Source: Haliotis cracherodii
Lineage: Eukaryota
Assembly (NCBI RefSeq): GCF_022045235.1
Contig: NW_027266297.1
Location: 73,222,001 to 73,286,000 of the forward strand
Length of the DNA: 64,000 bases
Reading direction: 5' to 3'
The notes beneath the pieces were generated by a model. That model had not been told where the DNA came from. It saw only the letters and a list, made by a program, of their open reading frames with translations, and did no database searches. The first letter of the stretch is position 1. Every line of letters starts with the position of its first letter. Shown here one piece after another: positions 1-64,000 of this stretch. A program made the translations under genes and the position numbers.

Positions 1-192
1 TGTGTGTGTGTCTTCCCATCATGTAGTGTGTTCACTTCATTATGTGGCCTCTTCCTGATGTGTGCCCCCCTCTTGATGTGTCTCTCTGTTTTGATATGTG
101 TATTCCTGTTGATGCGTGGTTATTCTCTGTCGTTTCCTCTTGATAATAGTTCTCTTCTTGATAAATGTTCGCTTCTTGAGAAGCGTCTTCTC

Positions 193-1012
193 TTGATGCG
201 TGTCTTCCTCCTGGTGTATGTCTCCCTAGTGTCCTGTGTCGTCTGCTTGATGTGTGTCTTCCTCCTGGTGTATGTCTCCCTAGTGTCATGTGTCGTCTGC
301 TTGATGTGTGTCTTCCTCCTGGTGTATGTCTCCCTAGTGTCATGTGTCGTCTGCTTGATGTGTGTCTTCCTCCTGGTGTATGTCTCCCTAGTGTCCTGTG
401 TCGTCTGCTTGATGTGTGTCTTCCTCCTGGTGTATGTCTCCCTAGTGTCATGTGTCGTCTGCTTGAAGTGTGTCTTCCTCCTGGTGTATGTCTCCCTAGT
501 GTCCCGTGTCGTCTGCTTGATGTGTGTCTTCCTCCTGGTGTATGTCTCCCTAGTGTCATGTGTCGTCTGCTTGATGTGTGTCTTCCTCCTGGTGTATGTC
601 TCCCTAGTGTCCTGTGTCGTCTGCTTGATGTGTGTCTTCCTCCTGGTGTATGTCTCCCTAGTGTCTTGTGTCGTCTGCTTAATGTGTGTCTTCCTCCTGG
701 TGTATGTCTCCCTAGTGTCTTGTGTCGTCTGCTTGATGTGTGTCCTCCTCCTGGTGTATGTCTCCCTAGTGTCTTGTGTTGTCTGCTTGAAGTGTGTCTT
801 CCTCCTGGTGTATGTCTCCCTAGTGTCATGTGTCGTCTGCTTGATGTGTGTCTTCCTCCTGGTGTATGTCTCCCTAGTGTCATGTGTTGTCTGCTTGATG
901 TGTGTCTTCCTCCTTGTGTATGTCTCCCTAGTGTCCTGTGTCGTCTGCTTGATGTGTGTCTTTCTCCTGGTGTATGTCTCCCTAGTGTCATGTGTCGTCT
1001 GCTTGATGTGTG
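193..1012. repeat. 54-bp minisatellite (~15 copies), degenerate copies extend to ~1 and ~1500
   Basis: Unit TTGATGTGTGTCTTCCTCCTGGTGTATGTCTCCCTAGTGTCATGTGTCGTCTGC; gives the 18-aa periodic ORFs in the track. Confidence 0.95.
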
Positions 1013-1694
1013 ACTTTTCTCTGGCGTTGACGTTTTATATTTTCACATAATGTGTGTCCTCCTCTTGGTGTGTGTCTTCTTCTTGATGTGTATTCTAGTC
1101 TTGTTGTGTGTCCTCTCCTTGATGTGCGTCTATCTTTTAATGTTTGTCCTGTTGATATGTGTCCTCTTCTTGAAGCGTGTCTTCCTCTTGATATGTGTGG
1201 CTCTTCTTCGTGTTGAGTGTCTCCATGTTGATGTGTAGTTATTCTGACATTTCCTGTTATGTTCTCTTCTTGATGTATGATATATATCTTCCTAGTTTAT
1301 CTGTGCCCCCTCTCTTGGTGTATTTCTTCCTCTGGGGTGTCTTCCTCTTGATATGTGTGGTTCTTCTTCGTGTTGAGTGTCTCTCTGTTGATGTGTAGTT
1401 ATTCTGAAAAATTCTTAATATATGATATATATCTTCCTAGTGCCCCCTCTCCTGGTGTATGTCTTCCCCGTGTCCTGTGTCGTCTGCTTGATGTGTGTCC
1501 TCATCCAAACCCCAATCAAGGGACGCAACTCCTTCGACCTATAGTCTGAGATCTGTAGAGTGAGATCTCTCGCAGCCTTCATGCATGAATCCCTGGTCCT
1601 CTTTATTTAACTTGTGTTCAAATCCCAAACTTTACTATAAAGCGACCACACCAGTGGACACCATATATGTATCCAAATCATCTTCCCTCCACAG

Positions 1695-1916
1695 CTTTCT
1701 GCCGAATACCCTCCCTCGGCAACGGCACAGTTCACAACGTCACCGTTGGCTCTTATGTGCCCATCACGTTCAAGATCCATGTGACCTGCAACGTTGGTTT
1801 CAGGCTTACGAAAGGCATAACAACACACCATTCAGAACACGACATTCCACTGCATCCCGATGAGAACATGTGCTTGTCGACCGGCAAGTGGGCAGAAGAA
1901 TATATGTGTCAGTGGG
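1695..1916 (+). CDS. Internal exon encoding a Sushi/CCP (SCR) domain; gene A, upstream exons not identified
   Basis: Acceptor tcttccctccacag|, donor G|gtaag, symmetric phase 1-1. FCRIPSLGNGTV...VTCNVGFRL..G...CLSTGKW....C has the four-Cys/Trp Sushi pattern. Confidence 0.8.
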
Positions 1917-2895
1917 GTAAGGTGGTCGACCTCGGTTCTGTTGTGTACAGACAGTGTATTCGTATTAGAACAAAAGCGACAAAACCCTTTCCATATACAT
2001 AAGAAATCAGAGTCGATTATAGGACTTGGACTATATCATGACCATGTGTTTATTATTCAATGTCAAATAATGATGGTACTAGGTGTTCGCGGAGAAGACA
2101 CCACATGGTCCGGTCTATAGAAGACGTTGTTTATACAACACGCATGCAGTTTGATTGGCTCATTGCAAGGTCGCATATACAAATGTACGTTTAACCTCAA
2201 TTGTGTAGATGGCCATACCACCTCCCCACCCCCCACCACCACCCCAAAAAAATACAATTTTTTTTAACAAAAATACAAAAATACAATTTTTTTATAGGAT
2301 AGTATGATATATTCCTTGAATCCTCTTTTGGACTTTTCAAGTATTTTTATGGCAGAATCTACCATAAAAAACATTAAATTGTAAACATTTAACTCTCTAT
2401 TCCCATTATTCACTAAGTGGACCAGTTAGGTAGACTATTTGCAATGTTCAGACCGGAGTGTATTGACACTATGATGAAAAGCCGTTACTGGAACGACATG
2501 ATGAGGACTATATGTAGCTATGGTAATGTTATATATTGGACAGGATGGAAATATTGTCCAACGTTTGGTACTGTCCAGGGGGACTGAATGTAACCTCTTC
2601 AGTTGGGCATTTTGTCACACCACAATAGTATTCTGTATTACGAACTGACACTGTCAGAGTCAATATCACAAGAAGAGATGTTATAGTTGTCCTCTAACAG
2701 TATCAATAGTATTATAGTATACATGTATCGATTTTAAAGATGCCGAGGTTTTACTTGTTAATTTTACTCTTTTTGGTTACTAGTTACTAGTTCTACTAGG
2801 GGCCCTGTTGTGCCCCAAAGGTACTAATAATTGATAGCCAGGGTTTTAGTTCTGATATCATTGTTAATGATACCTCTTTACTGTGCGTTTTCCAG

Positions 2896-3117
2896 ACATG
2901 CCCTACAAAATACATGGAACCTTTTCTCGTGGAATCGTCAAGTTCTACGTCACCTCTAAATTTTTGGTTCCCCCGGGGATACGGACTCTGGACGTGATCT
3001 GCATTGGGGGTGGGGGAGGAGGGTTCTCACGGGGGAGGCCTGGAGGGGACGGAGGGACATCAATATTCGCTGGTCGCCTGGAAGCATTCGGAGGAGGAGG
3101 CGGATCAGGTCGGCATG
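2896..3117 (+). CDS. Gene A exon: N-terminal half of glycine-rich (polyglycine) domain
   Basis: Acceptor gcgttttccag|, donor G|gtgag, phase 1-1 compatible with the Sushi exon; FLVPPGIRTLDVICIGGGGGG...GGDGGTSIFAGRLEAFGGGGG. Confidence 0.8.
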
Positions 3118-3571
3118 GTGAGACAGTGTGTATGACGTCATACCTCGTCACCATAGCTTATAAATGGACTAAATGATAACACAACACTCGGACATATTGA
3201 TACAAATTAAGTTTCGATCAGAGATACATGTACATATCCTTGCGGCCGCGCATGTACATGACAGTGCCAGTTCAGCAAACTTTGACTTTTCTCCTTTTTT
3301 TACGTTCTCTTCGTAATTTAGTTGTTGAAACGCATACCCATGACAAAAAAATGAAAATCAATTTATACATGTTAGTGTAGACTAAGTGAATTTGATCTTG
3401 AGAAATCAGGAATTTGTGTGCAAACTGGTAAATTATCGTTGACAAAAGAATATTTGTAGACATCTGTGAATGTGGTTGTTAGCATGAGCAACATCCCGCA
3501 TCGTTGTAGGAGTATTTAAGACAGGCTGACTCACAAACGTTACTCAGTGTAATCGTCTAACGTCTAATGTC

Positions 3572-3736
3572 AGTTGGTGCTGTTTGGTAGCCAAGTGGTT
3601 AAAGCGTTCGTCGTCACGCCGAAGACCCGGGTTCGAATCCCCACATGGGTACATAGTGTGAAGCCCATTTCTGGTGTCCCCCGCCGTGATATTGTTGGAA
3701 TATTATTAAAAGCGGCGTAAAACCATACTCACTCAC
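3572..3736 (+). mobile_element. tRNA-derived SINE (family A) in gene A intron
   Basis: A-box TAGCCAAGTGG, B-box GGTTCGAATCC, (ACTC)n tail, TSD TCTAATGTC; matches copy at 23313. Confidence 0.9.
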
Positions 3737-3939
3737 TCTAATGTCTGGTTTTACAGGGTAATATAGACCTATTCTACCTTTCGCGAGAAAATGTCCTTAC
3801 TTTTCAATTTGACCATTTGTATCATGTTGGACATGCAAAAGTCTGGTACTTTAGTGTCTTCTCATTAAAATTGTACGAGGACATTCTCAGTTAATGGCAA
3901 TTAAGGCCTGTAATGTAAGTGACATGGTTTGTTTCCCAG

Positions 3940-4499
3940 GCGGCACAGGCGGTTGGGGATATAGCCACAATGGTGGTCGAGGCGGGGACAATGGCACATG
4001 CTGGTTCGGCGGAGCGACTGGACAAATTGAGAGATATCCATTTGCCTGCGTCATCGGATCTACAGACTGCCCCTTCTGTGGCGCCGGGGGCTACGGCAAC
4101 ACCACGGACTGCGTGGCAACTAACTGTACGGTGCTCTCGGGGGCGTGTTCTGGGCCTTGGGCCATCACCCGGACAAGTCTGAGCGGGTCGGACTATGGCG
4201 GGGGTGCTGGGAGTCTGGCAGGGGGGAGCGGCGGGGCAGCGGGGTATTCCAGGAGACGCTGGATGCACGTGAAGCCAGAAGAGATTGTGAATGTGACGGT
4301 CGGTGCGGGTGGCCACCCGTCGTCAGCCTCCCCTGGGGACGGGATTGTTGTGGTGGCGTGGGGAGATAAAATAGAAAACTTTCATCCGTCAGATGAGGAA
4401 TGGAAACGAAGGTCGTGTCATTATCTGAATCCTCGTTGTTCGTGCGTTTTGAGAACCATGAACACCTACCGACTTGCTAAACCCAATAGATACTTGTAA
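3940..4499 (+). CDS. Gene A exon: C-terminal half of glycine-rich domain with Cys-rich insert (3' end uncertain; possible donor near 4411)
   Basis: Acceptor ggtttgtttcccag|, phase 1; ...GGGAG..GGSGGAAGYSRRRWMHVKPEEIVNVTVGAGG...GDGIVVVAW; ORF stop at 4499. Confidence 0.75.
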
Positions 4500-4710
4500 T
4501 CATGTAGCAGTGTCATTGTTATAACAAGGGTTTGAGCTATGTTTATCGCGTTGTGACGTCTTGTATATTTGTAACCACCACTCTGTTATCTGTACTTTAA
4601 GTCTGAGAAAGCAGATGGACGGGGCGTTTATCTGCACCTACTATAATCTGCTGATTTTGAAGGTCAAGGTCAGTGATCAAGGTCAGGGACGTTACCTCAA
4701 TCTGAGACAT

Positions 4711-4834
4711 TTTAATACCCTTGTTAGATCCTTTAATACCCTTGTTAGATCCTTTAATACATTTGTTAGATCATTTAACACCCTTCGTAGATTCTTTAAT
4801 ACCCTTGTTAGATCCTTAAATACATTTGTTAGAT
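4711..4834. repeat. 21-bp minisatellite (~6 copies)
   Basis: Unit TTTAATACCCTTGTTAGATCC. Confidence 0.85.
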
Positions 4835-5084
4835 CATAGAGAGCATGGATGGGCCCAGTTGTCTAAGCCTGTTCAAGGCTGCCAGTTTTTGATGGTCAAG
4901 GGTTTGAGTCGTGCGAAGTATGTATGTTTCCTGGTTTGTCAGCGCCAAACCTCTGTTGGCAAACATCTTCCGCCAAATGTAGGCTCTCCTTCCTTGCTTT
5001 TGCGTCCTGCTATGTATATATCAACTTAATATAGCTTCGATTGCACCAACGGCAAAACGGAAACACGCGTTTTTCTATTGTTGT

Positions 5085-5240
5085 TGTTTGTTTGTTTGTT
5101 TAACGCCGCACTCAGCAATATTCAAGCTATATAACGGATGTCTGTAAATGATCGAGTCTGGACCAGACAATCCAGTTCTTGATATCATAAGTATCGATCC
5201 GCGCAATTGGGATACAATGACATGCATCAACATCAAGTCA
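5085..5240 (-). mobile_element. SINE-like family B, 5'-truncated copy
   Basis: Reverse complement of the 3' part of 16876-17110 including (AAAC)n tail. Confidence 0.75.
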
Positions 5241-5244
5241 ACAT

Positions 5245-5465
5245 TATTCCAGTTAAATCACGGCGTGTCAGCTTAATGTGGGAGGAAAGCACGAAGTGAT
5301 GCAGGCCTCAGACGTTCGATAAAAACCCACGAGCACGTGTGTGGTGCTGACATATCTAGAACCATAATCGGGGCGAATCGGGAATAGAACTCACAATCAT
5401 AGGTTTTTGGCGTGCCCAAGGGACACAACCCTGCACAGCGAATCATCCCACCTTAGGCGACTGGA
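5245..5465 (-). mobile_element. SINE family C, diverged copy
   Basis: Collinear with 43856-44142 (cacggcgtgtcagcttaatgtgggaggaaagc...ggcgtgcccaaggga). Confidence 0.75.
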
Positions 5466-7184
5466 TAGAGTTGAGAGCTGATGCAGGCACGTGCAGTCTG
5501 TCCAGCATCGCAGCCGGAGAATTTTATATATACCTCAATAAACACAAAACAACAAAAGTCACTTCAATCACAATCATCCAGTCACAACTAGTTACACTTA
5601 AGTGTAATGGATACAATGCCCTTCCCTGTAAGAGGCAACATTCTGTGGTTCAGTCAGATAAAGAAATCGAGTAATTCAATGAAAATTGTGTACACTCACC
5701 GCTTTTACGATTATACCTCAATAAACGCAAACTATCTGAAGTCAATTCTTATTTAGATTCCAATATAAATTTTGATTTTGATTACCTTTTACATAATTGA
5801 AATATTGTTGATGTTAATTTATCATCCAAAACTGACTCCCACAGAAGATATCACTTGGCTGGGATCAAGCGATTTATTACCCACCTGGTGAAGATACAGG
5901 TGGTAAGATACTAAATCCGTACGTCACACGTGTGTCGTACAAGGTTGACCTCGTTTAATTCGATTTGATTGGATAACCGTGACCTCTGTGACACCGGGAC
6001 TACTTTTTCCATTCATAAAAAAATTACGAGACGTCATTCATTTTGCAACTACAGGGCAGAACTGAAGCAATCTTATAAAAGCGAGAGATATTTACAAACA
6101 CTTTTTCAAACCAAAACAAGACAGTCACATGCATCAAATTCGGTTTGCATTCTATATCAGTTATTCATAGAGCTTCTACAAACATTATATTATCGAGCTG
6201 TATCCCTTTACAATATACGATCTTCTATCGAGGGTTCCCATGAGCGTGACGCAACTGACCACTTTCGCAACTTTCAATTTGATTTAACCTAAAAAGATAA
6301 GCCTGGTGAAATGAAGTCAGTTTAGACTTATCTCGACAGATATCTGGACTTACTTGGGATGCTCCGGTTGTGCCATCAGTGTCCTCTTTGAAGCGTACTT
6401 TTTGGCACGAGTTGTTTGGTCACGACTGCCCGACCAGATCACTAAAAGTGAACTTTTCCGATACAAATCATTCGAAAACTCCCTAGAAGGGTGTCTGACT
6501 TCTTCTGATTATGTGGCCCAAAACATCCCAAATGTGAAAAATATCATTCGCTATTTCTAGCGTAAAAGCAGTTAGTAGATCACGGTTGTCTTTTCTTATT
6601 TCGGTGGTGACCTTGCTCTTTGTTCGAAGCTGTCACTGACATGCAAGCGGATTTGAGTGTTGAGTTTCACGTCTACAGGGTGGAACAGTTAACATGAATG
6701 TCTTTGGCGAACACTCTAATTTCTCTCTTCCAAAATGAATATAAATTCAGCTGATTGATCAAGGAAACCGAACCATTTTAATTGCACAGCGAGTGTCCCA
6801 CTGTTGGTCCGATATTCAAGCGCGGCCGTTCTGTGACTTTTAAAATTTAAAATATTTCGCTTTCGCTCGGTCAGATAACATAGAAAGTCCACTCGTTTCG
6901 TAAAAATGGTATCTGACGAGAATGAGTGAAGTATTCTCTCTATATACATTGTAGATATCGCTGTAATGAAATTGCATCACAATGCTTTGCAGACATGACG
7001 TCACAATCAAATGACATCACTATGGCTCTGCTGCTGAAGCTGTTAGCAGTATTTTTTACACTGAAGACATTGCTTATTACTGTCTGCAAACTGAAAAAAT
7101 TGAAAGAATGATGTTGGATGATAAATAGAATCTCACCCTTGTGTCTTCTGATATCAAATATACACATACAAACACATACAAGTC

Positions 7185-7412
7185 AGTTGTTCAGCTGAAA
7201 AAAAAACATGGGAACATATGGTACAAGTCAAAATAGGGAATTGCAGTGGACATATTTTTTGTCACTGATGCGTCAAATTTGGAAATGTCTTCAACATGTC
7301 TACTATAAAATGTTTTGAAAGCTTTACTGACAACTTGAATGTTGTAACCTTGATCAAACAACTTCCGAGCAAAAGTCGTATGACGCTCTTTGAAATCTTG
7401 GTAGAAAGACAC
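7185..7412 (-). mobile_element. Penelope-like retroelement fragment (C-terminal to RT)
   Basis: YQDFKERHTTFARKLFDQGY...AFKTFYSRHVEDISKF resembles the YxDFxxRxxxLxxKLxxQGY...FxKFYxRH motif of PLE ORFs. Confidence 0.6.
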
Positions 7413-7418
7413 TGCTTA

Positions 7419-10400
7419 TAGCCCATGAGCCAGACCAGATATTGGTACCATCTGGGGTGGCAAAATCTCAGTATGATTTTTTTAAAGTCATATATCCATA
7501 GATGAAAAGAAATATTTGAAAGCAATCCAGAAATCACAGCTTAGTGGTAGTAATCACCACATAAAGGGGGACTCCTGAGTCGAATCCACGGAACTAGATT
7601 TCGGGCTAGGGGAAACCAGAAAGTGAAATAACTTTACAAGCAATAGTCATATGGTGAAGTATGACCACTCACAATGTTGGTAACCTGATGCTCTACATGT
7701 TGGTATGTAACATAGGACTAAGATGGTAACCAGAGGTCAAAAGGTCACAAGTTTTGACCTATGCTTAAAATATTACTACCTACAAGAAAATATATTGTAG
7801 ATGCCACACCAATAGGACTTTCTTAACCCAATTGGGATATGATCGAAGCCAAGACGTACCTAAGTCTGATAAAAGGAACTTTATTGTCTTTTATGGGGTG
7901 GTACAGAATGGTTTTTGATTTATTTTAAAAGATGTAAAATTGTATAAGTTCACATGAATTTATAACTCTCAACTCCAAATTATAAGGGCTATGTGTGCTA
8001 AATTTCGTCAGAAGTTGTTTTGAAGATACATTGTTCTTTTTGGGGGGCTCACAAGATGAAACAGAAGGTGAAATTGGGGGCAAATTAGTTATGCTTACCG
8101 CAAAAACATAAAATGCAGTTATCTGTTGCATAATGAATATAAATATTTGATAAGATCACACAACTAGACTGTCAAAAACTATTTTTTATCACATTAGTGT
8201 TAGAAACTTAAGTCTTGTTTATTGTAGACCAAAACAAGGGTGGTTGCATATGAGTCTGCTACAATATAGTACACCGCTGCTTACTCATCATCAGGACCAT
8301 CAACATCACTGGCTTCAAATATCAACCTCGACCTTAACTTGCTGATTGCTACATGTCTGTAATTTGCAATGGTATGTTTATATAAGACAGGTACAGCTCT
8401 CCAATTTGAGTATATGTTTGGTCAAGGAAGCACGAAACAGAGGCTGTGGAAGCAGCAGCAGCACTAGATTTAGCTGCTGCCTCTTTCCAAACTTAGTGTA
8501 TAGCAAGAGCGATGGCAATGTCCTTCAGCAGCCACTCCAAACACATTAACTGCTCCCTTTAAAAACGATGGATGAGAGTTATATCCCTTAAAAGGCAGAT
8601 GACACTGATTGGATTCCTTTTTAAGAAAGTTTAGTAATGTGACTTGGAAAACGTGTATTTGATCATTTAAACTTTCCTATATGTTAAGTAGAGTTAAATA
8701 CAATCTCTCAAAAAAAACGCAACCTCAGTCTGAAATTGTGAGAAAGCCCCAAGAAGAAAAATGTTGATTGTAAATACAGTTTTTCTAATATGCACGTATA
8801 CCATGTACATTGTTTATTAACGTAAGCGCCCAAACACACCAATTTTCGTGCACAAGGGCATTTTTTTGTTACTTTTATCATAGTGAGCAAAATTTTCTCG
8901 TGGCCCATGCCAAAAGCCTCATGCGAGTGCAATTCATGGAAAGAGCAGTAGAAGTATGGGTTTATAAAAGCACGTGTTGATTAGCAATTCACTCTATCAT
9001 TTTCACCGAAAGACAAGGTCGAATATGCCACGGTTGAGTGCTGCAGATCGAAATATCGCCATTGGTCCTATTGAGGCCGGACAAAGCTTTGGAAACGTTG
9101 CCCGGCACCTCAATATTCATAAAACAACGATTTCCCGACTTTTGAGCCGATACACCCAGTTTCATGCAACTGAAGATCGCCCCAGAGGTGGTAGGCCAAG
9201 GGTTACCACACCACCTCAGGATCGATTCATCCGGGTCACACACCTACGTAATCGGCTAGCCACACCTACCGTCACTGCAACATTCTAACGTCAACGTGTT
9301 ACCATGGCCCTCCCGATCACCAGACATCAACCCAATCGAACATCTTTGGGATTATCTGGACCGACGAGTACGTGCACGTTCACCGCCGCCGCAGACGTTG
9401 GATGCACTAGCCGTTGCACTGCAGGAGGAGTGGAGAGCAATCCCTCAGGAAAGAATCCGGCGTCTAATCCGTTCTGTTCCTAGGAGGTGCAATGCTGTGA
9501 TCGCAGCTCGTGGCGCTCAATGGAGGTACTGAGAAAGACGCCCCATTGCGTCAAGTCAATCTTAGTGAGAGAACTGTCGAAGTCTGGACTTAAACTTGCA
9601 TAACTGCACTGCCATCATGCCAAATTTCATATTGTTGTCTTCAATAATAAATGTGTTATAATAACTTGAATATTGAGATAAACATCTTGAAACTATAGGG
9701 GTTGCGTTTCTTTTTTGAGAGAGTGTATTAGCAACTGTTTTCCTAGAGAAAAAATCCCTTCTATGCTCACATTATGCTTCTGGCTAACATCCCTGTTATT
9801 GTTCTCATGAGGAGGCCATTGAAAGCGAGCAGTCATTGTCTCAAAATTCAACTTTACTACAAAACATTGAGTTTGTCTTTTATTTTGCAGAATAAAGGTC
9901 CAGATGCTTCCCTTCATATTCTAACTTAAAAGGTTATATTTTGTAATATATTCAGGTTGAAACCAAGCTAGTACCATATGGTACTAGATGGCATTCTTCT
10001 TGGATTAGTGGTAACCAAATTACATCAAAATGTAACTTAACGATCATCTGAATACATATAGGGCATGACTATGAGCAATAGGAGTAGTTTTTTTTGTCAA
10101 AACATAGTGACATATTTCCAACAAGTCCAACTTCATACAAATCTTTATACTTTTAGCGCAAAACGACATTTGTCTTAAAATGCATCAAAAACCGGTCTTT
10201 ACCACACCATAAAAGATGATAAATTTCACTTTTTCAGACTTTTAACAGACTTTTAACAAACTTGAGTACTTCTTGGCTTCATTAATGGCCCATTTGGGTT
10301 AAGAAAATCCCATTGTAGTGGTATCTGCAATATATTTTCTGACAGGTGGTAATATTTTAAGCAGAGGTCAAATTTCGTGACCTTTTGACCTTTGGTGACC

Positions 10401-10725
10401 TACACTTCTACTGCATTTACTATATTACATACCAACATGTAGATCATCAGGTTACCAACATTGTGAGTGGTCATACTTCACCATATGACTATTGCGTTAA
10501 AAGTTATTCCACTTTCTGGTTTCCCCTAGCCCGAAATCTAGTCCCGTGGATTCGACTCTGGGGTCCCCCTTTATGTGGTGATTACGACCACTAAGCTGTG
10601 AGTCCCGGGATTGCTTTCAAGGTTTTTTTCATCTATGGATATATGACTTTAAAAAAATCATACTGAGATTTTGCCACCCCAGGTGGTACCGCTTTATAAA
10701 ATGTTGGGGTCTGGCTCAAGGACTT
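7419..10725 (-). mobile_element. Academ-like DNA transposon, defective, long (~500 bp) TIRs, 3-bp TSD TTA
   Basis: ~7419-7950 is the reverse complement of ~10140-10725. Termini TAGCCCATGAGCCAGACC / GGTCTGGCTCAAGGACTT, TTA on both sides. Minus-strand remnant VAAEGHCHRSCY (~8500-8535) resembles the Academ DLVAAEAxYHxxCY motif. Confidence 0.7.
8701..9725 (+). mobile_element. Internally deleted Tc1-like transposon nested in the Academ-like element
   Basis: TA-flanked TIRs (CAATCTCTCAAAAAAAACGCAACC / GGTTGCGTTTCTTTTTTGAGAGAGTG); HTH N-terminus MPRLS...RGGRPRVTT (from 9025) fused to C-terminus WPSRSPDINPIEHLW...RY; DD core deleted. Confidence 0.9.
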
Positions 10726-11447
10726 TTATTACCGTCTATATACTGAAAATGTTCGAAGAAGGATGTTGGATGATAAATAAGATCTCAACTTCATGTCTTT
10801 TGATATCACATATATCAATACACGTTGATAAAAGTGGAAAATCTCGTAGTTTTAAACTTTTATCGACTCGTGTTCATCTCCAGCCAACAACAGCACGATA
10901 AATGTCATTTGGAACCCATTTTGCAAGATGTATAATTTAAACAAAACAACAATAAACTTAACAATTCATTTGTTATCATGATACTACATCATCAAGTTCC
11001 GATGGAGAATCTATTCGTTATGTACAGTATGAAGTGTATATGTTGGCGAAATTACCCGATTACTCCCGAGCAGACCCGACGCTGCTACTCCCCTGGGCAG
11101 GCCGCTCAATACTGTTTACATTAGGGGCCAGTGAGTCTAAATACAAATGGGCAGTGTTTGTTTACCTCGTCTATTGACTCCCTGTAAGGGAAAACAAACT
11201 GAATAAACGTTCAGCTTCACATATATAAATATGAGATATGAAGCATATATTTCTCACAGGCACTGCAAACTATCGGGCGGTCTCTTGCTACTCGAAATGT
11301 CAACTTGACATTATTACATAACATTTAGGTCAAAGCATCTGCACATGACCCAAATTTGGAAAACCCTCTCGCTCAACAGTGGGCGTACTTGGACATAGAC
11401 TGGTGCTGGTATTTAGCGAGGGTATCCACGGGTTTGAGGGACGCAAA

Positions 11448-11921
11448 ATGTCCGAACAGCCGAATCGGTATTTTGAGGATAAAGACCACGCCGAAGCGTA
11501 TGCTAAATACCGAATACCGTTCACCGCTGCAGTCGTGGATTGTATAGTGCGGTATGTTCAAGATGGCGGCTGCGAGATAAACATGGCGGTGGATATTGGC
11601 TGCGGTACAGGCCACCAGAGCACCACCCCACTTTCCCGCGTCTCCAAGCACGTCATCGGTGTCGACGTCAGTCAGGAACAACTACGACAGACACCATATC
11701 TGAGCAATGTGGAATTCCGAGTCGCGCGAGGTGAAGAAATGGCATGCCTTGAATCCTCTTCCGTGGATGTTGTTTCCGTGGCAACGGCTATACACTGGCT
11801 TGATCTCCCTGCTTTCTACAAGGAGGTAGATCGGGTCCTGAGGCCCAGGGGGTGTTTGGCGGTTTATTGGATGCACAGACAGAAACTTGACAACGAGGAA
11901 GCCCAGACAACCGTGGAGGAG
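11448..11921 (+). CDS. Class I SAM-dependent methyltransferase (Methyltransf_11-type, DDB_G0268948-like), coding exon 1
   Basis: HAEAYAKYR, motif I VDIGCGTG, VIGVDVS, ATAIHWLD...FYKEVDRVLRPRGCLAV; donor GAG|gtgag phase 0. Confidence 0.92.
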
Positions 11922-14900
11922 GTGAGAGTAAAATGGCAACTCAATCTCATTACAATCAGATCTTAGTTCTCGCTCCCGCTAACAAAGTTAAAATTGTTTG
12001 ATAGGCATTATTTAGAAGTTGAAGGATGGCAAGATAGACACAATTTTATGGATAACACAGTTTAAAGAAGTTGTTATTCATAACATTGTGTCTATCTCGC
12101 TAAACAAAGATCTGAAGACATCCCATTACGGAGCGCGTTATGACGACCTTTCATCCAACCAATCAAATCGTCGCTTACCAGACCAGGGTGCCGTTGTACA
12201 AAACAACCTTAGCAGTACGACTGTCGTAAGTCTATGTGAGCAAGTGGAATCTATGTTTTAATAATATTTTCCTCATTCCGTTTCCGCACAAACTAAGTTG
12301 CGCATTTCGGTTGTTATTGCCTGGCCCAGTTTTTTGTTAAAACACCTATCACCAAGCATGCTGTCTAATGGGCAATCTTTTCAATTTATCTTCCCTTCAC
12401 TAACCCGCTAGGTGCGCTGACCCGAACGGTCCAACCTTAAACTGACGGCGGCGGTATGCGCAATACGAGCACTACATGTTACTATGACGCCTAAACAAGT
12501 ATAATCTTCACCTCCAACGGCAGCGGTCACACACGTGTGGACAGAATATCTATTCGCCTAAACCATGATTTATCTATTGTCATGTCCGGAAATGAATGTT
12601 ACTTGATTTAATTATACATCAGGGATGGACACGACAGATTATATTGTATACTTAACCACTAGATTGGCGTTCGAAGCGATGTGGTGAGATCAGCTGATCG
12701 TTCATTCCAGGTCGCTTTGTTGACATTCTGCAATCGATACTGAAAGTTGCCCTTGATGTATGAATATCACGCTTTTAAAAATTAAGTAGATTTTGTATAC
12801 GTTCCTATATCTATGTTGTAGTATCGCCGAGCAGGCTACACCACATGCACACACACATGTCGGTATGTACAGCGGTAAGACGATGCGGTACGCGACACGT
12901 GAAGGTCTTATGCAACGTAAAGTTGCCCGTAGCCTCAATGTGAATAGTAAATAATGACAGCGACACATGTAAGAATTTGTCAGATATATAACTGAAGGCA
13001 ATGAGAAATGTTTTCAAGAAATTGTAAGAGAAACAGGCACTGTAAAATTATGTCATCAACTAGATATCATAATACAATGTTCAAAATAAACGAAATGGAA
13101 ATCACTGAAATCTGTTTTGATATTTTAGGGTTAATTGGTGCATGTTGTATAAAAGGATTTTATGTATGAATGGTGCCTGTTGCCAATTCTACCATGATTA
13201 TATTTCAATATGATCAATGATAGATATATATTATTTTGGCCTTTTTTAAATTTTACAAAGTAGAAAAAAATAATTTGTAGGACCCTATATATTATTTAGA
13301 ATACATATTCAAGAGTATCTGTACCAACTACAATTTTTATCAAATATATTCATACTAATTTTCAATCTCTATAATGTTGATTGTATTAACATTGCAGTGT
13401 CTACATCCAATTTGTTTTGACAATAATCATGTGATTTTAACACAGATAAAGCTCACTCTTAACTTCATTAGGCCTTGCTTTTATGTTTCCGTATTCTAAA
13501 CTTATGTTTCAAATTCCATCATAAACACATTATTAATGTTATTCTCTTTCTCTTCACACCAACAGGTATCTTCATTGCACAATGACTCTTATTATATTAT
13601 TTAAAGTCTTGGCATACTTGTGCATGTGTACTAGTATTTGATTACACATGCATGAGTTTTTAGCTGTTATCTGCTTCTGAACTGAATATTGTTTCAATAA
13701 AGATAAGTAACATAAAAAAAGACACTGGTATTCTTTCATGTTTAGAGAATCAATCAATTCATTGTGAAAACATTTTTAATTTCTTACATAAGTTACTTTG
13801 ATCTTCATAAGATCCAAATAGATCCAAATTAAAATGAGGAGATTAAATTATGCAGTCCAATTCATTTCAGCCAGTCTGTCTAAAATCCGGTCCTATTTTT
13901 CAGGCAATAATAATTGAATGAAAATTAAAGAAAAAATATACTTTGCCTGAGTGAATCAGTCAATGTACATATTGGGCCTAATTATAAACACCGACTGTAC
14001 CATATGTAAGTATAAACGGGTATATGCAAAAACAAAGAACATAAATAAATCCATTTATCTGCATGGAATGATAGTGGGGTTCAGTTTGCATGTATTTAAC
14101 CATCAGAAGATTTGTTGATAAACATTCTAAATTCATATTTCCTATATGATAATACTATCTACAAAATATATTTTATACTACAGGTGTCTTGAAGCACTGT
14201 TTAGTGAAAATCAGGATATTTAGATACAACAGGATAGTGTGTGGGTTTGTATGGGAAATAATTTGTCAACATTAAAATAAGTATAATGTTACTAACACAA
14301 GAAGATAATACTACATCTTTTTAGGCATCATACACATTTTGTGGGGTAGTCAGTATGATTTGTTGTTTGTAGGGACTATTTACTACTATATGAAGAGCAT
14401 GAGTATCAGAATTCTGTAAGAAATGATGGATCAATGAATTAACACCTGTGATGACTCAGAACATTTAATGGTGGGACACATGTTATAAAGGGCAGAATAA
14501 TATGGGTAAATCTCTTCTTTCAAAGCATGATGACTAATATGTATATTGCAACTGAATAACTGAGTGCTTAATAGATGCATGGTAGATTTTCATTTGGCAT
14601 ATTTCTAAAAATATAATCTAAATTTAAATATTCAGATGCAACTTTAATTTTGAAATAAAAAGTAACATTTAAAATCAGTTATTTTATTATTTTGAACGTT
14701 ATTTCTTCATAAAATATTTGTAAAGGCATCGATGTATACTTAGTTTATAGATCATCGGTAAAGGTCTGGGCCTGTCAAAGATGTCTGTGTGCTGCAAATG
14801 TAGGCGTATCACTTATTTAATTAATTTGAAGTCCATGCATGGTAGTATTTGTTGAGATTTGAATGCTTCGAATTGTTGTGGGAAATAACACAAAGGCTGA

Positions 14901-16598
14901 TTAATGAAATGAGTTTGCATTATTTCATCGATGCAATATGTTAGCCCAGACTGACAGAATGCCTCGCTGTTTTCTGACGTAGAAAATATCGTGGCAATAT
15001 ACCGTTTTTCATGACGTTTTCCCGCTATCTTCCAAAGTGGCAATTCGTCTTGGAGTTGAAGACTCAACAAATTTTGACATCATAAAGTAATAATCACTGC
15101 AAAATATGTGCTAGTTAAAAATATTCAGTTGTAAACGACCGTTTTTAAACGAAGGTGCAACAGGGGAACTATCTTGGCTCCCTCTCTACTTGTCACTAGT
15201 TGTCGCAGCGCGCATTGATCCGTGAACCAGACCGGGACAAGCCGAATAGCGACTCATGCCCCTCTGATGGCCATTTTTGCGGCCGGGTTCCGTCCTAGCG
15301 CAAACGGGCATACCTAAAACAATTGTCAACTCGTTGCGTAATTGTTCACATATCTTTCTCAATATATTATATATATTTCAGATGCAATTTAAAGCACATG
15401 GGGACATGCGAAATTATACAGTATGATTGAACACAACACTGTGTCTTTGGTATATTTTTAGATGCAAGACATATGTAAAATCCAAAATTATTTCTGAGGG
15501 ATTCTTTGACGAAGAACTTGAAATCATACGCACATTCTGATTGGTTTGTCGTATTTTCGCACATAATATTAATCGATAGGGGATCGAGTTCTCTTGCAGG
15601 TTACGGAAAGGCGCGAGTGGTGACGAATGGCCACAGAGGTTATGGCGTTATGCTCTGTATCAATATTGTGCCAGCTATTTAACCAATATGTAGTGATGAT
15701 TATCTAACTGGTACTTTGAGAGGGATGAATTGTCTTTGTTATTTGAGTCACATTTCGCGAAAGGACGTTCTGACGTCCTCAGGTCTTATTTAGCCATAGC
15801 GAGAACTAAGATCAGAATTTAATGAGATTGCCAACAACTCATTTCATTCGTGAAAGCATATCAAACTGACATCACTCTCATTCTGTTGTGAGTTTGAAAA
15901 CTTACGGAGACTCCGTGTGCAGTGTACATCGTCAGGCCTGAAGTGTACACATATGTTCATTTGAAAACATCCATGGACTTCACAAATCTACTTTAATGAC
16001 AAAAACACATTCTTAGTCTACTACTGATTACTAAACACACTACACAGCATTAGAAACGCCCACATTCCAGAGTGACATTGCTGATGCGTCTTACAATGAG
16101 AAGTTCACTGAAGACACCAAATCAAGTTTTAATTACAATTTTGGAACTATTCTGCATTCAGGAAATATTATCGCATAGCAAGGTGTACGTTACCAAGCAT
16201 TACATGAAACAACAGTGAATATGTTAACTGATAATTCGTTACAAATAATGTAGGCGCAAGTGAAACTGGGGAGTTTCATCATTTGTAACGAATGTATAGT
16301 TATGCGCGCGTTATCCTACTTAAAATACAGCATCAAAGTTACAAATTAGTGCCTCTTCAAATAAATATATAGCCTGAAAGTTGAAATAAGTCAATAAATA
16401 AAAATAAATACCACACAAGAATACTGCACGGGCATTTCAAGCAGTGAATTCGCAAAACATGAGAATCTTCGTGCTTTGACTTCTTTGCGAGGTGCATCTG
16501 ATCTGGCCCGTACATTCGTACTGCACGTGCAATTTGAACTTGTTGGCCATAACATATCGTAACCTATAAATTCTCTAATGTGCTTGAGTCTTGTCTAG

Positions 16599-16693
16599 TT
16601 CTACGCAGCGACGTCAGAATACACGGCAGACAGCGTGAAAATGATATGGTACCGGAAGGAGATCCCTGAATGCCCGTATGGAACATGGCTGCA
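16599..16693 (+). CDS. Methyltransferase exon 2
   Basis: ttgtctag|FYAATSEYTADSVKMIWYRKEIPECPYGTWL|gtgagt; phase 0 to 2. Confidence 0.75.
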
Positions 16694-16875
16694 GTGAGTA
16701 GATCAGCCTCCCACTGGTTTACGTTTCCCTGTCTCAACCAACTGAGTCTGATGTGTCAGCTGTGACAAGTCATTTCTTAGGGCATATTATTCTCAACACA
16801 ATGGAAACATAAGGCTGATATATTTACCACAGTAAGAATAGAGGTTTTGAAGTTCAATTCTCATTTATTGCATCA

Positions 16876-17112
16876 GACCCATGAAGATCTGGGGTAGAAT
16901 AGGTCTTTAGAAACCCATGCTTGGCCTAAAAGACGAATTTGCTTGTCATAAGAGGCGACTAACGGGATCGCTGACTTGGTTGATGCATGTCATCGATCCC
17001 AATTGCTCATGATGTCAATCACTGTATTGCCTGGTCCAGCTTCGAATATTTACAGACCGCCGTCATATAGCCGGAATAGTGCTGAGTGCGGCGTTAAACA
17101 AACAAACAAGCA
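16876..17112 (+). mobile_element. SINE-like family B (no tRNA head; core CTTGTCGTAAGAGGCGACTAA)
   Basis: Starts GACCCATGAAGATCTGGGGTAGAATAGG, (AAAC)n tail, TSD-like TTATTGCATC/TTATTACATC. Confidence 0.85.
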
Positions 17113-17402
17113 AAATTATTACATCTAATCTTCTCGGTTTATCGCTTAGGAGCGGAAATGCCATTACTGCGTTTTTTTTATGTTTATATAACGTTGCAAC
17201 GTTTAGTTTTTTTCCGCCGTTTATCTCCAAATAAAATTCATCTACCCTTCAGTAAATCAACCTTTCAGTCTACGGATATTTTTAAAACACTTCCATCATG
17301 GGTTGGAGACAAACGCCTCGATCATGAAATGTTACGAATTGTTCACTCGTGAAATAGTGATAGCGTTTCCTCGAAACGAGGGATTGATCAATACGCTATA
17401 TA

Positions 17403-18905
17403 AACTAGTGTCCAAAAGAAACGATACCACCTGTTTGCAACGACATACAAGAAAAACTAAACAATGCAGAAGTTTAGGATTGGAGTTATGCTTTTGAGAA
17501 ATCCTTTCACAACATCTGTACAAAAATTTCATTTCAAGCCTTTAAAGATGGGTGGGGTCGAAAAATGAACATTTCGTTAGAGCACTGATCACAGAAACAA
17601 CGGGAAATGTCACACCACACGTCTCAAAGTCAAGTCAGTAGCGGGTATGTCCACCGTGAGCATCAATACATGCCAGAACACGCCTACGGACTGATGACGT
17701 CAAACGTCTGATGACGTTGGGAGTGATGCGTTGCCATTCCTCGAGGAGACATCGTTCCAAGTCCTGGACGTTGACTGGAGGCACACGGCGACGTCGGATT
17801 TGCCGATCGAGGTGGTCCCATAAGTGCTCGATGGGATTCATGTCCGGTGAACATGCGGGCCATGGCAAAACCTGTACGTTGGCGTTGGCAAGGAAGTTCT
17901 GTGTCAATCTTGCTGTGTGGCCTTGCATTGTCATGTTGGAAAAGGAGTCCACGAGGCTGTTGCTGAATAAAGGGCACCACAACAGGCCGTAGGATGTCAT
18001 CAAGATAACGCTGTGCATTCAGGTTTCCACGAATTACGACAAGCATCGTTTTGACGTCACCACAAACCATTAACCCTCCACCTCCAAACGGCCGGACCTG
18101 TTGGATACAGTTAGGCGCCAAACGTTCACCAAATCGTCGGTATACAAGCTGCCGTCCATCGTTTCTGAACATGAGGAATCTGCTCTCATCAGAGAACATA
18201 ACACGTGCCCAGTCCCGCCGTTGCCAACGTCGAACTCGCCTGGCCCAGATCAGTCTGTTGTTCCGGTGTCGAGGCGTCAGGAGCGGTCCGCGGTAGGGAT
18301 GACGTGGCCGGATACCATACTGCCGTAGTCTCCTGTAGACGGTCTGTCGACTGATCCTGTGTCCCAGTTCTGTAGCCGCCGTGGACGTCGCTGTTACGAT
18401 GCGGTTCCTCAGGTGTAATACCCGGATGTAACGATCTTCACGGGGCGTGGTTACTCGTGGTCTTCCACTCCTGGGCCTGTCTGACGTCTGACCTGTCTGA
18501 CGTAACCGCTGCATCAACCTGGTGATAGTGATGCGTGCGCAACCCAACCTTCTGGCGACGTCGACGTGTGACGCTCCTTGTTGGACCATTCCAACGGCTC
18601 CCTCTCTCTCGATGGCTGTCAAACGTGGCATATCTTGTGTTCATTTTGTTGCTGTGATATCAACGTGTCTGATCAGCCGTTTTATACAGTTTTTATGCAC
18701 GTGCAGAACATGCTAGAGAGGGAAATGTCACTTTCACGAAATTTACGTTTTTTCCCGGAAGTGATCACGTGTTCCCGGTATTTTTTATCGACTATGCTGT
18801 GTTTGGGATGTGCAATACGAATTGGCATGTTTTCATACTAGACAATTCACTTAATAAAAAACAATTTTGAAAATAAGTTGGTATCGTTTCTTTTGGACAC
18901 TAGTT
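17403..18905 (-). mobile_element. Near-intact Tc1-like (DD34E-type) transposon in methyltransferase intron 2
   Basis: Perfect 27-bp TIRs AACTAGTGTCCAAAAGAAACGATACCA, TA TSD on both sides. Confidence 0.95.
17635..18631 (-). pseudogene. Tc1 transposase, one frameshift near 17915 and a small in-frame deletion
   Basis: MPRLT..HTH, GRPRVTT, FSDESRF, HDNARPH, then shifted frame WPACSPDMNPIEHLW...GGHTRY. Confidence 0.9.
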
Positions 18906-18952
18906 TAGTAACGACAATGATGTGTTCTGGAAGCCATCCATACAAAACATAA

Positions 18953-19320
18953 CCCTCTTTCTGTACCCCTATTTTACAGTGGAGGCATTAGGGGGTAGCC
19001 CTCTTTCTGTACCCCTATTTTACAGTGGAGGCATTAGGGGGTAGCCCTCTTTCTGTACCCCTATTTTACAGTGGAGGCATTAGAGGGTAGCCCTCATTCT
19101 GTACCCCTATTTTACAGTGGAGGCATTAGGGGGTAGCCCTCATTCTGTACCCCTAGTTTACAGTGGAGGCATTAGGGGGTAGCCCTCTTTCTGTACCCCT
19201 ATTTTACAGTGGAGACATTAGGTGGTAGCCCTCTTTCTGTACCCCTATTTTACAGTGGAGGCATTAGGGAGCAGCCCTCTTTCTGTACCCCTATTTTACA
19301 GTGGAGACATTAGGGGGTAG
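18953..19320. repeat. 46-bp minisatellite (8 copies) running into a SINE head
   Basis: Unit CCCTCTTTCTGTACCCCTATTTTACAGTGGAGGCATTAGGGGGTAG. Confidence 0.95.
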
Positions 19321-19450
19321 CCTCGTGGTTAAAGTGTTCGCTCGACACTCTGGAGGCCCGTGTTCCATTCAATGTGTGAAACCCGATTCTGCTGTGATAT
19401 TGATGGACTATTGATAAAAGCGACATAAAACAATATTAATTTACTCACTC
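19313..19450 (+). mobile_element. SINE family A, diverged
   Basis: GGGTAGCCTCGTGGTTAAAG...TGTGTGAAACCCGATT...ACTCACTC. Confidence 0.75.
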
Positions 19451-19459
19451 TTTTTATAG

Positions 19460-19591
19460 TGACACCAGTGTTATCATAACCAAGTCGTGGACAGTGGAGG
19501 ACTTCGTCAACCTCACGTCCACAATGTCCTGCTGGCTGAGGTATCTGAAGGCGAACCCACACTCCACAAAACTGACTGAATTTGGAGAAAA
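19460..19591 (+). CDS. Methyltransferase exon 3
   Basis: tttttatag|DTSVIITKSWTVEDFVNLTSTMSCWLRYLKANPHSTKLTEFGE|gtaatt; phase 2 to 2. Confidence 0.8.
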
Positions 19592-19929
19592 GTAATTTAG
19601 TTTTATGCGGTGTACACTTACGAATGCTTCGTGCAAATATTCTTTTCGTATTCGGACAGTTAATCAATTACATTTATATGTAACATTTAACTTTGTTGTA
19701 TCCAAGTATCGACCATACCGATAAGTATCGAGGAGACGTGCAACTAACGAAAGTAATTCAATTGCTGGTGGAGATTAAAGATGAATGCCCATCTAATTCA
19801 CTACAGATAAGGATGAGGTAAGGGGGCAAAGGGTGAAGAGTGGTTTGGAAACTCAGAATATATTCCACCATTTCAAGATACATGTATATGTAAGATAGCT
19901 GACAATTGTTGTTGTTTTGTTTACTGCAG

Positions 19930-20038
19930 ACTGACCAGTATACTCCGCAGTGACACAGAGGAAATACGAGCAACAGCAACTTCCATGGAAGTGAAATATC
20001 TCGTCAATATTCTGCTGTGTAGGAAACCAAATCTTTGA
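19930..20038 (+). CDS. Methyltransferase exon 4 (terminal)
   Basis: ttttgtttactgcag|LTSILRSD...VKYLVNILLCRKPNL*; family-typical LLxRKP end; spliced CDS 810 nt = 269 aa. Confidence 0.8.
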
Positions 20039-20253
20039 CTCCTTACACAACACAACATTGTGTTTTGTGCGCAATAATCCCGCTTTTATAGTTGAATGTC
20101 TTGCTAAGGGTTGGTTATACTCTGCTGGTTATACTGAATCATGCGTTACTGAAAAATATATTAAAAACCTTGTCATCTTATCACTGTCTGAATCATTTTT
20201 GTTCTTTACATTTATGTTTGATAATGCGATTTGTTTTATCACATTGTTTCACC

Positions 20254-20400
20254 GACTCCGAGCCGACCAGCCCTTCTTTTAGCTCCTTAATGCCGAGCGC
20301 CAGACAGGGTAACAACAAGTACCATCTTTTAACGTCTTTTGGTAATACGCGGCCGGGGATCGAACCCCGGACCTTTCACTCTCCGTGCGGATGCTCTACC
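20254..20400 (-). mobile_element. tRNA-derived SINE with Meta/MESC-like central domain (family D)
   Basis: Reverse strand GGTAGAGCA...GGTTCGATCCCCGGCCGCGTATTACCAAAAGACGTTAAAAGATGGTACTTGTTG...GCATTAAGGAG. Confidence 0.65.
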
Positions 20401-20839
20401 GGCCAATGTTCCCGGTTGGGAGAGCCCCTCTGTCACTCACACAAGTCGATGATCTGGGCCCGTCTCCCTGACTAACCATGTCAGTCAGGTTTTGTAGACA
20501 GAGGTATTACATAACGTGGGGCAGCGTCATTGACCCACGTGCATGTACATACGTAAGATCCGGCGACGTAAGGAGGTGTTAATTGACATTTATAGATTGG
20601 GCTGTAGATTAAGGGTGCTTCCGGGAGGGGGCTTATGATAAGAGGGGATACGCCGAAGTTTTGCTGAATATATTAAACAAGGGGAACGGAATTTCGGTGC
20701 ACTTGGAAACACATTGAACCAATTAGGAGATAAACATACTGTGTTGTAGAGCTAGGTTACTTGTAGATTTAACCCCACTAAATTGAATTTGGAACCGAAC
20801 ACACATCCGTTCTGTGTGTGCCAAGTTTAAGGGACCAGT

Positions 20840-21510
20840 TATACCTGTTCACTGTATGGGAAATGCTACGATGTACCCAGTTGGCTTTGCACTGTTGCCT
20901 AACCGGACACGAGCAACCTGTATGCGGCTCTTCACACTTGCACCCCTGACAATCCAGACAGACTTGGGAGTGGCAGCTATCCGTGGAGTGGAAGAAGTGT
21001 ATTCAGATGCTGACATCCGTGGGTGTTTCTTCCACTTCACCCAAGCTGTCTGGAGGAATGTAGCCGAGAGGGGCCTCAGTGTCCACTACAAGGATAACCC
21101 GTCAGTGCAAGCCCATGTCAGATGAACTGCATCCCTTCTCTACGGCAACTTGACCTAGTTCTTGGCGCCTGGATCGCAGTGATGGAGGAAGGCCCTGACC
21201 CCGTCAAAGATCAGATCCTTCAATGACTACATGACGTCATGACTGGGTTGACTATGACGCCAGGTTCTAAGGGCGCGTGTAGAGTCATTATGGAGGTATT
21301 GGACCCCTCAACAACATCCACCTCGAGGGGTGGTAGCATCAACTGAAAAACAGGATCTCCAAGGCCGTTCCTAACATTTTCCTGTTGGTGACCCACATAA
21401 AGTACCTGGAAGATGGCAAAGCGTGCCCAGCTGGATCTTGGATCCCTTCCCCAAAACGTGTGTCCCGGGAAATGGACAACAGGTTAATGAGACTGAAGGA
21501 CCATCTCGAC
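20840..21510 (+). mobile_element. MULE (Mutator-like) transposase remnant
   Basis: PVGFALLPNRT...IQTDLGVAAIRGVEEVY..ADIRGCFFHFTQAVWR and downstream NxHLEGW-like motif, disrupted by stops and frameshifts. Confidence 0.85.
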
Positions 21511-21949
21511 TGCTGAAGTTGTAGTTGTGAATTTCTTGATTTAGCAAGATAAGGTTAATACGGTTGGCAAAAACATTCCTAGTTTGTATCTCTCACAGTG
21601 GTCTGTACATTGGGGGCAAGGGTGTCCCTGTCGTCAAAGGGGACGCCATTCTCTGTGCCGATTTGCGTTTCATGGGCTATGCAGAATCATTTGATCGTAT
21701 GTTAAGTTAAATCTTTGTGGACTGTTGTCAGCGCCATATCCACTCGTCCACCACTCACTCAACCTCAACCAAGTCGTTACAAGGAATGACCAAATAAAAA
21801 GTTCAATTTGACAAATTAAGTGCTCATTGGTATAAGATGGGTCAGCACTATAAGCTTATGTTTGCATTTCTTCGTTTTGGAGCACGTATTGTAGTAAATA
21901 AATAAGAGAAGAATCAGTCTTGATTATCTGTCGACACAGAACATTGTAT

Positions 21950-22900
21950 GAATGGTACACTGAACACCAGTGATGGTACCATCAGAAGGGTAACGCCCAC
22001 TACTTACACAATTTTGGTAAAACAGTAAATGTTTATTTGTTGCCTAGAGAGAGGTTAAAGTAAACAAGGCAATTGTTGTCCAGTCACGATTCTGTTCATT
22101 TCGTACACAGAATATAAATAATAGATTGCAATGTGAATGGCTGGTAATACAATGAAATTAATATACTTCGCTGTGTCCAATAGATCAGACAGACCATGAC
22201 GCATGCCATTTCATTTTCTCTTAACTTCATGTAAATGTTTAATGAAAGAAAAAATTGTAAAATGGAAAGACCAAATGTTGGAGCTGAAAGAATATTGCTC
22301 GACACAAAGGGAAAGTTGACTTGTCATACAGTTCTGTCCCTATGAATCTTTATGAATATATCTAAATATGAAACTGGTCTCCTTTATTTCTGTCTTAGGT
22401 AGGTAAATCAGTGGAAGAGAAAAGGCTATTTGATGGTTGTTGAACAAGGAAGGTAATGCAGCTCGACTTTGTTTTCCTCAATACTGATAAATTGGTTCTC
22501 GTTCCAAGAGTTCTTGTGGAGTCTCATCAGTCAGGTACTCATCTGATATGCTGTCTACTAGACTGTCTACTAGACTGGCTTTCCGTAGACTACTTGCAGT
22601 ATACAGTAAGAACACATAAGTCTTGATCGCCACAAGCTTCCCCATGTTAACAGCAGGTCCATCGAGGATGAGGACATCAAGTTGAGGGGCAGCGCTATTT
22701 GTATCGTCACGACTGGCAAGGAAATCAAGTAAATCAGACCTATTCCAAATCTTTATTTGTCATGATGAGGTAAGGACGGAGGATATGTCTGGTTTTCATG
22801 TTTAACAAATAAATGTTATCTCGTGTTTGAAAAGCAATGTACAATCTGGAAAACAGTAAACACTTTTCAAAGAAGACACCTGTAGTTTGGGCCGAGTTAA
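21950..22900 (-). mobile_element. Academ-like transposase remnant
   Basis: Minus strand HENQTYPPSL...SDLLDFL...ILDGPAV resembles the Academ HENQxxPPSL...KSDLL...DG motifs; heavily decayed. Confidence 0.55.
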
Positions 22901-22960
22901 GGCATCTTGAGTGATGGCTCTAACGGACAGCTTGTTCTTATTTATTGGAGTTCAAATTCG

Positions 22961-22961
<1 letters not shown>

Positions 22962-23020
<59 letters not shown>
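22962..23020. repeat. (TG)n microsatellite
   Basis: Pure GT dinucleotide run. Confidence 0.98.
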
Positions 23021-23023
<3 letters not shown>

Positions 23024-23312
23024 AGCACCCTTATAGAGCCTGTTAGAACTCGAACTGTTTGTGTCTTAAAATGTTCTGCTTGCCTAACAGAGGCTACTGA
23101 AGTTCTGAAATTCCTCCTGAATATTTGGACTGATCTTTTTTTCAGATCAATCATGAATGACGTCACAATAGACATGACGTCTCAGCTGAAGATTGTGGAT
23201 TTCTAGGGCAGCGGTGGTGATTCTATTTCTAAATTCGTCTCTGTATGTAGACATCGTCTTCGGTAATAATTAGAACATTATATTCATGTTTCATGTCATG
23301 CTATGCATACCA

Positions 23313-23478
23313 GGGCGGTCGGGTAGCCTCGTGGTTAAAGGGTTCGCTCGTCACGCCGAAGACCCGGGTTCGATTCCCGACATTAGTACAATGTGTGAAG
23401 CCCATTTCTGGTGACCCCGCCGTGATATTGCTGGAATATTGCTAAAACGGCGTAAAACCATACTCACTCACTCACTCA
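23313..23478 (+). mobile_element. SINE family A, young copy
   Basis: A/B boxes, (ACTC)n tail, perfect 12-bp TSD CTATGCATACCA. Confidence 0.93.
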
Positions 23479-23889
23479 CTATGCATACCACACTCACTTT
23501 CATTCGTGAAATACCGGAACCAGACACCCGTGTCGTAAGCAAAGTATGACATGAACACTCATATAATATCCTCTATTTATCATACAAGGCACAATTTCAA
23601 ATTTTATTGCACATTGCTACTGGACTTCAGAAGAGGAGATTTTTTATTCAGTGCGACTGAACTAAAGCGTTGTAATGTCAAAATTGTTTGTAGGTTCTCG
23701 ATTTACCACAGACACGTTCCGAATGTATCATCTGCACTTCCGATACCTTATGAGAAGACCACAGTACACCAGTCGTCTCTTGATTGTAATGAAACGCACT
23801 AATTCTAAGACCTGAGCAGCCCGACTACTGGAAGCCCCGCATTGTCAGCTACATACTGTTTTCCACAATCATTGCTATATGCAACTACA

Positions 23890-24030
23890 GTGAGTGAGTG
23901 AGTGAGTATGGTTTAACGCTGCTTTTAGCAATATCACGGCGGGGGCCACATTGTACCTATGTGGGGAATCGAGCCCGGGTCTTCGGCGCAACGGGCGAAC
24001 GCTAAAACCACAAGGCTACCCGGCCGCCCC
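23890..24030 (-). mobile_element. SINE family A, internally deleted copy
   Basis: Reverse complement of 23313-23478 with (GTGA)n tail. Confidence 0.85.
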
Positions 24031-24340
24031 TGCAACAGAGAATGAAAGTGACAATACATACACACATCAAAATGACCGTATCGATAGCTATCCGTATGAC
24101 TTCGATTTCTCCAAGTGGAACATTGAAAACAAAGGATAAATACGCAAAGGGAAATAGATTTGAACTTTTCTTCATAGTTTCTCAATAAAAGTTGACCATT
24201 ACATAACAAATGCTCATTTTATTGTATAGAATTTTCAATATCGTAATTTCTGTAATTTCGTGAATGGACTGAGTAAAGAATTCTTTTAACCATAAGAAGT
24301 CCATTTATATAATGCGCCAGATTCCAATCAACAATTTAAT

Positions 24341-24603
24341 GTTTGTTTGTTTGTTGTTTAACGCCGCACACAACAATATTCCACCTATATGACGGCGGTC
24401 TGTAAATAATCGAGTCTGGACTAGACAATTCAGTGATTGACATCATGAGCATCGACCTACGCATTTGGGACCGATGACATGCATCAACCAAGTCAGCGAG
24501 CCTGACCACCCGATCCCGATGGTCGCCTCTTGCGATCAGCTTAGTCGCCTCTTGCGACAAGCATAGTCGCCTTTTACGGCAAGCATGGGTTGCTGAAGAC
24601 CTA
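24341..24603 (-). mobile_element. SINE-like family B
   Basis: Reverse complement of family B consensus including TTAGTCGCCTCTTGCGACAAG. Confidence 0.85.
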
Positions 24604-25599
24604 TGACGAATCATCACATCTCGCTGGTCAGTGGCAGAAGTACTAGGTTAACTGCAACTCTTGGGAGAGTGGCACAGGACGGTTGGCAATTGAAATCCGA
24701 GGAAACATGCAAATTGAGGCTAAAATCAGACCTAGCTTCAAAACGTTTCTGGAAACCTAATCAGTATTCGTGGATGCCATGTTTGAAACATATTGCCCGT
24801 CATTACGAATGTCAACTCCCTGTCAGATGACGACCTACGATCACGTGACCGGAAACCACTATTGTTTTTGCTTGATAGCTCACACGGTGGAGCATTGTTT
24901 ACCAATGTAAACAAAGGATAAATACGCAAATGGAAATAGTATGCTATTTCATGACTTATAAAAAATGAAACAGATGAAAAATATCTTCAATATTTTGAGT
25001 GGATTGTGTAAGATGTGACAAGTCGTCACAAATCACCGGCCTGTGACAGAGGTACTGGGCTGACCGCAAGGAACACTGGGTAGGAGAGTGTTGACATCGA
25101 TGACATCGGAAAATCTGCCAGTTCTCGTTCAATCAAGGAAATGTGTCATTTGTCCGATATACCACGGCAGAGAATAACTATGTCATAATTAGGAAATAAA
25201 GTTTGTGTATTGATGTACGTGTTAGTTATGACACTAACTGATGACAACGTCATCTTTTGACATTTAATAATATTCAAGATGGCCGCCGAAACATGAAAGT
25301 GTCTCTACCTTGCTAATTGCATGGGATATGGAACTGCTTTTGGTGCTTATCGCTATTATTTTGCCTTCAACTTATTAGAATATATATTATTATATGTCAT
25401 CCTACCAACTGAGAAAATGAACATGTAAATTATATTTTAATTCAGCCACTGATTAAAGGACTTGAGAAAAAAAACAATAATCTGTATACAGAATACAGAA
25501 AGGTCAAACCAACCTTATTGTGTATTATTACTGAAAACTGTTTGAGAATGCAAAACGTATACGTACGTATTAGTTTTAGAAGTTTTAGAAGTTTTAGAA

Positions 25600-27150
25600 G
25601 TTATGTTTATCCAGTCTATGTTGTCATTAGTTACATGTCCAACTTATGAATGTCATCGTAAGAACATGCAAACTTGTGAAACATCGTCGCAAGCTCCGAC
25701 GTTCATAAAGTTTGGTCCTCACTCTTTGAAGGTTCATACTCCAATGAACTCACACCAAGTGAACGTCAGTTCTTAAGTGCGTGCACCTACTCATCTTGAA
25801 CGTATAGATACTTATAGTCCAGTACTGAAGACACCTATTGACGTCATTGGTCGATAGGACAGTTGCAAGTAACTCTCACTAAATTGGCCATCATACGAGT
25901 AAGGTCTGCTGGCTGGTTAGCGAGGGCAGGTCGTGTCCAGAATCATCATGTCCTTCATGCAACGTTCATAGCCGCTGTTCTTGTGGCTAGAGTCACCTGT
26001 CAATGTGGACAGGGAAGTTATAGCTCCTCCAAGACGTACTTGCCCGTAATTCCAGTCTGATATGGATGAAGACGGAGTTCCTATTGGCTAGTTGTGCATC
26101 CAGGTGCAAAAGACACAAAGGATGTGCTTCATTTTTCCACAATTCAAAACTGGATCCTGTCAAGCTCATCCGTTGACATACACAAGCAAGGGTTACATGG
26201 ATCCCCAGCCAGGGTTCAAGTACTACGTACAATATACCAAGCAGGCTGGTAAGTTGGGTAGGAACTGGGTCTGGGCTTGACCATCTCTTGATTTCATAGG
26301 TTTCTGATATTGAAAGCCTTACTTTCGAAATGTTAGAGATTGTTGCTCGGAGTATGTAAACTCATTTGGTTTTTGTTCTGGTTAAGTTGGGTAATGTAAA
26401 ATGTGGTTATAATTATAATGTTTTTTTTTTAGAAACATTAAGAAACAAGTGATACTAATTTGACGGATCTTCGCGACGTCATGTCGGACTTTAGCACATA
26501 AGTTACTGTTTTATAAAGTGAAGTGAACGCAGTCTGCTCTAAATGTGGTCAACTGGAGGTAACAGTAACACCAATCAAACCTGATATCACGACTTGAAAC
26601 ATAATCATGACATGCTGTATACAGATATTGATGCTGTTTCTGTACAACGTCTATCTAAGATCGGTGACGACATGAACGAACTGGAGTCCTTTAGTCGACG
26701 AGATAATGTCCTTCTCCATGGCGAAGTAGAAGAGGAGACATCGATAGCTTGCGAGGAAACGATGATGTAAATCTTTGATGAACACTTAGCTTTTAAAAGC
26801 GGCAATAAAAAAAATCAATGTAGCTGCAAAAACTTCGGAATACATCTAGGACATACTGATATAATTTGGAATTTAAGAGTCATAGATTCATGCCGACTTA
26901 TTTCAAGCAGTCCAACTTCATACATTTTTGCATGTTTTAGCGCAACATGACATTTCATGACCAGTTCTGTACCACACCACAAAAGAAAAAAGCCCCTTTT
27001 CAGACTTTGAATAGACTTGGGTACTCATTGGCTTCAATCATAACCCATGTGGATTATAAAAGTCCAATTGGTGTGGTATCTGCAGTGTATTTTCTGACAG
27101 GTGGTAAGATTTTAGGCAGGAGTCACGTTTCGTGACCTTTTGACATGGCG
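25600..27150 (+). mobile_element. Decayed Academ-like remnant; 26890-27145 matches the inner TIR at ~10110-10390
   Basis: Direct similarity to 10110-10390; weak C-terminal transposase-like traces ~25950-26170. Confidence 0.45.
26600..26800 (+). mobile_element. LINE ORF1 fragment
   Basis: MNELESFSRRDNVLLHGEVEE resembles the LExxSRRxNLxxxGxxE ORF1 motif. Confidence 0.5.
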
Positions 27151-27589
27151 ACCAACATATATATCTTATTACCGTATTATAAACTGACGTCCAAAAGAAA
27201 CTTTACCAGAGTTTGAAATCACTCTTGCTCAAAAACAACAAAACATACATGCACGAAGTAAGAAGATCAATATATCAACAAAATCAACACTGAAAATGAC
27301 GATCATACCGCGACCGAGAATGACGTCAGAGCCCCCCAAAGTTGGGTGCTGTACAAAACTAGACCTTTCAGAATCATGGACAATAGGCAGAGTACATAAA
27401 CAATCGCTCACGTTCAATAACACGTCATTAGTAGCGTGTGTGACCATCAAATGCCTCAATACACGCAAAAAACTCTTCGACGCACAGAAAAAGTCGGTCA
27501 TCTGATGAGGTCACGTGGGATTTGACGCCATTCGTCTTGGAGGACCAAGATCAGTTCTTGACTTTTAAAAAACATGTATGCATCAGTCA

Positions 27590-28130
27590 GCGCATATATC
27601 AAGGTCAAAATGAACGTACGGAGTGCTTAACAACATCCTCCGGTGTACGACAAGGTTGTGTTTTTGTCCTTTGTTTATATTCTTCATAAATGTACTTGCT
27701 ATAGAGCTGCAAAATAGTTGCCAACATGGGATATGTGTAACACAAGATATAATGGGCATTATGCTCCTTCTCTTTGCTGATGATGTTGTCCTTTTTGGTG
27801 TAAATGGCTTGCAAAAACAGTTAAATGTGTTACGGAGTAACTGTTCAAATTGGGGTCTTGAAGTAAATCTGAATAAAAAGAATGCTATAGTTTTTAGAAA
27901 AGGTGGTATTGTTGCAAAACATGAAAAATAGTTTCTTGGTTTGCCTGCCTGGAGTGTAGTCACTTCTATAAATATTTGAGTCTGATGTTCTCCTCTAGAT
28001 TGTCATGGTCTAGCAATTAGCTGTTCAGGCGTCGAAAGCCATTATGCCTCTTTATAATTTATTCAGGAAAAATAGTCGTGTGTCTTTTTTCACAGCATGT
28101 ACCATTTTTGAAAGAACAATTTTACCTATA
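27590..28130 (+). mobile_element. Non-LTR retrotransposon RT fragment
   Basis: GVRQGC, PLFIFFINVL, LLFADDVVL, GLQKQLN, WGLEVNL, VFRKGG. Confidence 0.8.
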
Positions 28131-28133
28131 ATT

Positions 28134-29090
28134 TTACATTACCCTGTCCGGAAAAATGAAATTTGATGATAAAAAAACAAAGCAGATGACAATAAAACCG
28201 ATCGCCCATACGCATCACGGCCACGGCCATGGTAACCCGATGTACGTGAGTTCCGTGCAAATTGAAATGCACATGCGTTCCCCCATTTCTTGCCCTTTGA
28301 ACATCCACCCAAATCGGATAACATTCATTCGTTATTGAATTGCTACCACATGCCAAGATTGACAAGAAATCAGCGACACCAAGCCCTTGGACGATTGCCA
28401 ATTGGTCAAACCGCCCGGCAAGTAGCCAATGCATTGCAAGTCCACGTAAGGACCATATACACGCTCCAGCAACGGTACCAGACCACCAAAACTACAGATG
28501 ACCGACCACGTAGTGGAAGACCAACGGTTACCACCCGACGTCAGGATCGTCAGATTATGCGACAGCATCTTCAAGACTGCTTTGTTACTGCTGTGGATGC
28601 TGCTCGCCAGACCATGGGGACACGCCAGCGACACATTAGTGTGGACACCGAGCGTCGACGACTGACGAGCAGACACCTCCACTGTCACAGGCCACAACTG
28701 GGACCCATTCTGACACCACGTCATCGCCGAGACCGTCTTCAGTGGGCAACACAGCACCAGCATTGGCGCCAGCAGGAGTGGAGATGACTCCTCTTCTCAA
28801 ACGAGAGCCGTTACTGTATCTCAACACCAGATGGCAGAGAGTCTGGCGACACCGTGGAGAACGTTATTCGGATGCTTGTGTTGTTGAGAGACTCGTGGGG
28901 TGTTTCGAGCATCATGGTGTGGAGTGGAATTGGTCTTGCACAGAGGTTCGGCTCTGTGGTCTTCCAGAACATCGGTGCAGGGAGAGACAATGTTGTCACA
29001 GCAGCTCGGTTCATTGATCAAGTCTTGAGACCACATGCCATACCTCATTTGGCACCTCGCCGCAACCACCAGTTTCAGCATGATAATTGT
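28134..29090 (+). mobile_element. Tc1-like transposon remnant, 3'-truncated
   Basis: MPRLTRNQRHQALG (28350)...RPRSGRPTVTT...SIMVWSGI...FQHDN, with frameshifts. Confidence 0.85.
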
Positions 29091-29215
29091 GATTATTGAT
29101 TATTTGTGAAATTGGTGATTGTTACACAGTTCTTTGTGGTGATATGAACAGGTGAACTGAACTGCAACTGATCTTTTGATGATGGTTTTGGTAAATACAA
29201 AGTTCCATTTGGTGA

Positions 29216-29478
29216 GTTGGTTGGTTGGTTGGTTTGTTGCTTTACGTCGCATTCAGCAATATTCCAGCTATATAACGGTGGTCTGTAAATAATCGAGTCT
29301 GGAACAGACAATCCAGTGGTTGATATCATGAGCAACGATCCATGCAATTGAGATCGATTACATGCATCAAGTCAGCGAGCCTCTCACGTTAGTCGCCTCT
29401 TTGGACAAATTCAGTCGCCTTTTACGGCAAGCATGGGTTGCTGAAGACCTATTCTACCTCGGATCTTCACGGGTCCCA
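29216..29478 (-). mobile_element. SINE-like family B
   Basis: Full copy to GACCCGTGAAGATCC 5' end; TSD-like CCATTTGGTGAG/CCATTTAGTGAG. Confidence 0.85.
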
Positions 29479-29499
29479 TTTAGTGAGGAAAAAGACATA

Positions 29500-30850
29500 T
29501 AAACTAGCGGGCAAGAGAAAGAGAGAAAGGTATCATGAGTATCTATCTATCTATGTCAATTTTCCAAAACTGCACGAAAACAGTTGGGAACACATAGCTG
29601 GAATGCAGCTTTCCTATTCCCTGTGAACATGTGCATGCGCTTCACGTGATTTGCGAGAAAAGTGAATTTAACACTAAATAATGCAAAATCTGCACAATGT
29701 TTCCCGCATGAAATTCTGATTTAAAGCATGAGCAGGATTACACTCTCTCATCACATGAAACCGTTTAAAACAACGAACTTGCCTCGACTAACCGCAGAGC
29801 AGAGGGAGAGGGCCATCGGTGTTTTGCAAATGGGAGCGATGCAGGAGCTCGTTGACAGATCATGGGCTGCTTCAAGTGCACTATCGCCAGACTTGTCACA
29901 CGCCACAGGCAAACTGGCACTACTGCAGACAGGCCGAGGAGTGGAAGACCCAAGGTCACGAACCCACAGGAAGACCGATATTTACGGGTGTTTCACCTAA
30001 TGTCCAGATTCCCAACTGTGACGACATCTTCCGCAAACAACCTTGGACATCCAGTTAGCGGAAGGACCGTTGCTAGACGACTACGCCTGTATGGTCTCCT
30101 TGCCTATTGACATTTCAAGGGCATGACGTTAACGTTTCTACACCGACGTCACAGACAGAGATGGGCCAGGATTGTTCAGCAGTGGCAGCAGAGAAATTGG
30201 CGAAGACTGCTCTCAAGCGACAAAAGTAGGTGCCACCTCATCAAGTCTGATGGGCGGGTTCGAATCTACCAACGACATGGTGAACGGTCGGCACGTTGTT
30301 GCGTCCAAGAAGTGGAGCCTTATGGAGGTGGTAGTGTCATGGTCTGGGGTGGCATCTGCGGGGAACAGAAGACAGATCTGGTCATCATCGACGGAAATCT
30401 CACTGCACGTCGTTACATTGACATGGTTTTGCGGCCTGTGGTACTGCCTTTCCTGCATCGACACTCATGGACGCTGTGAGAACAACGCCACCCCTCGCAC
30501 AGCTCGAGTAACTAGCGACTTTCTGAACGCCAACAACGTGACCGTATTACAATGGCCAGCCAGATCACCGGACCACTCGCCCATAGAACTGGGACCAACT
30601 TGGACGCAGGATTCGGAAACAGCCGCCATTGACGAGGGATACCTGCAGGAAGAATGACGTATAATCAGGATGTCAGGAGACTCGTGTACTCAGTTCGACG
30701 TCGTGTAAGGGCCTACATCGTTGCTGGAGTAGGTCACATCCGGTAATGAGCCATGTGTATAGCACGGGACTTCAAAAGTAATCGACGTCGATTCTGCGGG
30801 TGTGATCGAATACTGGACAGTACACCCATGATAAACGTGTCTGCAGAATT
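29500..30850 (+). mobile_element. Tc1-like transposon remnant
   Basis: LPRLTAEQRERAIG...RPRSGRPKVT...GGGSVMVWGGICG...WPARSPDHSPIE...GHIR*, multiple frameshifts. Confidence 0.85.
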
Positions 30851-30899
30851 TTAAGTCCATTTTCTTTTACCTTGTCATTTTCAAATATCGTTTTTGAAT

Positions 30900-32960
30900 A
30901 TTTTTTTATAATGAAGCATCAACTATTACTAAATTTGGCGTCTGATGTGTTTTAGCCCAGAAAATTGTTTATATTAGGTTATATAGAGTCCGATCATTTA
31001 CCATTAGAATAAACATGTAAATTCCAAAACATGAACAACGCAACTGATAAGCCGACATTTGGTTGTTTTAAAGAAACAATTTTTTGGAATGAACCCCTTT
31101 GTGAAAATGTTTGAACAGTCTAAAGGAAAAGATGGTAACCTGGTAACTTCTGCTGAGTAAACTGGATTTGAACAAGGATGGGGCTATTTATGATATCATC
31201 TATGTTATCGTAGATTCTTTATCTAAAATCAACATACTAAGGCACCATTAAGTGACGAATGTAAGATTGCAAGACGAGAAGCTAACAAAGCATTGAGAAC
31301 ATTTGGACGTAGACGATAGACTGATAGAAATATCTACTGCAAAAAGAAAAACCAATACAAATCCTGTTCTAGGAAATATTAATCTGACTTGTGTTTAGGC
31401 TAAAAAACTCAGTGATACCAGTTTTGGAAAGAATTACGTTCATTTATAAATAAGCATTAAAATTCAAAAGATTCTACAAAAGCCGAGGGACTTATTCATT
31501 TTATGAAAGCCTTTTTCAAACGATACTGTTATCCACACTGACAGTGACGTGCTAGCCGATATTCTGGATGTTTCCTCTTCATGTTACACTGATTGTGAAC
31601 CTATTATAAAAAAACAAAACTCAGGACGCCATAATGCACCTAAAAGATGAAAGGCTGCTGGTCCTTATATTGTGGTTGAATGGATAAAATGTTCCAATTT
31701 TGAAATGATGCCTTTTTTCATTAATGTTTTAATGGGATGTTTGACAGTGATACGAATTGAGCTAATATGGGAGAGACTATTCAGAAAAATGACTCAACGT
31801 CATGATATATCACATTATATGCAATAACCCAAAAAGGACATGTCATGAACACAAAGTATGTGTAGCCTTTGTAGATTTTAAAAAAGCCTTTGACGCCGAA
31901 ACTGTCGCACTGTATTAGAAGTACAGGTCTGCAGGGAAAAAGTACTCCAGATAAAATGTTATACATTCAAATATCAAACCATGTAGTGACGATGAAGCTG
32001 ATTTCTTTGACTGCCATATTGGCTTACGACAAGGGTGTATCTTGAGCCGGATATTGTTATCATTTATTATCAGTGAATTGTATTATGAAATTACATGGCT
32101 AACGGTAAATATGGTATTCAAATGTTCTCAGATGCTTCTTTTTGCCGATGATGTTATATTAGTATCAAATCTGTAGTTGGATTACAAAAGCAACTTAACA
32201 TTCAAGAATGTTACACCAAAGAGTGCAAATTATCAGTTCAATAAGATGAAACAAATGTTGTCTTTTTCAGAAGAGGCTGTCAGGTGGGGTTGAATGAAAG
32301 ATGTTTTTGCGATGGTTAATGTGTAAATGTTCTGAATCATAATGACACATCTTGGTGTAATGTTTATCCATACAATGAACTTAAAGAAAGTGGGAGCTTT
32401 TACACCGCATATAGTAAACAAAATATCTGATTCCCAAATTCAACCAATCCTTTTATATGAATCGGAATTATGGGGTTTCAGTGATATAATTGTCTCGAAA
32501 AGTTACATCTCTCAAGCCTATAGATTTGTTTTATCTGTATGATTTATGGCGAGTGTGTCAGATAACCGTTTCACGTCAACTCCCAAATTAGATGTTTGAA
32601 ATACTGGTTAAATATTCTTGAAAGAGATGAATGCCGAAAATCCCCAAACTTGCTTATAACTTGCTTGTACATTTGGACGTAACAGTGACATGGGCATCAC
32701 ATATTAGATACCTTTTGTGTCCTCATGGCTAGGGCCTTGGTGATGTTAAACCCGTTTTGAAACAATTTCGTGAACAATCTATAAATATATTTTACCAAGA
32801 ATGCCTTTTATCTCTAGAAAAGAGTTCAAAGTATGACTTGTCAATAACTTTAAAGAGAATTATTCAACCAGAAAAATGCGTATCCATATAAACATGAAAA
32901 GACATAAGACGTCCTTTTATTCAGTTCAGACGTGGATCGTTAGATATACGGGCGAACGAC
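30900..32960 (+). mobile_element. Decayed non-LTR retrotransposon (ORF2/RT)
   Basis: AFVDFKKAFD, GLRQGCILSPILLSLFISEL, FADD, QPILLYESELWG traces. Confidence 0.75.
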
Positions 32961-34868
32961 CGAGAAGGCATTCAATTATTAATTCAACTGATGGTACAAT
33001 AGATGTCTCTGACTCTGCACTGGAAGCCAGTTAGCACCTGCCAGGAATGTTGGAGCTGGACGAGAAATCCTCGGTGGTGAAGCTGAGTGAAGCCTTCGAG
33101 AGGCTGTTTTGCCCATCAAGCCTGATTATGACTCAAAGACACGCACAAAGTTCACAGAACGTTCATAATAATCTATTTTCAGCATCTACCGGATCTTGAA
33201 TTCATTCCAAGTCCAGCTTTACTTCTATTTCAAGTGAATGAAGCTGCCATTTTTATGTCTTATGTAAGACCAAGTGATATAAAGCAACTCTTCGCGTTAA
33301 CAAAGTTCATAGTTAACATAAATAATTAAGTTTGGAGTTTAAATAAATTGTTTTTGTTTGTCCTGATTTATGTAACTATAAGCATTGAAGTTGACGTTCT
33401 TCAGCTGATAAAGACAGTGCCTCACGTGAGCAAATTTACCATAAAACGATTCGGCCATTATGAAATTTGCCCATGTCTTCATCAGCTGATGAACGTCAAC
33501 AATTAAGATTTCAAGCCTTAAATCATCACAAATGTAATAACCAAGTCTCTTGTGTTCTTAATTCTTTATTTTGGTTTCTTTCATTCTTTCTTATCTATTT
33601 TCTTTTGCTCTTTTGCACATACAGTCCACATACAGATTGACTGAAACAGATGAGAAGCTGTCTCAGTGCTTAACAAGACAAACAATTAAATGTCTACACA
33701 TATTAAACAATAATTAACTTCAAGAGGACTAGGCTCACATTTGAACTTCATGGGCAAGTAAGGCAAGGTGAGCTTCTACAGAAGAACTAACACACACAGG
33801 TGAAACAATTATCAGTTCTAACACTAGAGAATTACTAAAAGTTTAGCATTATGTATGTAATGTAACATTGTATTTACATTAAGTGTTTGAGGCTTGGTGT
33901 GAAATTGTGAAACTGGCTTACCATTGTTTTAGACCAAAAATATGACTTGGTGACTTGGACATGTGCCTTCTGGCTACCACATGGCTTGAAAAACTGACTC
34001 CAGAGCATTTACCTCCCCTTGTTATATATTTAGAAGGGTAGTGGCTTAAGACTAGTTAATACAAAATTTAGAATTTAAAACGGAATAGGAATATTACAAA
34101 TTGCAAAGAAGCGAAAAATGAATATACCCTTTTTAGAAGCTAAAAGAAAACGATGAAATTTTGACCACTACAACAAACGTTCAAGAAGAGAAAGCCATCA
34201 AAGGATTTTTCCTCTTTTGCTTAACTAATATGTTTGAAGAAGTATATCTATTTGATTACTAAAAACATAGTTCGCCTTCATTTTATGAAAGAAACAACAA
34301 AATAATTCTTGGCTGTAAATAAATAAATAAATCAAACATAGTTCGTACTCCCGTTATAACGTGCTGTTTGACTGGCATTCTAGAAGTTGGTAAGCAAGTA
34401 AGAAACATACACTTTATGGATAACAACTTGTTATCCATTTCCTGTTGTTGGTTATGTTAGTCTGCTGCTTATCACAGCATATCCTGTACATATACCTCTC
34501 ATTACCTGGTGGTCACTCCAGTTAGAAGCTACATGGAAAACGTCGCTAAATGCAATACATCAGAAGTTGTTTTATATCCCCAAAGATTCCCGAGTCCTAG
34601 CTTGTTTCATATAAATGTGCCCAATGTGCGTCATTGTTGCTGTAAACGTACGGTTTAAGAATAACGACATATACCTGTTATTCGAACTGGGTATCATGTT
34701 TATAAAACATACCGTTTTCTAGCATTTCCGACCTTACTTTTAAGTGTTCCTTGATAAGAATGTTCTTTTACGAACGCTTCCAATGGAAATGACAACGAAC
34801 ATGGTTGAAATATTCTGTCCTGTACTCGTGTCCGGTTGAGTGGTCAGGGTCTAATGTTGTCTGTGCAG

Positions 34869-35002
34869 ATCTCCGCGATTGTAGTGAGATTCAAGCCAAC
34901 ATCTCTTCAACGGCCGATGACACCTACACCATCACTCCACCTGACGGGCGAAGTCCAATCTTAGCTCACTGCGATCTGACTCACAACGGTGGCGGATGGA
35001 CG
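34869..35002 (+). CDS. Fibrinogen-related domain (FReD; ficolin/tenascin-like) gene, first FBG exon; upstream exons not identified
   Basis: ctgtgcag|LRDCSEI...YTITPPDG...AHCDLTHNGGGWT|gtaag. Confidence 0.88.
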
Positions 35003-35076
35003 GTAAGATACAAGACTTGATTCCATCACGATTGAAACAAACACACGTCCCTGTGACAATAATGAATATTTATCAT

Positions 35077-36135
35077 ATACTCAACAACAAAGGTTCCTGT
35101 GACACCAATATTTAAGTGTATTTTCCAACAAAAGTAAAGTTTGGTTTTCAATATTGTAGTACATGTATGGAGTCAAGTCGCAAAAACGCAACTGCTACAG
35201 AAAAGCATGCCTTCCATGCAAAAGACTTTTATGCACGCCCCATGCATTTCACGACTCAAGAATGGGTGTAAAACGTGTGCATTAACTGGATTTCATATGC
35301 ATTGAAAAAAAATAAAAAATTACGCAATTATTCAATATTAGGAAATGCCACGCCTGTCCGAAAATGAGCGTCTGCGAGCCATTGGTTTGCTTGAAGCAGG
35401 ATCGAGTCAATGTGATGTTGCAAGACAATTTAACGTCCACAGAAACACCATTTGGTGTTTATGGCAACGTTGGCAACAGACGAATGCAGTCAGAGACCAT
35501 CCTCGGAGTGGCAGACAACGCGTCACAAATAATCGACAAGACTGGATTCTGGATTCGAACAACACACCTACGAAATCGATTCCAGCAAGCAACGGTGACT
35601 GCAAGAAGCATCCCTGGCCTTCGACGAATATCTTCACAAACCGTACGTCGTCGCCTCAGATGTGCAAGGATTGTCGCCAGAAGACCACCGTTTGACAGGA
35701 AACCACCGTCAAGCATGGTCTACGCTGGACGGCCTTGCAGTGGGGACAAGTTCTATTCACTGACAAGTCTTGTTTTCACCTCAGCCACAGCGATGAACGA
35801 GTTCGAATGTACCGACGTCGAGGTGAACGTTACGTCAATCATTGTGTCATGGAAGAAGATCGGTTCGGGGGCGACAGCGTTATGGTATGGGATGGGATTA
35901 CAGCAAGACAGAGGACCCGTTTGATAGTGGTAGGGGGGAATCTCAATGGACAGCGCTACCGCGACGAGATCATCGGCCCTGTTGTTCTACCGTTTTTGCG
36001 TCGTCATGGCCCAGGCATTACCTTTCAACATAATAACGCCTGGCCTCATATTGCTCGATTTGTTCAGGATTCTCTTCAACAAAACAACGTGAATGTCATC
36101 CCCTGGCCGGCTCGCTCCCCTGATCTCTCGCCAAG
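35077..36135 (+). mobile_element. Tc1-like transposon remnant in FReD intron
   Basis: MPRLSENERLRAIG (35345)...VLFTDKS..GGDSVMVWDGI...WPARSPDLSP, truncated. Confidence 0.85.
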
Positions 36136-36250
36136 GCTAGCTAAGTACAATGTTTATTCCTAATACAGGATATTTACCATCCCCAAACACACTCGCGTGA
36201 TAACCTCAATATATTCAATGTGCATTAACAGAACACTGATTTTTATTTAG

Positions 36251-36382
<132 letters not shown>

Positions 36383-36711
36383 TAGACGTACGCTTGATTT
36401 GACCCTCGGGACATTTAGAAGTAAAACACTAAACCAGTGTTGCAATGGCATTTTGACAGTATGACTGTCACATTCCGACATTGCGCCTTTTCTTGCCTCA
36501 AACATAACATATCCGCAATTTAGAATAAGGGCATATTGAACAAGAGTTTAGGCCTTGAAAGCTTTGGAAAGGAGGAAGTAGGGTAAGGGCCCTTTTGGGC
36601 CCACTGAAAATGTCAATTTTAACATTTCGGAACAGTCTTAATCGTGGTGTGAACATGATAACACATTGGTAATAAACTATTTCTTTTTTACACTCCTCAA
36701 ATGATCAAATA

Positions 36712-37130
36712 TACTGACGGAAAAGGTAACTTCATATAAAATGGTGTACATGTTATGGTTTTGGAAATAACAAAATTATTGCTCATTCGTCTAATCAATG
36801 TATTATCATTACCATGTTATTTACAAGACCCACACCTGGACACAGGAGACACAGCCGCGGGCCCTAAAAGAAGAGTGGCGTAACAACTCAGCTAACAATA
36901 TCAATATCGGCTGTGACCACCATTTGCGTTGATTCAGGTGAAGCAGGTGTGGCGCATTTACACCAGATGATTGAAAACAGCCTGGTGTGTTGTTTCAAAT
37001 GTCAAGCACAGATCCAACTTCTCCAACTGACAGATCCGCAGGTCGAAGAGATAGAGCGTTACTTGTCGGTTCTGGTCCTGCCTTAGGCGTCGTTCCATCT
37101 CATCCCAGACATGTTCTGTGGGCAGACATC
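36712..37130 (-). mobile_element. Tc1-like 3' fragment
   Basis: TEHVWDEMERRLR...NANGGHSRY*. Confidence 0.6.
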
Positions 37131-37947
37131 TGGAGAAACAGCCGGCGATGACAGTACAGCTATGTTGTGCTGCCTCAAGAATACTGTAATAGCACGCGCA
37201 ACATTTGGGTGGGCCTTTTCCCTGCCGCAAGCTCAGAGGGGTGGTGGGGTAGCCTCTGTGTAAAACCCATTACTGGTGTCCCCCGCTTGGAGCTTGTTGG
37301 AAATCTGAGACCCTTACCTGTGTGACTGCATAACGGAAACTAGTGTGTTGACCTATTTCATCTGGGTACGTCCGATACGACTGTAATTCCCCATAAAATG
37401 TTGTAAGCCCCCCTTGTAACCCCCGGTTGTAGCCCCCAGTTGTAACCCCCGTTTGTCCCAAGGATATGAAGCACAGATATTTTCCCCCGTCATTATAGCT
37501 TTTGAATTTTACAGAATTTTTGAAATTTAGGTTAAAATCTTAGCAAATGAGCAAATCTGTAACCCAAGATGTTTTACCACATTTTTTTATTTTTTTTATC
37601 TTAATCAAAGGAAATCAAAGACTTTTGACACTTTCGAGAGCCTTACCTATACACTTATAGTTACATTATCAATAATGTGCATGTATTCAAATAAAAAAGT
37701 ATAGTTCATTGGTATGAACACATCTCAAAACTTAAATAACAATTTCTAAACGTTTCACTGCATATCCTTTTAAACAAAGAGGGCCTTGATCCTTGTTACC
37801 TTGTCCTTTGAAAGGCCGAGCTGCACGTGCATGTATGTTTTGAAATTTAGTTACCCGCTACATACTGTTGTTGTGAATTTCATGATTTAGTGAGTGAAAG
37901 TTGACGTGGTTGGCAAAACCATTCCTAGTTTGTAATCATATAGCAAA

Positions 37948-38078
37948 NNNNNNNNNNNNNNNNNNNNNNNNNNNNNNNNNNNNNNNNNNNNNNNNNNNNN
38001 NNNNNNNNNNNNNNNNNNNNNNNNNNNNNNNNNNNNNNNNNNNNNNNNNNNNNNNNNNNNNNNNNNNNNNNNNNNNNN
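37948..38078. other. Assembly gap (N run)
   Basis: Run of N. Confidence 1.
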
Positions 38079-38318
38079 ATCAACTGGTTTGAGATACCGG
38101 GCCTGTGCCAATTTCCATTACTGTCGAATGACAAAATAGTTAACAGAACCTACCAAACACCCGATCCTCATTTAGTTATATAGGACAGATGAGTTTTATA
38201 CCATTCACTCGCACACGGACACGTTCACACATGTCGTTGGAGTTACCAAGTATTTCTTATCAACAAAGTTTTTTTTTGTCTGTCGTTAATCTGTTCCAGT
38301 TATGTTCTTATGATATAG

Positions 38319-38483
38319 GCAATGAGAACATCCGGCGCATCATCCAAGGGCGACAATTCGAGCTGCGTATCGACTTTGAGGACTTTGAAGGGGAACACAG
38401 ATATGCCCGTTACCAAAACTTCTTCATCGGCAACTTTGCAGAACACTATGCTCTAGATATATCGGGCTTCAGTGGCGACTGTG
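38319..38483 (+). CDS. FReD gene exon
   Basis: tag|NENIRRIIQGRQFELRIDFEDFEGEHRYARYQNFFIG...YALDISGFSGDCG|gtaag. Confidence 0.9.
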
Positions 38484-40500
38484 GTAAGAAACTATGCTCA
38501 TAATATCTTGTGCGCCATTGGCGTGGAGGTAAGCAGTGGGCTTAAAGAACACTGTGCTCTACATATCTCAGACTCCAGTGGCCTGAAGGTAAACTTTTGC
38601 TTTGCAGAATAATTTGCTCCACATATCGTCAGTGGCGCCAGTGACGCGAATGTGCAATGGTCTTACAGAAGACTGCACTCTACATATATCGGGTTCCTCT
38701 GGTGTGAAGATAAGCAGTTGCCTCACAGAACGCTATTTTCTACACATCTCAGACTACAGTGATGTGAAGGTGAGGGCTGGCCTTACAGAACCCTATGCTC
38801 CACAAAAAGTCATATCGGCCTTCATTGGTTTGAAGGTACCAGTGGCCCTGCAGAACAATATGCTCTGAAATTGAGCAGTGGCCCTGCAGAATGATATTCT
38901 TACATATCTTGGGCTTCTCAGGCGTAAATGTAAGCAGTGGTCTTGCAGAAGACTATTCTCAACATGTCTCAGACTTCAGTGGCCTTCGGTGTAAAGGTAA
39001 GCAATGGCCTTATAGAACAGGATGCTCTACATGTCTGGACTAATGTGGCCTGCGGTGTGAAGGTAAGCAGTGGCCTTATAGAACAGGATGCTCTACAAGT
39101 CTGGACTAATGTGGCCTGCGGTGTGAAGGTAAGCAGTGGCCTTATAGAACAGGATGCTGTTCATGTCTGGACTTCAGTGGCCTGCGGTGTAAAGGTAAGC
39201 AGTGGCCTTATAGAACAGGATGCTGTACATGTCTGGGCTAATGTGGCCTGCGGTGTAAAGGTAAGCAGTGGCCTTATAGAACAGGATGCTGTACATGTCT
39301 GGACTAATGTGGCCTGCGGTGTGAAGGTAAGCAGTGGCCTTATAGAACAGGATGCTGTACATGTCTGGGCTAATGTGGCCTGCGGTGTAAAGGTAAGCAT
39401 TGGCCTTATAGAACAGGATGCTCTACATGTCTGGACTAATGTGGCCTGCGGTGTGAAGGTAAGCAGTGGCATTATAGAACAGGATGCTCTACATGTCTGG
39501 ACTTCAGTGGCCTGCGGTGTAAAGGTAAGCATTGGCCTTATAGAACAGGATGCTCTACATGTCTGGACTAATGTGGCCTGCGGTGTGAAGGTAAGCAGTG
39601 GCCTTATAGAACAGGATGCTGTACATGTCTGGACTTCAGTGGCCTGCGGTGTAAAGGTAAGCAGTGGCCTTATAGAACAGGATGCTCTACAAGTCTGGAC
39701 TAATGTGGCCTGCGGTGTGAAGGTAAGCAGTGGCCTTATAGAACAGGATGCTCTACAAGTCTTGACTAATGTGGCCTGCGGTGTGAAGGTAAGCAGTGGC
39801 CTTATAGAACAGGATGCTCTACAAGTCTGGACTAATGTGGCCTGCGGTGTGAAGGTAAGCAGTGGCCTTATAGAACAGGATGCTCTACATGTCTGGACTT
39901 CAGTGGCCTTCGGTGTGAAGGTAAGCAGTGGCCTTATAAAACAGGATGCTCTACATGTCTGGACTTCAGCAGCCAGCGGTGTAAAGGTAAGCAGTGGCCT
40001 TATAGAACAGGATGCTCTACATGTCTGGACTTCAGTGGCCTTCGGTGTGAAGGTAAGCAGTGGCCTTATAGAACAGGATGCTCTACATGTCTGGACTAAT
40101 GTGGCCTGCGGTGTGAAGGTAAGCAGTGGCCTGATAGAACAGGATACTCTGCATGTCTGGGCTAATGTGGCCTGCGGTGTGAAGGTAAGCAGTGGCCTTA
40201 TAGAACAGGATGCTGTACATGTCTGGGCTAATGTGGCCTGCGGTATGAAGGTAAGCAGTGGCCTTATAGAACAGGATGCTGTACATGTCTGGACTTCAGT
40301 GGCCTGCGGTGTGAAGGTAAGCAGTGGCCTTATAGAACAGGATGCTCTACATGTCTGGACTAATGTGGCCTGCGGTGTGAAGGTAAGCAGTGGCCTTATA
40401 GAACAGGATGCTGTACATGTCTGGGCTAAGGTGGCCTGCGGTGTGAAGGTAAGCAGTGGCCTTATAGAACAGGATGCTCTACATGTCTGGACTTCAGCAG
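38484..40500 (+). repeat. Intron-filling tandem array: ~7 degenerate ~60-bp units then ~23 homogeneous 66-bp units
   Basis: Unit GTAAGCAGTGGCCTTATAGAACAGGATGCTCTACATGTCTGGACTAATGTGGCCTGCGGTGTGAAG, homologous to the end of exon 38319-38483. Confidence 0.95.
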
Positions 40501-40730
40501 GGGACTCGATGGCTTATCACAATGGTCAGGCATTTTCAGCCCTTGATTGTGACCTTGATGCTGCCGATAATTCCTGTGCACAACAATGTCCAGGAGCGTG
40601 GTGGTACAAAAAATGCCAGCGTTCGAATCTAAATGGGGAATACAACAACACAGGCGTTGACAAAGAGATCACCTGGGAAACTTGGCGCGGTTTCAAATAC
40701 TCTTTGAAAACGTCAGTGATGAAAGTATGA
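40501..40730 (+). CDS. FReD gene terminal exon (possibly early pseudogene)
   Basis: cagcag|DSMAYHNGQAFSALDCDLD...CAQQCPGAWWYKKCQRSNLNGEY...WETWRGFKYSLKTSVMKV*. Confidence 0.85.
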
Positions 40731-41319
40731 CCTGTTTTGTAAATTTGCCAAGTTCATCAGCCATGTTGTCAGAATGTTTTAACGTAAAATACTTAAAAAC
40801 AAACAATAAGGAATCTGTCGATAGATACACACGGTTAGCCTGTCTCTTTTGTCATGGGTAGGCCAGTCCTGGTGATGTGATTGATATCTGTCAACGTCAC
40901 ACCCGTGCTTGAACCTGCGATAGGCTCGAAATAAAACTATTCTCAAAGCGGCGTGAAACCTCAACCTATTCGCTGACATATGCTACACGACATGTGTAAA
41001 AGTGGTTACCAATAATCCTTCAAAGTGATTGCTTCAGACATCTTTTGCTGCTCTACGAATTCATGGAGAACATTACCTCATTTCAAGTTTAGTCACCGAA
41101 AACCATTGTATGTGCGTGCGTACGTGTGTACGTGCGTCTCCCTCCTAGAAGCAATAATGGGCGGATTTCTTTCTTTTCCTTTAAGTATATCAATTTTTAT
41201 TTAAGTGTAGGATCAGCGCATATCTCTCCTGAAACATTTCTCACATTTGATGTGATGCAGTATTCCTAAGATTGGTATTTGTCAATGAAGAGGTACATGT
41301 ACACGAGGGCTGTTCAAAA

Positions 41320-42080
41320 GGTTCAACTATGGGCAATACCAACCTGAACTAGTCAATGTATTACATTATTCGAGTAGTTCATTGCGAGTGTATTATGTCT
41401 GTTGACGCTGTTTGTACATGTATATTAGTGACAGTTAAACGTGACTTTAGAGAAAAGTACTCCCTAGGATATTCATGACCGCATGTTACAAGTGTATGGG
41501 GATAAGCGCCCTAGCTATTCCATTGTTGGGCAGCTATATTTAAGTCTGGGAGAATAAGCCTTGATGATGACCCTAGGTCTGGACGTCCCTCAACTTTTCA
41601 ATCAAAGAGTTATACTGTAATATAGGTGTATTACCATTGCTGAACTTGAGGAAGACAAAAGTCTAAGCCAATGGTCCATTGAAACTATTATTGATGAACA
41701 TTTACAGATGAATTAGATATCTCGTTGTTGGGTGCCAAAGTTTCTACATTCTGATCTTAAGGAAAAAAGAACTGACATTTCAAGGGAATATTTAGAGTCA
41801 ATTGAGGAGGATTTCGTCAAATTCAAAAAGAGAACAGTAACAGATGATGACAGATGGGTCTACCACTATGATCCCGAGTCAACACGTTAATCCATGGATT
41901 GGCACTATTCACCTTCTCTGGCACCAACGAAATTTAAGTCTTGAAGATCAGTGAAGAACGTTATGACCACTGTATTCTGCGATGCAAAGAGTGTGATGAT
42001 CCTTGTTGATTACTTACTTACAAAGACGATTACTCTGTAAGTATAGATTACCTTTGCACAATTTGAAGTCCTAGGAAGAG
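41320..42080 (+). mobile_element. mariner-type transposon remnant
   Basis: TIR-like ACGAGGGCTGTTCAAAAG; DDPRSGRP, WVPKFL, VTDDDRWVYHYDPES, VMTTVFCDAK traces. Confidence 0.75.
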
Positions 42081-42473
42081 GATCAGGAATTTGATGATGT
42101 ATGTACAAATTTTGAAAGTGTTGAAATTGAGGATGAGTGTCATATTATATATATTTAAATGTGAAAAAAATCCGTTGTTGCGAAATATGCTTTTACCAAA
42201 TACTGCTTGGCGTTATATATGTAAAAAGACCTTGTAAATATTTTACAATTTAAGTAGCAACGTAATATCACAGCTTTTTTATTTAAAACATGTGTTTCAC
42301 ATTGAACATAGCAGGTATTTTGAGTTATGTCCTTGTGAGAACCTGAATGCTCGCTATTGCATTGAATTTGCAAGAAATGTCTCAAGAAAAAATCTAAATA
42401 AATGTTCATATTACATGAGCGTGAACTGTGGCCAGAGAATATAGTGTGTGTCCCAGAGCACCCACACCAAGAG

Positions 42474-42745
42474 TGAGTGAGTGAGTGAGGGAGTGAGGGA
42501 GTTGTGTTTAACGCGGCTTTGAACAGTATTCCAGTTAAAGTATGGCGTGTCAGCTTGATGATGGAGGAAAGCTCGAAGTTATGCAGGTCTCAGACGTTTA
42601 CCACTTCGGTGAAACCCACTAGCACAGGTATGGTGCTGACAAACCTAGAAACTGGGTGAAACGTGATTCGAACCCACAATCTTAGGTTTCGGGCGTGTCC
42701 AAGGGCCGCAACTCTTCACAAGATATTGCGGCGCCCTACACGACT
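42474..42745 (-). mobile_element. SINE family C
   Basis: Collinear with 43856-44142. Confidence 0.8.
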
Positions 42746-42789
42746 GACCACAATATACAGGTCATCCCGAGGTCTTCTAAATTCCCAGA

Positions 42790-42915
42790 ACTGCTACAGC
42801 TTGCACATGCACAACAGGCCGAGTGGGATAACATTCCCCAAAGCGTTATCCGTACTCTCATTTCGTCCATGGACGTACAAGGATGTTAACGCTGGTCCAA
42901 CGATATATTGTCTTC
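42790..42915 (+). mobile_element. Tc1 C-terminal fragment
   Basis: LQLAHAQQAEWDNIPQSVIRTLISSM. Confidence 0.55.
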
Positions 42916-43855
42916 TCATGACCTGACCTTTGCATTGTCTGTGTATTTTCGTCACCACTCTCGTAATATCAGATTATTTTCTCCAATACGATAACTCCCT
43001 GCCTGATGGTCTGAGGTCACCTCCGACAGGTTAGCGTTAGCGAGGCATTCAGATAAGTATACTATAAGTTATTTGTACCCAAGGGAGATAAGTCTATGAA
43101 CATACAACTTCGCTATGACAATGAATGCGACGTTTCGAATTCGATACTAACACCGTTATCCAGCAGTTGATGTACAGAAATGTGAAGCAGGAAGGTTATA
43201 TACATATGGATATGTTAAAGTACTGTCGGAAATGCTAGAAAAATTATTTTGTCTATTAAAAAAGGATATTCTTTTTAACAGTTGTTATGGAAATATTGAG
43301 TAACCTGTGGCTTGAAGTATTTCAGTCACAAGGAGTCTTATCGATAAGTTTACAGGAGACAAATTCGAACGAAAACAGGAAGTTCACATTTTTTCTAAGT
43401 CCATTGATGACAGTCTGAAACGGACTATAGAAATATGCGCACGTGACTCCGTTATAATGATAATAATGTAGTCTTCATAAAACATCTAATCCACACACAA
43501 AAATAATTTGTAGAAAGTTCTAGATGTGCATCTTCTAAAATGACAAACATTTTGTTAACATTGCTCCCATGATGCATGTTACATTACACTTGCATAGCCA
43601 TAACCAAGGTACACGATATGGAGTCTGTATTGGGAAATGTATACAAGCTCTTTACACTTTAGAGAGATAGAGGGAAACCATTTATTAATTATTCCAAGCT
43701 ATGGGGTTTTCGGTATGATAAATAAAAGAAAACAGGTATAGAGGTGGTCTCAAAAACAAAACTGGGACGTAAAAGGATATCAGACAGTTTTGATACAGGG
43801 TGATTAGGCGTGTAGTGCATACGCTTTATGAGCAGAATGTAACCCTGACTTGTAG

Positions 43856-44142
43856 TGAGTGAGTGAGTGAGTGAGTTGGGTTTAACGCCGCTTTTAACAG
43901 TATTCCAGTCATATCACGGCGTGTCAGCTTAATGTGGGAGGAAAGCCCGAAATGATGCAGGTCTCAGACGTTTACCACTTTGGTGAAACCCACGAGCACG
44001 GGTATGGTGCTGACAAACCTAGAAACATAAACGGGGAGAATCGGTATTCGAACCCACAATCATAGATTTCTGGCGTGCCCAAGGGACGCAACTCTGAACA
44101 GCGAACCGCGGCGCCACAGACGACTGAGCCACCCGTGGCCCC
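43856..44142 (-). mobile_element. SINE family C, tRNA-like head with long A-B box spacing
   Basis: Minus strand GGGGCCACGGGTGGCTCAGTCG...GTGGGTTCGAATACC; (ACTC)n tail. Confidence 0.85.
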
Positions 44143-45225
44143 CAGTTAATATAACGGACGGGAATCAGATACTGTCGCCCTATGAGTAGTCTGAAGGCGA
44201 TCATACAACAATATATGACATTGTCGACTTCAGACCATATGCAAAATTCGGCTGAATAAGAAACCAGTAAAGTGCTGGCGGCCCAACACGGTCACGTTGT
44301 CTTAAGTGGCGGAGATAAATGCTACCTCAAGGACCAATCTTTAGAACTACATATACTTCTTGATTCCAAAACCACAACCTTCCAATATTCATCCCGTTTC
44401 ATAGCTCTTAACTATCCCATCATGTTTCCATGCAATTATATGCAGTATATATCCTAAATTGCTACCCCATCAATGCATGTCAATTAAGTACAATAACAGC
44501 AATATTTTGAGACCAACCCCAACTCGTGTGACATTTGCACCTGTACGCACGGGACGGTGTGAGGTCATCACCTCGGGACAGGTGTCAGGTAATTACCCAA
44601 GGTTAAAGGCCATTTCAAACATGCGTGACACGCGAATATTTTCTAAGTTGATCATCATTTTACCCTATAAAAGTACATTGTAAGGGTAATCACAATGTCA
44701 TTTAGGACAGGCTAGATTAGGTCAATTTGCGTTATTTTGATACATGCTCTTTTTATAATCCTATAACTCGTATTTATTAAATGAAGCCAGACATTTCAGA
44801 GAGTACTTTATTACAAGGTTGAAAGATTGATGTTTACACGACAGATAAGGTTCACGTTGAAGCCTGGAGATGTACACATCAGAATAAATAGGAGTAACAA
44901 GGCATGATAGCATGAAGACATCTTACCAAAATGGGTTATCTATATGAATATACTGGTTATATTTGAAAAGAAGATTTACTTATATGTAATGTTTAGATAG
45001 AACCTTAATAAAGACATGTTGAAAGTCAAACAAATCGGTTGTTATTAATTAAGCAAGAAGTTTCTTATAACTGATCCGGAACTAGTGTCGATTTCTCTGG
45101 AAAATATTGTTACCGAAGTCGATAATTTGACAATAGATGATACCCAACGTAGATTATTACTGGTATATTATTGACGTAGATGAAAGTACCTTCAACGTAG
45201 ATTACAGTATCCTCTACATAGCTGT

Positions 45226-45988
45226 ATGGGTGATGCTGAAGCTGAAGGCTCCTCCGCCCACCACCCACGAGTCCTAGCATGTCCACTGTGTTACAACTTA
45301 TGGGTGATGCTGAAGCTGAAGGCTCCTCCGCCCACCACCCACGAGTCCTAGCATGTCCACTGTGTTACAACTTATGGGTGATGCTGAAGCTGAAGGCTCC
45401 TCAGCCCACCACCCACGAGTCCCAGCATGTCCACTGTGTTACAACTTATGGGTGATGCTGAAGCTGAAGGCTCCTCAGCCCACCACCCACGAGTCCCAGC
45501 ATGTACACTGTGTTACAACTTATGGATGATGCTGAAGCTGAAGGCTCCTCAGCCCACCACCCACGAGTCCCAGCATGTACACTGTGTTACAACTTATGGG
45601 TGATGCTGAAGCTGAAGGCTCCTCAGCCCACCACCCACGAGTCCCAGCATGTCCACTGTGTTACAACTTATGGGTGATGCTGAAGCTGAAGGCTCCTCAG
45701 CCCACCACCCACGAGTCCCAGCATGTCCACTGTGTTACAACTTATGGGTGATGCTGAAGCTGAAGGCTCCTCAGCCCACCACCCACGAGTCCCAGCATGT
45801 CCACTGTGTTACAACTTATGGGTGATGCTGAAGCTGAAGGCTCCTCAGCCCACCACCCACGAGTCCCAGCATGTCCACTGTGTTACAACTTATGGGTGAT
45901 GCTGAAGCTGAAGGCTCCTCAGCCCACCACCCACGAGTCCCAGCATGTCCACTGTGTTACAACTTATGGGTGATGCTGAAGCTGAAGG
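45226..45988. repeat. 74-bp minisatellite (10 full copies + partial)
   Basis: Unit ATGGGTGATGCTGAAGCTGAAGGCTCCTCAGCCCACCACCCACGAGTCCCAGCATGTCCACTGTGTTACAACTT. Confidence 0.97.
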
Positions 45989-47295
45989 GGGGGGAATTCT
46001 ATTAAATTAATTATATAAAACAGGCTGAGTGGTTATCTCAGTTTGATAATCAGTAAATAAGTTCAAACAATGTGTTTTGACTAAACATAATTTTGAGAGC
46101 AATGTAATCCTATTTAGATTAAATGTAACCTGTGGTAAATTTACCGATGCCATAGGTATACCGAGCTTAGTCAGTCAGTTCAGTTATGACCATCGCTCCT
46201 CCCGAAGCATATGCCGCCGACAACAGTCCGCGAGAGCTCTGCTGCCCTCTGTAGTCACCGAGCTTAGAGTGTTATAATAAATATCTGGGTATAAAATTTG
46301 CCACTTGGTAAGTGATCGTTTCTTACTATCAATACTCATTCGTTATCATTAAATAACTTGTCCACAGCAACTTATATAGAGCGTTGTAAACGCTTTGAGT
46401 ATAAAATAAATACTGACGCATCTTTACTATAAACACATCGGTGGATGTAGTCAATATATTATATAAATATCATTCGATAATGGTCTTGTTCATACTCTGA
46501 ATATAAAATTCATACTAACTTCTCTTTATCTATAGTCTGTAAACCAATATAAGTATAAAGACAATGTGATCCACCCTGATGAATAACTGTGAAATAAGTA
46601 TAGGTTATATACTGTACCATATCGTCGGTTTGCACGACCATTGCCACCTATTATCGTAAATGCATTCACTAGTCGAGAGAATATTGAACAGATTATAAAC
46701 CGACGGGATGCTATACGCGGTACTCCCTGATCCGTTGTGCCATTACTGTACACGCTTCTTGGTACCTAAACCAAATTCATAATTATTTCGCTCCATTAAT
46801 GGTTTCAGTAATGTTTTTCATTAATGGCTCCATTCAACGCATCAGGAACACTTTCAAAAAAGCATATGGACTACACATGGACGACCTTTCCAAATTTAAC
46901 ACATCAGTGACAAAAATGATGTTATGTTCGCGTGTTTTTTTCAGATGAACAAGTGGCTTGCCTTTGCATGTGTTTGTGACGGATGCCATCGGTGGGGCAG
47001 GATACGCTAACGTTTTCGCGAACACCTGGTATCATCTCTATTTGATAGTGATTCATACACGTGGTCATGACAGAGTCGGAATCATACAATCGACTCTGCT
47101 TTATGCAGAGATTTCTATTGGAGATGGAAAGGGTTTTGCCACTTTATTTCTTTTCAGAATATGTATGTGGTGAAACACATCACGAGAAGTATATAACAAG
47201 TTTAATTCTTGTTTGAAATCGAACCCGAGTGATCGTTTCGACAAACAAGCGGTTTTACCACTCGGCTACTCAACCTCCTCTGTGATATATCAGTA

Positions 47296-47520
47296 GACCC
47301 GTGAAGATCCGGCTAGAAGAGGCGACCGTGCTTGTCGTAAAAGTCTAACGGGATCGGGGGATTAGGCTCGTTGACTTGGTTGATGCATGTCATCGTATCC
47401 CAATTGCGTGGATCGATGCTCATGATGTGAATCACTGGAGTGTCTGGTCCAGACTTATTTACAGACCGCCGTCATATAGCTGGAATATTGCTGAGCGCGG
47501 CGTTACACCACAAACAAACA
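47296..47520 (+). mobile_element. SINE-like family B
   Basis: GACCCGTGAAGATCC start, shared 3' tail, ATCAGT TSD-like. Confidence 0.8.
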
Positions 47521-49869
47521 GATCAGTCAAAGCGTGACGGGGGTGTTATGTTATCAGCAGTGCACGCGGTAGTGTTGCGTCTCACTTTTGAGTTTGCAAC
47601 AAAAGCCTCCTTTACACAGGGCGATCAAAAACTGGCCAGGACGCTCAATGGTCGTTCAGCAGTAACTGCTCGAGCTGTTCAGCGTCTGCAACCACAGTGA
47701 GACACTTCAGGAAAAAGCCCTCCATTTATAGGCAGGCTGAGGAGGCACTACAGGTAGCTCAATGGAGGCAGAAAAGAGACAGAAGCATTGCCATGGTGTC
47801 TCAAGGGTTGCCGGGGTCGCTACAGTCATCGTTCAGTGCACGCTGTTGGTCGCCCAAAGGAGGCACAAGCATCGCCCAGATTAACGGAATACATTTGCAG
47901 CAGAACGCATCTTCTACCTGGCGACCATTGGATGACCACTGTGCCTTCATTCTGCAACAACGGCAATGCTTGTGCCTCCTTTGAGCAACCTTTGAGCAAC
48001 CAATATCCTTGGCGACCTTTGTGCGACTGTTTTGAACATGTTCAATAATTCACGGCGACCATAGCGTCCATCACGATGTCTGAACCTCCCGTGTACCACC
48101 TTGGAACGACCTAGGCAACCATTCTGCCTACTTTGAGCCTCCAACGACGACCTGGCAAATTTCATGGTCGCACACGGGAGGCACAAAGGTCGCCATCCTG
48201 TCTAAAGGCCCCATAAGCGACCTCCAACCCGTCATTGACAAACACTTCAACAGACGTGTACGTCAGGATTCCCCAAACGCTATTAATAGCCTGTATTAGG
48301 CAGTATGTAAATGTTATTCAATATGATATTAGGAAGTATGTAAGACATGTAGTGTGCTAAGACGTCTCTTCTACATTTGGTGAGTAATCTATTTACTTAT
48401 ATAATGTCTCATTTCTCTTCAGTCATGTCAATTGGACATCATTTGGACACATTACTGGACTGCTATAGACTGTTGGGTCGCCCTATCAGTCAGACTCGCC
48501 TTCAACACAAGCCAGACTTTATGGCTTTGCGAAACTCGTAGCGGGTTCCCAAAACAGCTCTCTACTATTTGTAGTAAGTAAGGATAAGATATATGGATGA
48601 ACAGCTTCTTTATTCAATTACATTCCCTTTGTTGTTTATATTACTGGCTTCAAACTTTGGTGTTTATTACAGGCTTCACCGGCCAATATGTTTTACCCTT
48701 GTGTGTACATAGCGGGCTTCTCCACTCCAGTGTAACTGCGTCTCAAACCTACTCGACTGTATAACACTCCCTCCTATCCTGGATATATACTTGTCAACCA
48801 TACTCTGTACTTCACTTGCTTGATAACGGTGTTAGAACATACACCGAAACATCGCTCCAAATTGTAATAAAGAAGTTAGTTGTTCATCCATATATCTTAT
48901 CCTTACTGAGTACTCCGACTTCTAAATGCCTCTCAAAGAAGCTACTATTTGCAGGTATTAAGCCAGTTGAAATGGATACAGTACTGTTGAATGTTTAATG
49001 TGGACAGTGACAGTGTCATTACGCTGTTTAGTGTAGCGTATCATGCGTTGTAGAAACGCGTTGTACTTAAAGTGAAGACTGGCTGCTTCCTTGCTTCTAA
49101 ACTAATCACCTGAATAAAATAAAGGTTCCTTTGATAAAACAATGACATGACCACGAACTAAACTGAAATAGACCGGGGGTTGTGTTGTGAGAGGCGTTCC
49201 ATGTGTCTTTCACCTCTTTCCTCATACGCCTTTTTATTGGAAGAATACAAACACAGAGTAATGCATGAGGCATGAATACATATGTATGATTTTATGCATG
49301 TAAATATAACCTCATTCATACCTGTACAATAATGTAACATTAGACGTATACCTCAACAGTGTTTACTGTCAAAGCTGGGCCTACAGGCTTCTCAGTGACG
49401 TTGGAGATGGCAATCTGTGTTTGGTAAAATCGCTTGTGTGCATAAACTGTTAAAATATGTAATGAAAACTGTAATACCTAACAATTTGAATGTTTGCATA
49501 TCTTTTAATATGTATTAGAGAAACAGCTTTTATTGGAATTCATGTTGGCGACGTTCTGTGATGCAGATAGAGCCTGGAGCATTTGCTCATCTTCCGTGTA
49601 TCTAGCACTACACACCCTCGCCCTGGCCCACACAGCTCCCTACATACTGTTAATCTGTGGCCCGTGTTCAGGAACAGAGCAGGGTAGTTTATGTCACTGA
49701 CAACTATAATAATTATGATGCAAACTTATATTGCGTTTGGTTAAATACACAAGATGCATGCCCACAGCGCTACATTATTATCCCGCTCAATGGATCAGTG
49801 TGTACCCGATTTAAATTCTCAGCTCCCTGGGGAGTATACAACCAATGCTGCCTGTGATGTGATGACGTC

Positions 49870-52420
49870 CCACCCCACCTTCACCCAATCCAATCCCACC
49901 TTCATACGCCCCACCCAAGCTTCATCCCATCTCACCTTCACCAATCCCACCTTCACCCCATCCCATCCCACCTTCATCCCATCCCACCTTCACGAAATCC
50001 CATCACATCTTCACCCCATCCCATCCCGACTTCACCCCATCCCATCCGAACTTCACCCCATCCGACCTTCACCCAATCCAATCCCACCTTCACCCAATCC
50101 CATCCCACCTTCACCTAATCCAATCCAACCTTCACCCAATCCAATCCCACCTTCACCCAATCCCATCCCACCTTCACCCAATCCAATCCAACCTTCACCC
50201 AATCCCATCCCACCTTCACCCAATCCCATCCCACCTTCACCTAATCCAATCCCACCTTCACCCCATCCGACTTTCACCCAATCCCACCTTCACCCAATCC
50301 AATCCCACCTTCACCTAATCCAATCCCACCTTCACCCAATCCCGTCCCACCTTCATCTAATCCAATCCAACCTTCAACCAATCCAATCCCACCTTCACCC
50401 CATCCGACTTTCACCCAATACCATCACATCTCCAACCAATCCCATCCCACCTTCACCCAATCCAATCCAACCTTCACCCAATCCAATCCCAACTTCACCC
50501 AATCTCACCTTCACCCAATCTCATCACACCTTCACCCAATCCCACCTTCATCCAACCCCACCTTCACCCAATCCCATCCCAACCTCATCCCGTCTCACCT
50601 TCACCTCATTCCACCTTCACCCCATCCCACCTTCACCCCATCCCATCCTCATCCCATCCCACCTTCACCTCATCCCACCTTCATCCCATCCCACCTTCAT
50701 CCAAACCCACCTTCATCCCATCCCATCCCACCTTCGACCCATCCCACCTTCAACCCATCCCATCCCACCTTCAACCCATCCGACCTTCATCCCATCTCAC
50801 CTTCACCCAATTTCATATCACCTTTATCCCATCTCACCTTCATCCCATCCCACCTTCACCAAATGCCATCCCACCTTCATCCCATCCCATCCTCATCCCA
50901 TCCCACCTTCACCTCATCCCACCTTCATCCCATCCCACCTTCATCCAAACCCACCTTCATCCCATCCCATCCCACCTTCGACCCATCCCACCTTCATCCC
51001 ATCCCATCCCACCCTCGACCCATCTCACCTTCATCCCATCCCACCTTCACCAAATGCCATCCGACCTTTATCCCATCTCACCTTCATCCTATCCCACCTT
51101 CACCAAATGCCATCCCACCTTCATCCCATCCCACCTTCATCCACTCCAATCCCACCTTCATCCAAACCCACCTTCACCCAATCCATCCCACCTTCATCCA
51201 CTCCAATCCCAACTTCATCCAAACCCACCTTCATCCAAACCCACCTTCATCCACTCCAATCCCACCTTCATCCAATCCCACCTTCATCCAAACCCACCTT
51301 CACCCAATCCATCCCACCTTCATCCAAACCCACCTTCACCAAATGCCGTCCCATCTTCATCCGGTCCCACCTTCACCAAATGACATCCCACCTTCATTCC
51401 GTCTCACCTTCACCCAATTTCATATCACCTTTATCCCATCGCACTTTCATCCCATCTCACCTTCACCCCATCGCACCTTCACCTAATCTCACCTTCACCC
51501 AGCCCCATCAAACCTTCATCCCATCCCACCTTCATCCCATCTCACCTTCACCCCACCTTCACCTAACCCCACCTTCACCCCATCCCACCTTCACCCAATC
51601 CCACCTTCAACTAATCCCACCTTCACCTAATCCCACCTTCACCTAATACCATCACACCTTCAACCCATCCCACCTTCATCCCATCTCACCTTCACCTAAT
51701 CCCAACTTCACCCCATCCCACCTTCACCTAATCCCACCTTCACCAAATACCATCCCACCTTCATTCCCATCCCACCTTTACCCCACCTTCACCTAACCCC
51801 ACCTTCACCCAATCCCACCTTCACCCAATCCCACATTCACCCAATCCCATCACGCCTCCACCCAATCCCATCCCACCTTCACCTAATCCCATCACGCCTC
51901 CACCCAACCCCATCCCACCTTCATCCAGGCCCACCTTCACCCAATCCCATCCCACCTTCACCCAATCAAATCCCACCTTCACCCAATCCCATCACGCCTC
52001 CACCCAATCCCATCCCAACCTCATCCAGGCCGACCTTCATCCAATCCCATCCCACCTTCACCCAATCCCACCTTCAACCCATCCCACCTTCATCCATCCC
52101 ACCTTCACCCCATCTCACCTTCACCCAATCCCACCTTCAACCCATCCCACCTTCAACCCATCCCACCTTCACCCCATCCCACCTTCATCCAAACCCACCT
52201 TCATCCCATCCCATCCCACCTTCGACCCATCCCACCTTCAACCCATCCCATCCCACCTTCAACCCATCCCACCTTCACCCCATCCCACCTTCATCCCATC
52301 TCACCTCCATCCAATCCCATCCCACCTTCACCTTATCACATTCATACCATCCTAACCCACCTTGAACCCACCCAATCTCGCCTTCACACCACCCCATCTC
52401 AGCTTTACCCCACCTCCATC
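49870..52420. repeat. C-rich low-complexity satellite (CCCAT/CCCACCTTCA-based)
   Basis: Irregular concatenation of CCCAT, CCAAT and CCCACCTTCA units; almost no G on the + strand. Confidence 0.95.
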
Positions 52421-52879
52421 TCCTCCGAAACATCTGACATATGACCAGTTGACTAACGCTTTGTCTGTGAAAATATTTAATTTTTACAGAAATAATCTAC
52501 TACATTTAATTGAAAAGGAGCCCCAGTGATATTGGATGGAGACCTGTAGGAAATCTAGACTTACTTCATTTAGGGCGACATCATTACGACAAGGGCTGGG
52601 TGGTAGGGCAAGTTATATGTCTGAGGGACTGTGAGACTGACTATTTGACCAGTAACGTATCTGTTTTCCTCTGAAAGTCTATGTTCAAAGAGCTTCGTAG
52701 CACGGACCGTTGACTGGTGAAAAGCGTCCCGGTATGTATTCAGTAGTGAATGCGGCGGAACGAGCTGTTCAAGTAGAGTAAGCGTGACTCATGTCTCTGA
52801 ATACTTGTATAGCAAGTATTAACATAACTTAGAACTTGTAAAATTGATGTGACATGTAACTACTACACTTCACCGCAGT

Positions 52880-54200
52880 CTTAGTGTACCATGATCGAGA
52901 CCGTGCCTAGAGACAGCGTCATTCTGTGTGTACAAACATCGACACCGTGCCTAGAGACAGTGGCAGTCTGTGTGTACAACCAACGACACCGTGCCTAGAC
53001 ACAGTGGCAGTCTGTGTGTACAACCATCGACACCGTGCCTAGAGACAGTGGCAGTCTGTGTGTACAACCATCGACACCGTGCCTAGAGACAGTGGCAGTC
53101 TGTGTGTACAACCATCGACACCGTGCCTAGAGACAGCGTCATTCTTAGTGTACAACCATCGACACCGTGCCAAGAGACAGCGTCAGTCTTAGTGTACAAC
53201 CATCGACACCCTGCCTAGCGAAAGTGTCAGTCTCAGAGTACAACCATCGACACCGTGCCTAGTGACAGCGTCAGTCTTAGTGTACAACCATCGACACCGT
53301 GCCTAGAGACAGCGTCTGTCTTTGTGTACAACCATCGACACCCTGCCTAGCGAAAGTGTCAGTCTCAAAGTACAACCATCGACACCGTGCCTAGAGACAG
53401 TGTCGGTCTTTGTGTACAACCATCGACACCGTGCTTAGAGACAGTTTCGATCTTTGTGTACAACCATCGACACCGTGCCTAGAGAAAGTGTCGGTCTTTG
53501 TGTACAACCATCGACACCGTGCCCAGAGAAAGTGTCAGTCTTTGTGTACAACCATCGACACCGTGCCTGGAGACAGTGTCGGTCTTTGTGTACAACCATC
53601 GACACCGTGCCTAGAGAAAGTGTCAGTCTCAGTGTACAACCATCGACATCGTGCCTAGAGACAATAGCAGCCTCAGTGTACAACCATCGACACCGTGCCT
53701 AGAGACAGTAGCAGTCTCAGTGTACAACCATCGACATCGTGCCTAGAGACAGTGTCAGTCTTAGTGTACAACCATCGACACCGTGCTTAGAGACAGTGGC
53801 AGTCTCAGTGTACAACCATCGACACCGTGCCTAGAGACAGTGTCGGTCTTTGTGTACAACCATCGACACCGTGCTTAGAGACAGTTTCGATCTTTGTGTA
53901 CAACCATCGACACCGTGCCTAGAGACAGTGTCGGTCTTTGTGTACAACCATCGACACCGTGCCCAGAGAAAGTGTCAGTCTTTGTGTACAACCATCGATA
54001 CCGTGCATGGAGACAGTGTCGGTCTTTGTGTACAAAAATCGACACCGTGCCTAGAGAAAGTGTCAGTCTCAGTGTACAACCATCGACACCGTGCCTAGAG
54101 ACAATATCAGCCTCAGTGTACAACCATCGACACCGTGCCTAGAGACAGTGTCAGTCTCAGAGTACAACCATCGACACCGTGCCTAGAGACAGTGTCAGCC
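52880..54200. repeat. 44-bp minisatellite (~30 copies) with 440-bp higher-order duplication
   Basis: Unit GTGTACAACCATCGACACCGTGCCTAGAGACAGTGTCAGTCTTA; variant order repeats at +440. Confidence 0.95.
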
Positions 54201-54554
54201 TCTTGTGCTCTGTGTCTCTAACGCCCATGTTTTAAATTAACATCAGTACAACGTGAAAGGAATTTGTCGCTCAATTTGTGTACAAAGCCACATACAAGAT
54301 TAATAAAATTTCATTTTCATAGGTTTGCTTTTTACATGTAAATGCACTGACCTAGTGGATGTTTGCACTGTCGGGACAAGAAAGGATACCAGCCAAACAT
54401 AATTGCTCTTGTTCCATAATGAATTCTTTGAATATTAAATCAGAGGTATCTACATAATTATGTGAAGGACATTTCGTGAAATAGGATTTAACGTGTCCTT
54501 TACGAATATTTCGATCATAGAGCGATGTGCGTGCGCGTACGTGTGTGGCTGCAT

Positions 54555-54710
54555 GTACTAGTCCGGACTAATGCCGGTTTCTTAGTGCTCGTCCACTGAG
54601 ATACCATGCCGCGACCAGACCTCGTTTATCCCCATGCCGCGCTCCAGGCAGGGTAACAACACGTTCCCATATCTTAAAGTCTTTTTATATGACGCGTCCA
54701 GGGGATCGAT
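54555..54710 (-). mobile_element. SINE family D (Meta-like), partial
   Basis: Similar to 20254-20400 (caggcagggtaacaac...gtctttttatatgacgcgtccaggggatcga). Confidence 0.55.
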
Positions 54711-54771
54711 AAATATATGTTCTGAAATTTGATGTGAAGGTAAACACAAACAAAACTATGGACATTGTGTT

Positions 54772-54904
54772 NNNNNNNNNNNNNNNNNNNNNNNNNNNNN
54801 NNNNNNNNNNNNNNNNNNNNNNNNNNNNNNNNNNNNNNNNNNNNNNNNNNNNNNNNNNNNNNNNNNNNNNNNNNNNNNNNNNNNNNNNNNNNNNNNNNNN
54901 NNNN
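54772..54904. other. Assembly gap (N run)
   Basis: Run of N. Confidence 1.
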
Positions 54905-55159
54905 TGGAAATATCATGTTACAAACGAACAGGAATTATGACTTTATTGTGGATCCGGAGTGGATGTTCAAATAAATAGCTTAGGAGGTTTAGAAGTGAAA
55001 GACATAGTTTGCAAGAAGAAAGCGTAGATAGGACACGTATGCTATGACAGATCGTCAGTCATCATATTTGAAAAATATTGTTGAAGATGAGGAACCTTTT
55101 CTTGACTGAATGATCTTATTGTAACCCCTGTATCAGTGCCTCAAGATGTATATGTAGTT

Positions 55160-55368
55160 TCCTCAACCCATACTTGCTGTAAGAGGCGACTAACAGGATC
55201 AGGTGGTCAGGCTCGCTGACTTGGTTGATGCATGTCATCGTGTCCCATTGGCGGAGATCGATGGTCATGATGTAAATAACTGGATTTGTCTGGTCCAGAC
55301 TCGATTATTTACAGACCGCCGTCATATAGCTGGAGTATCGCTGAGTGAGGCATAAAACAACAAACAAA
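55160..55368 (+). mobile_element. SINE-like family B
   Basis: GTAAGAGGCGACTAACAGGATC...CCAGACTCGATTATTTACAGACCGCC...(AAAC)n. Confidence 0.85.
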
Positions 55369-56280
55369 TATCACAGTATTTCAGTATATTGTGTATATTT
55401 AGCTGTTTTAGTTTCAATAAAGTGCCTTGTTTATGTATTTATTAATTTTTGTTGTTGTCTCATAAATGGCTGTGCCTTGAGTTGTAGATATTGCGATCAT
55501 ACACGTAGGCGTTTTCTTGTTTGCATTTTAAGTCTATCTACGATTGAAACATGAATAAACACCTTTGTGTGTCTGTCTACTGCAGTAAAAACTATTTTGT
55601 ATTTAGTTGCAATGGTTATATTGGTTATATATTTAAGAAGGTTTAAGTAAAGAATTTATGATTACGCGTTAATTATGATTGTAAAATTAAGGTGCATTCA
55701 ACTGTACAGTTAACATGCAAAATGCTTGCACTGACGCTCATGCACATAGGTAGCTACTTTGTGCTCTGAGCCGATCCGCTAAGTCTCCCGAGGATCCTCT
55801 CTGTGATCCCACGCTCCATCCAGCTAATCCTCAGTCGGGGCAGGGCTGTATTCTTCACATCGACTCGGGTTGATGTGTAACCTACTGCATAACATCTTAT
55901 CTGCACAATGGTATATAAATACATTTCAGCCTATTAATCAGTTATTTCACAACGGGTTTGCGACAAGATTAAACCAGCACCAAGATGCGATACACTTGTC
56001 CTCACTGACACCAGAGAAGCACCAATCAGAACCTTCTTCCTCATTGGAATGAAAGGGGATTCCCCTAACTATCCACTAGTTTCACCCAGCTTTGAGAACG
56101 TTGACACGGTGTAATCGCCGACCATTGATACCTGGTCCAGCAGATAACCTCACACATTGTATACCCGTACGCAATGTTTAATGTTCAGTGTGTATATTTG
56201 TAATTGCTGTTGGTGTAAAGTCGTGCTTGCATGTTCGTAATACTCGTAGCATATATATGTTTCCTTCTTATCCCTATATT

Positions 56281-56418
56281 GGCGGCGGGTGGCCTAGATG
56301 TTTAAGCGTTGGCTTATCACGAGGGATCGATTCCCAGATGGCTAAACCCCGTGAATCCTATTTCTAGCGTCACCACCGCGATTTTGCCGGAATATTGCTA
56401 AAAGCACTCACTCACTCA
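56281..56418 (+). mobile_element. SINE family A, diverged
   Basis: GGGTGGCCTAG...GGAATATTGCTAAAAGC(ACTC)n. Confidence 0.65.
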
Positions 56419-56425
56419 GACCTTT

Positions 56426-57426
56426 CACAATATCAGTTTAAACATTGTGCTTCTGTGTGTAAAGCGATGTCAGTGTATTTGTTTAACTTGTTATGAGTGG
56501 GTGCCCGGAGTATTTAGGACATACGTACTGACCGCAACTGTTCTGCTGTTTAAGGAAGGAAAATAATCTCGCCTGCACGATACACATAGACTGGAGAAAC
56601 AGGATACTTAGCCGTCATTCAGTTAAAATACGACTGAACAGTTAGGATTACACTTTAATACTTCATGCAAACGACGTCATGTGCGGGCAAACTTCTCTTG
56701 CCACATTAACTACCACCTGAGGTGTCACACCCCACAACTGTGTGGAGTTATATACACCTTGGTTGTCACAGACCAACACTGTGAGGAGTTATATACACCT
56801 TGGTTGTCACACACCAGCACTGTGTGGAGTTATATCCACCTAGGTTGTCACACCCCACAACTGTGTGGAGTTATATACACCTAGGTTGTCACAGACCAAC
56901 ACTGTAAGGAGTTATATACACCTAGGTTGTCACACACCAGCACTGTGTGGAGTTATATACACCTAGGTTGTCACAGACCAACACTGTGAGGAGTTATATA
57001 CACCTTAGTTGTAACACACCAACACTGTGAGGAGTTATATACACCTAGGTTGTCACAGACCAACACTGTGAGGAGTTATATACACCTTGGTTGTCACACA
57101 CCAGCACTGTGTGGAGTTATATACACCTAGGTTGTCACACCCCAACACCGCGTGGAGTTATATACACTTTGGTTGTCATACACCAACACCGCGTGGAGTT
57201 ATATACACTTTGGTTGTCATACACCAACAACTCTGTGGAGTTATATACACCGTGGTTGTCACACACCAACACTGTGAGGAGTTATATACACCGTGGTTGT
57301 CATACACCAACACTGTGAGGAGTTATATACACCGTGGTTGTCATACACCAACACTGTTAAACAAGTTAAACAAATACACTGACATCGCTTTACACACAGA
57401 AGCACAATGTTTAAACTGATACTGTG
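56426..57426. mobile_element. Non-autonomous TIR element carrying an internal tandem array
   Basis: Perfect 62-bp inverted repeat 56431-56492 / 57360-57421. Confidence 0.75.
56721..57357. repeat. ~41-bp minisatellite (~15 copies) inside the TIR element
   Basis: Unit GTTGTCACACACCAACACTGTGAGGAGTTATATACACCTAG. Confidence 0.93.
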
Positions 57427-59607
57427 TACAATCGACGACACGAGTATTTACAGATCGCCAGCCTATAGCTATAAATCTTGAAAAAAATTCGAGCTGGAAA
57501 GCACTGCGAAAATTGCGAGTGACACACATTCATAATAGTTTCATGACGCAGTTACTTTGGCAGACCACAACATACACAAAATGGAGTTTTACAGGGACTC
57601 GTTTGAAATTTCTGAGTATGTGAGTAAGCATGCAAAATCACATTGACTCAGGTGGTAGCCTGTCATCTCCTTGAACCGTGACAGACACCAAGAAAGGAGC
57701 ACATATGACGCGTGTAATGACTCAGGTAGTGGGATTTCCGAGATGATACAAAAATAGCGACACGTCCACTTGGTAACTGAACCCCTTTGCCAAACGTTGT
57801 TTTTCCCATCACTGAAGAGCCCAGATCACAAACTGTGAATGATAAATGGAGGTTATCACGCGAGTGTGTTTGGGGATGGTAAATATCCTGCATTAGGAAT
57901 AAACATTGTATTTAGCGAGCATTGGCGTGATAACCTCTTTATCATATAATGTCATTCTTTAATTCTGTGCTTCAAAATCGCTTTCCCTCTCTCACACACA
58001 AAAAGGAAACATTGCGAGTTTTCCTGGAATGCGCGCATTAATATCTATTACGTCAGAGGGTAAGTGATGAGTAAGTCGGACAGTGACAGTAGCCAATATA
58101 GTTCCAACTGAAATCTATTTCTTATGCGTGGCGAAGCAACATATACGCAAAACAACAGTTGTTTTTAATTGCCTTTCGCGGCAATCCATCGGTCTGTCCA
58201 CTAGAGTAACTGCCCTTTGTCAAAGGGAAGCTACTCTAACCCTAGTCTATGAGACGTCACGGCCACGGTCAGACGTTGTTGACAGTCGGTCTGTCCTGCC
58301 ATAACGTTAAGAAGTGTAGTCAGATGTACACACAACGACAAAACGAAACAAGGTAACAATTCAAACATATTTCAGCCAAATCCAACTATTTTAATTTGTG
58401 GAGTAGGTTTCAAGCCGCAGAGGTCTACAAGCACAGATATGGCAACTGATCCCGCTTGGCTAGGCCTCGTGCACTCGCAAAATTGTGTCGAAATTTATAT
58501 CTCCAAAGTTGCCAAAACTTATCAAATGCCTTAGCTACGTCACAGTTAGACACTGATTTTCAGTATATTAGACTGTTCTTTTGATAATGACAGCAATTAT
58601 ACCTGTAGTTTATCCAGATTCCCGATGGTTAATTCTGACTCGATCGCCGAATGACGAGGGCGACGCCATATTTGTTTATAAACAGTGAAAGTAGTCCTTA
58701 CTTGACCTTTGATATTTGCATCTCTATCCGCATATGACCCCAACGGATATCGTTTTTATCCGTTGGCTTTATCCTGCCGAGAAACCTACCCATTATATGA
58801 TAATACCTCATATCTTTCAGGACATGTTAAACTAGGCTTGTAATTGACAAATTTATTGCAATCATTACAGTTATTTCTTTGCATTAAACTTATGTCAACA
58901 CAATACACTTATGTGTACACAAGGGGTCTGTTCCTTCCTTTCCCAACTAGCCATACGAGCATTTGAAAAAATATAGGATAATTATAAGAAAACTCTGTTC
59001 AAAGCAAAATCCACTGTACGACTGAGACTATATCATCAACATGTATTGATGAATCGCTATCAAATTGTGATGATACCAGGTGTTCGCGAAATGCCCAACC
59101 GGTGGCACCGTCACAAATAAGAAGTGGAACCTACATACAATCCTGTATCATGCTATATGTGTCAACAATTTATGGTCATTCGACACAGAAACGTATTCAT
59201 ATACCACAGGGGGCTAATAATTCATAAACATAAATTTTCGCTTTTCATCGTTCTCGGAAAGTGTTGTCTTCCAAGTAAGGACATTGTTGTCTAATGTCAT
59301 TACCGAGAATACACGGGTGCTAGCTATGCACGTTAAGAAGTGTTAGGTATATCCAAGGAATATATTTCTTTTAACCCTTTTCGTTACTTACAAGCAGCAG
59401 AATCTTTATTGTCTGATGTTTTGGCAGGACATGCTGACCCTTTTCGCGAACACCCTGTGTCATCACCGATTTTCAGTGATAAATCTTATAATAATTATTT
59501 TCATCGCTATTTTGCCCGTTACGCCAATTGGAAACTGTTTAGTCGGATAATTGAGACTGGGTATTCTCTGGCCTTGACGTTCTATGGTTACTTCAAACAT
59601 GCAGCTG

Positions 59608-59815
59608 CCAGTGAAGATCCGGGGTAGAATAGGTCTTCAGCAACCCATACTTTGCTAGTCGTAAGAGGCGACTAACGGGATTGGATGGTCAGGCCCGCTG
59701 ACTTGGTTGATGCACGTCATCGTATCCCAACTGCGTGGATCGATGCTCGTGATATCAATCACTGGATTGTTTGCTCCAGACTCGAGTATTTACAGACCGC
59801 CGTCATAAAGCTATA
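59608..59815 (+). mobile_element. SINE-like family B, lacking the last part of the tail
   Basis: GTGAAGATCCGGGGTAGAATAGG...GTCGTAAGAGGCGACTAACGGG. Confidence 0.85.
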
Positions 59816-59871
59816 AATCTGCAAAAAAATGCGAGTTGGAGCACTGCGAAAATTGCGAGTGACAGACACTC

Positions 59872-60043
59872 ACTATAGTTTTAGGACGCAGTTACTCGGG
59901 TAAACCTCAACACTGACTATAGTTTTAGGACGCAGTTACTCGGGTAAACCTCAACACTGACTATAGTTTTATGACGCAGTAACTAGGGTAAACCTCAACA
60001 CTGACTATAGTTTTATGACGCAGTAACTAGGGTAAACCACAAC
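59872..60043. repeat. 44-bp minisatellite (4 copies)
   Basis: Unit ACTATAGTTTTAGGACGCAGTTACTCGGGTAAACCTCAACACTG. Confidence 0.9.
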
Positions 60044-60613
60044 AAACGCAAAATGTAAGGAGGCATATTTCTTTTATTCACCTCCACAGTTTGCCAGACC
60101 AGACAGTACCTGATTAAATGCATAATCCGTAACATTCTGTTTCCTTGATTGCACATTGTCTCTCAGTGTCCTCAGGAGTCAGGAAAGTTCACTAATCTGC
60201 CACATCGTCAAGTTGTTCACATAACACGGAGTAGTCCAGATAGACGCCAGCTACACATAAATAACTCCCTTGATGCAGTTCTTATGACTACAAATATACA
60301 CTTGCAAACAATTGTTAGATTCTATTAATAAGTATTATGATAAACGGAGTCTTAAGGTTAATTTTTCGAAAACATTAAATATTGGTCAAGATATTTAGGA
60401 AAATTAGAAGAATTCTAAATTCACTATTACAAAACAAAATCTGATAGAGCAAACAACCAAATCAATGTAAACTGAACGGCAAAAGAAACTTTACACCAGA
60501 TTGAAGAGACTTTAATAAACTGAAAATAACAATAGTTTGAGGTAAAGTATATTTAATAAACCAACAATTCCACAAAGTATTGAATAACTCAAACTTGACA
60601 ATTTGTGTTTACA

Positions 60614-61120
60614 CAGAGCTCCAGATAAGCTTTTGGTGTTGTGGGTATTTTACCCATGCATTTTAAAATCATTGGGTATCAGTAATTCAATCTGCGTATT
60701 CAAATTTCTGTTACCCACTAGTTTTTACAGATGTGGGTATTTAAGTTAAATATTTAAAAACACTATTCATCTAGTCCCTGCAAACTGGTGTCGTGGGGGT
60801 TCGAGAGCTTTATAGGACTCAAAAATACCACGAATACTTCCACAAGAAAGTGTGATGGCAAATGATCAAGATGTAACTGTCATCGTGGAGTTTGGCAAGG
60901 TTGACGGAATGCCCGTTTATAATTCAAAATAAGTTGCTGATTTGGTAATCGAATACGCAGGGTTACTTCACAATATTTTGATGATACGCACAAGTTTTAT
61001 TTTTTGTAGCGTATCTGTAATGTTCGTTGCGTATTTGATACGCTTGGATTATATTTTACTGCGTATTTCTGCATTTCTGATGCGTATTTCACGCAGATAC
61101 GCAGCTTATCTGGAGCTCTG
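60614..61120. mobile_element. MITE with 17-bp TIR and 6-bp direct repeat TTTACA
   Basis: CAGAGCTCCAGATAAGC ... GCTTATCTGGAGCTCTG, TTTACA immediately outside both ends. Confidence 0.8.
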
Positions 61121-61250
61121 TTTACATATTGTACACCAGGCAAACAAAATCAGTGGAAGTTGAAAATTCAGTTGTTCAGATTTTAACTGCAATTCATTCA
61201 AACAGGGAAAGTGGTCAAAGACACAAAATCTGTCATTTTAATACCGAATT

Positions 61251-61442
61251 TGGCCACCCCGTGCCTCCATACATGCAAAGACTGGCCACCACGTGCCTCC
61301 ATACATGCAAAGACTGGCCACCACGTGCCTCCATACATGCAAAGACTGGCCACCCCGTGCCTCCATACATGCAAAGACTGGCGACCCCGTGCCTCCATAC
61401 AGCAAAGACTGGCCATCCCGTGCCTCCATACATGCAAAGACT
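61251..61442. repeat. 32-bp minisatellite (6 copies) derived from the Tc1 transposase C-terminus
   Basis: Unit TGGCCACCCCGTGCCTCCATACATGCAAAGAC; minus strand encodes VFACMEARGGQ. Confidence 0.9.
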
Positions 61443-63038
61443 CTGTGTCTGAAGTCACGTGGCAAGAGGATCTTGTAGAGCTTGTATCAACTCTTGTCTG
61501 TACGTGGTGGGTGTAACTCGACAGTCCAAAACGTCATAGATGTGTTGTATTAGTGATAAGTCAGGAGAACATGCCGGCCACGGTAAGACGTTGACGTTGT
61601 TGTTGGCAAGTAAGTCCACTACGAAAGGAGAAGTGTGGAACCTGGCGTTGTCCAGTTGGTACAGAACACTTCGGGGCTGTTGCTGGAGGTAGGGCAGCAC
61701 TACTGGACGGAGCATGTTATCTATTTTGCGTTGCGCATTGAGGTTTCCACTCATAACGACGAGTGGCGTTGTTCGGTCTAAAAGTATTCTCCCCACACCA
61801 TAATGCCATCTCCACCGTAAGGAACGACTTCTTGAACGCAGCACCTCTGTTCACCTCTGCGTAGGTAACAACGATGTCTGCCATCAACTCTAAACAAACA
61901 GAACCTGCTTACGTCCGTTAAGACCACGCAGTGTAAATCCCGACGCTGCCACCGTCGCACTGTATTAGCCAATCGTATTCGTCAACATCTATCCTCTGAA
62001 CGGTCTATAGACCTCATACCTGCTGCCCGAAATCTTTTGGTCACTGTGTGTGTGCTCACCCACCGATCCAAAGCATTCACTGCCCATGGCGTCACTGTGA
62101 GGAAGCGGTTGCGGAGGTCGCAGATACCGGTCTTCCTGTGGCGTAGAGACCCGTGGTCTCCCTGTCCTGACCATGTCCGATGTCCTTCCAGTCTGTCTGA
62201 AACCCTGAAACATGTTTCCAACGGCAACACGGGAACAGACAAAGGTTCTTGCAACGTGGGTGCGCGTGGCCCCCATCTGGACCATCCCCATTGCTCGCTC
62301 ACGTTGTTCTGATGTTCGTCTTGGTATTTCAAATGTGTGTTTTTTACAATGTGGATGTTTGACATTGCTACTGTGCAGTTTTATACCCCTGTGACACGCG
62401 TACGTACATTTCTACCAGCAATGACATCACGTGATGGTACATGTTTCGCATTTTCTCAATAACACTACATATATATATATTTAAGTATCAACGCTGTACC
62501 TCTAGTTCAGTTCAGTTCAGTCAATTACAAGTATTTATATCACTGGCTGACACTAAGTTCCCATTTCGCCACGCCGCGTCCCACTTATAAAAGTAACAAG
62601 TGCAAAGCAACTTTCATCTTTGATAATCTCACACCAGGGTGTCACTATACTTTCCAGACGCAGTTACAGCTTTTGTTAGCTACCAGCCAAAATTTGATGG
62701 CTCAAAATGTTCCCGATTCACAATAGCTGCAACATTGCTGAGTGAGGCGTAACCAACAAACAAACAAATCGTATGTGTACAATGTATACATTTATCCCAA
62801 AGACCCCCGGAGATCAGAATATATGAGGACGTAACCAATTAACCACGACCATTTATGGCACCCGACAAGTCATAATTAAACATAATGCCGATATACCACT
62901 AAGTATATATTCGTTCTACCAATGTCCCTTTTTTCTGTGAAAGAACGTTTGACGCTTTGTAAGACCCTAAGAGTGCACTTGACAATAGAAAGGCTGCTGG
63001 ATATGTGGGCGGGTAGTCCTTCCACGTGTAGTTATTTA

Positions 63039-63190
63039 AGTATCATCGTGGAAATACCATTACATCCTCATCATACATAGTATCATCGTGGAAATACCAT
63101 TACATCATCATCATACATAGTATCATCGTGGAAATACCATTACATCATCATCATACATAGTATCATCGTGGAAATACCATTACATCATCA
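63039..63190. repeat. 40-bp minisatellite (~3.8 copies)
   Basis: Unit AGTATCATCGTGGAAATACCATTACATCATCATCATACAT. Confidence 0.92.
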
Positions 63191-64000
63191 CACCTGTTAG
63201 AGCGTGTCGTCTACCCCTCTTGTAGTGAGTGAGTTAAAATTTTAAGTGACATTGGCAATATTTCAGCCATATCGTGACTACCCCTCTTGTAACCAACAGC
63301 ATACGTCAGTTCTTAAAAAAACAGTCAGTCTCAATTTCGATTGTTGTCAGTCCATGCTGAACCACCTTATCTGGTTTCAACTGTATACCCGGGTCACCAG
63401 AGACAGAGTCCTCTAAGGTGCCGCACTTCGCTGTGCCATAAACCTATCACAATGAGTTCGAATCCCGGTTCTCTCTGATTATGTTTCCAGGTTTGTCAGC
63501 ACCGTCCACATGCTGTGGGTTTCACCAACGTGTTAAATGTCGTAGACCTCTATCACTTCGACTTTCCTCCTGTATAAAGAAAACCAAGTTCACTTACCTA
63601 TCTATCTGTACAGCAGGTTCCTTTTGGACCTGCATGTTTATGAACTACACAATTTCTAAATGCATGTCAGAGTCTCTCATGTTTAGACTCTCATACTGTC
63701 ATCCAACACTGCAGGTAGACTATCATTGATCTTAGTTGACCCATGAGGTTATTGTTGTGTCACCCAACACAACAGATGACTTTCTGAAGGCTGAGGTGCA
63801 CACACTGTATACATGTCATCCTCTACCACGTCTCGCTCTGTTTCATAGCCTGAATACGCTATACACCCGTTAACTGCTGAGAGAGTTTACTAGTATGTAA
63901 ACAAATAAAAACACAGTGTGTATTTTCTTGGGATTGAGAAAATGTTAAATGGCATATTAAGAAATTAAGGGACAAACTTATTCAAATTAATACAAAATGA

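Follow-up and report, generated by a model that had tools for sequence, protein, structure and literature searches.

A molluscan gene family in which a sushi domain precedes a glycine-rich domain whose predicted fold resembles phage tail-fibre tips

Three exons at positions 1695 to 4499 of the window (by which we mean the whole 64-kb stretch of Haliotis cracherodii DNA analysed here) are the 3' end of a longer gene that is incomplete within the window. The explanation that best accounts for the evidence overall, and that is probably correct, is that they are the spliced end of a mollusc-wide gene for a likely secreted propeller/EGF/sushi protein that ends in a vertically inherited polyglycine domain, with this domain likely binding a foreign or matrix surface. 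In the identity of the gene and the architecture of its product, taken jointly, our confidence is high. The fold itself is already known. It is the animal family and its architecture that appear to be undescribed and misnamed.

The combination of a beta-sandwich with polyglycine is rare among solved structures, and the animal examples in the papers cited here are ALK and LTK. The locus reveals a second animal family predicted to have the fold, in gastropods, bivalves and amphioxus mosaics, whose layout is nearer to that of phage fibre tips. A search of the literature, in which subscription journals are thinly covered, found neither this animal family nor the TRIM-like carriers of the domain (see below) described, and the string “mollus” does not occur in bioRxiv 10.1101/2023.11.25.568672 and PMC13243192. 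The family is hidden under names such as “LRP-like” and “PE-PGRS-like” because the order of its motifs holds its score below the Pfam cut-off.

Gene structure and transcript contigs

The features of the locus are as follows.

1695..1916, + strand: internal exon, phase 1 at both ends, that codes for the single sushi/CCP domain (222 nt; four Cys and Trp)
1917..2895, + strand: intron, GT..AG, 979 nt, 37% GC (spanned by X12 record 1 and X14 record 7)
2896..3117, + strand: coding exon for a linker and for the first strands and glycine tracts of the predicted beta-sandwich/polyglycine domain (222 nt; Gly_rich_2 E = 0.025; profile positions 1–71)
3118..3939, + strand: phase-1 intron, GT..AG, 822 nt (spanned by X16 record 23)
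3940..4499, + strand: last coding exon, for a Cys-bearing loop region, the rest of the glycine tracts, the closing strands and a Cys-bearing tail (560 nt; profile positions 72–212)
4500..5790, + strand: likely 3' UTR (AATAAA at 5537 and 5720; the contig pieces that cover it are separate, and no single record spans it)

The initial annotation, made from the letters of the DNA, had proposed three phase-1-compatible exons with GT-AG sites, and the gene model stands. The five splice dinucleotides all follow the canonical pattern (AG ahead of 1695, GT at 1917, AG at 2894-5, GT at 3118 and AG at 3938-9), and the exons, each of phase 1, join into a single open frame of 333 amino acids that closes with the stop codon TAA at 4497–4499; stops interrupt the other two frames. 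The exons are 51%–58% GC and the introns 37%–40%. The motifs and sequons listed at the outset are all present, and the sequons in the 333-residue spliced product total six. The gene occurs once within the 64-kb window. A high-copy repeat lies inside the second intron at ~3586–3738, where contig depth is very high.

Logan contigs from four runs of four studies (organisms B, C and D), presumed to represent RNA, were aligned to positions 1–6000 of the window. These presumed-RNA contigs join both of the proposed junctions, 1916/2896 and 3117/3940. The first is crossed without gaps in at least two of the four runs (X12 record 1 and X14 record 7) and the second in at least one of the four (X16 record 23). 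As aligned, the contig joins fall at 1915/2895 and 3116/3939; these are equivalent to the proposed positions because a G fits on either side. Records from all four runs start matching exactly at 1695, and four records extend 5' of this point, by 437, 590, 635 and 1002 nt; among the pieces listed, none lies on window positions 1–1694. Because the contigs carry these 437–1002 nt without a match on 1–1694, the gene likely continues 5' of the window.

The first exon carries the four Cys and the Trp of a Sushi/CCP domain (PF00084). Submitted to Pfam alone, it matches Sushi at E = 0.018 with 15.9 bits (curated cut-off 20.7), and orthologues score 23.6 (P0005), 23.5 (P0012) and 20.2 bits (P0160) against the same cut-off. 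The predicted model of an orthologue superposes on CCP modules at Z 7–8.3 with rmsd <2 Å (Z 8.1 and rmsd 1.8 over 60 for a CCP module of CD46). The Cys/Trp pattern and this superposition agree with the earlier assignment of the exon to the Sushi/CCP class.

Orthologues and architecture of the whole protein

The third exon finds protein P0001 of Haliotis asinina (82%, E = 6e-96), as well as proteins of Sinanodonta, Batillaria and Potamilus, and the complete spliced product agrees with P0001 at 272 of 333 positions. Orthologues occur in four gastropod genera (Haliotis, Batillaria, Nucella and Pomacea) and seven bivalve genera (Sinanodonta, Potamilus, Mizuhopecten, Mactra, Ylistrum, Pecten and Mya). 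They are ~1,100–1,300 amino acids long, and several are named “LRP-like” in the databases. Pfam scans place Ldl_recept_b (YWTD) and EGF matches upstream of the aligned sushi domain, and YWTD propellers are present upstream in the orthologues of these 11 genera, the Haliotis P0001 model excepted. The nine complete members begin with a signal-like N-terminus, continue through YWTD/EGF repeats to one sushi domain, and close with the glycine-rich domain and a short Cys-bearing tail. The initial annotation had described a protein of two domains, sushi and glycine-rich, which falls well short of this architecture.

All nine long members have a hydrophobic N-terminus (KD19 1.1–2.1; the signal peptide is judged by hydropathy alone). 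None of the nine contains NPxY or has a hydrophobic segment after the last domain, and internal hydrophobic windows (1.66 and 1.79) occur in two of them, both within folded domains. Pfam gave no match to Ldl_recept_a (LDLa) or to a kinase domain in the orthologues scanned. Judged from sequence, the orthologous protein is likely secreted and membrane-free, and propellers and EGF repeats likely also lie upstream in the H. cracherodii gene, given their place in the orthologues.

Two database names call for comment. The orthologues resemble LRP4/5/6/1 in their repeated YWTD propellers and EGF modules (seen in the orthologues and not within the window), but they end in sushi and glycine-rich domains and are without LDLa modules, a transmembrane helix or an NPxY tail; we therefore reject a true LRP identity. 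P0001, a protein of 357 amino acids without propellers, is named “PE-PGRS-like”. It is likely a truncated model because its start resembles the translated intron that precedes 1695. A PE-PGRS identity for P0001 (an N-terminal PE domain followed by a GGAGG array) was also rejected, as its only matches at E ≤ 0.1 are to Gly_rich_2.

Predicted fold and possible roles of the glycine-rich domain

AlphaFold2 modelled P0001 from 62 aligned rows with a pLDDT of 82.8 and a pTM of 0.80, the model being weaker at the ends and in the loop region (residues 201–240, pLDDT 49–79). An earlier model based on seven rows (pLDDT 59.6) was set aside, having given only non-significant Foldseek rows. When the better model was compared with 48,161 PDB chains using VIA, the best match was the fibre of cyanophage Pam3 (7ypx; Z 10.5, rmsd 3.4 Å, 136 aligned, model range 108–320). 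Second was 9d93_Qa, a tail-tip chain of mycobacteriophage Bxb1 (rmsd 3.0 Å, 133 aligned, 36% identity), at a Z of 8.5 that is close to the 7–8 often reached by unrelated models. The lower rows are CCP modules aligned on residues 25–99, and a repeat search gave the same ranking. Foldseek against the PDB returned no match at E ≤ 0.001. In a library of viral models, 47 fall at E ≤ 0.001. A protein of Satyrvirus, a giant virus, heads them (E 1.7e-11), and seventh comes another Satyrvirus protein, named “E3 ubiquitin-protein ligase”. By DSSP, the glycine tracts of the model are neither helix nor strand and mostly have high pLDDT; Gly accounts for 56 of 207 residues. The domain is predicted to fold as a beta-sandwich that braces a polyglycine bundle, as in phage tail-fibre tips.

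Among sequence families, Gly_rich_2 (PF21722) has the same motif set. Partial matches occur in the second exon (E = 0.025; 15 bits on this exon alone) and in P0001, P0003, P0009 and P0011 (21, 17, 19.1 and 16.5 bits, respectively); the third exon alone has no Pfam match. All of the animal members scanned fall below the Gly_rich_2 cut-off of 24.3 bits, the best at 21. The score stays under the cut-off because the motif order differs from that of the Pfam model: the animal strand order is not the model's, and residues 259–306 of P0001, near the C-terminus of the domain, align to model positions 25–82. The order is a-b-c in the animal members classified. We scanned 161 proteins for motif order, a set biased by the query. 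In 53 of them the order could be classified, and it is that of the window in 49 (many of prokaryote type) and different in four; the other 108 are incomplete. Motif order as an animal innovation was rejected on these grounds, given that 49 of 53 classifiable matches, including many prokaryote-type proteins, have it.

PHROG 863 (“tail fiber assembly”) matches six of the seven seed members, and the Atlas clusters nearest to the domain carry Gly_rich_2. Searches of PDB sequences gave only chance matches to glycine loops and no ALK chain, tblastn of the phage-type member P0120 against 50,697 phage records gave no match, and scans of viral contigs for the domain found no locus. With the Pam3 match at Z 10.5 to the predicted model and PHROG 863 in six of seven seeds, the phage-fibre fold suggested in the initial annotation is borne out at the level of prediction, and the likeness to Gly_rich_2 and ALK that it also named is probably right.

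In Pam3 gp24 (7YPX/7YFW) and Bxb1 9D93_Qa, as in the predicted animal domain, a “TNF-like” beta-sandwich braces glycine tracts over ~135 residues, with a conserved stem and a variable tip. The animal domain differs in that it is split by an intron, bears cysteines and is preceded by sushi and YWTD/EGF modules, whereas the phage proteins have a fibre shaft. Chain Qa of 9D93 may be gp33 of Bxb1, which is called a “tail wing brush” in PMC13243192; brush domains are presumed to bind cell walls in PMC13243795. In Pam3 gp24 a conserved glycine stem is accompanied by a variable tip, for which host binding has been proposed (PMC9608196, section 3.2).

By analogy with these systems, a role in surface recognition is our tentative proposal for the animal protein, one that stands just short of an even balance of belief and doubt. 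The glycine tracts would form a rigid, invariant stem, and variable loops at its tip, stabilized by cysteines, would bind a surface polymer (microbial envelope, glycan or matrix), in the way suggested for their phage counterparts. Sushi would serve as a spacer between this head and the propellers, the propellers would engage host proteins, and the whole protein could thus act as a soluble bridge from a surface to host factors. The company that the domain keeps elsewhere is consistent with such a role. In Branchiostoma it occurs in other mosaics, either beside Fz, Ig and trypsin domains or together with C-type lectin, F5/8, SUEL lectin, kringle and trefoil; the neighbors on which the analogy draws are C-type lectin, F5/8, SUEL lectin, kringle and trypsin. 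In Pelomyxa and other proteins the domain lies C-terminal to RING and B-box, and the C-terminal slot of TRIM proteins is where a target-binding domain is held. Should the domain prove to bind microbes, it would be a recognition module of a new class in invertebrates, with relevance for abalone, scallops and clams in aquaculture.

It should be noted that ALK uses the beta-sandwich/polyglycine fold with a protein ligand, and that a common fold does not show a common function. With the same gene and ancestry, the domain could have a host protein as its ligand, in the manner of the ALK/LTK ectodomain, which would make the product a secreted signaling modulator or decoy (a propeller array like the LRP5/6 ectodomain with an ALK-like head). 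ALK/LTK rows fill the top 10 of the first, low-confidence Foldseek search (E 0.12–0.36) and reach E 0.019–0.064 in the second. One conserved gene per species is seen among the matches found, and gene expansion is typical of invertebrate recognition lectins. [quoted passage not shown] However, the ALK/LTK rows of the second Foldseek search have rmsd of 15–20 Å, and ALK is absent from the best 50 VIA rows, lists that phage fibres lead and CCP modules fill. The mollusc protein has no kinase, membrane helix or other membrane anchor, a stop codon follows the domain, sequential superposition on ALK/LTK is poor, and the amphioxus contexts are lectin/protease mosaics. The ALK-like function is rather unlikely on this evidence, and the mollusc glycine-rich family is separate from ALK/LTK. 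With ~210 residues, the domain is a concrete target for expression and a reference against which the ALK ectodomain's origin can be considered.

The protein could instead be a structural one of matrix, mucus, adhesive or shell, with the polyglycine bundle serving as a stiff element that self-associates or binds polymers and has no part in recognition. We regard this as unlikely. Secreted YWTD/EGF/sushi mosaics do resemble matrix proteins, of which nidogen is an example, and the six sequons also fit. Sushi-containing and glycine-rich proteins are reported from the shell matrix of Haliotis laevigata (PMC6003135), but the shell proteins in the passages cited are others (chitin-binding mosaics), and four motifs searched for in 12 of the 27 supplementary files of that shell proteome are absent from them. 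Furthermore, the domain is predicted to fold into a globular module whose strands are invariant, which sets it apart from low-complexity tracts.

Distribution and ancestry of the domain

A profile built from seven animal domains was searched against 1.84 billion representatives, giving 193 matches at E ≤ 0.001, of which the best 150 were considered. The top matches are molluscan-type and amphioxus proteins and exon-sized fragments. The amphioxus domains are 47% identical to that of the window. Insect, nematode, vertebrate and cnidarian proteins do not occur among the named matches, which are a minority of all matches. The best non-animal matches are RING plus B-box (TRIM-like) proteins, the strongest at E 1e-25. 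They carry one to three copies of the domain at the C-terminal end, and some also have a coiled coil or FN3; one comes from Pelomyxa schiedti and another from a transcriptome set of protists. Small phage-type proteins appear at E 1e-9 or weaker among the matches listed, and a multi-repeat bacterial adhesin (P0038) reaches 2e-15 summed over 16 stretches.

The domain tree has 77 rows and 185 columns; its glycine-rich columns carry little signal, and five rows fail the composition check. An isoform (P0007), a short protein (P0084), two proteins split by inserts (P0010 and P0011), fragments the size of an exon and proteins whose motifs come in the other order were omitted, and a later tree added nine fragments. 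All 20 animal rows lie together on one side of a branch with support of 98/90. Within them, amphioxus is sister to 18 LRP-like rows (99/95), which divide between gastropods (99/91) and bivalves (98/90); P0034, with the same layout, falls outside both. As far as these sequences can tell, the animal domain tree follows the species tree. Support for the animals and the TRIM/RING group as a single clade is 55/0, which neither establishes nor rejects that grouping. An approximately unbiased (AU) test in which Haliotis was forced in with 42 prokaryote-type rows gave a log-likelihood 26 lower and p = 0.055, so this placement is not rejected.

Two further characters bear on descent. At three positions Cys is present in 20, 18 and 20 of the 20 animal rows, and at none of them does it form the majority in the nine TRIM-like rows. 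The second intron of the window maps to profile position 71/72, and many fragments start or stop at profile positions 68–73, including the amphioxus-like P0017 and P0019 (76% and 71% to B. floridae); two Branchiostoma models have an insert at this position. The position of the second intron is thus likely common to other molluscs and amphioxus.

The initial annotation had raised the possibility of a horizontal gain and had named a vertically inherited, conserved family as the finding that would speak against it; such a family is what the domain tree recovers (98/90 for the animal branch). Transfer of an adhesin module from phages or bacteria into the lineage of abalone or of early molluscs, with introns gained afterwards, could draw on the predicted fold being nearest to phage fibres, the many prokaryote-type proteins with the same motif order, the AU result and the patchy distribution among named matches, but it is very improbable given an orthologous architecture throughout gastropods and bivalves, the 47% identity to amphioxus domains, the mirroring of the species tree, the common cysteines and likely common intron, and TRIM-like eukaryotic matches (E 1e-25) that stand well above the phage-type ones (E 1e-9 or weaker). 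Vertical inheritance since before the split of molluscs and amphioxus is likely, and recent transfer unlikely. Because the domain has kin in amphioxus and amoebae, it is likely an old, overlooked animal module and not the product of a recent gene transfer.

At greater depth, the domain may be an old eukaryotic inheritance or may derive from an early transfer, before the protostome-deuterostome split. A wider and more speculative scenario, rather unlikely as a whole, is that the “brush” fold with which phages bind receptors was taken up by animals on two occasions: one gave ALK/LTK, and the other, independent and before the protostome-deuterostome split (possibly via giant viruses or protists), gave a shuffled extracellular module with which molluscs and amphioxus, like phages, would recognize microbial surfaces, the same module being used for target recognition by amoebal TRIM-like E3 ligases. 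The RING/B-box proteins of Pelomyxa schiedti and the Satyrvirus glycine-rich proteins have the same domain in the same motif order as the animal family; unlike the latter, the RING/B-box proteins are cytosolic-type in architecture and without the animal cysteines.

TRIM-like and giant-virus carriers of the glycine-rich domain

Six TRIM-like RING/B-box proteins (the protein hits P0022, which is Pelo_5251 of Pelomyxa schiedti, P0046, P0021, P0059, P0063, and P0064) carry the glycine-rich domain at their C-terminal ends, in one to three copies. Together with LIM/RING/B-box and solo proteins, they form a single clade in the 77-row tree (100/99). The fold of the domain was also matched by BFVD models of three proteins of a giant virus, Satyrvirus sp. 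(A0A3G5AF42, A0A3G5AEW7, and A0A3G5AEZ5), one of which is annotated as an E3 ubiquitin ligase. It is possible that this virus served as a shuttle of the domain between hosts.

Possible additional introns and insertions within the domain

In two Branchiostoma proteins (P0010 and P0011), the glycine-rich domain is interrupted by an insert of about 150 residues that resembles an F5/8-type galactose-binding module, at the point that corresponds to the second intron of the window's gene. The nesting could be genuine, or the gene models could be at fault. Eleven fragmentary hits (P0026, P0029–P0031, P0036, P0037, P0039, P0049, P0050, P0069, and P0097) have boundaries at profile position 145–150, which suggests an additional intron there in caenogastropods and bivalves, one that is absent from exon 3 of the window's gene (3940–4499). 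In another gene model, P0016, the sushi and glycine-rich end is fused with part of a DNA polymerase B type 2; this is likely a chimeric model adjoining a mobile element.

Other coding exons and repeats in the window

Two other coding exons were recognized, and an assembly gap (37948–38078) lies shortly before the second.

11349–11963, +, exon of a SAM-dependent methyltransferase gene (Pfam Methyltransf_11, E=3e-16)
38144–38500, +, exon coding for part of a protein with a fibrinogen C-terminal domain (domain match, E=4.6e-12)

Several putative decayed Tc1/mariner-like transposase frames were recognized by eye, and spurious open frames arise from the long tandem repeats. Summed depth is very high over both SINE-like repeats in all four runs.

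about 8968–9285, 28266–29096, 30111–30476, and 35316–36160, putative transposase frames
about 17638–18640 and 61458–62411, −, putative transposase frames
180–1050, long tandem repeat, unit about 54 nt
38934–40727, long tandem repeat
49745–52441, long tandem repeat with extreme GC skew
3586–3738, high-copy short repeat, SINE-like, within intron 2 of the sushi/glycine-rich gene
about 5076–5450, high-copy short repeat, SINE-like, within the likely 3′ UTR of the same gene
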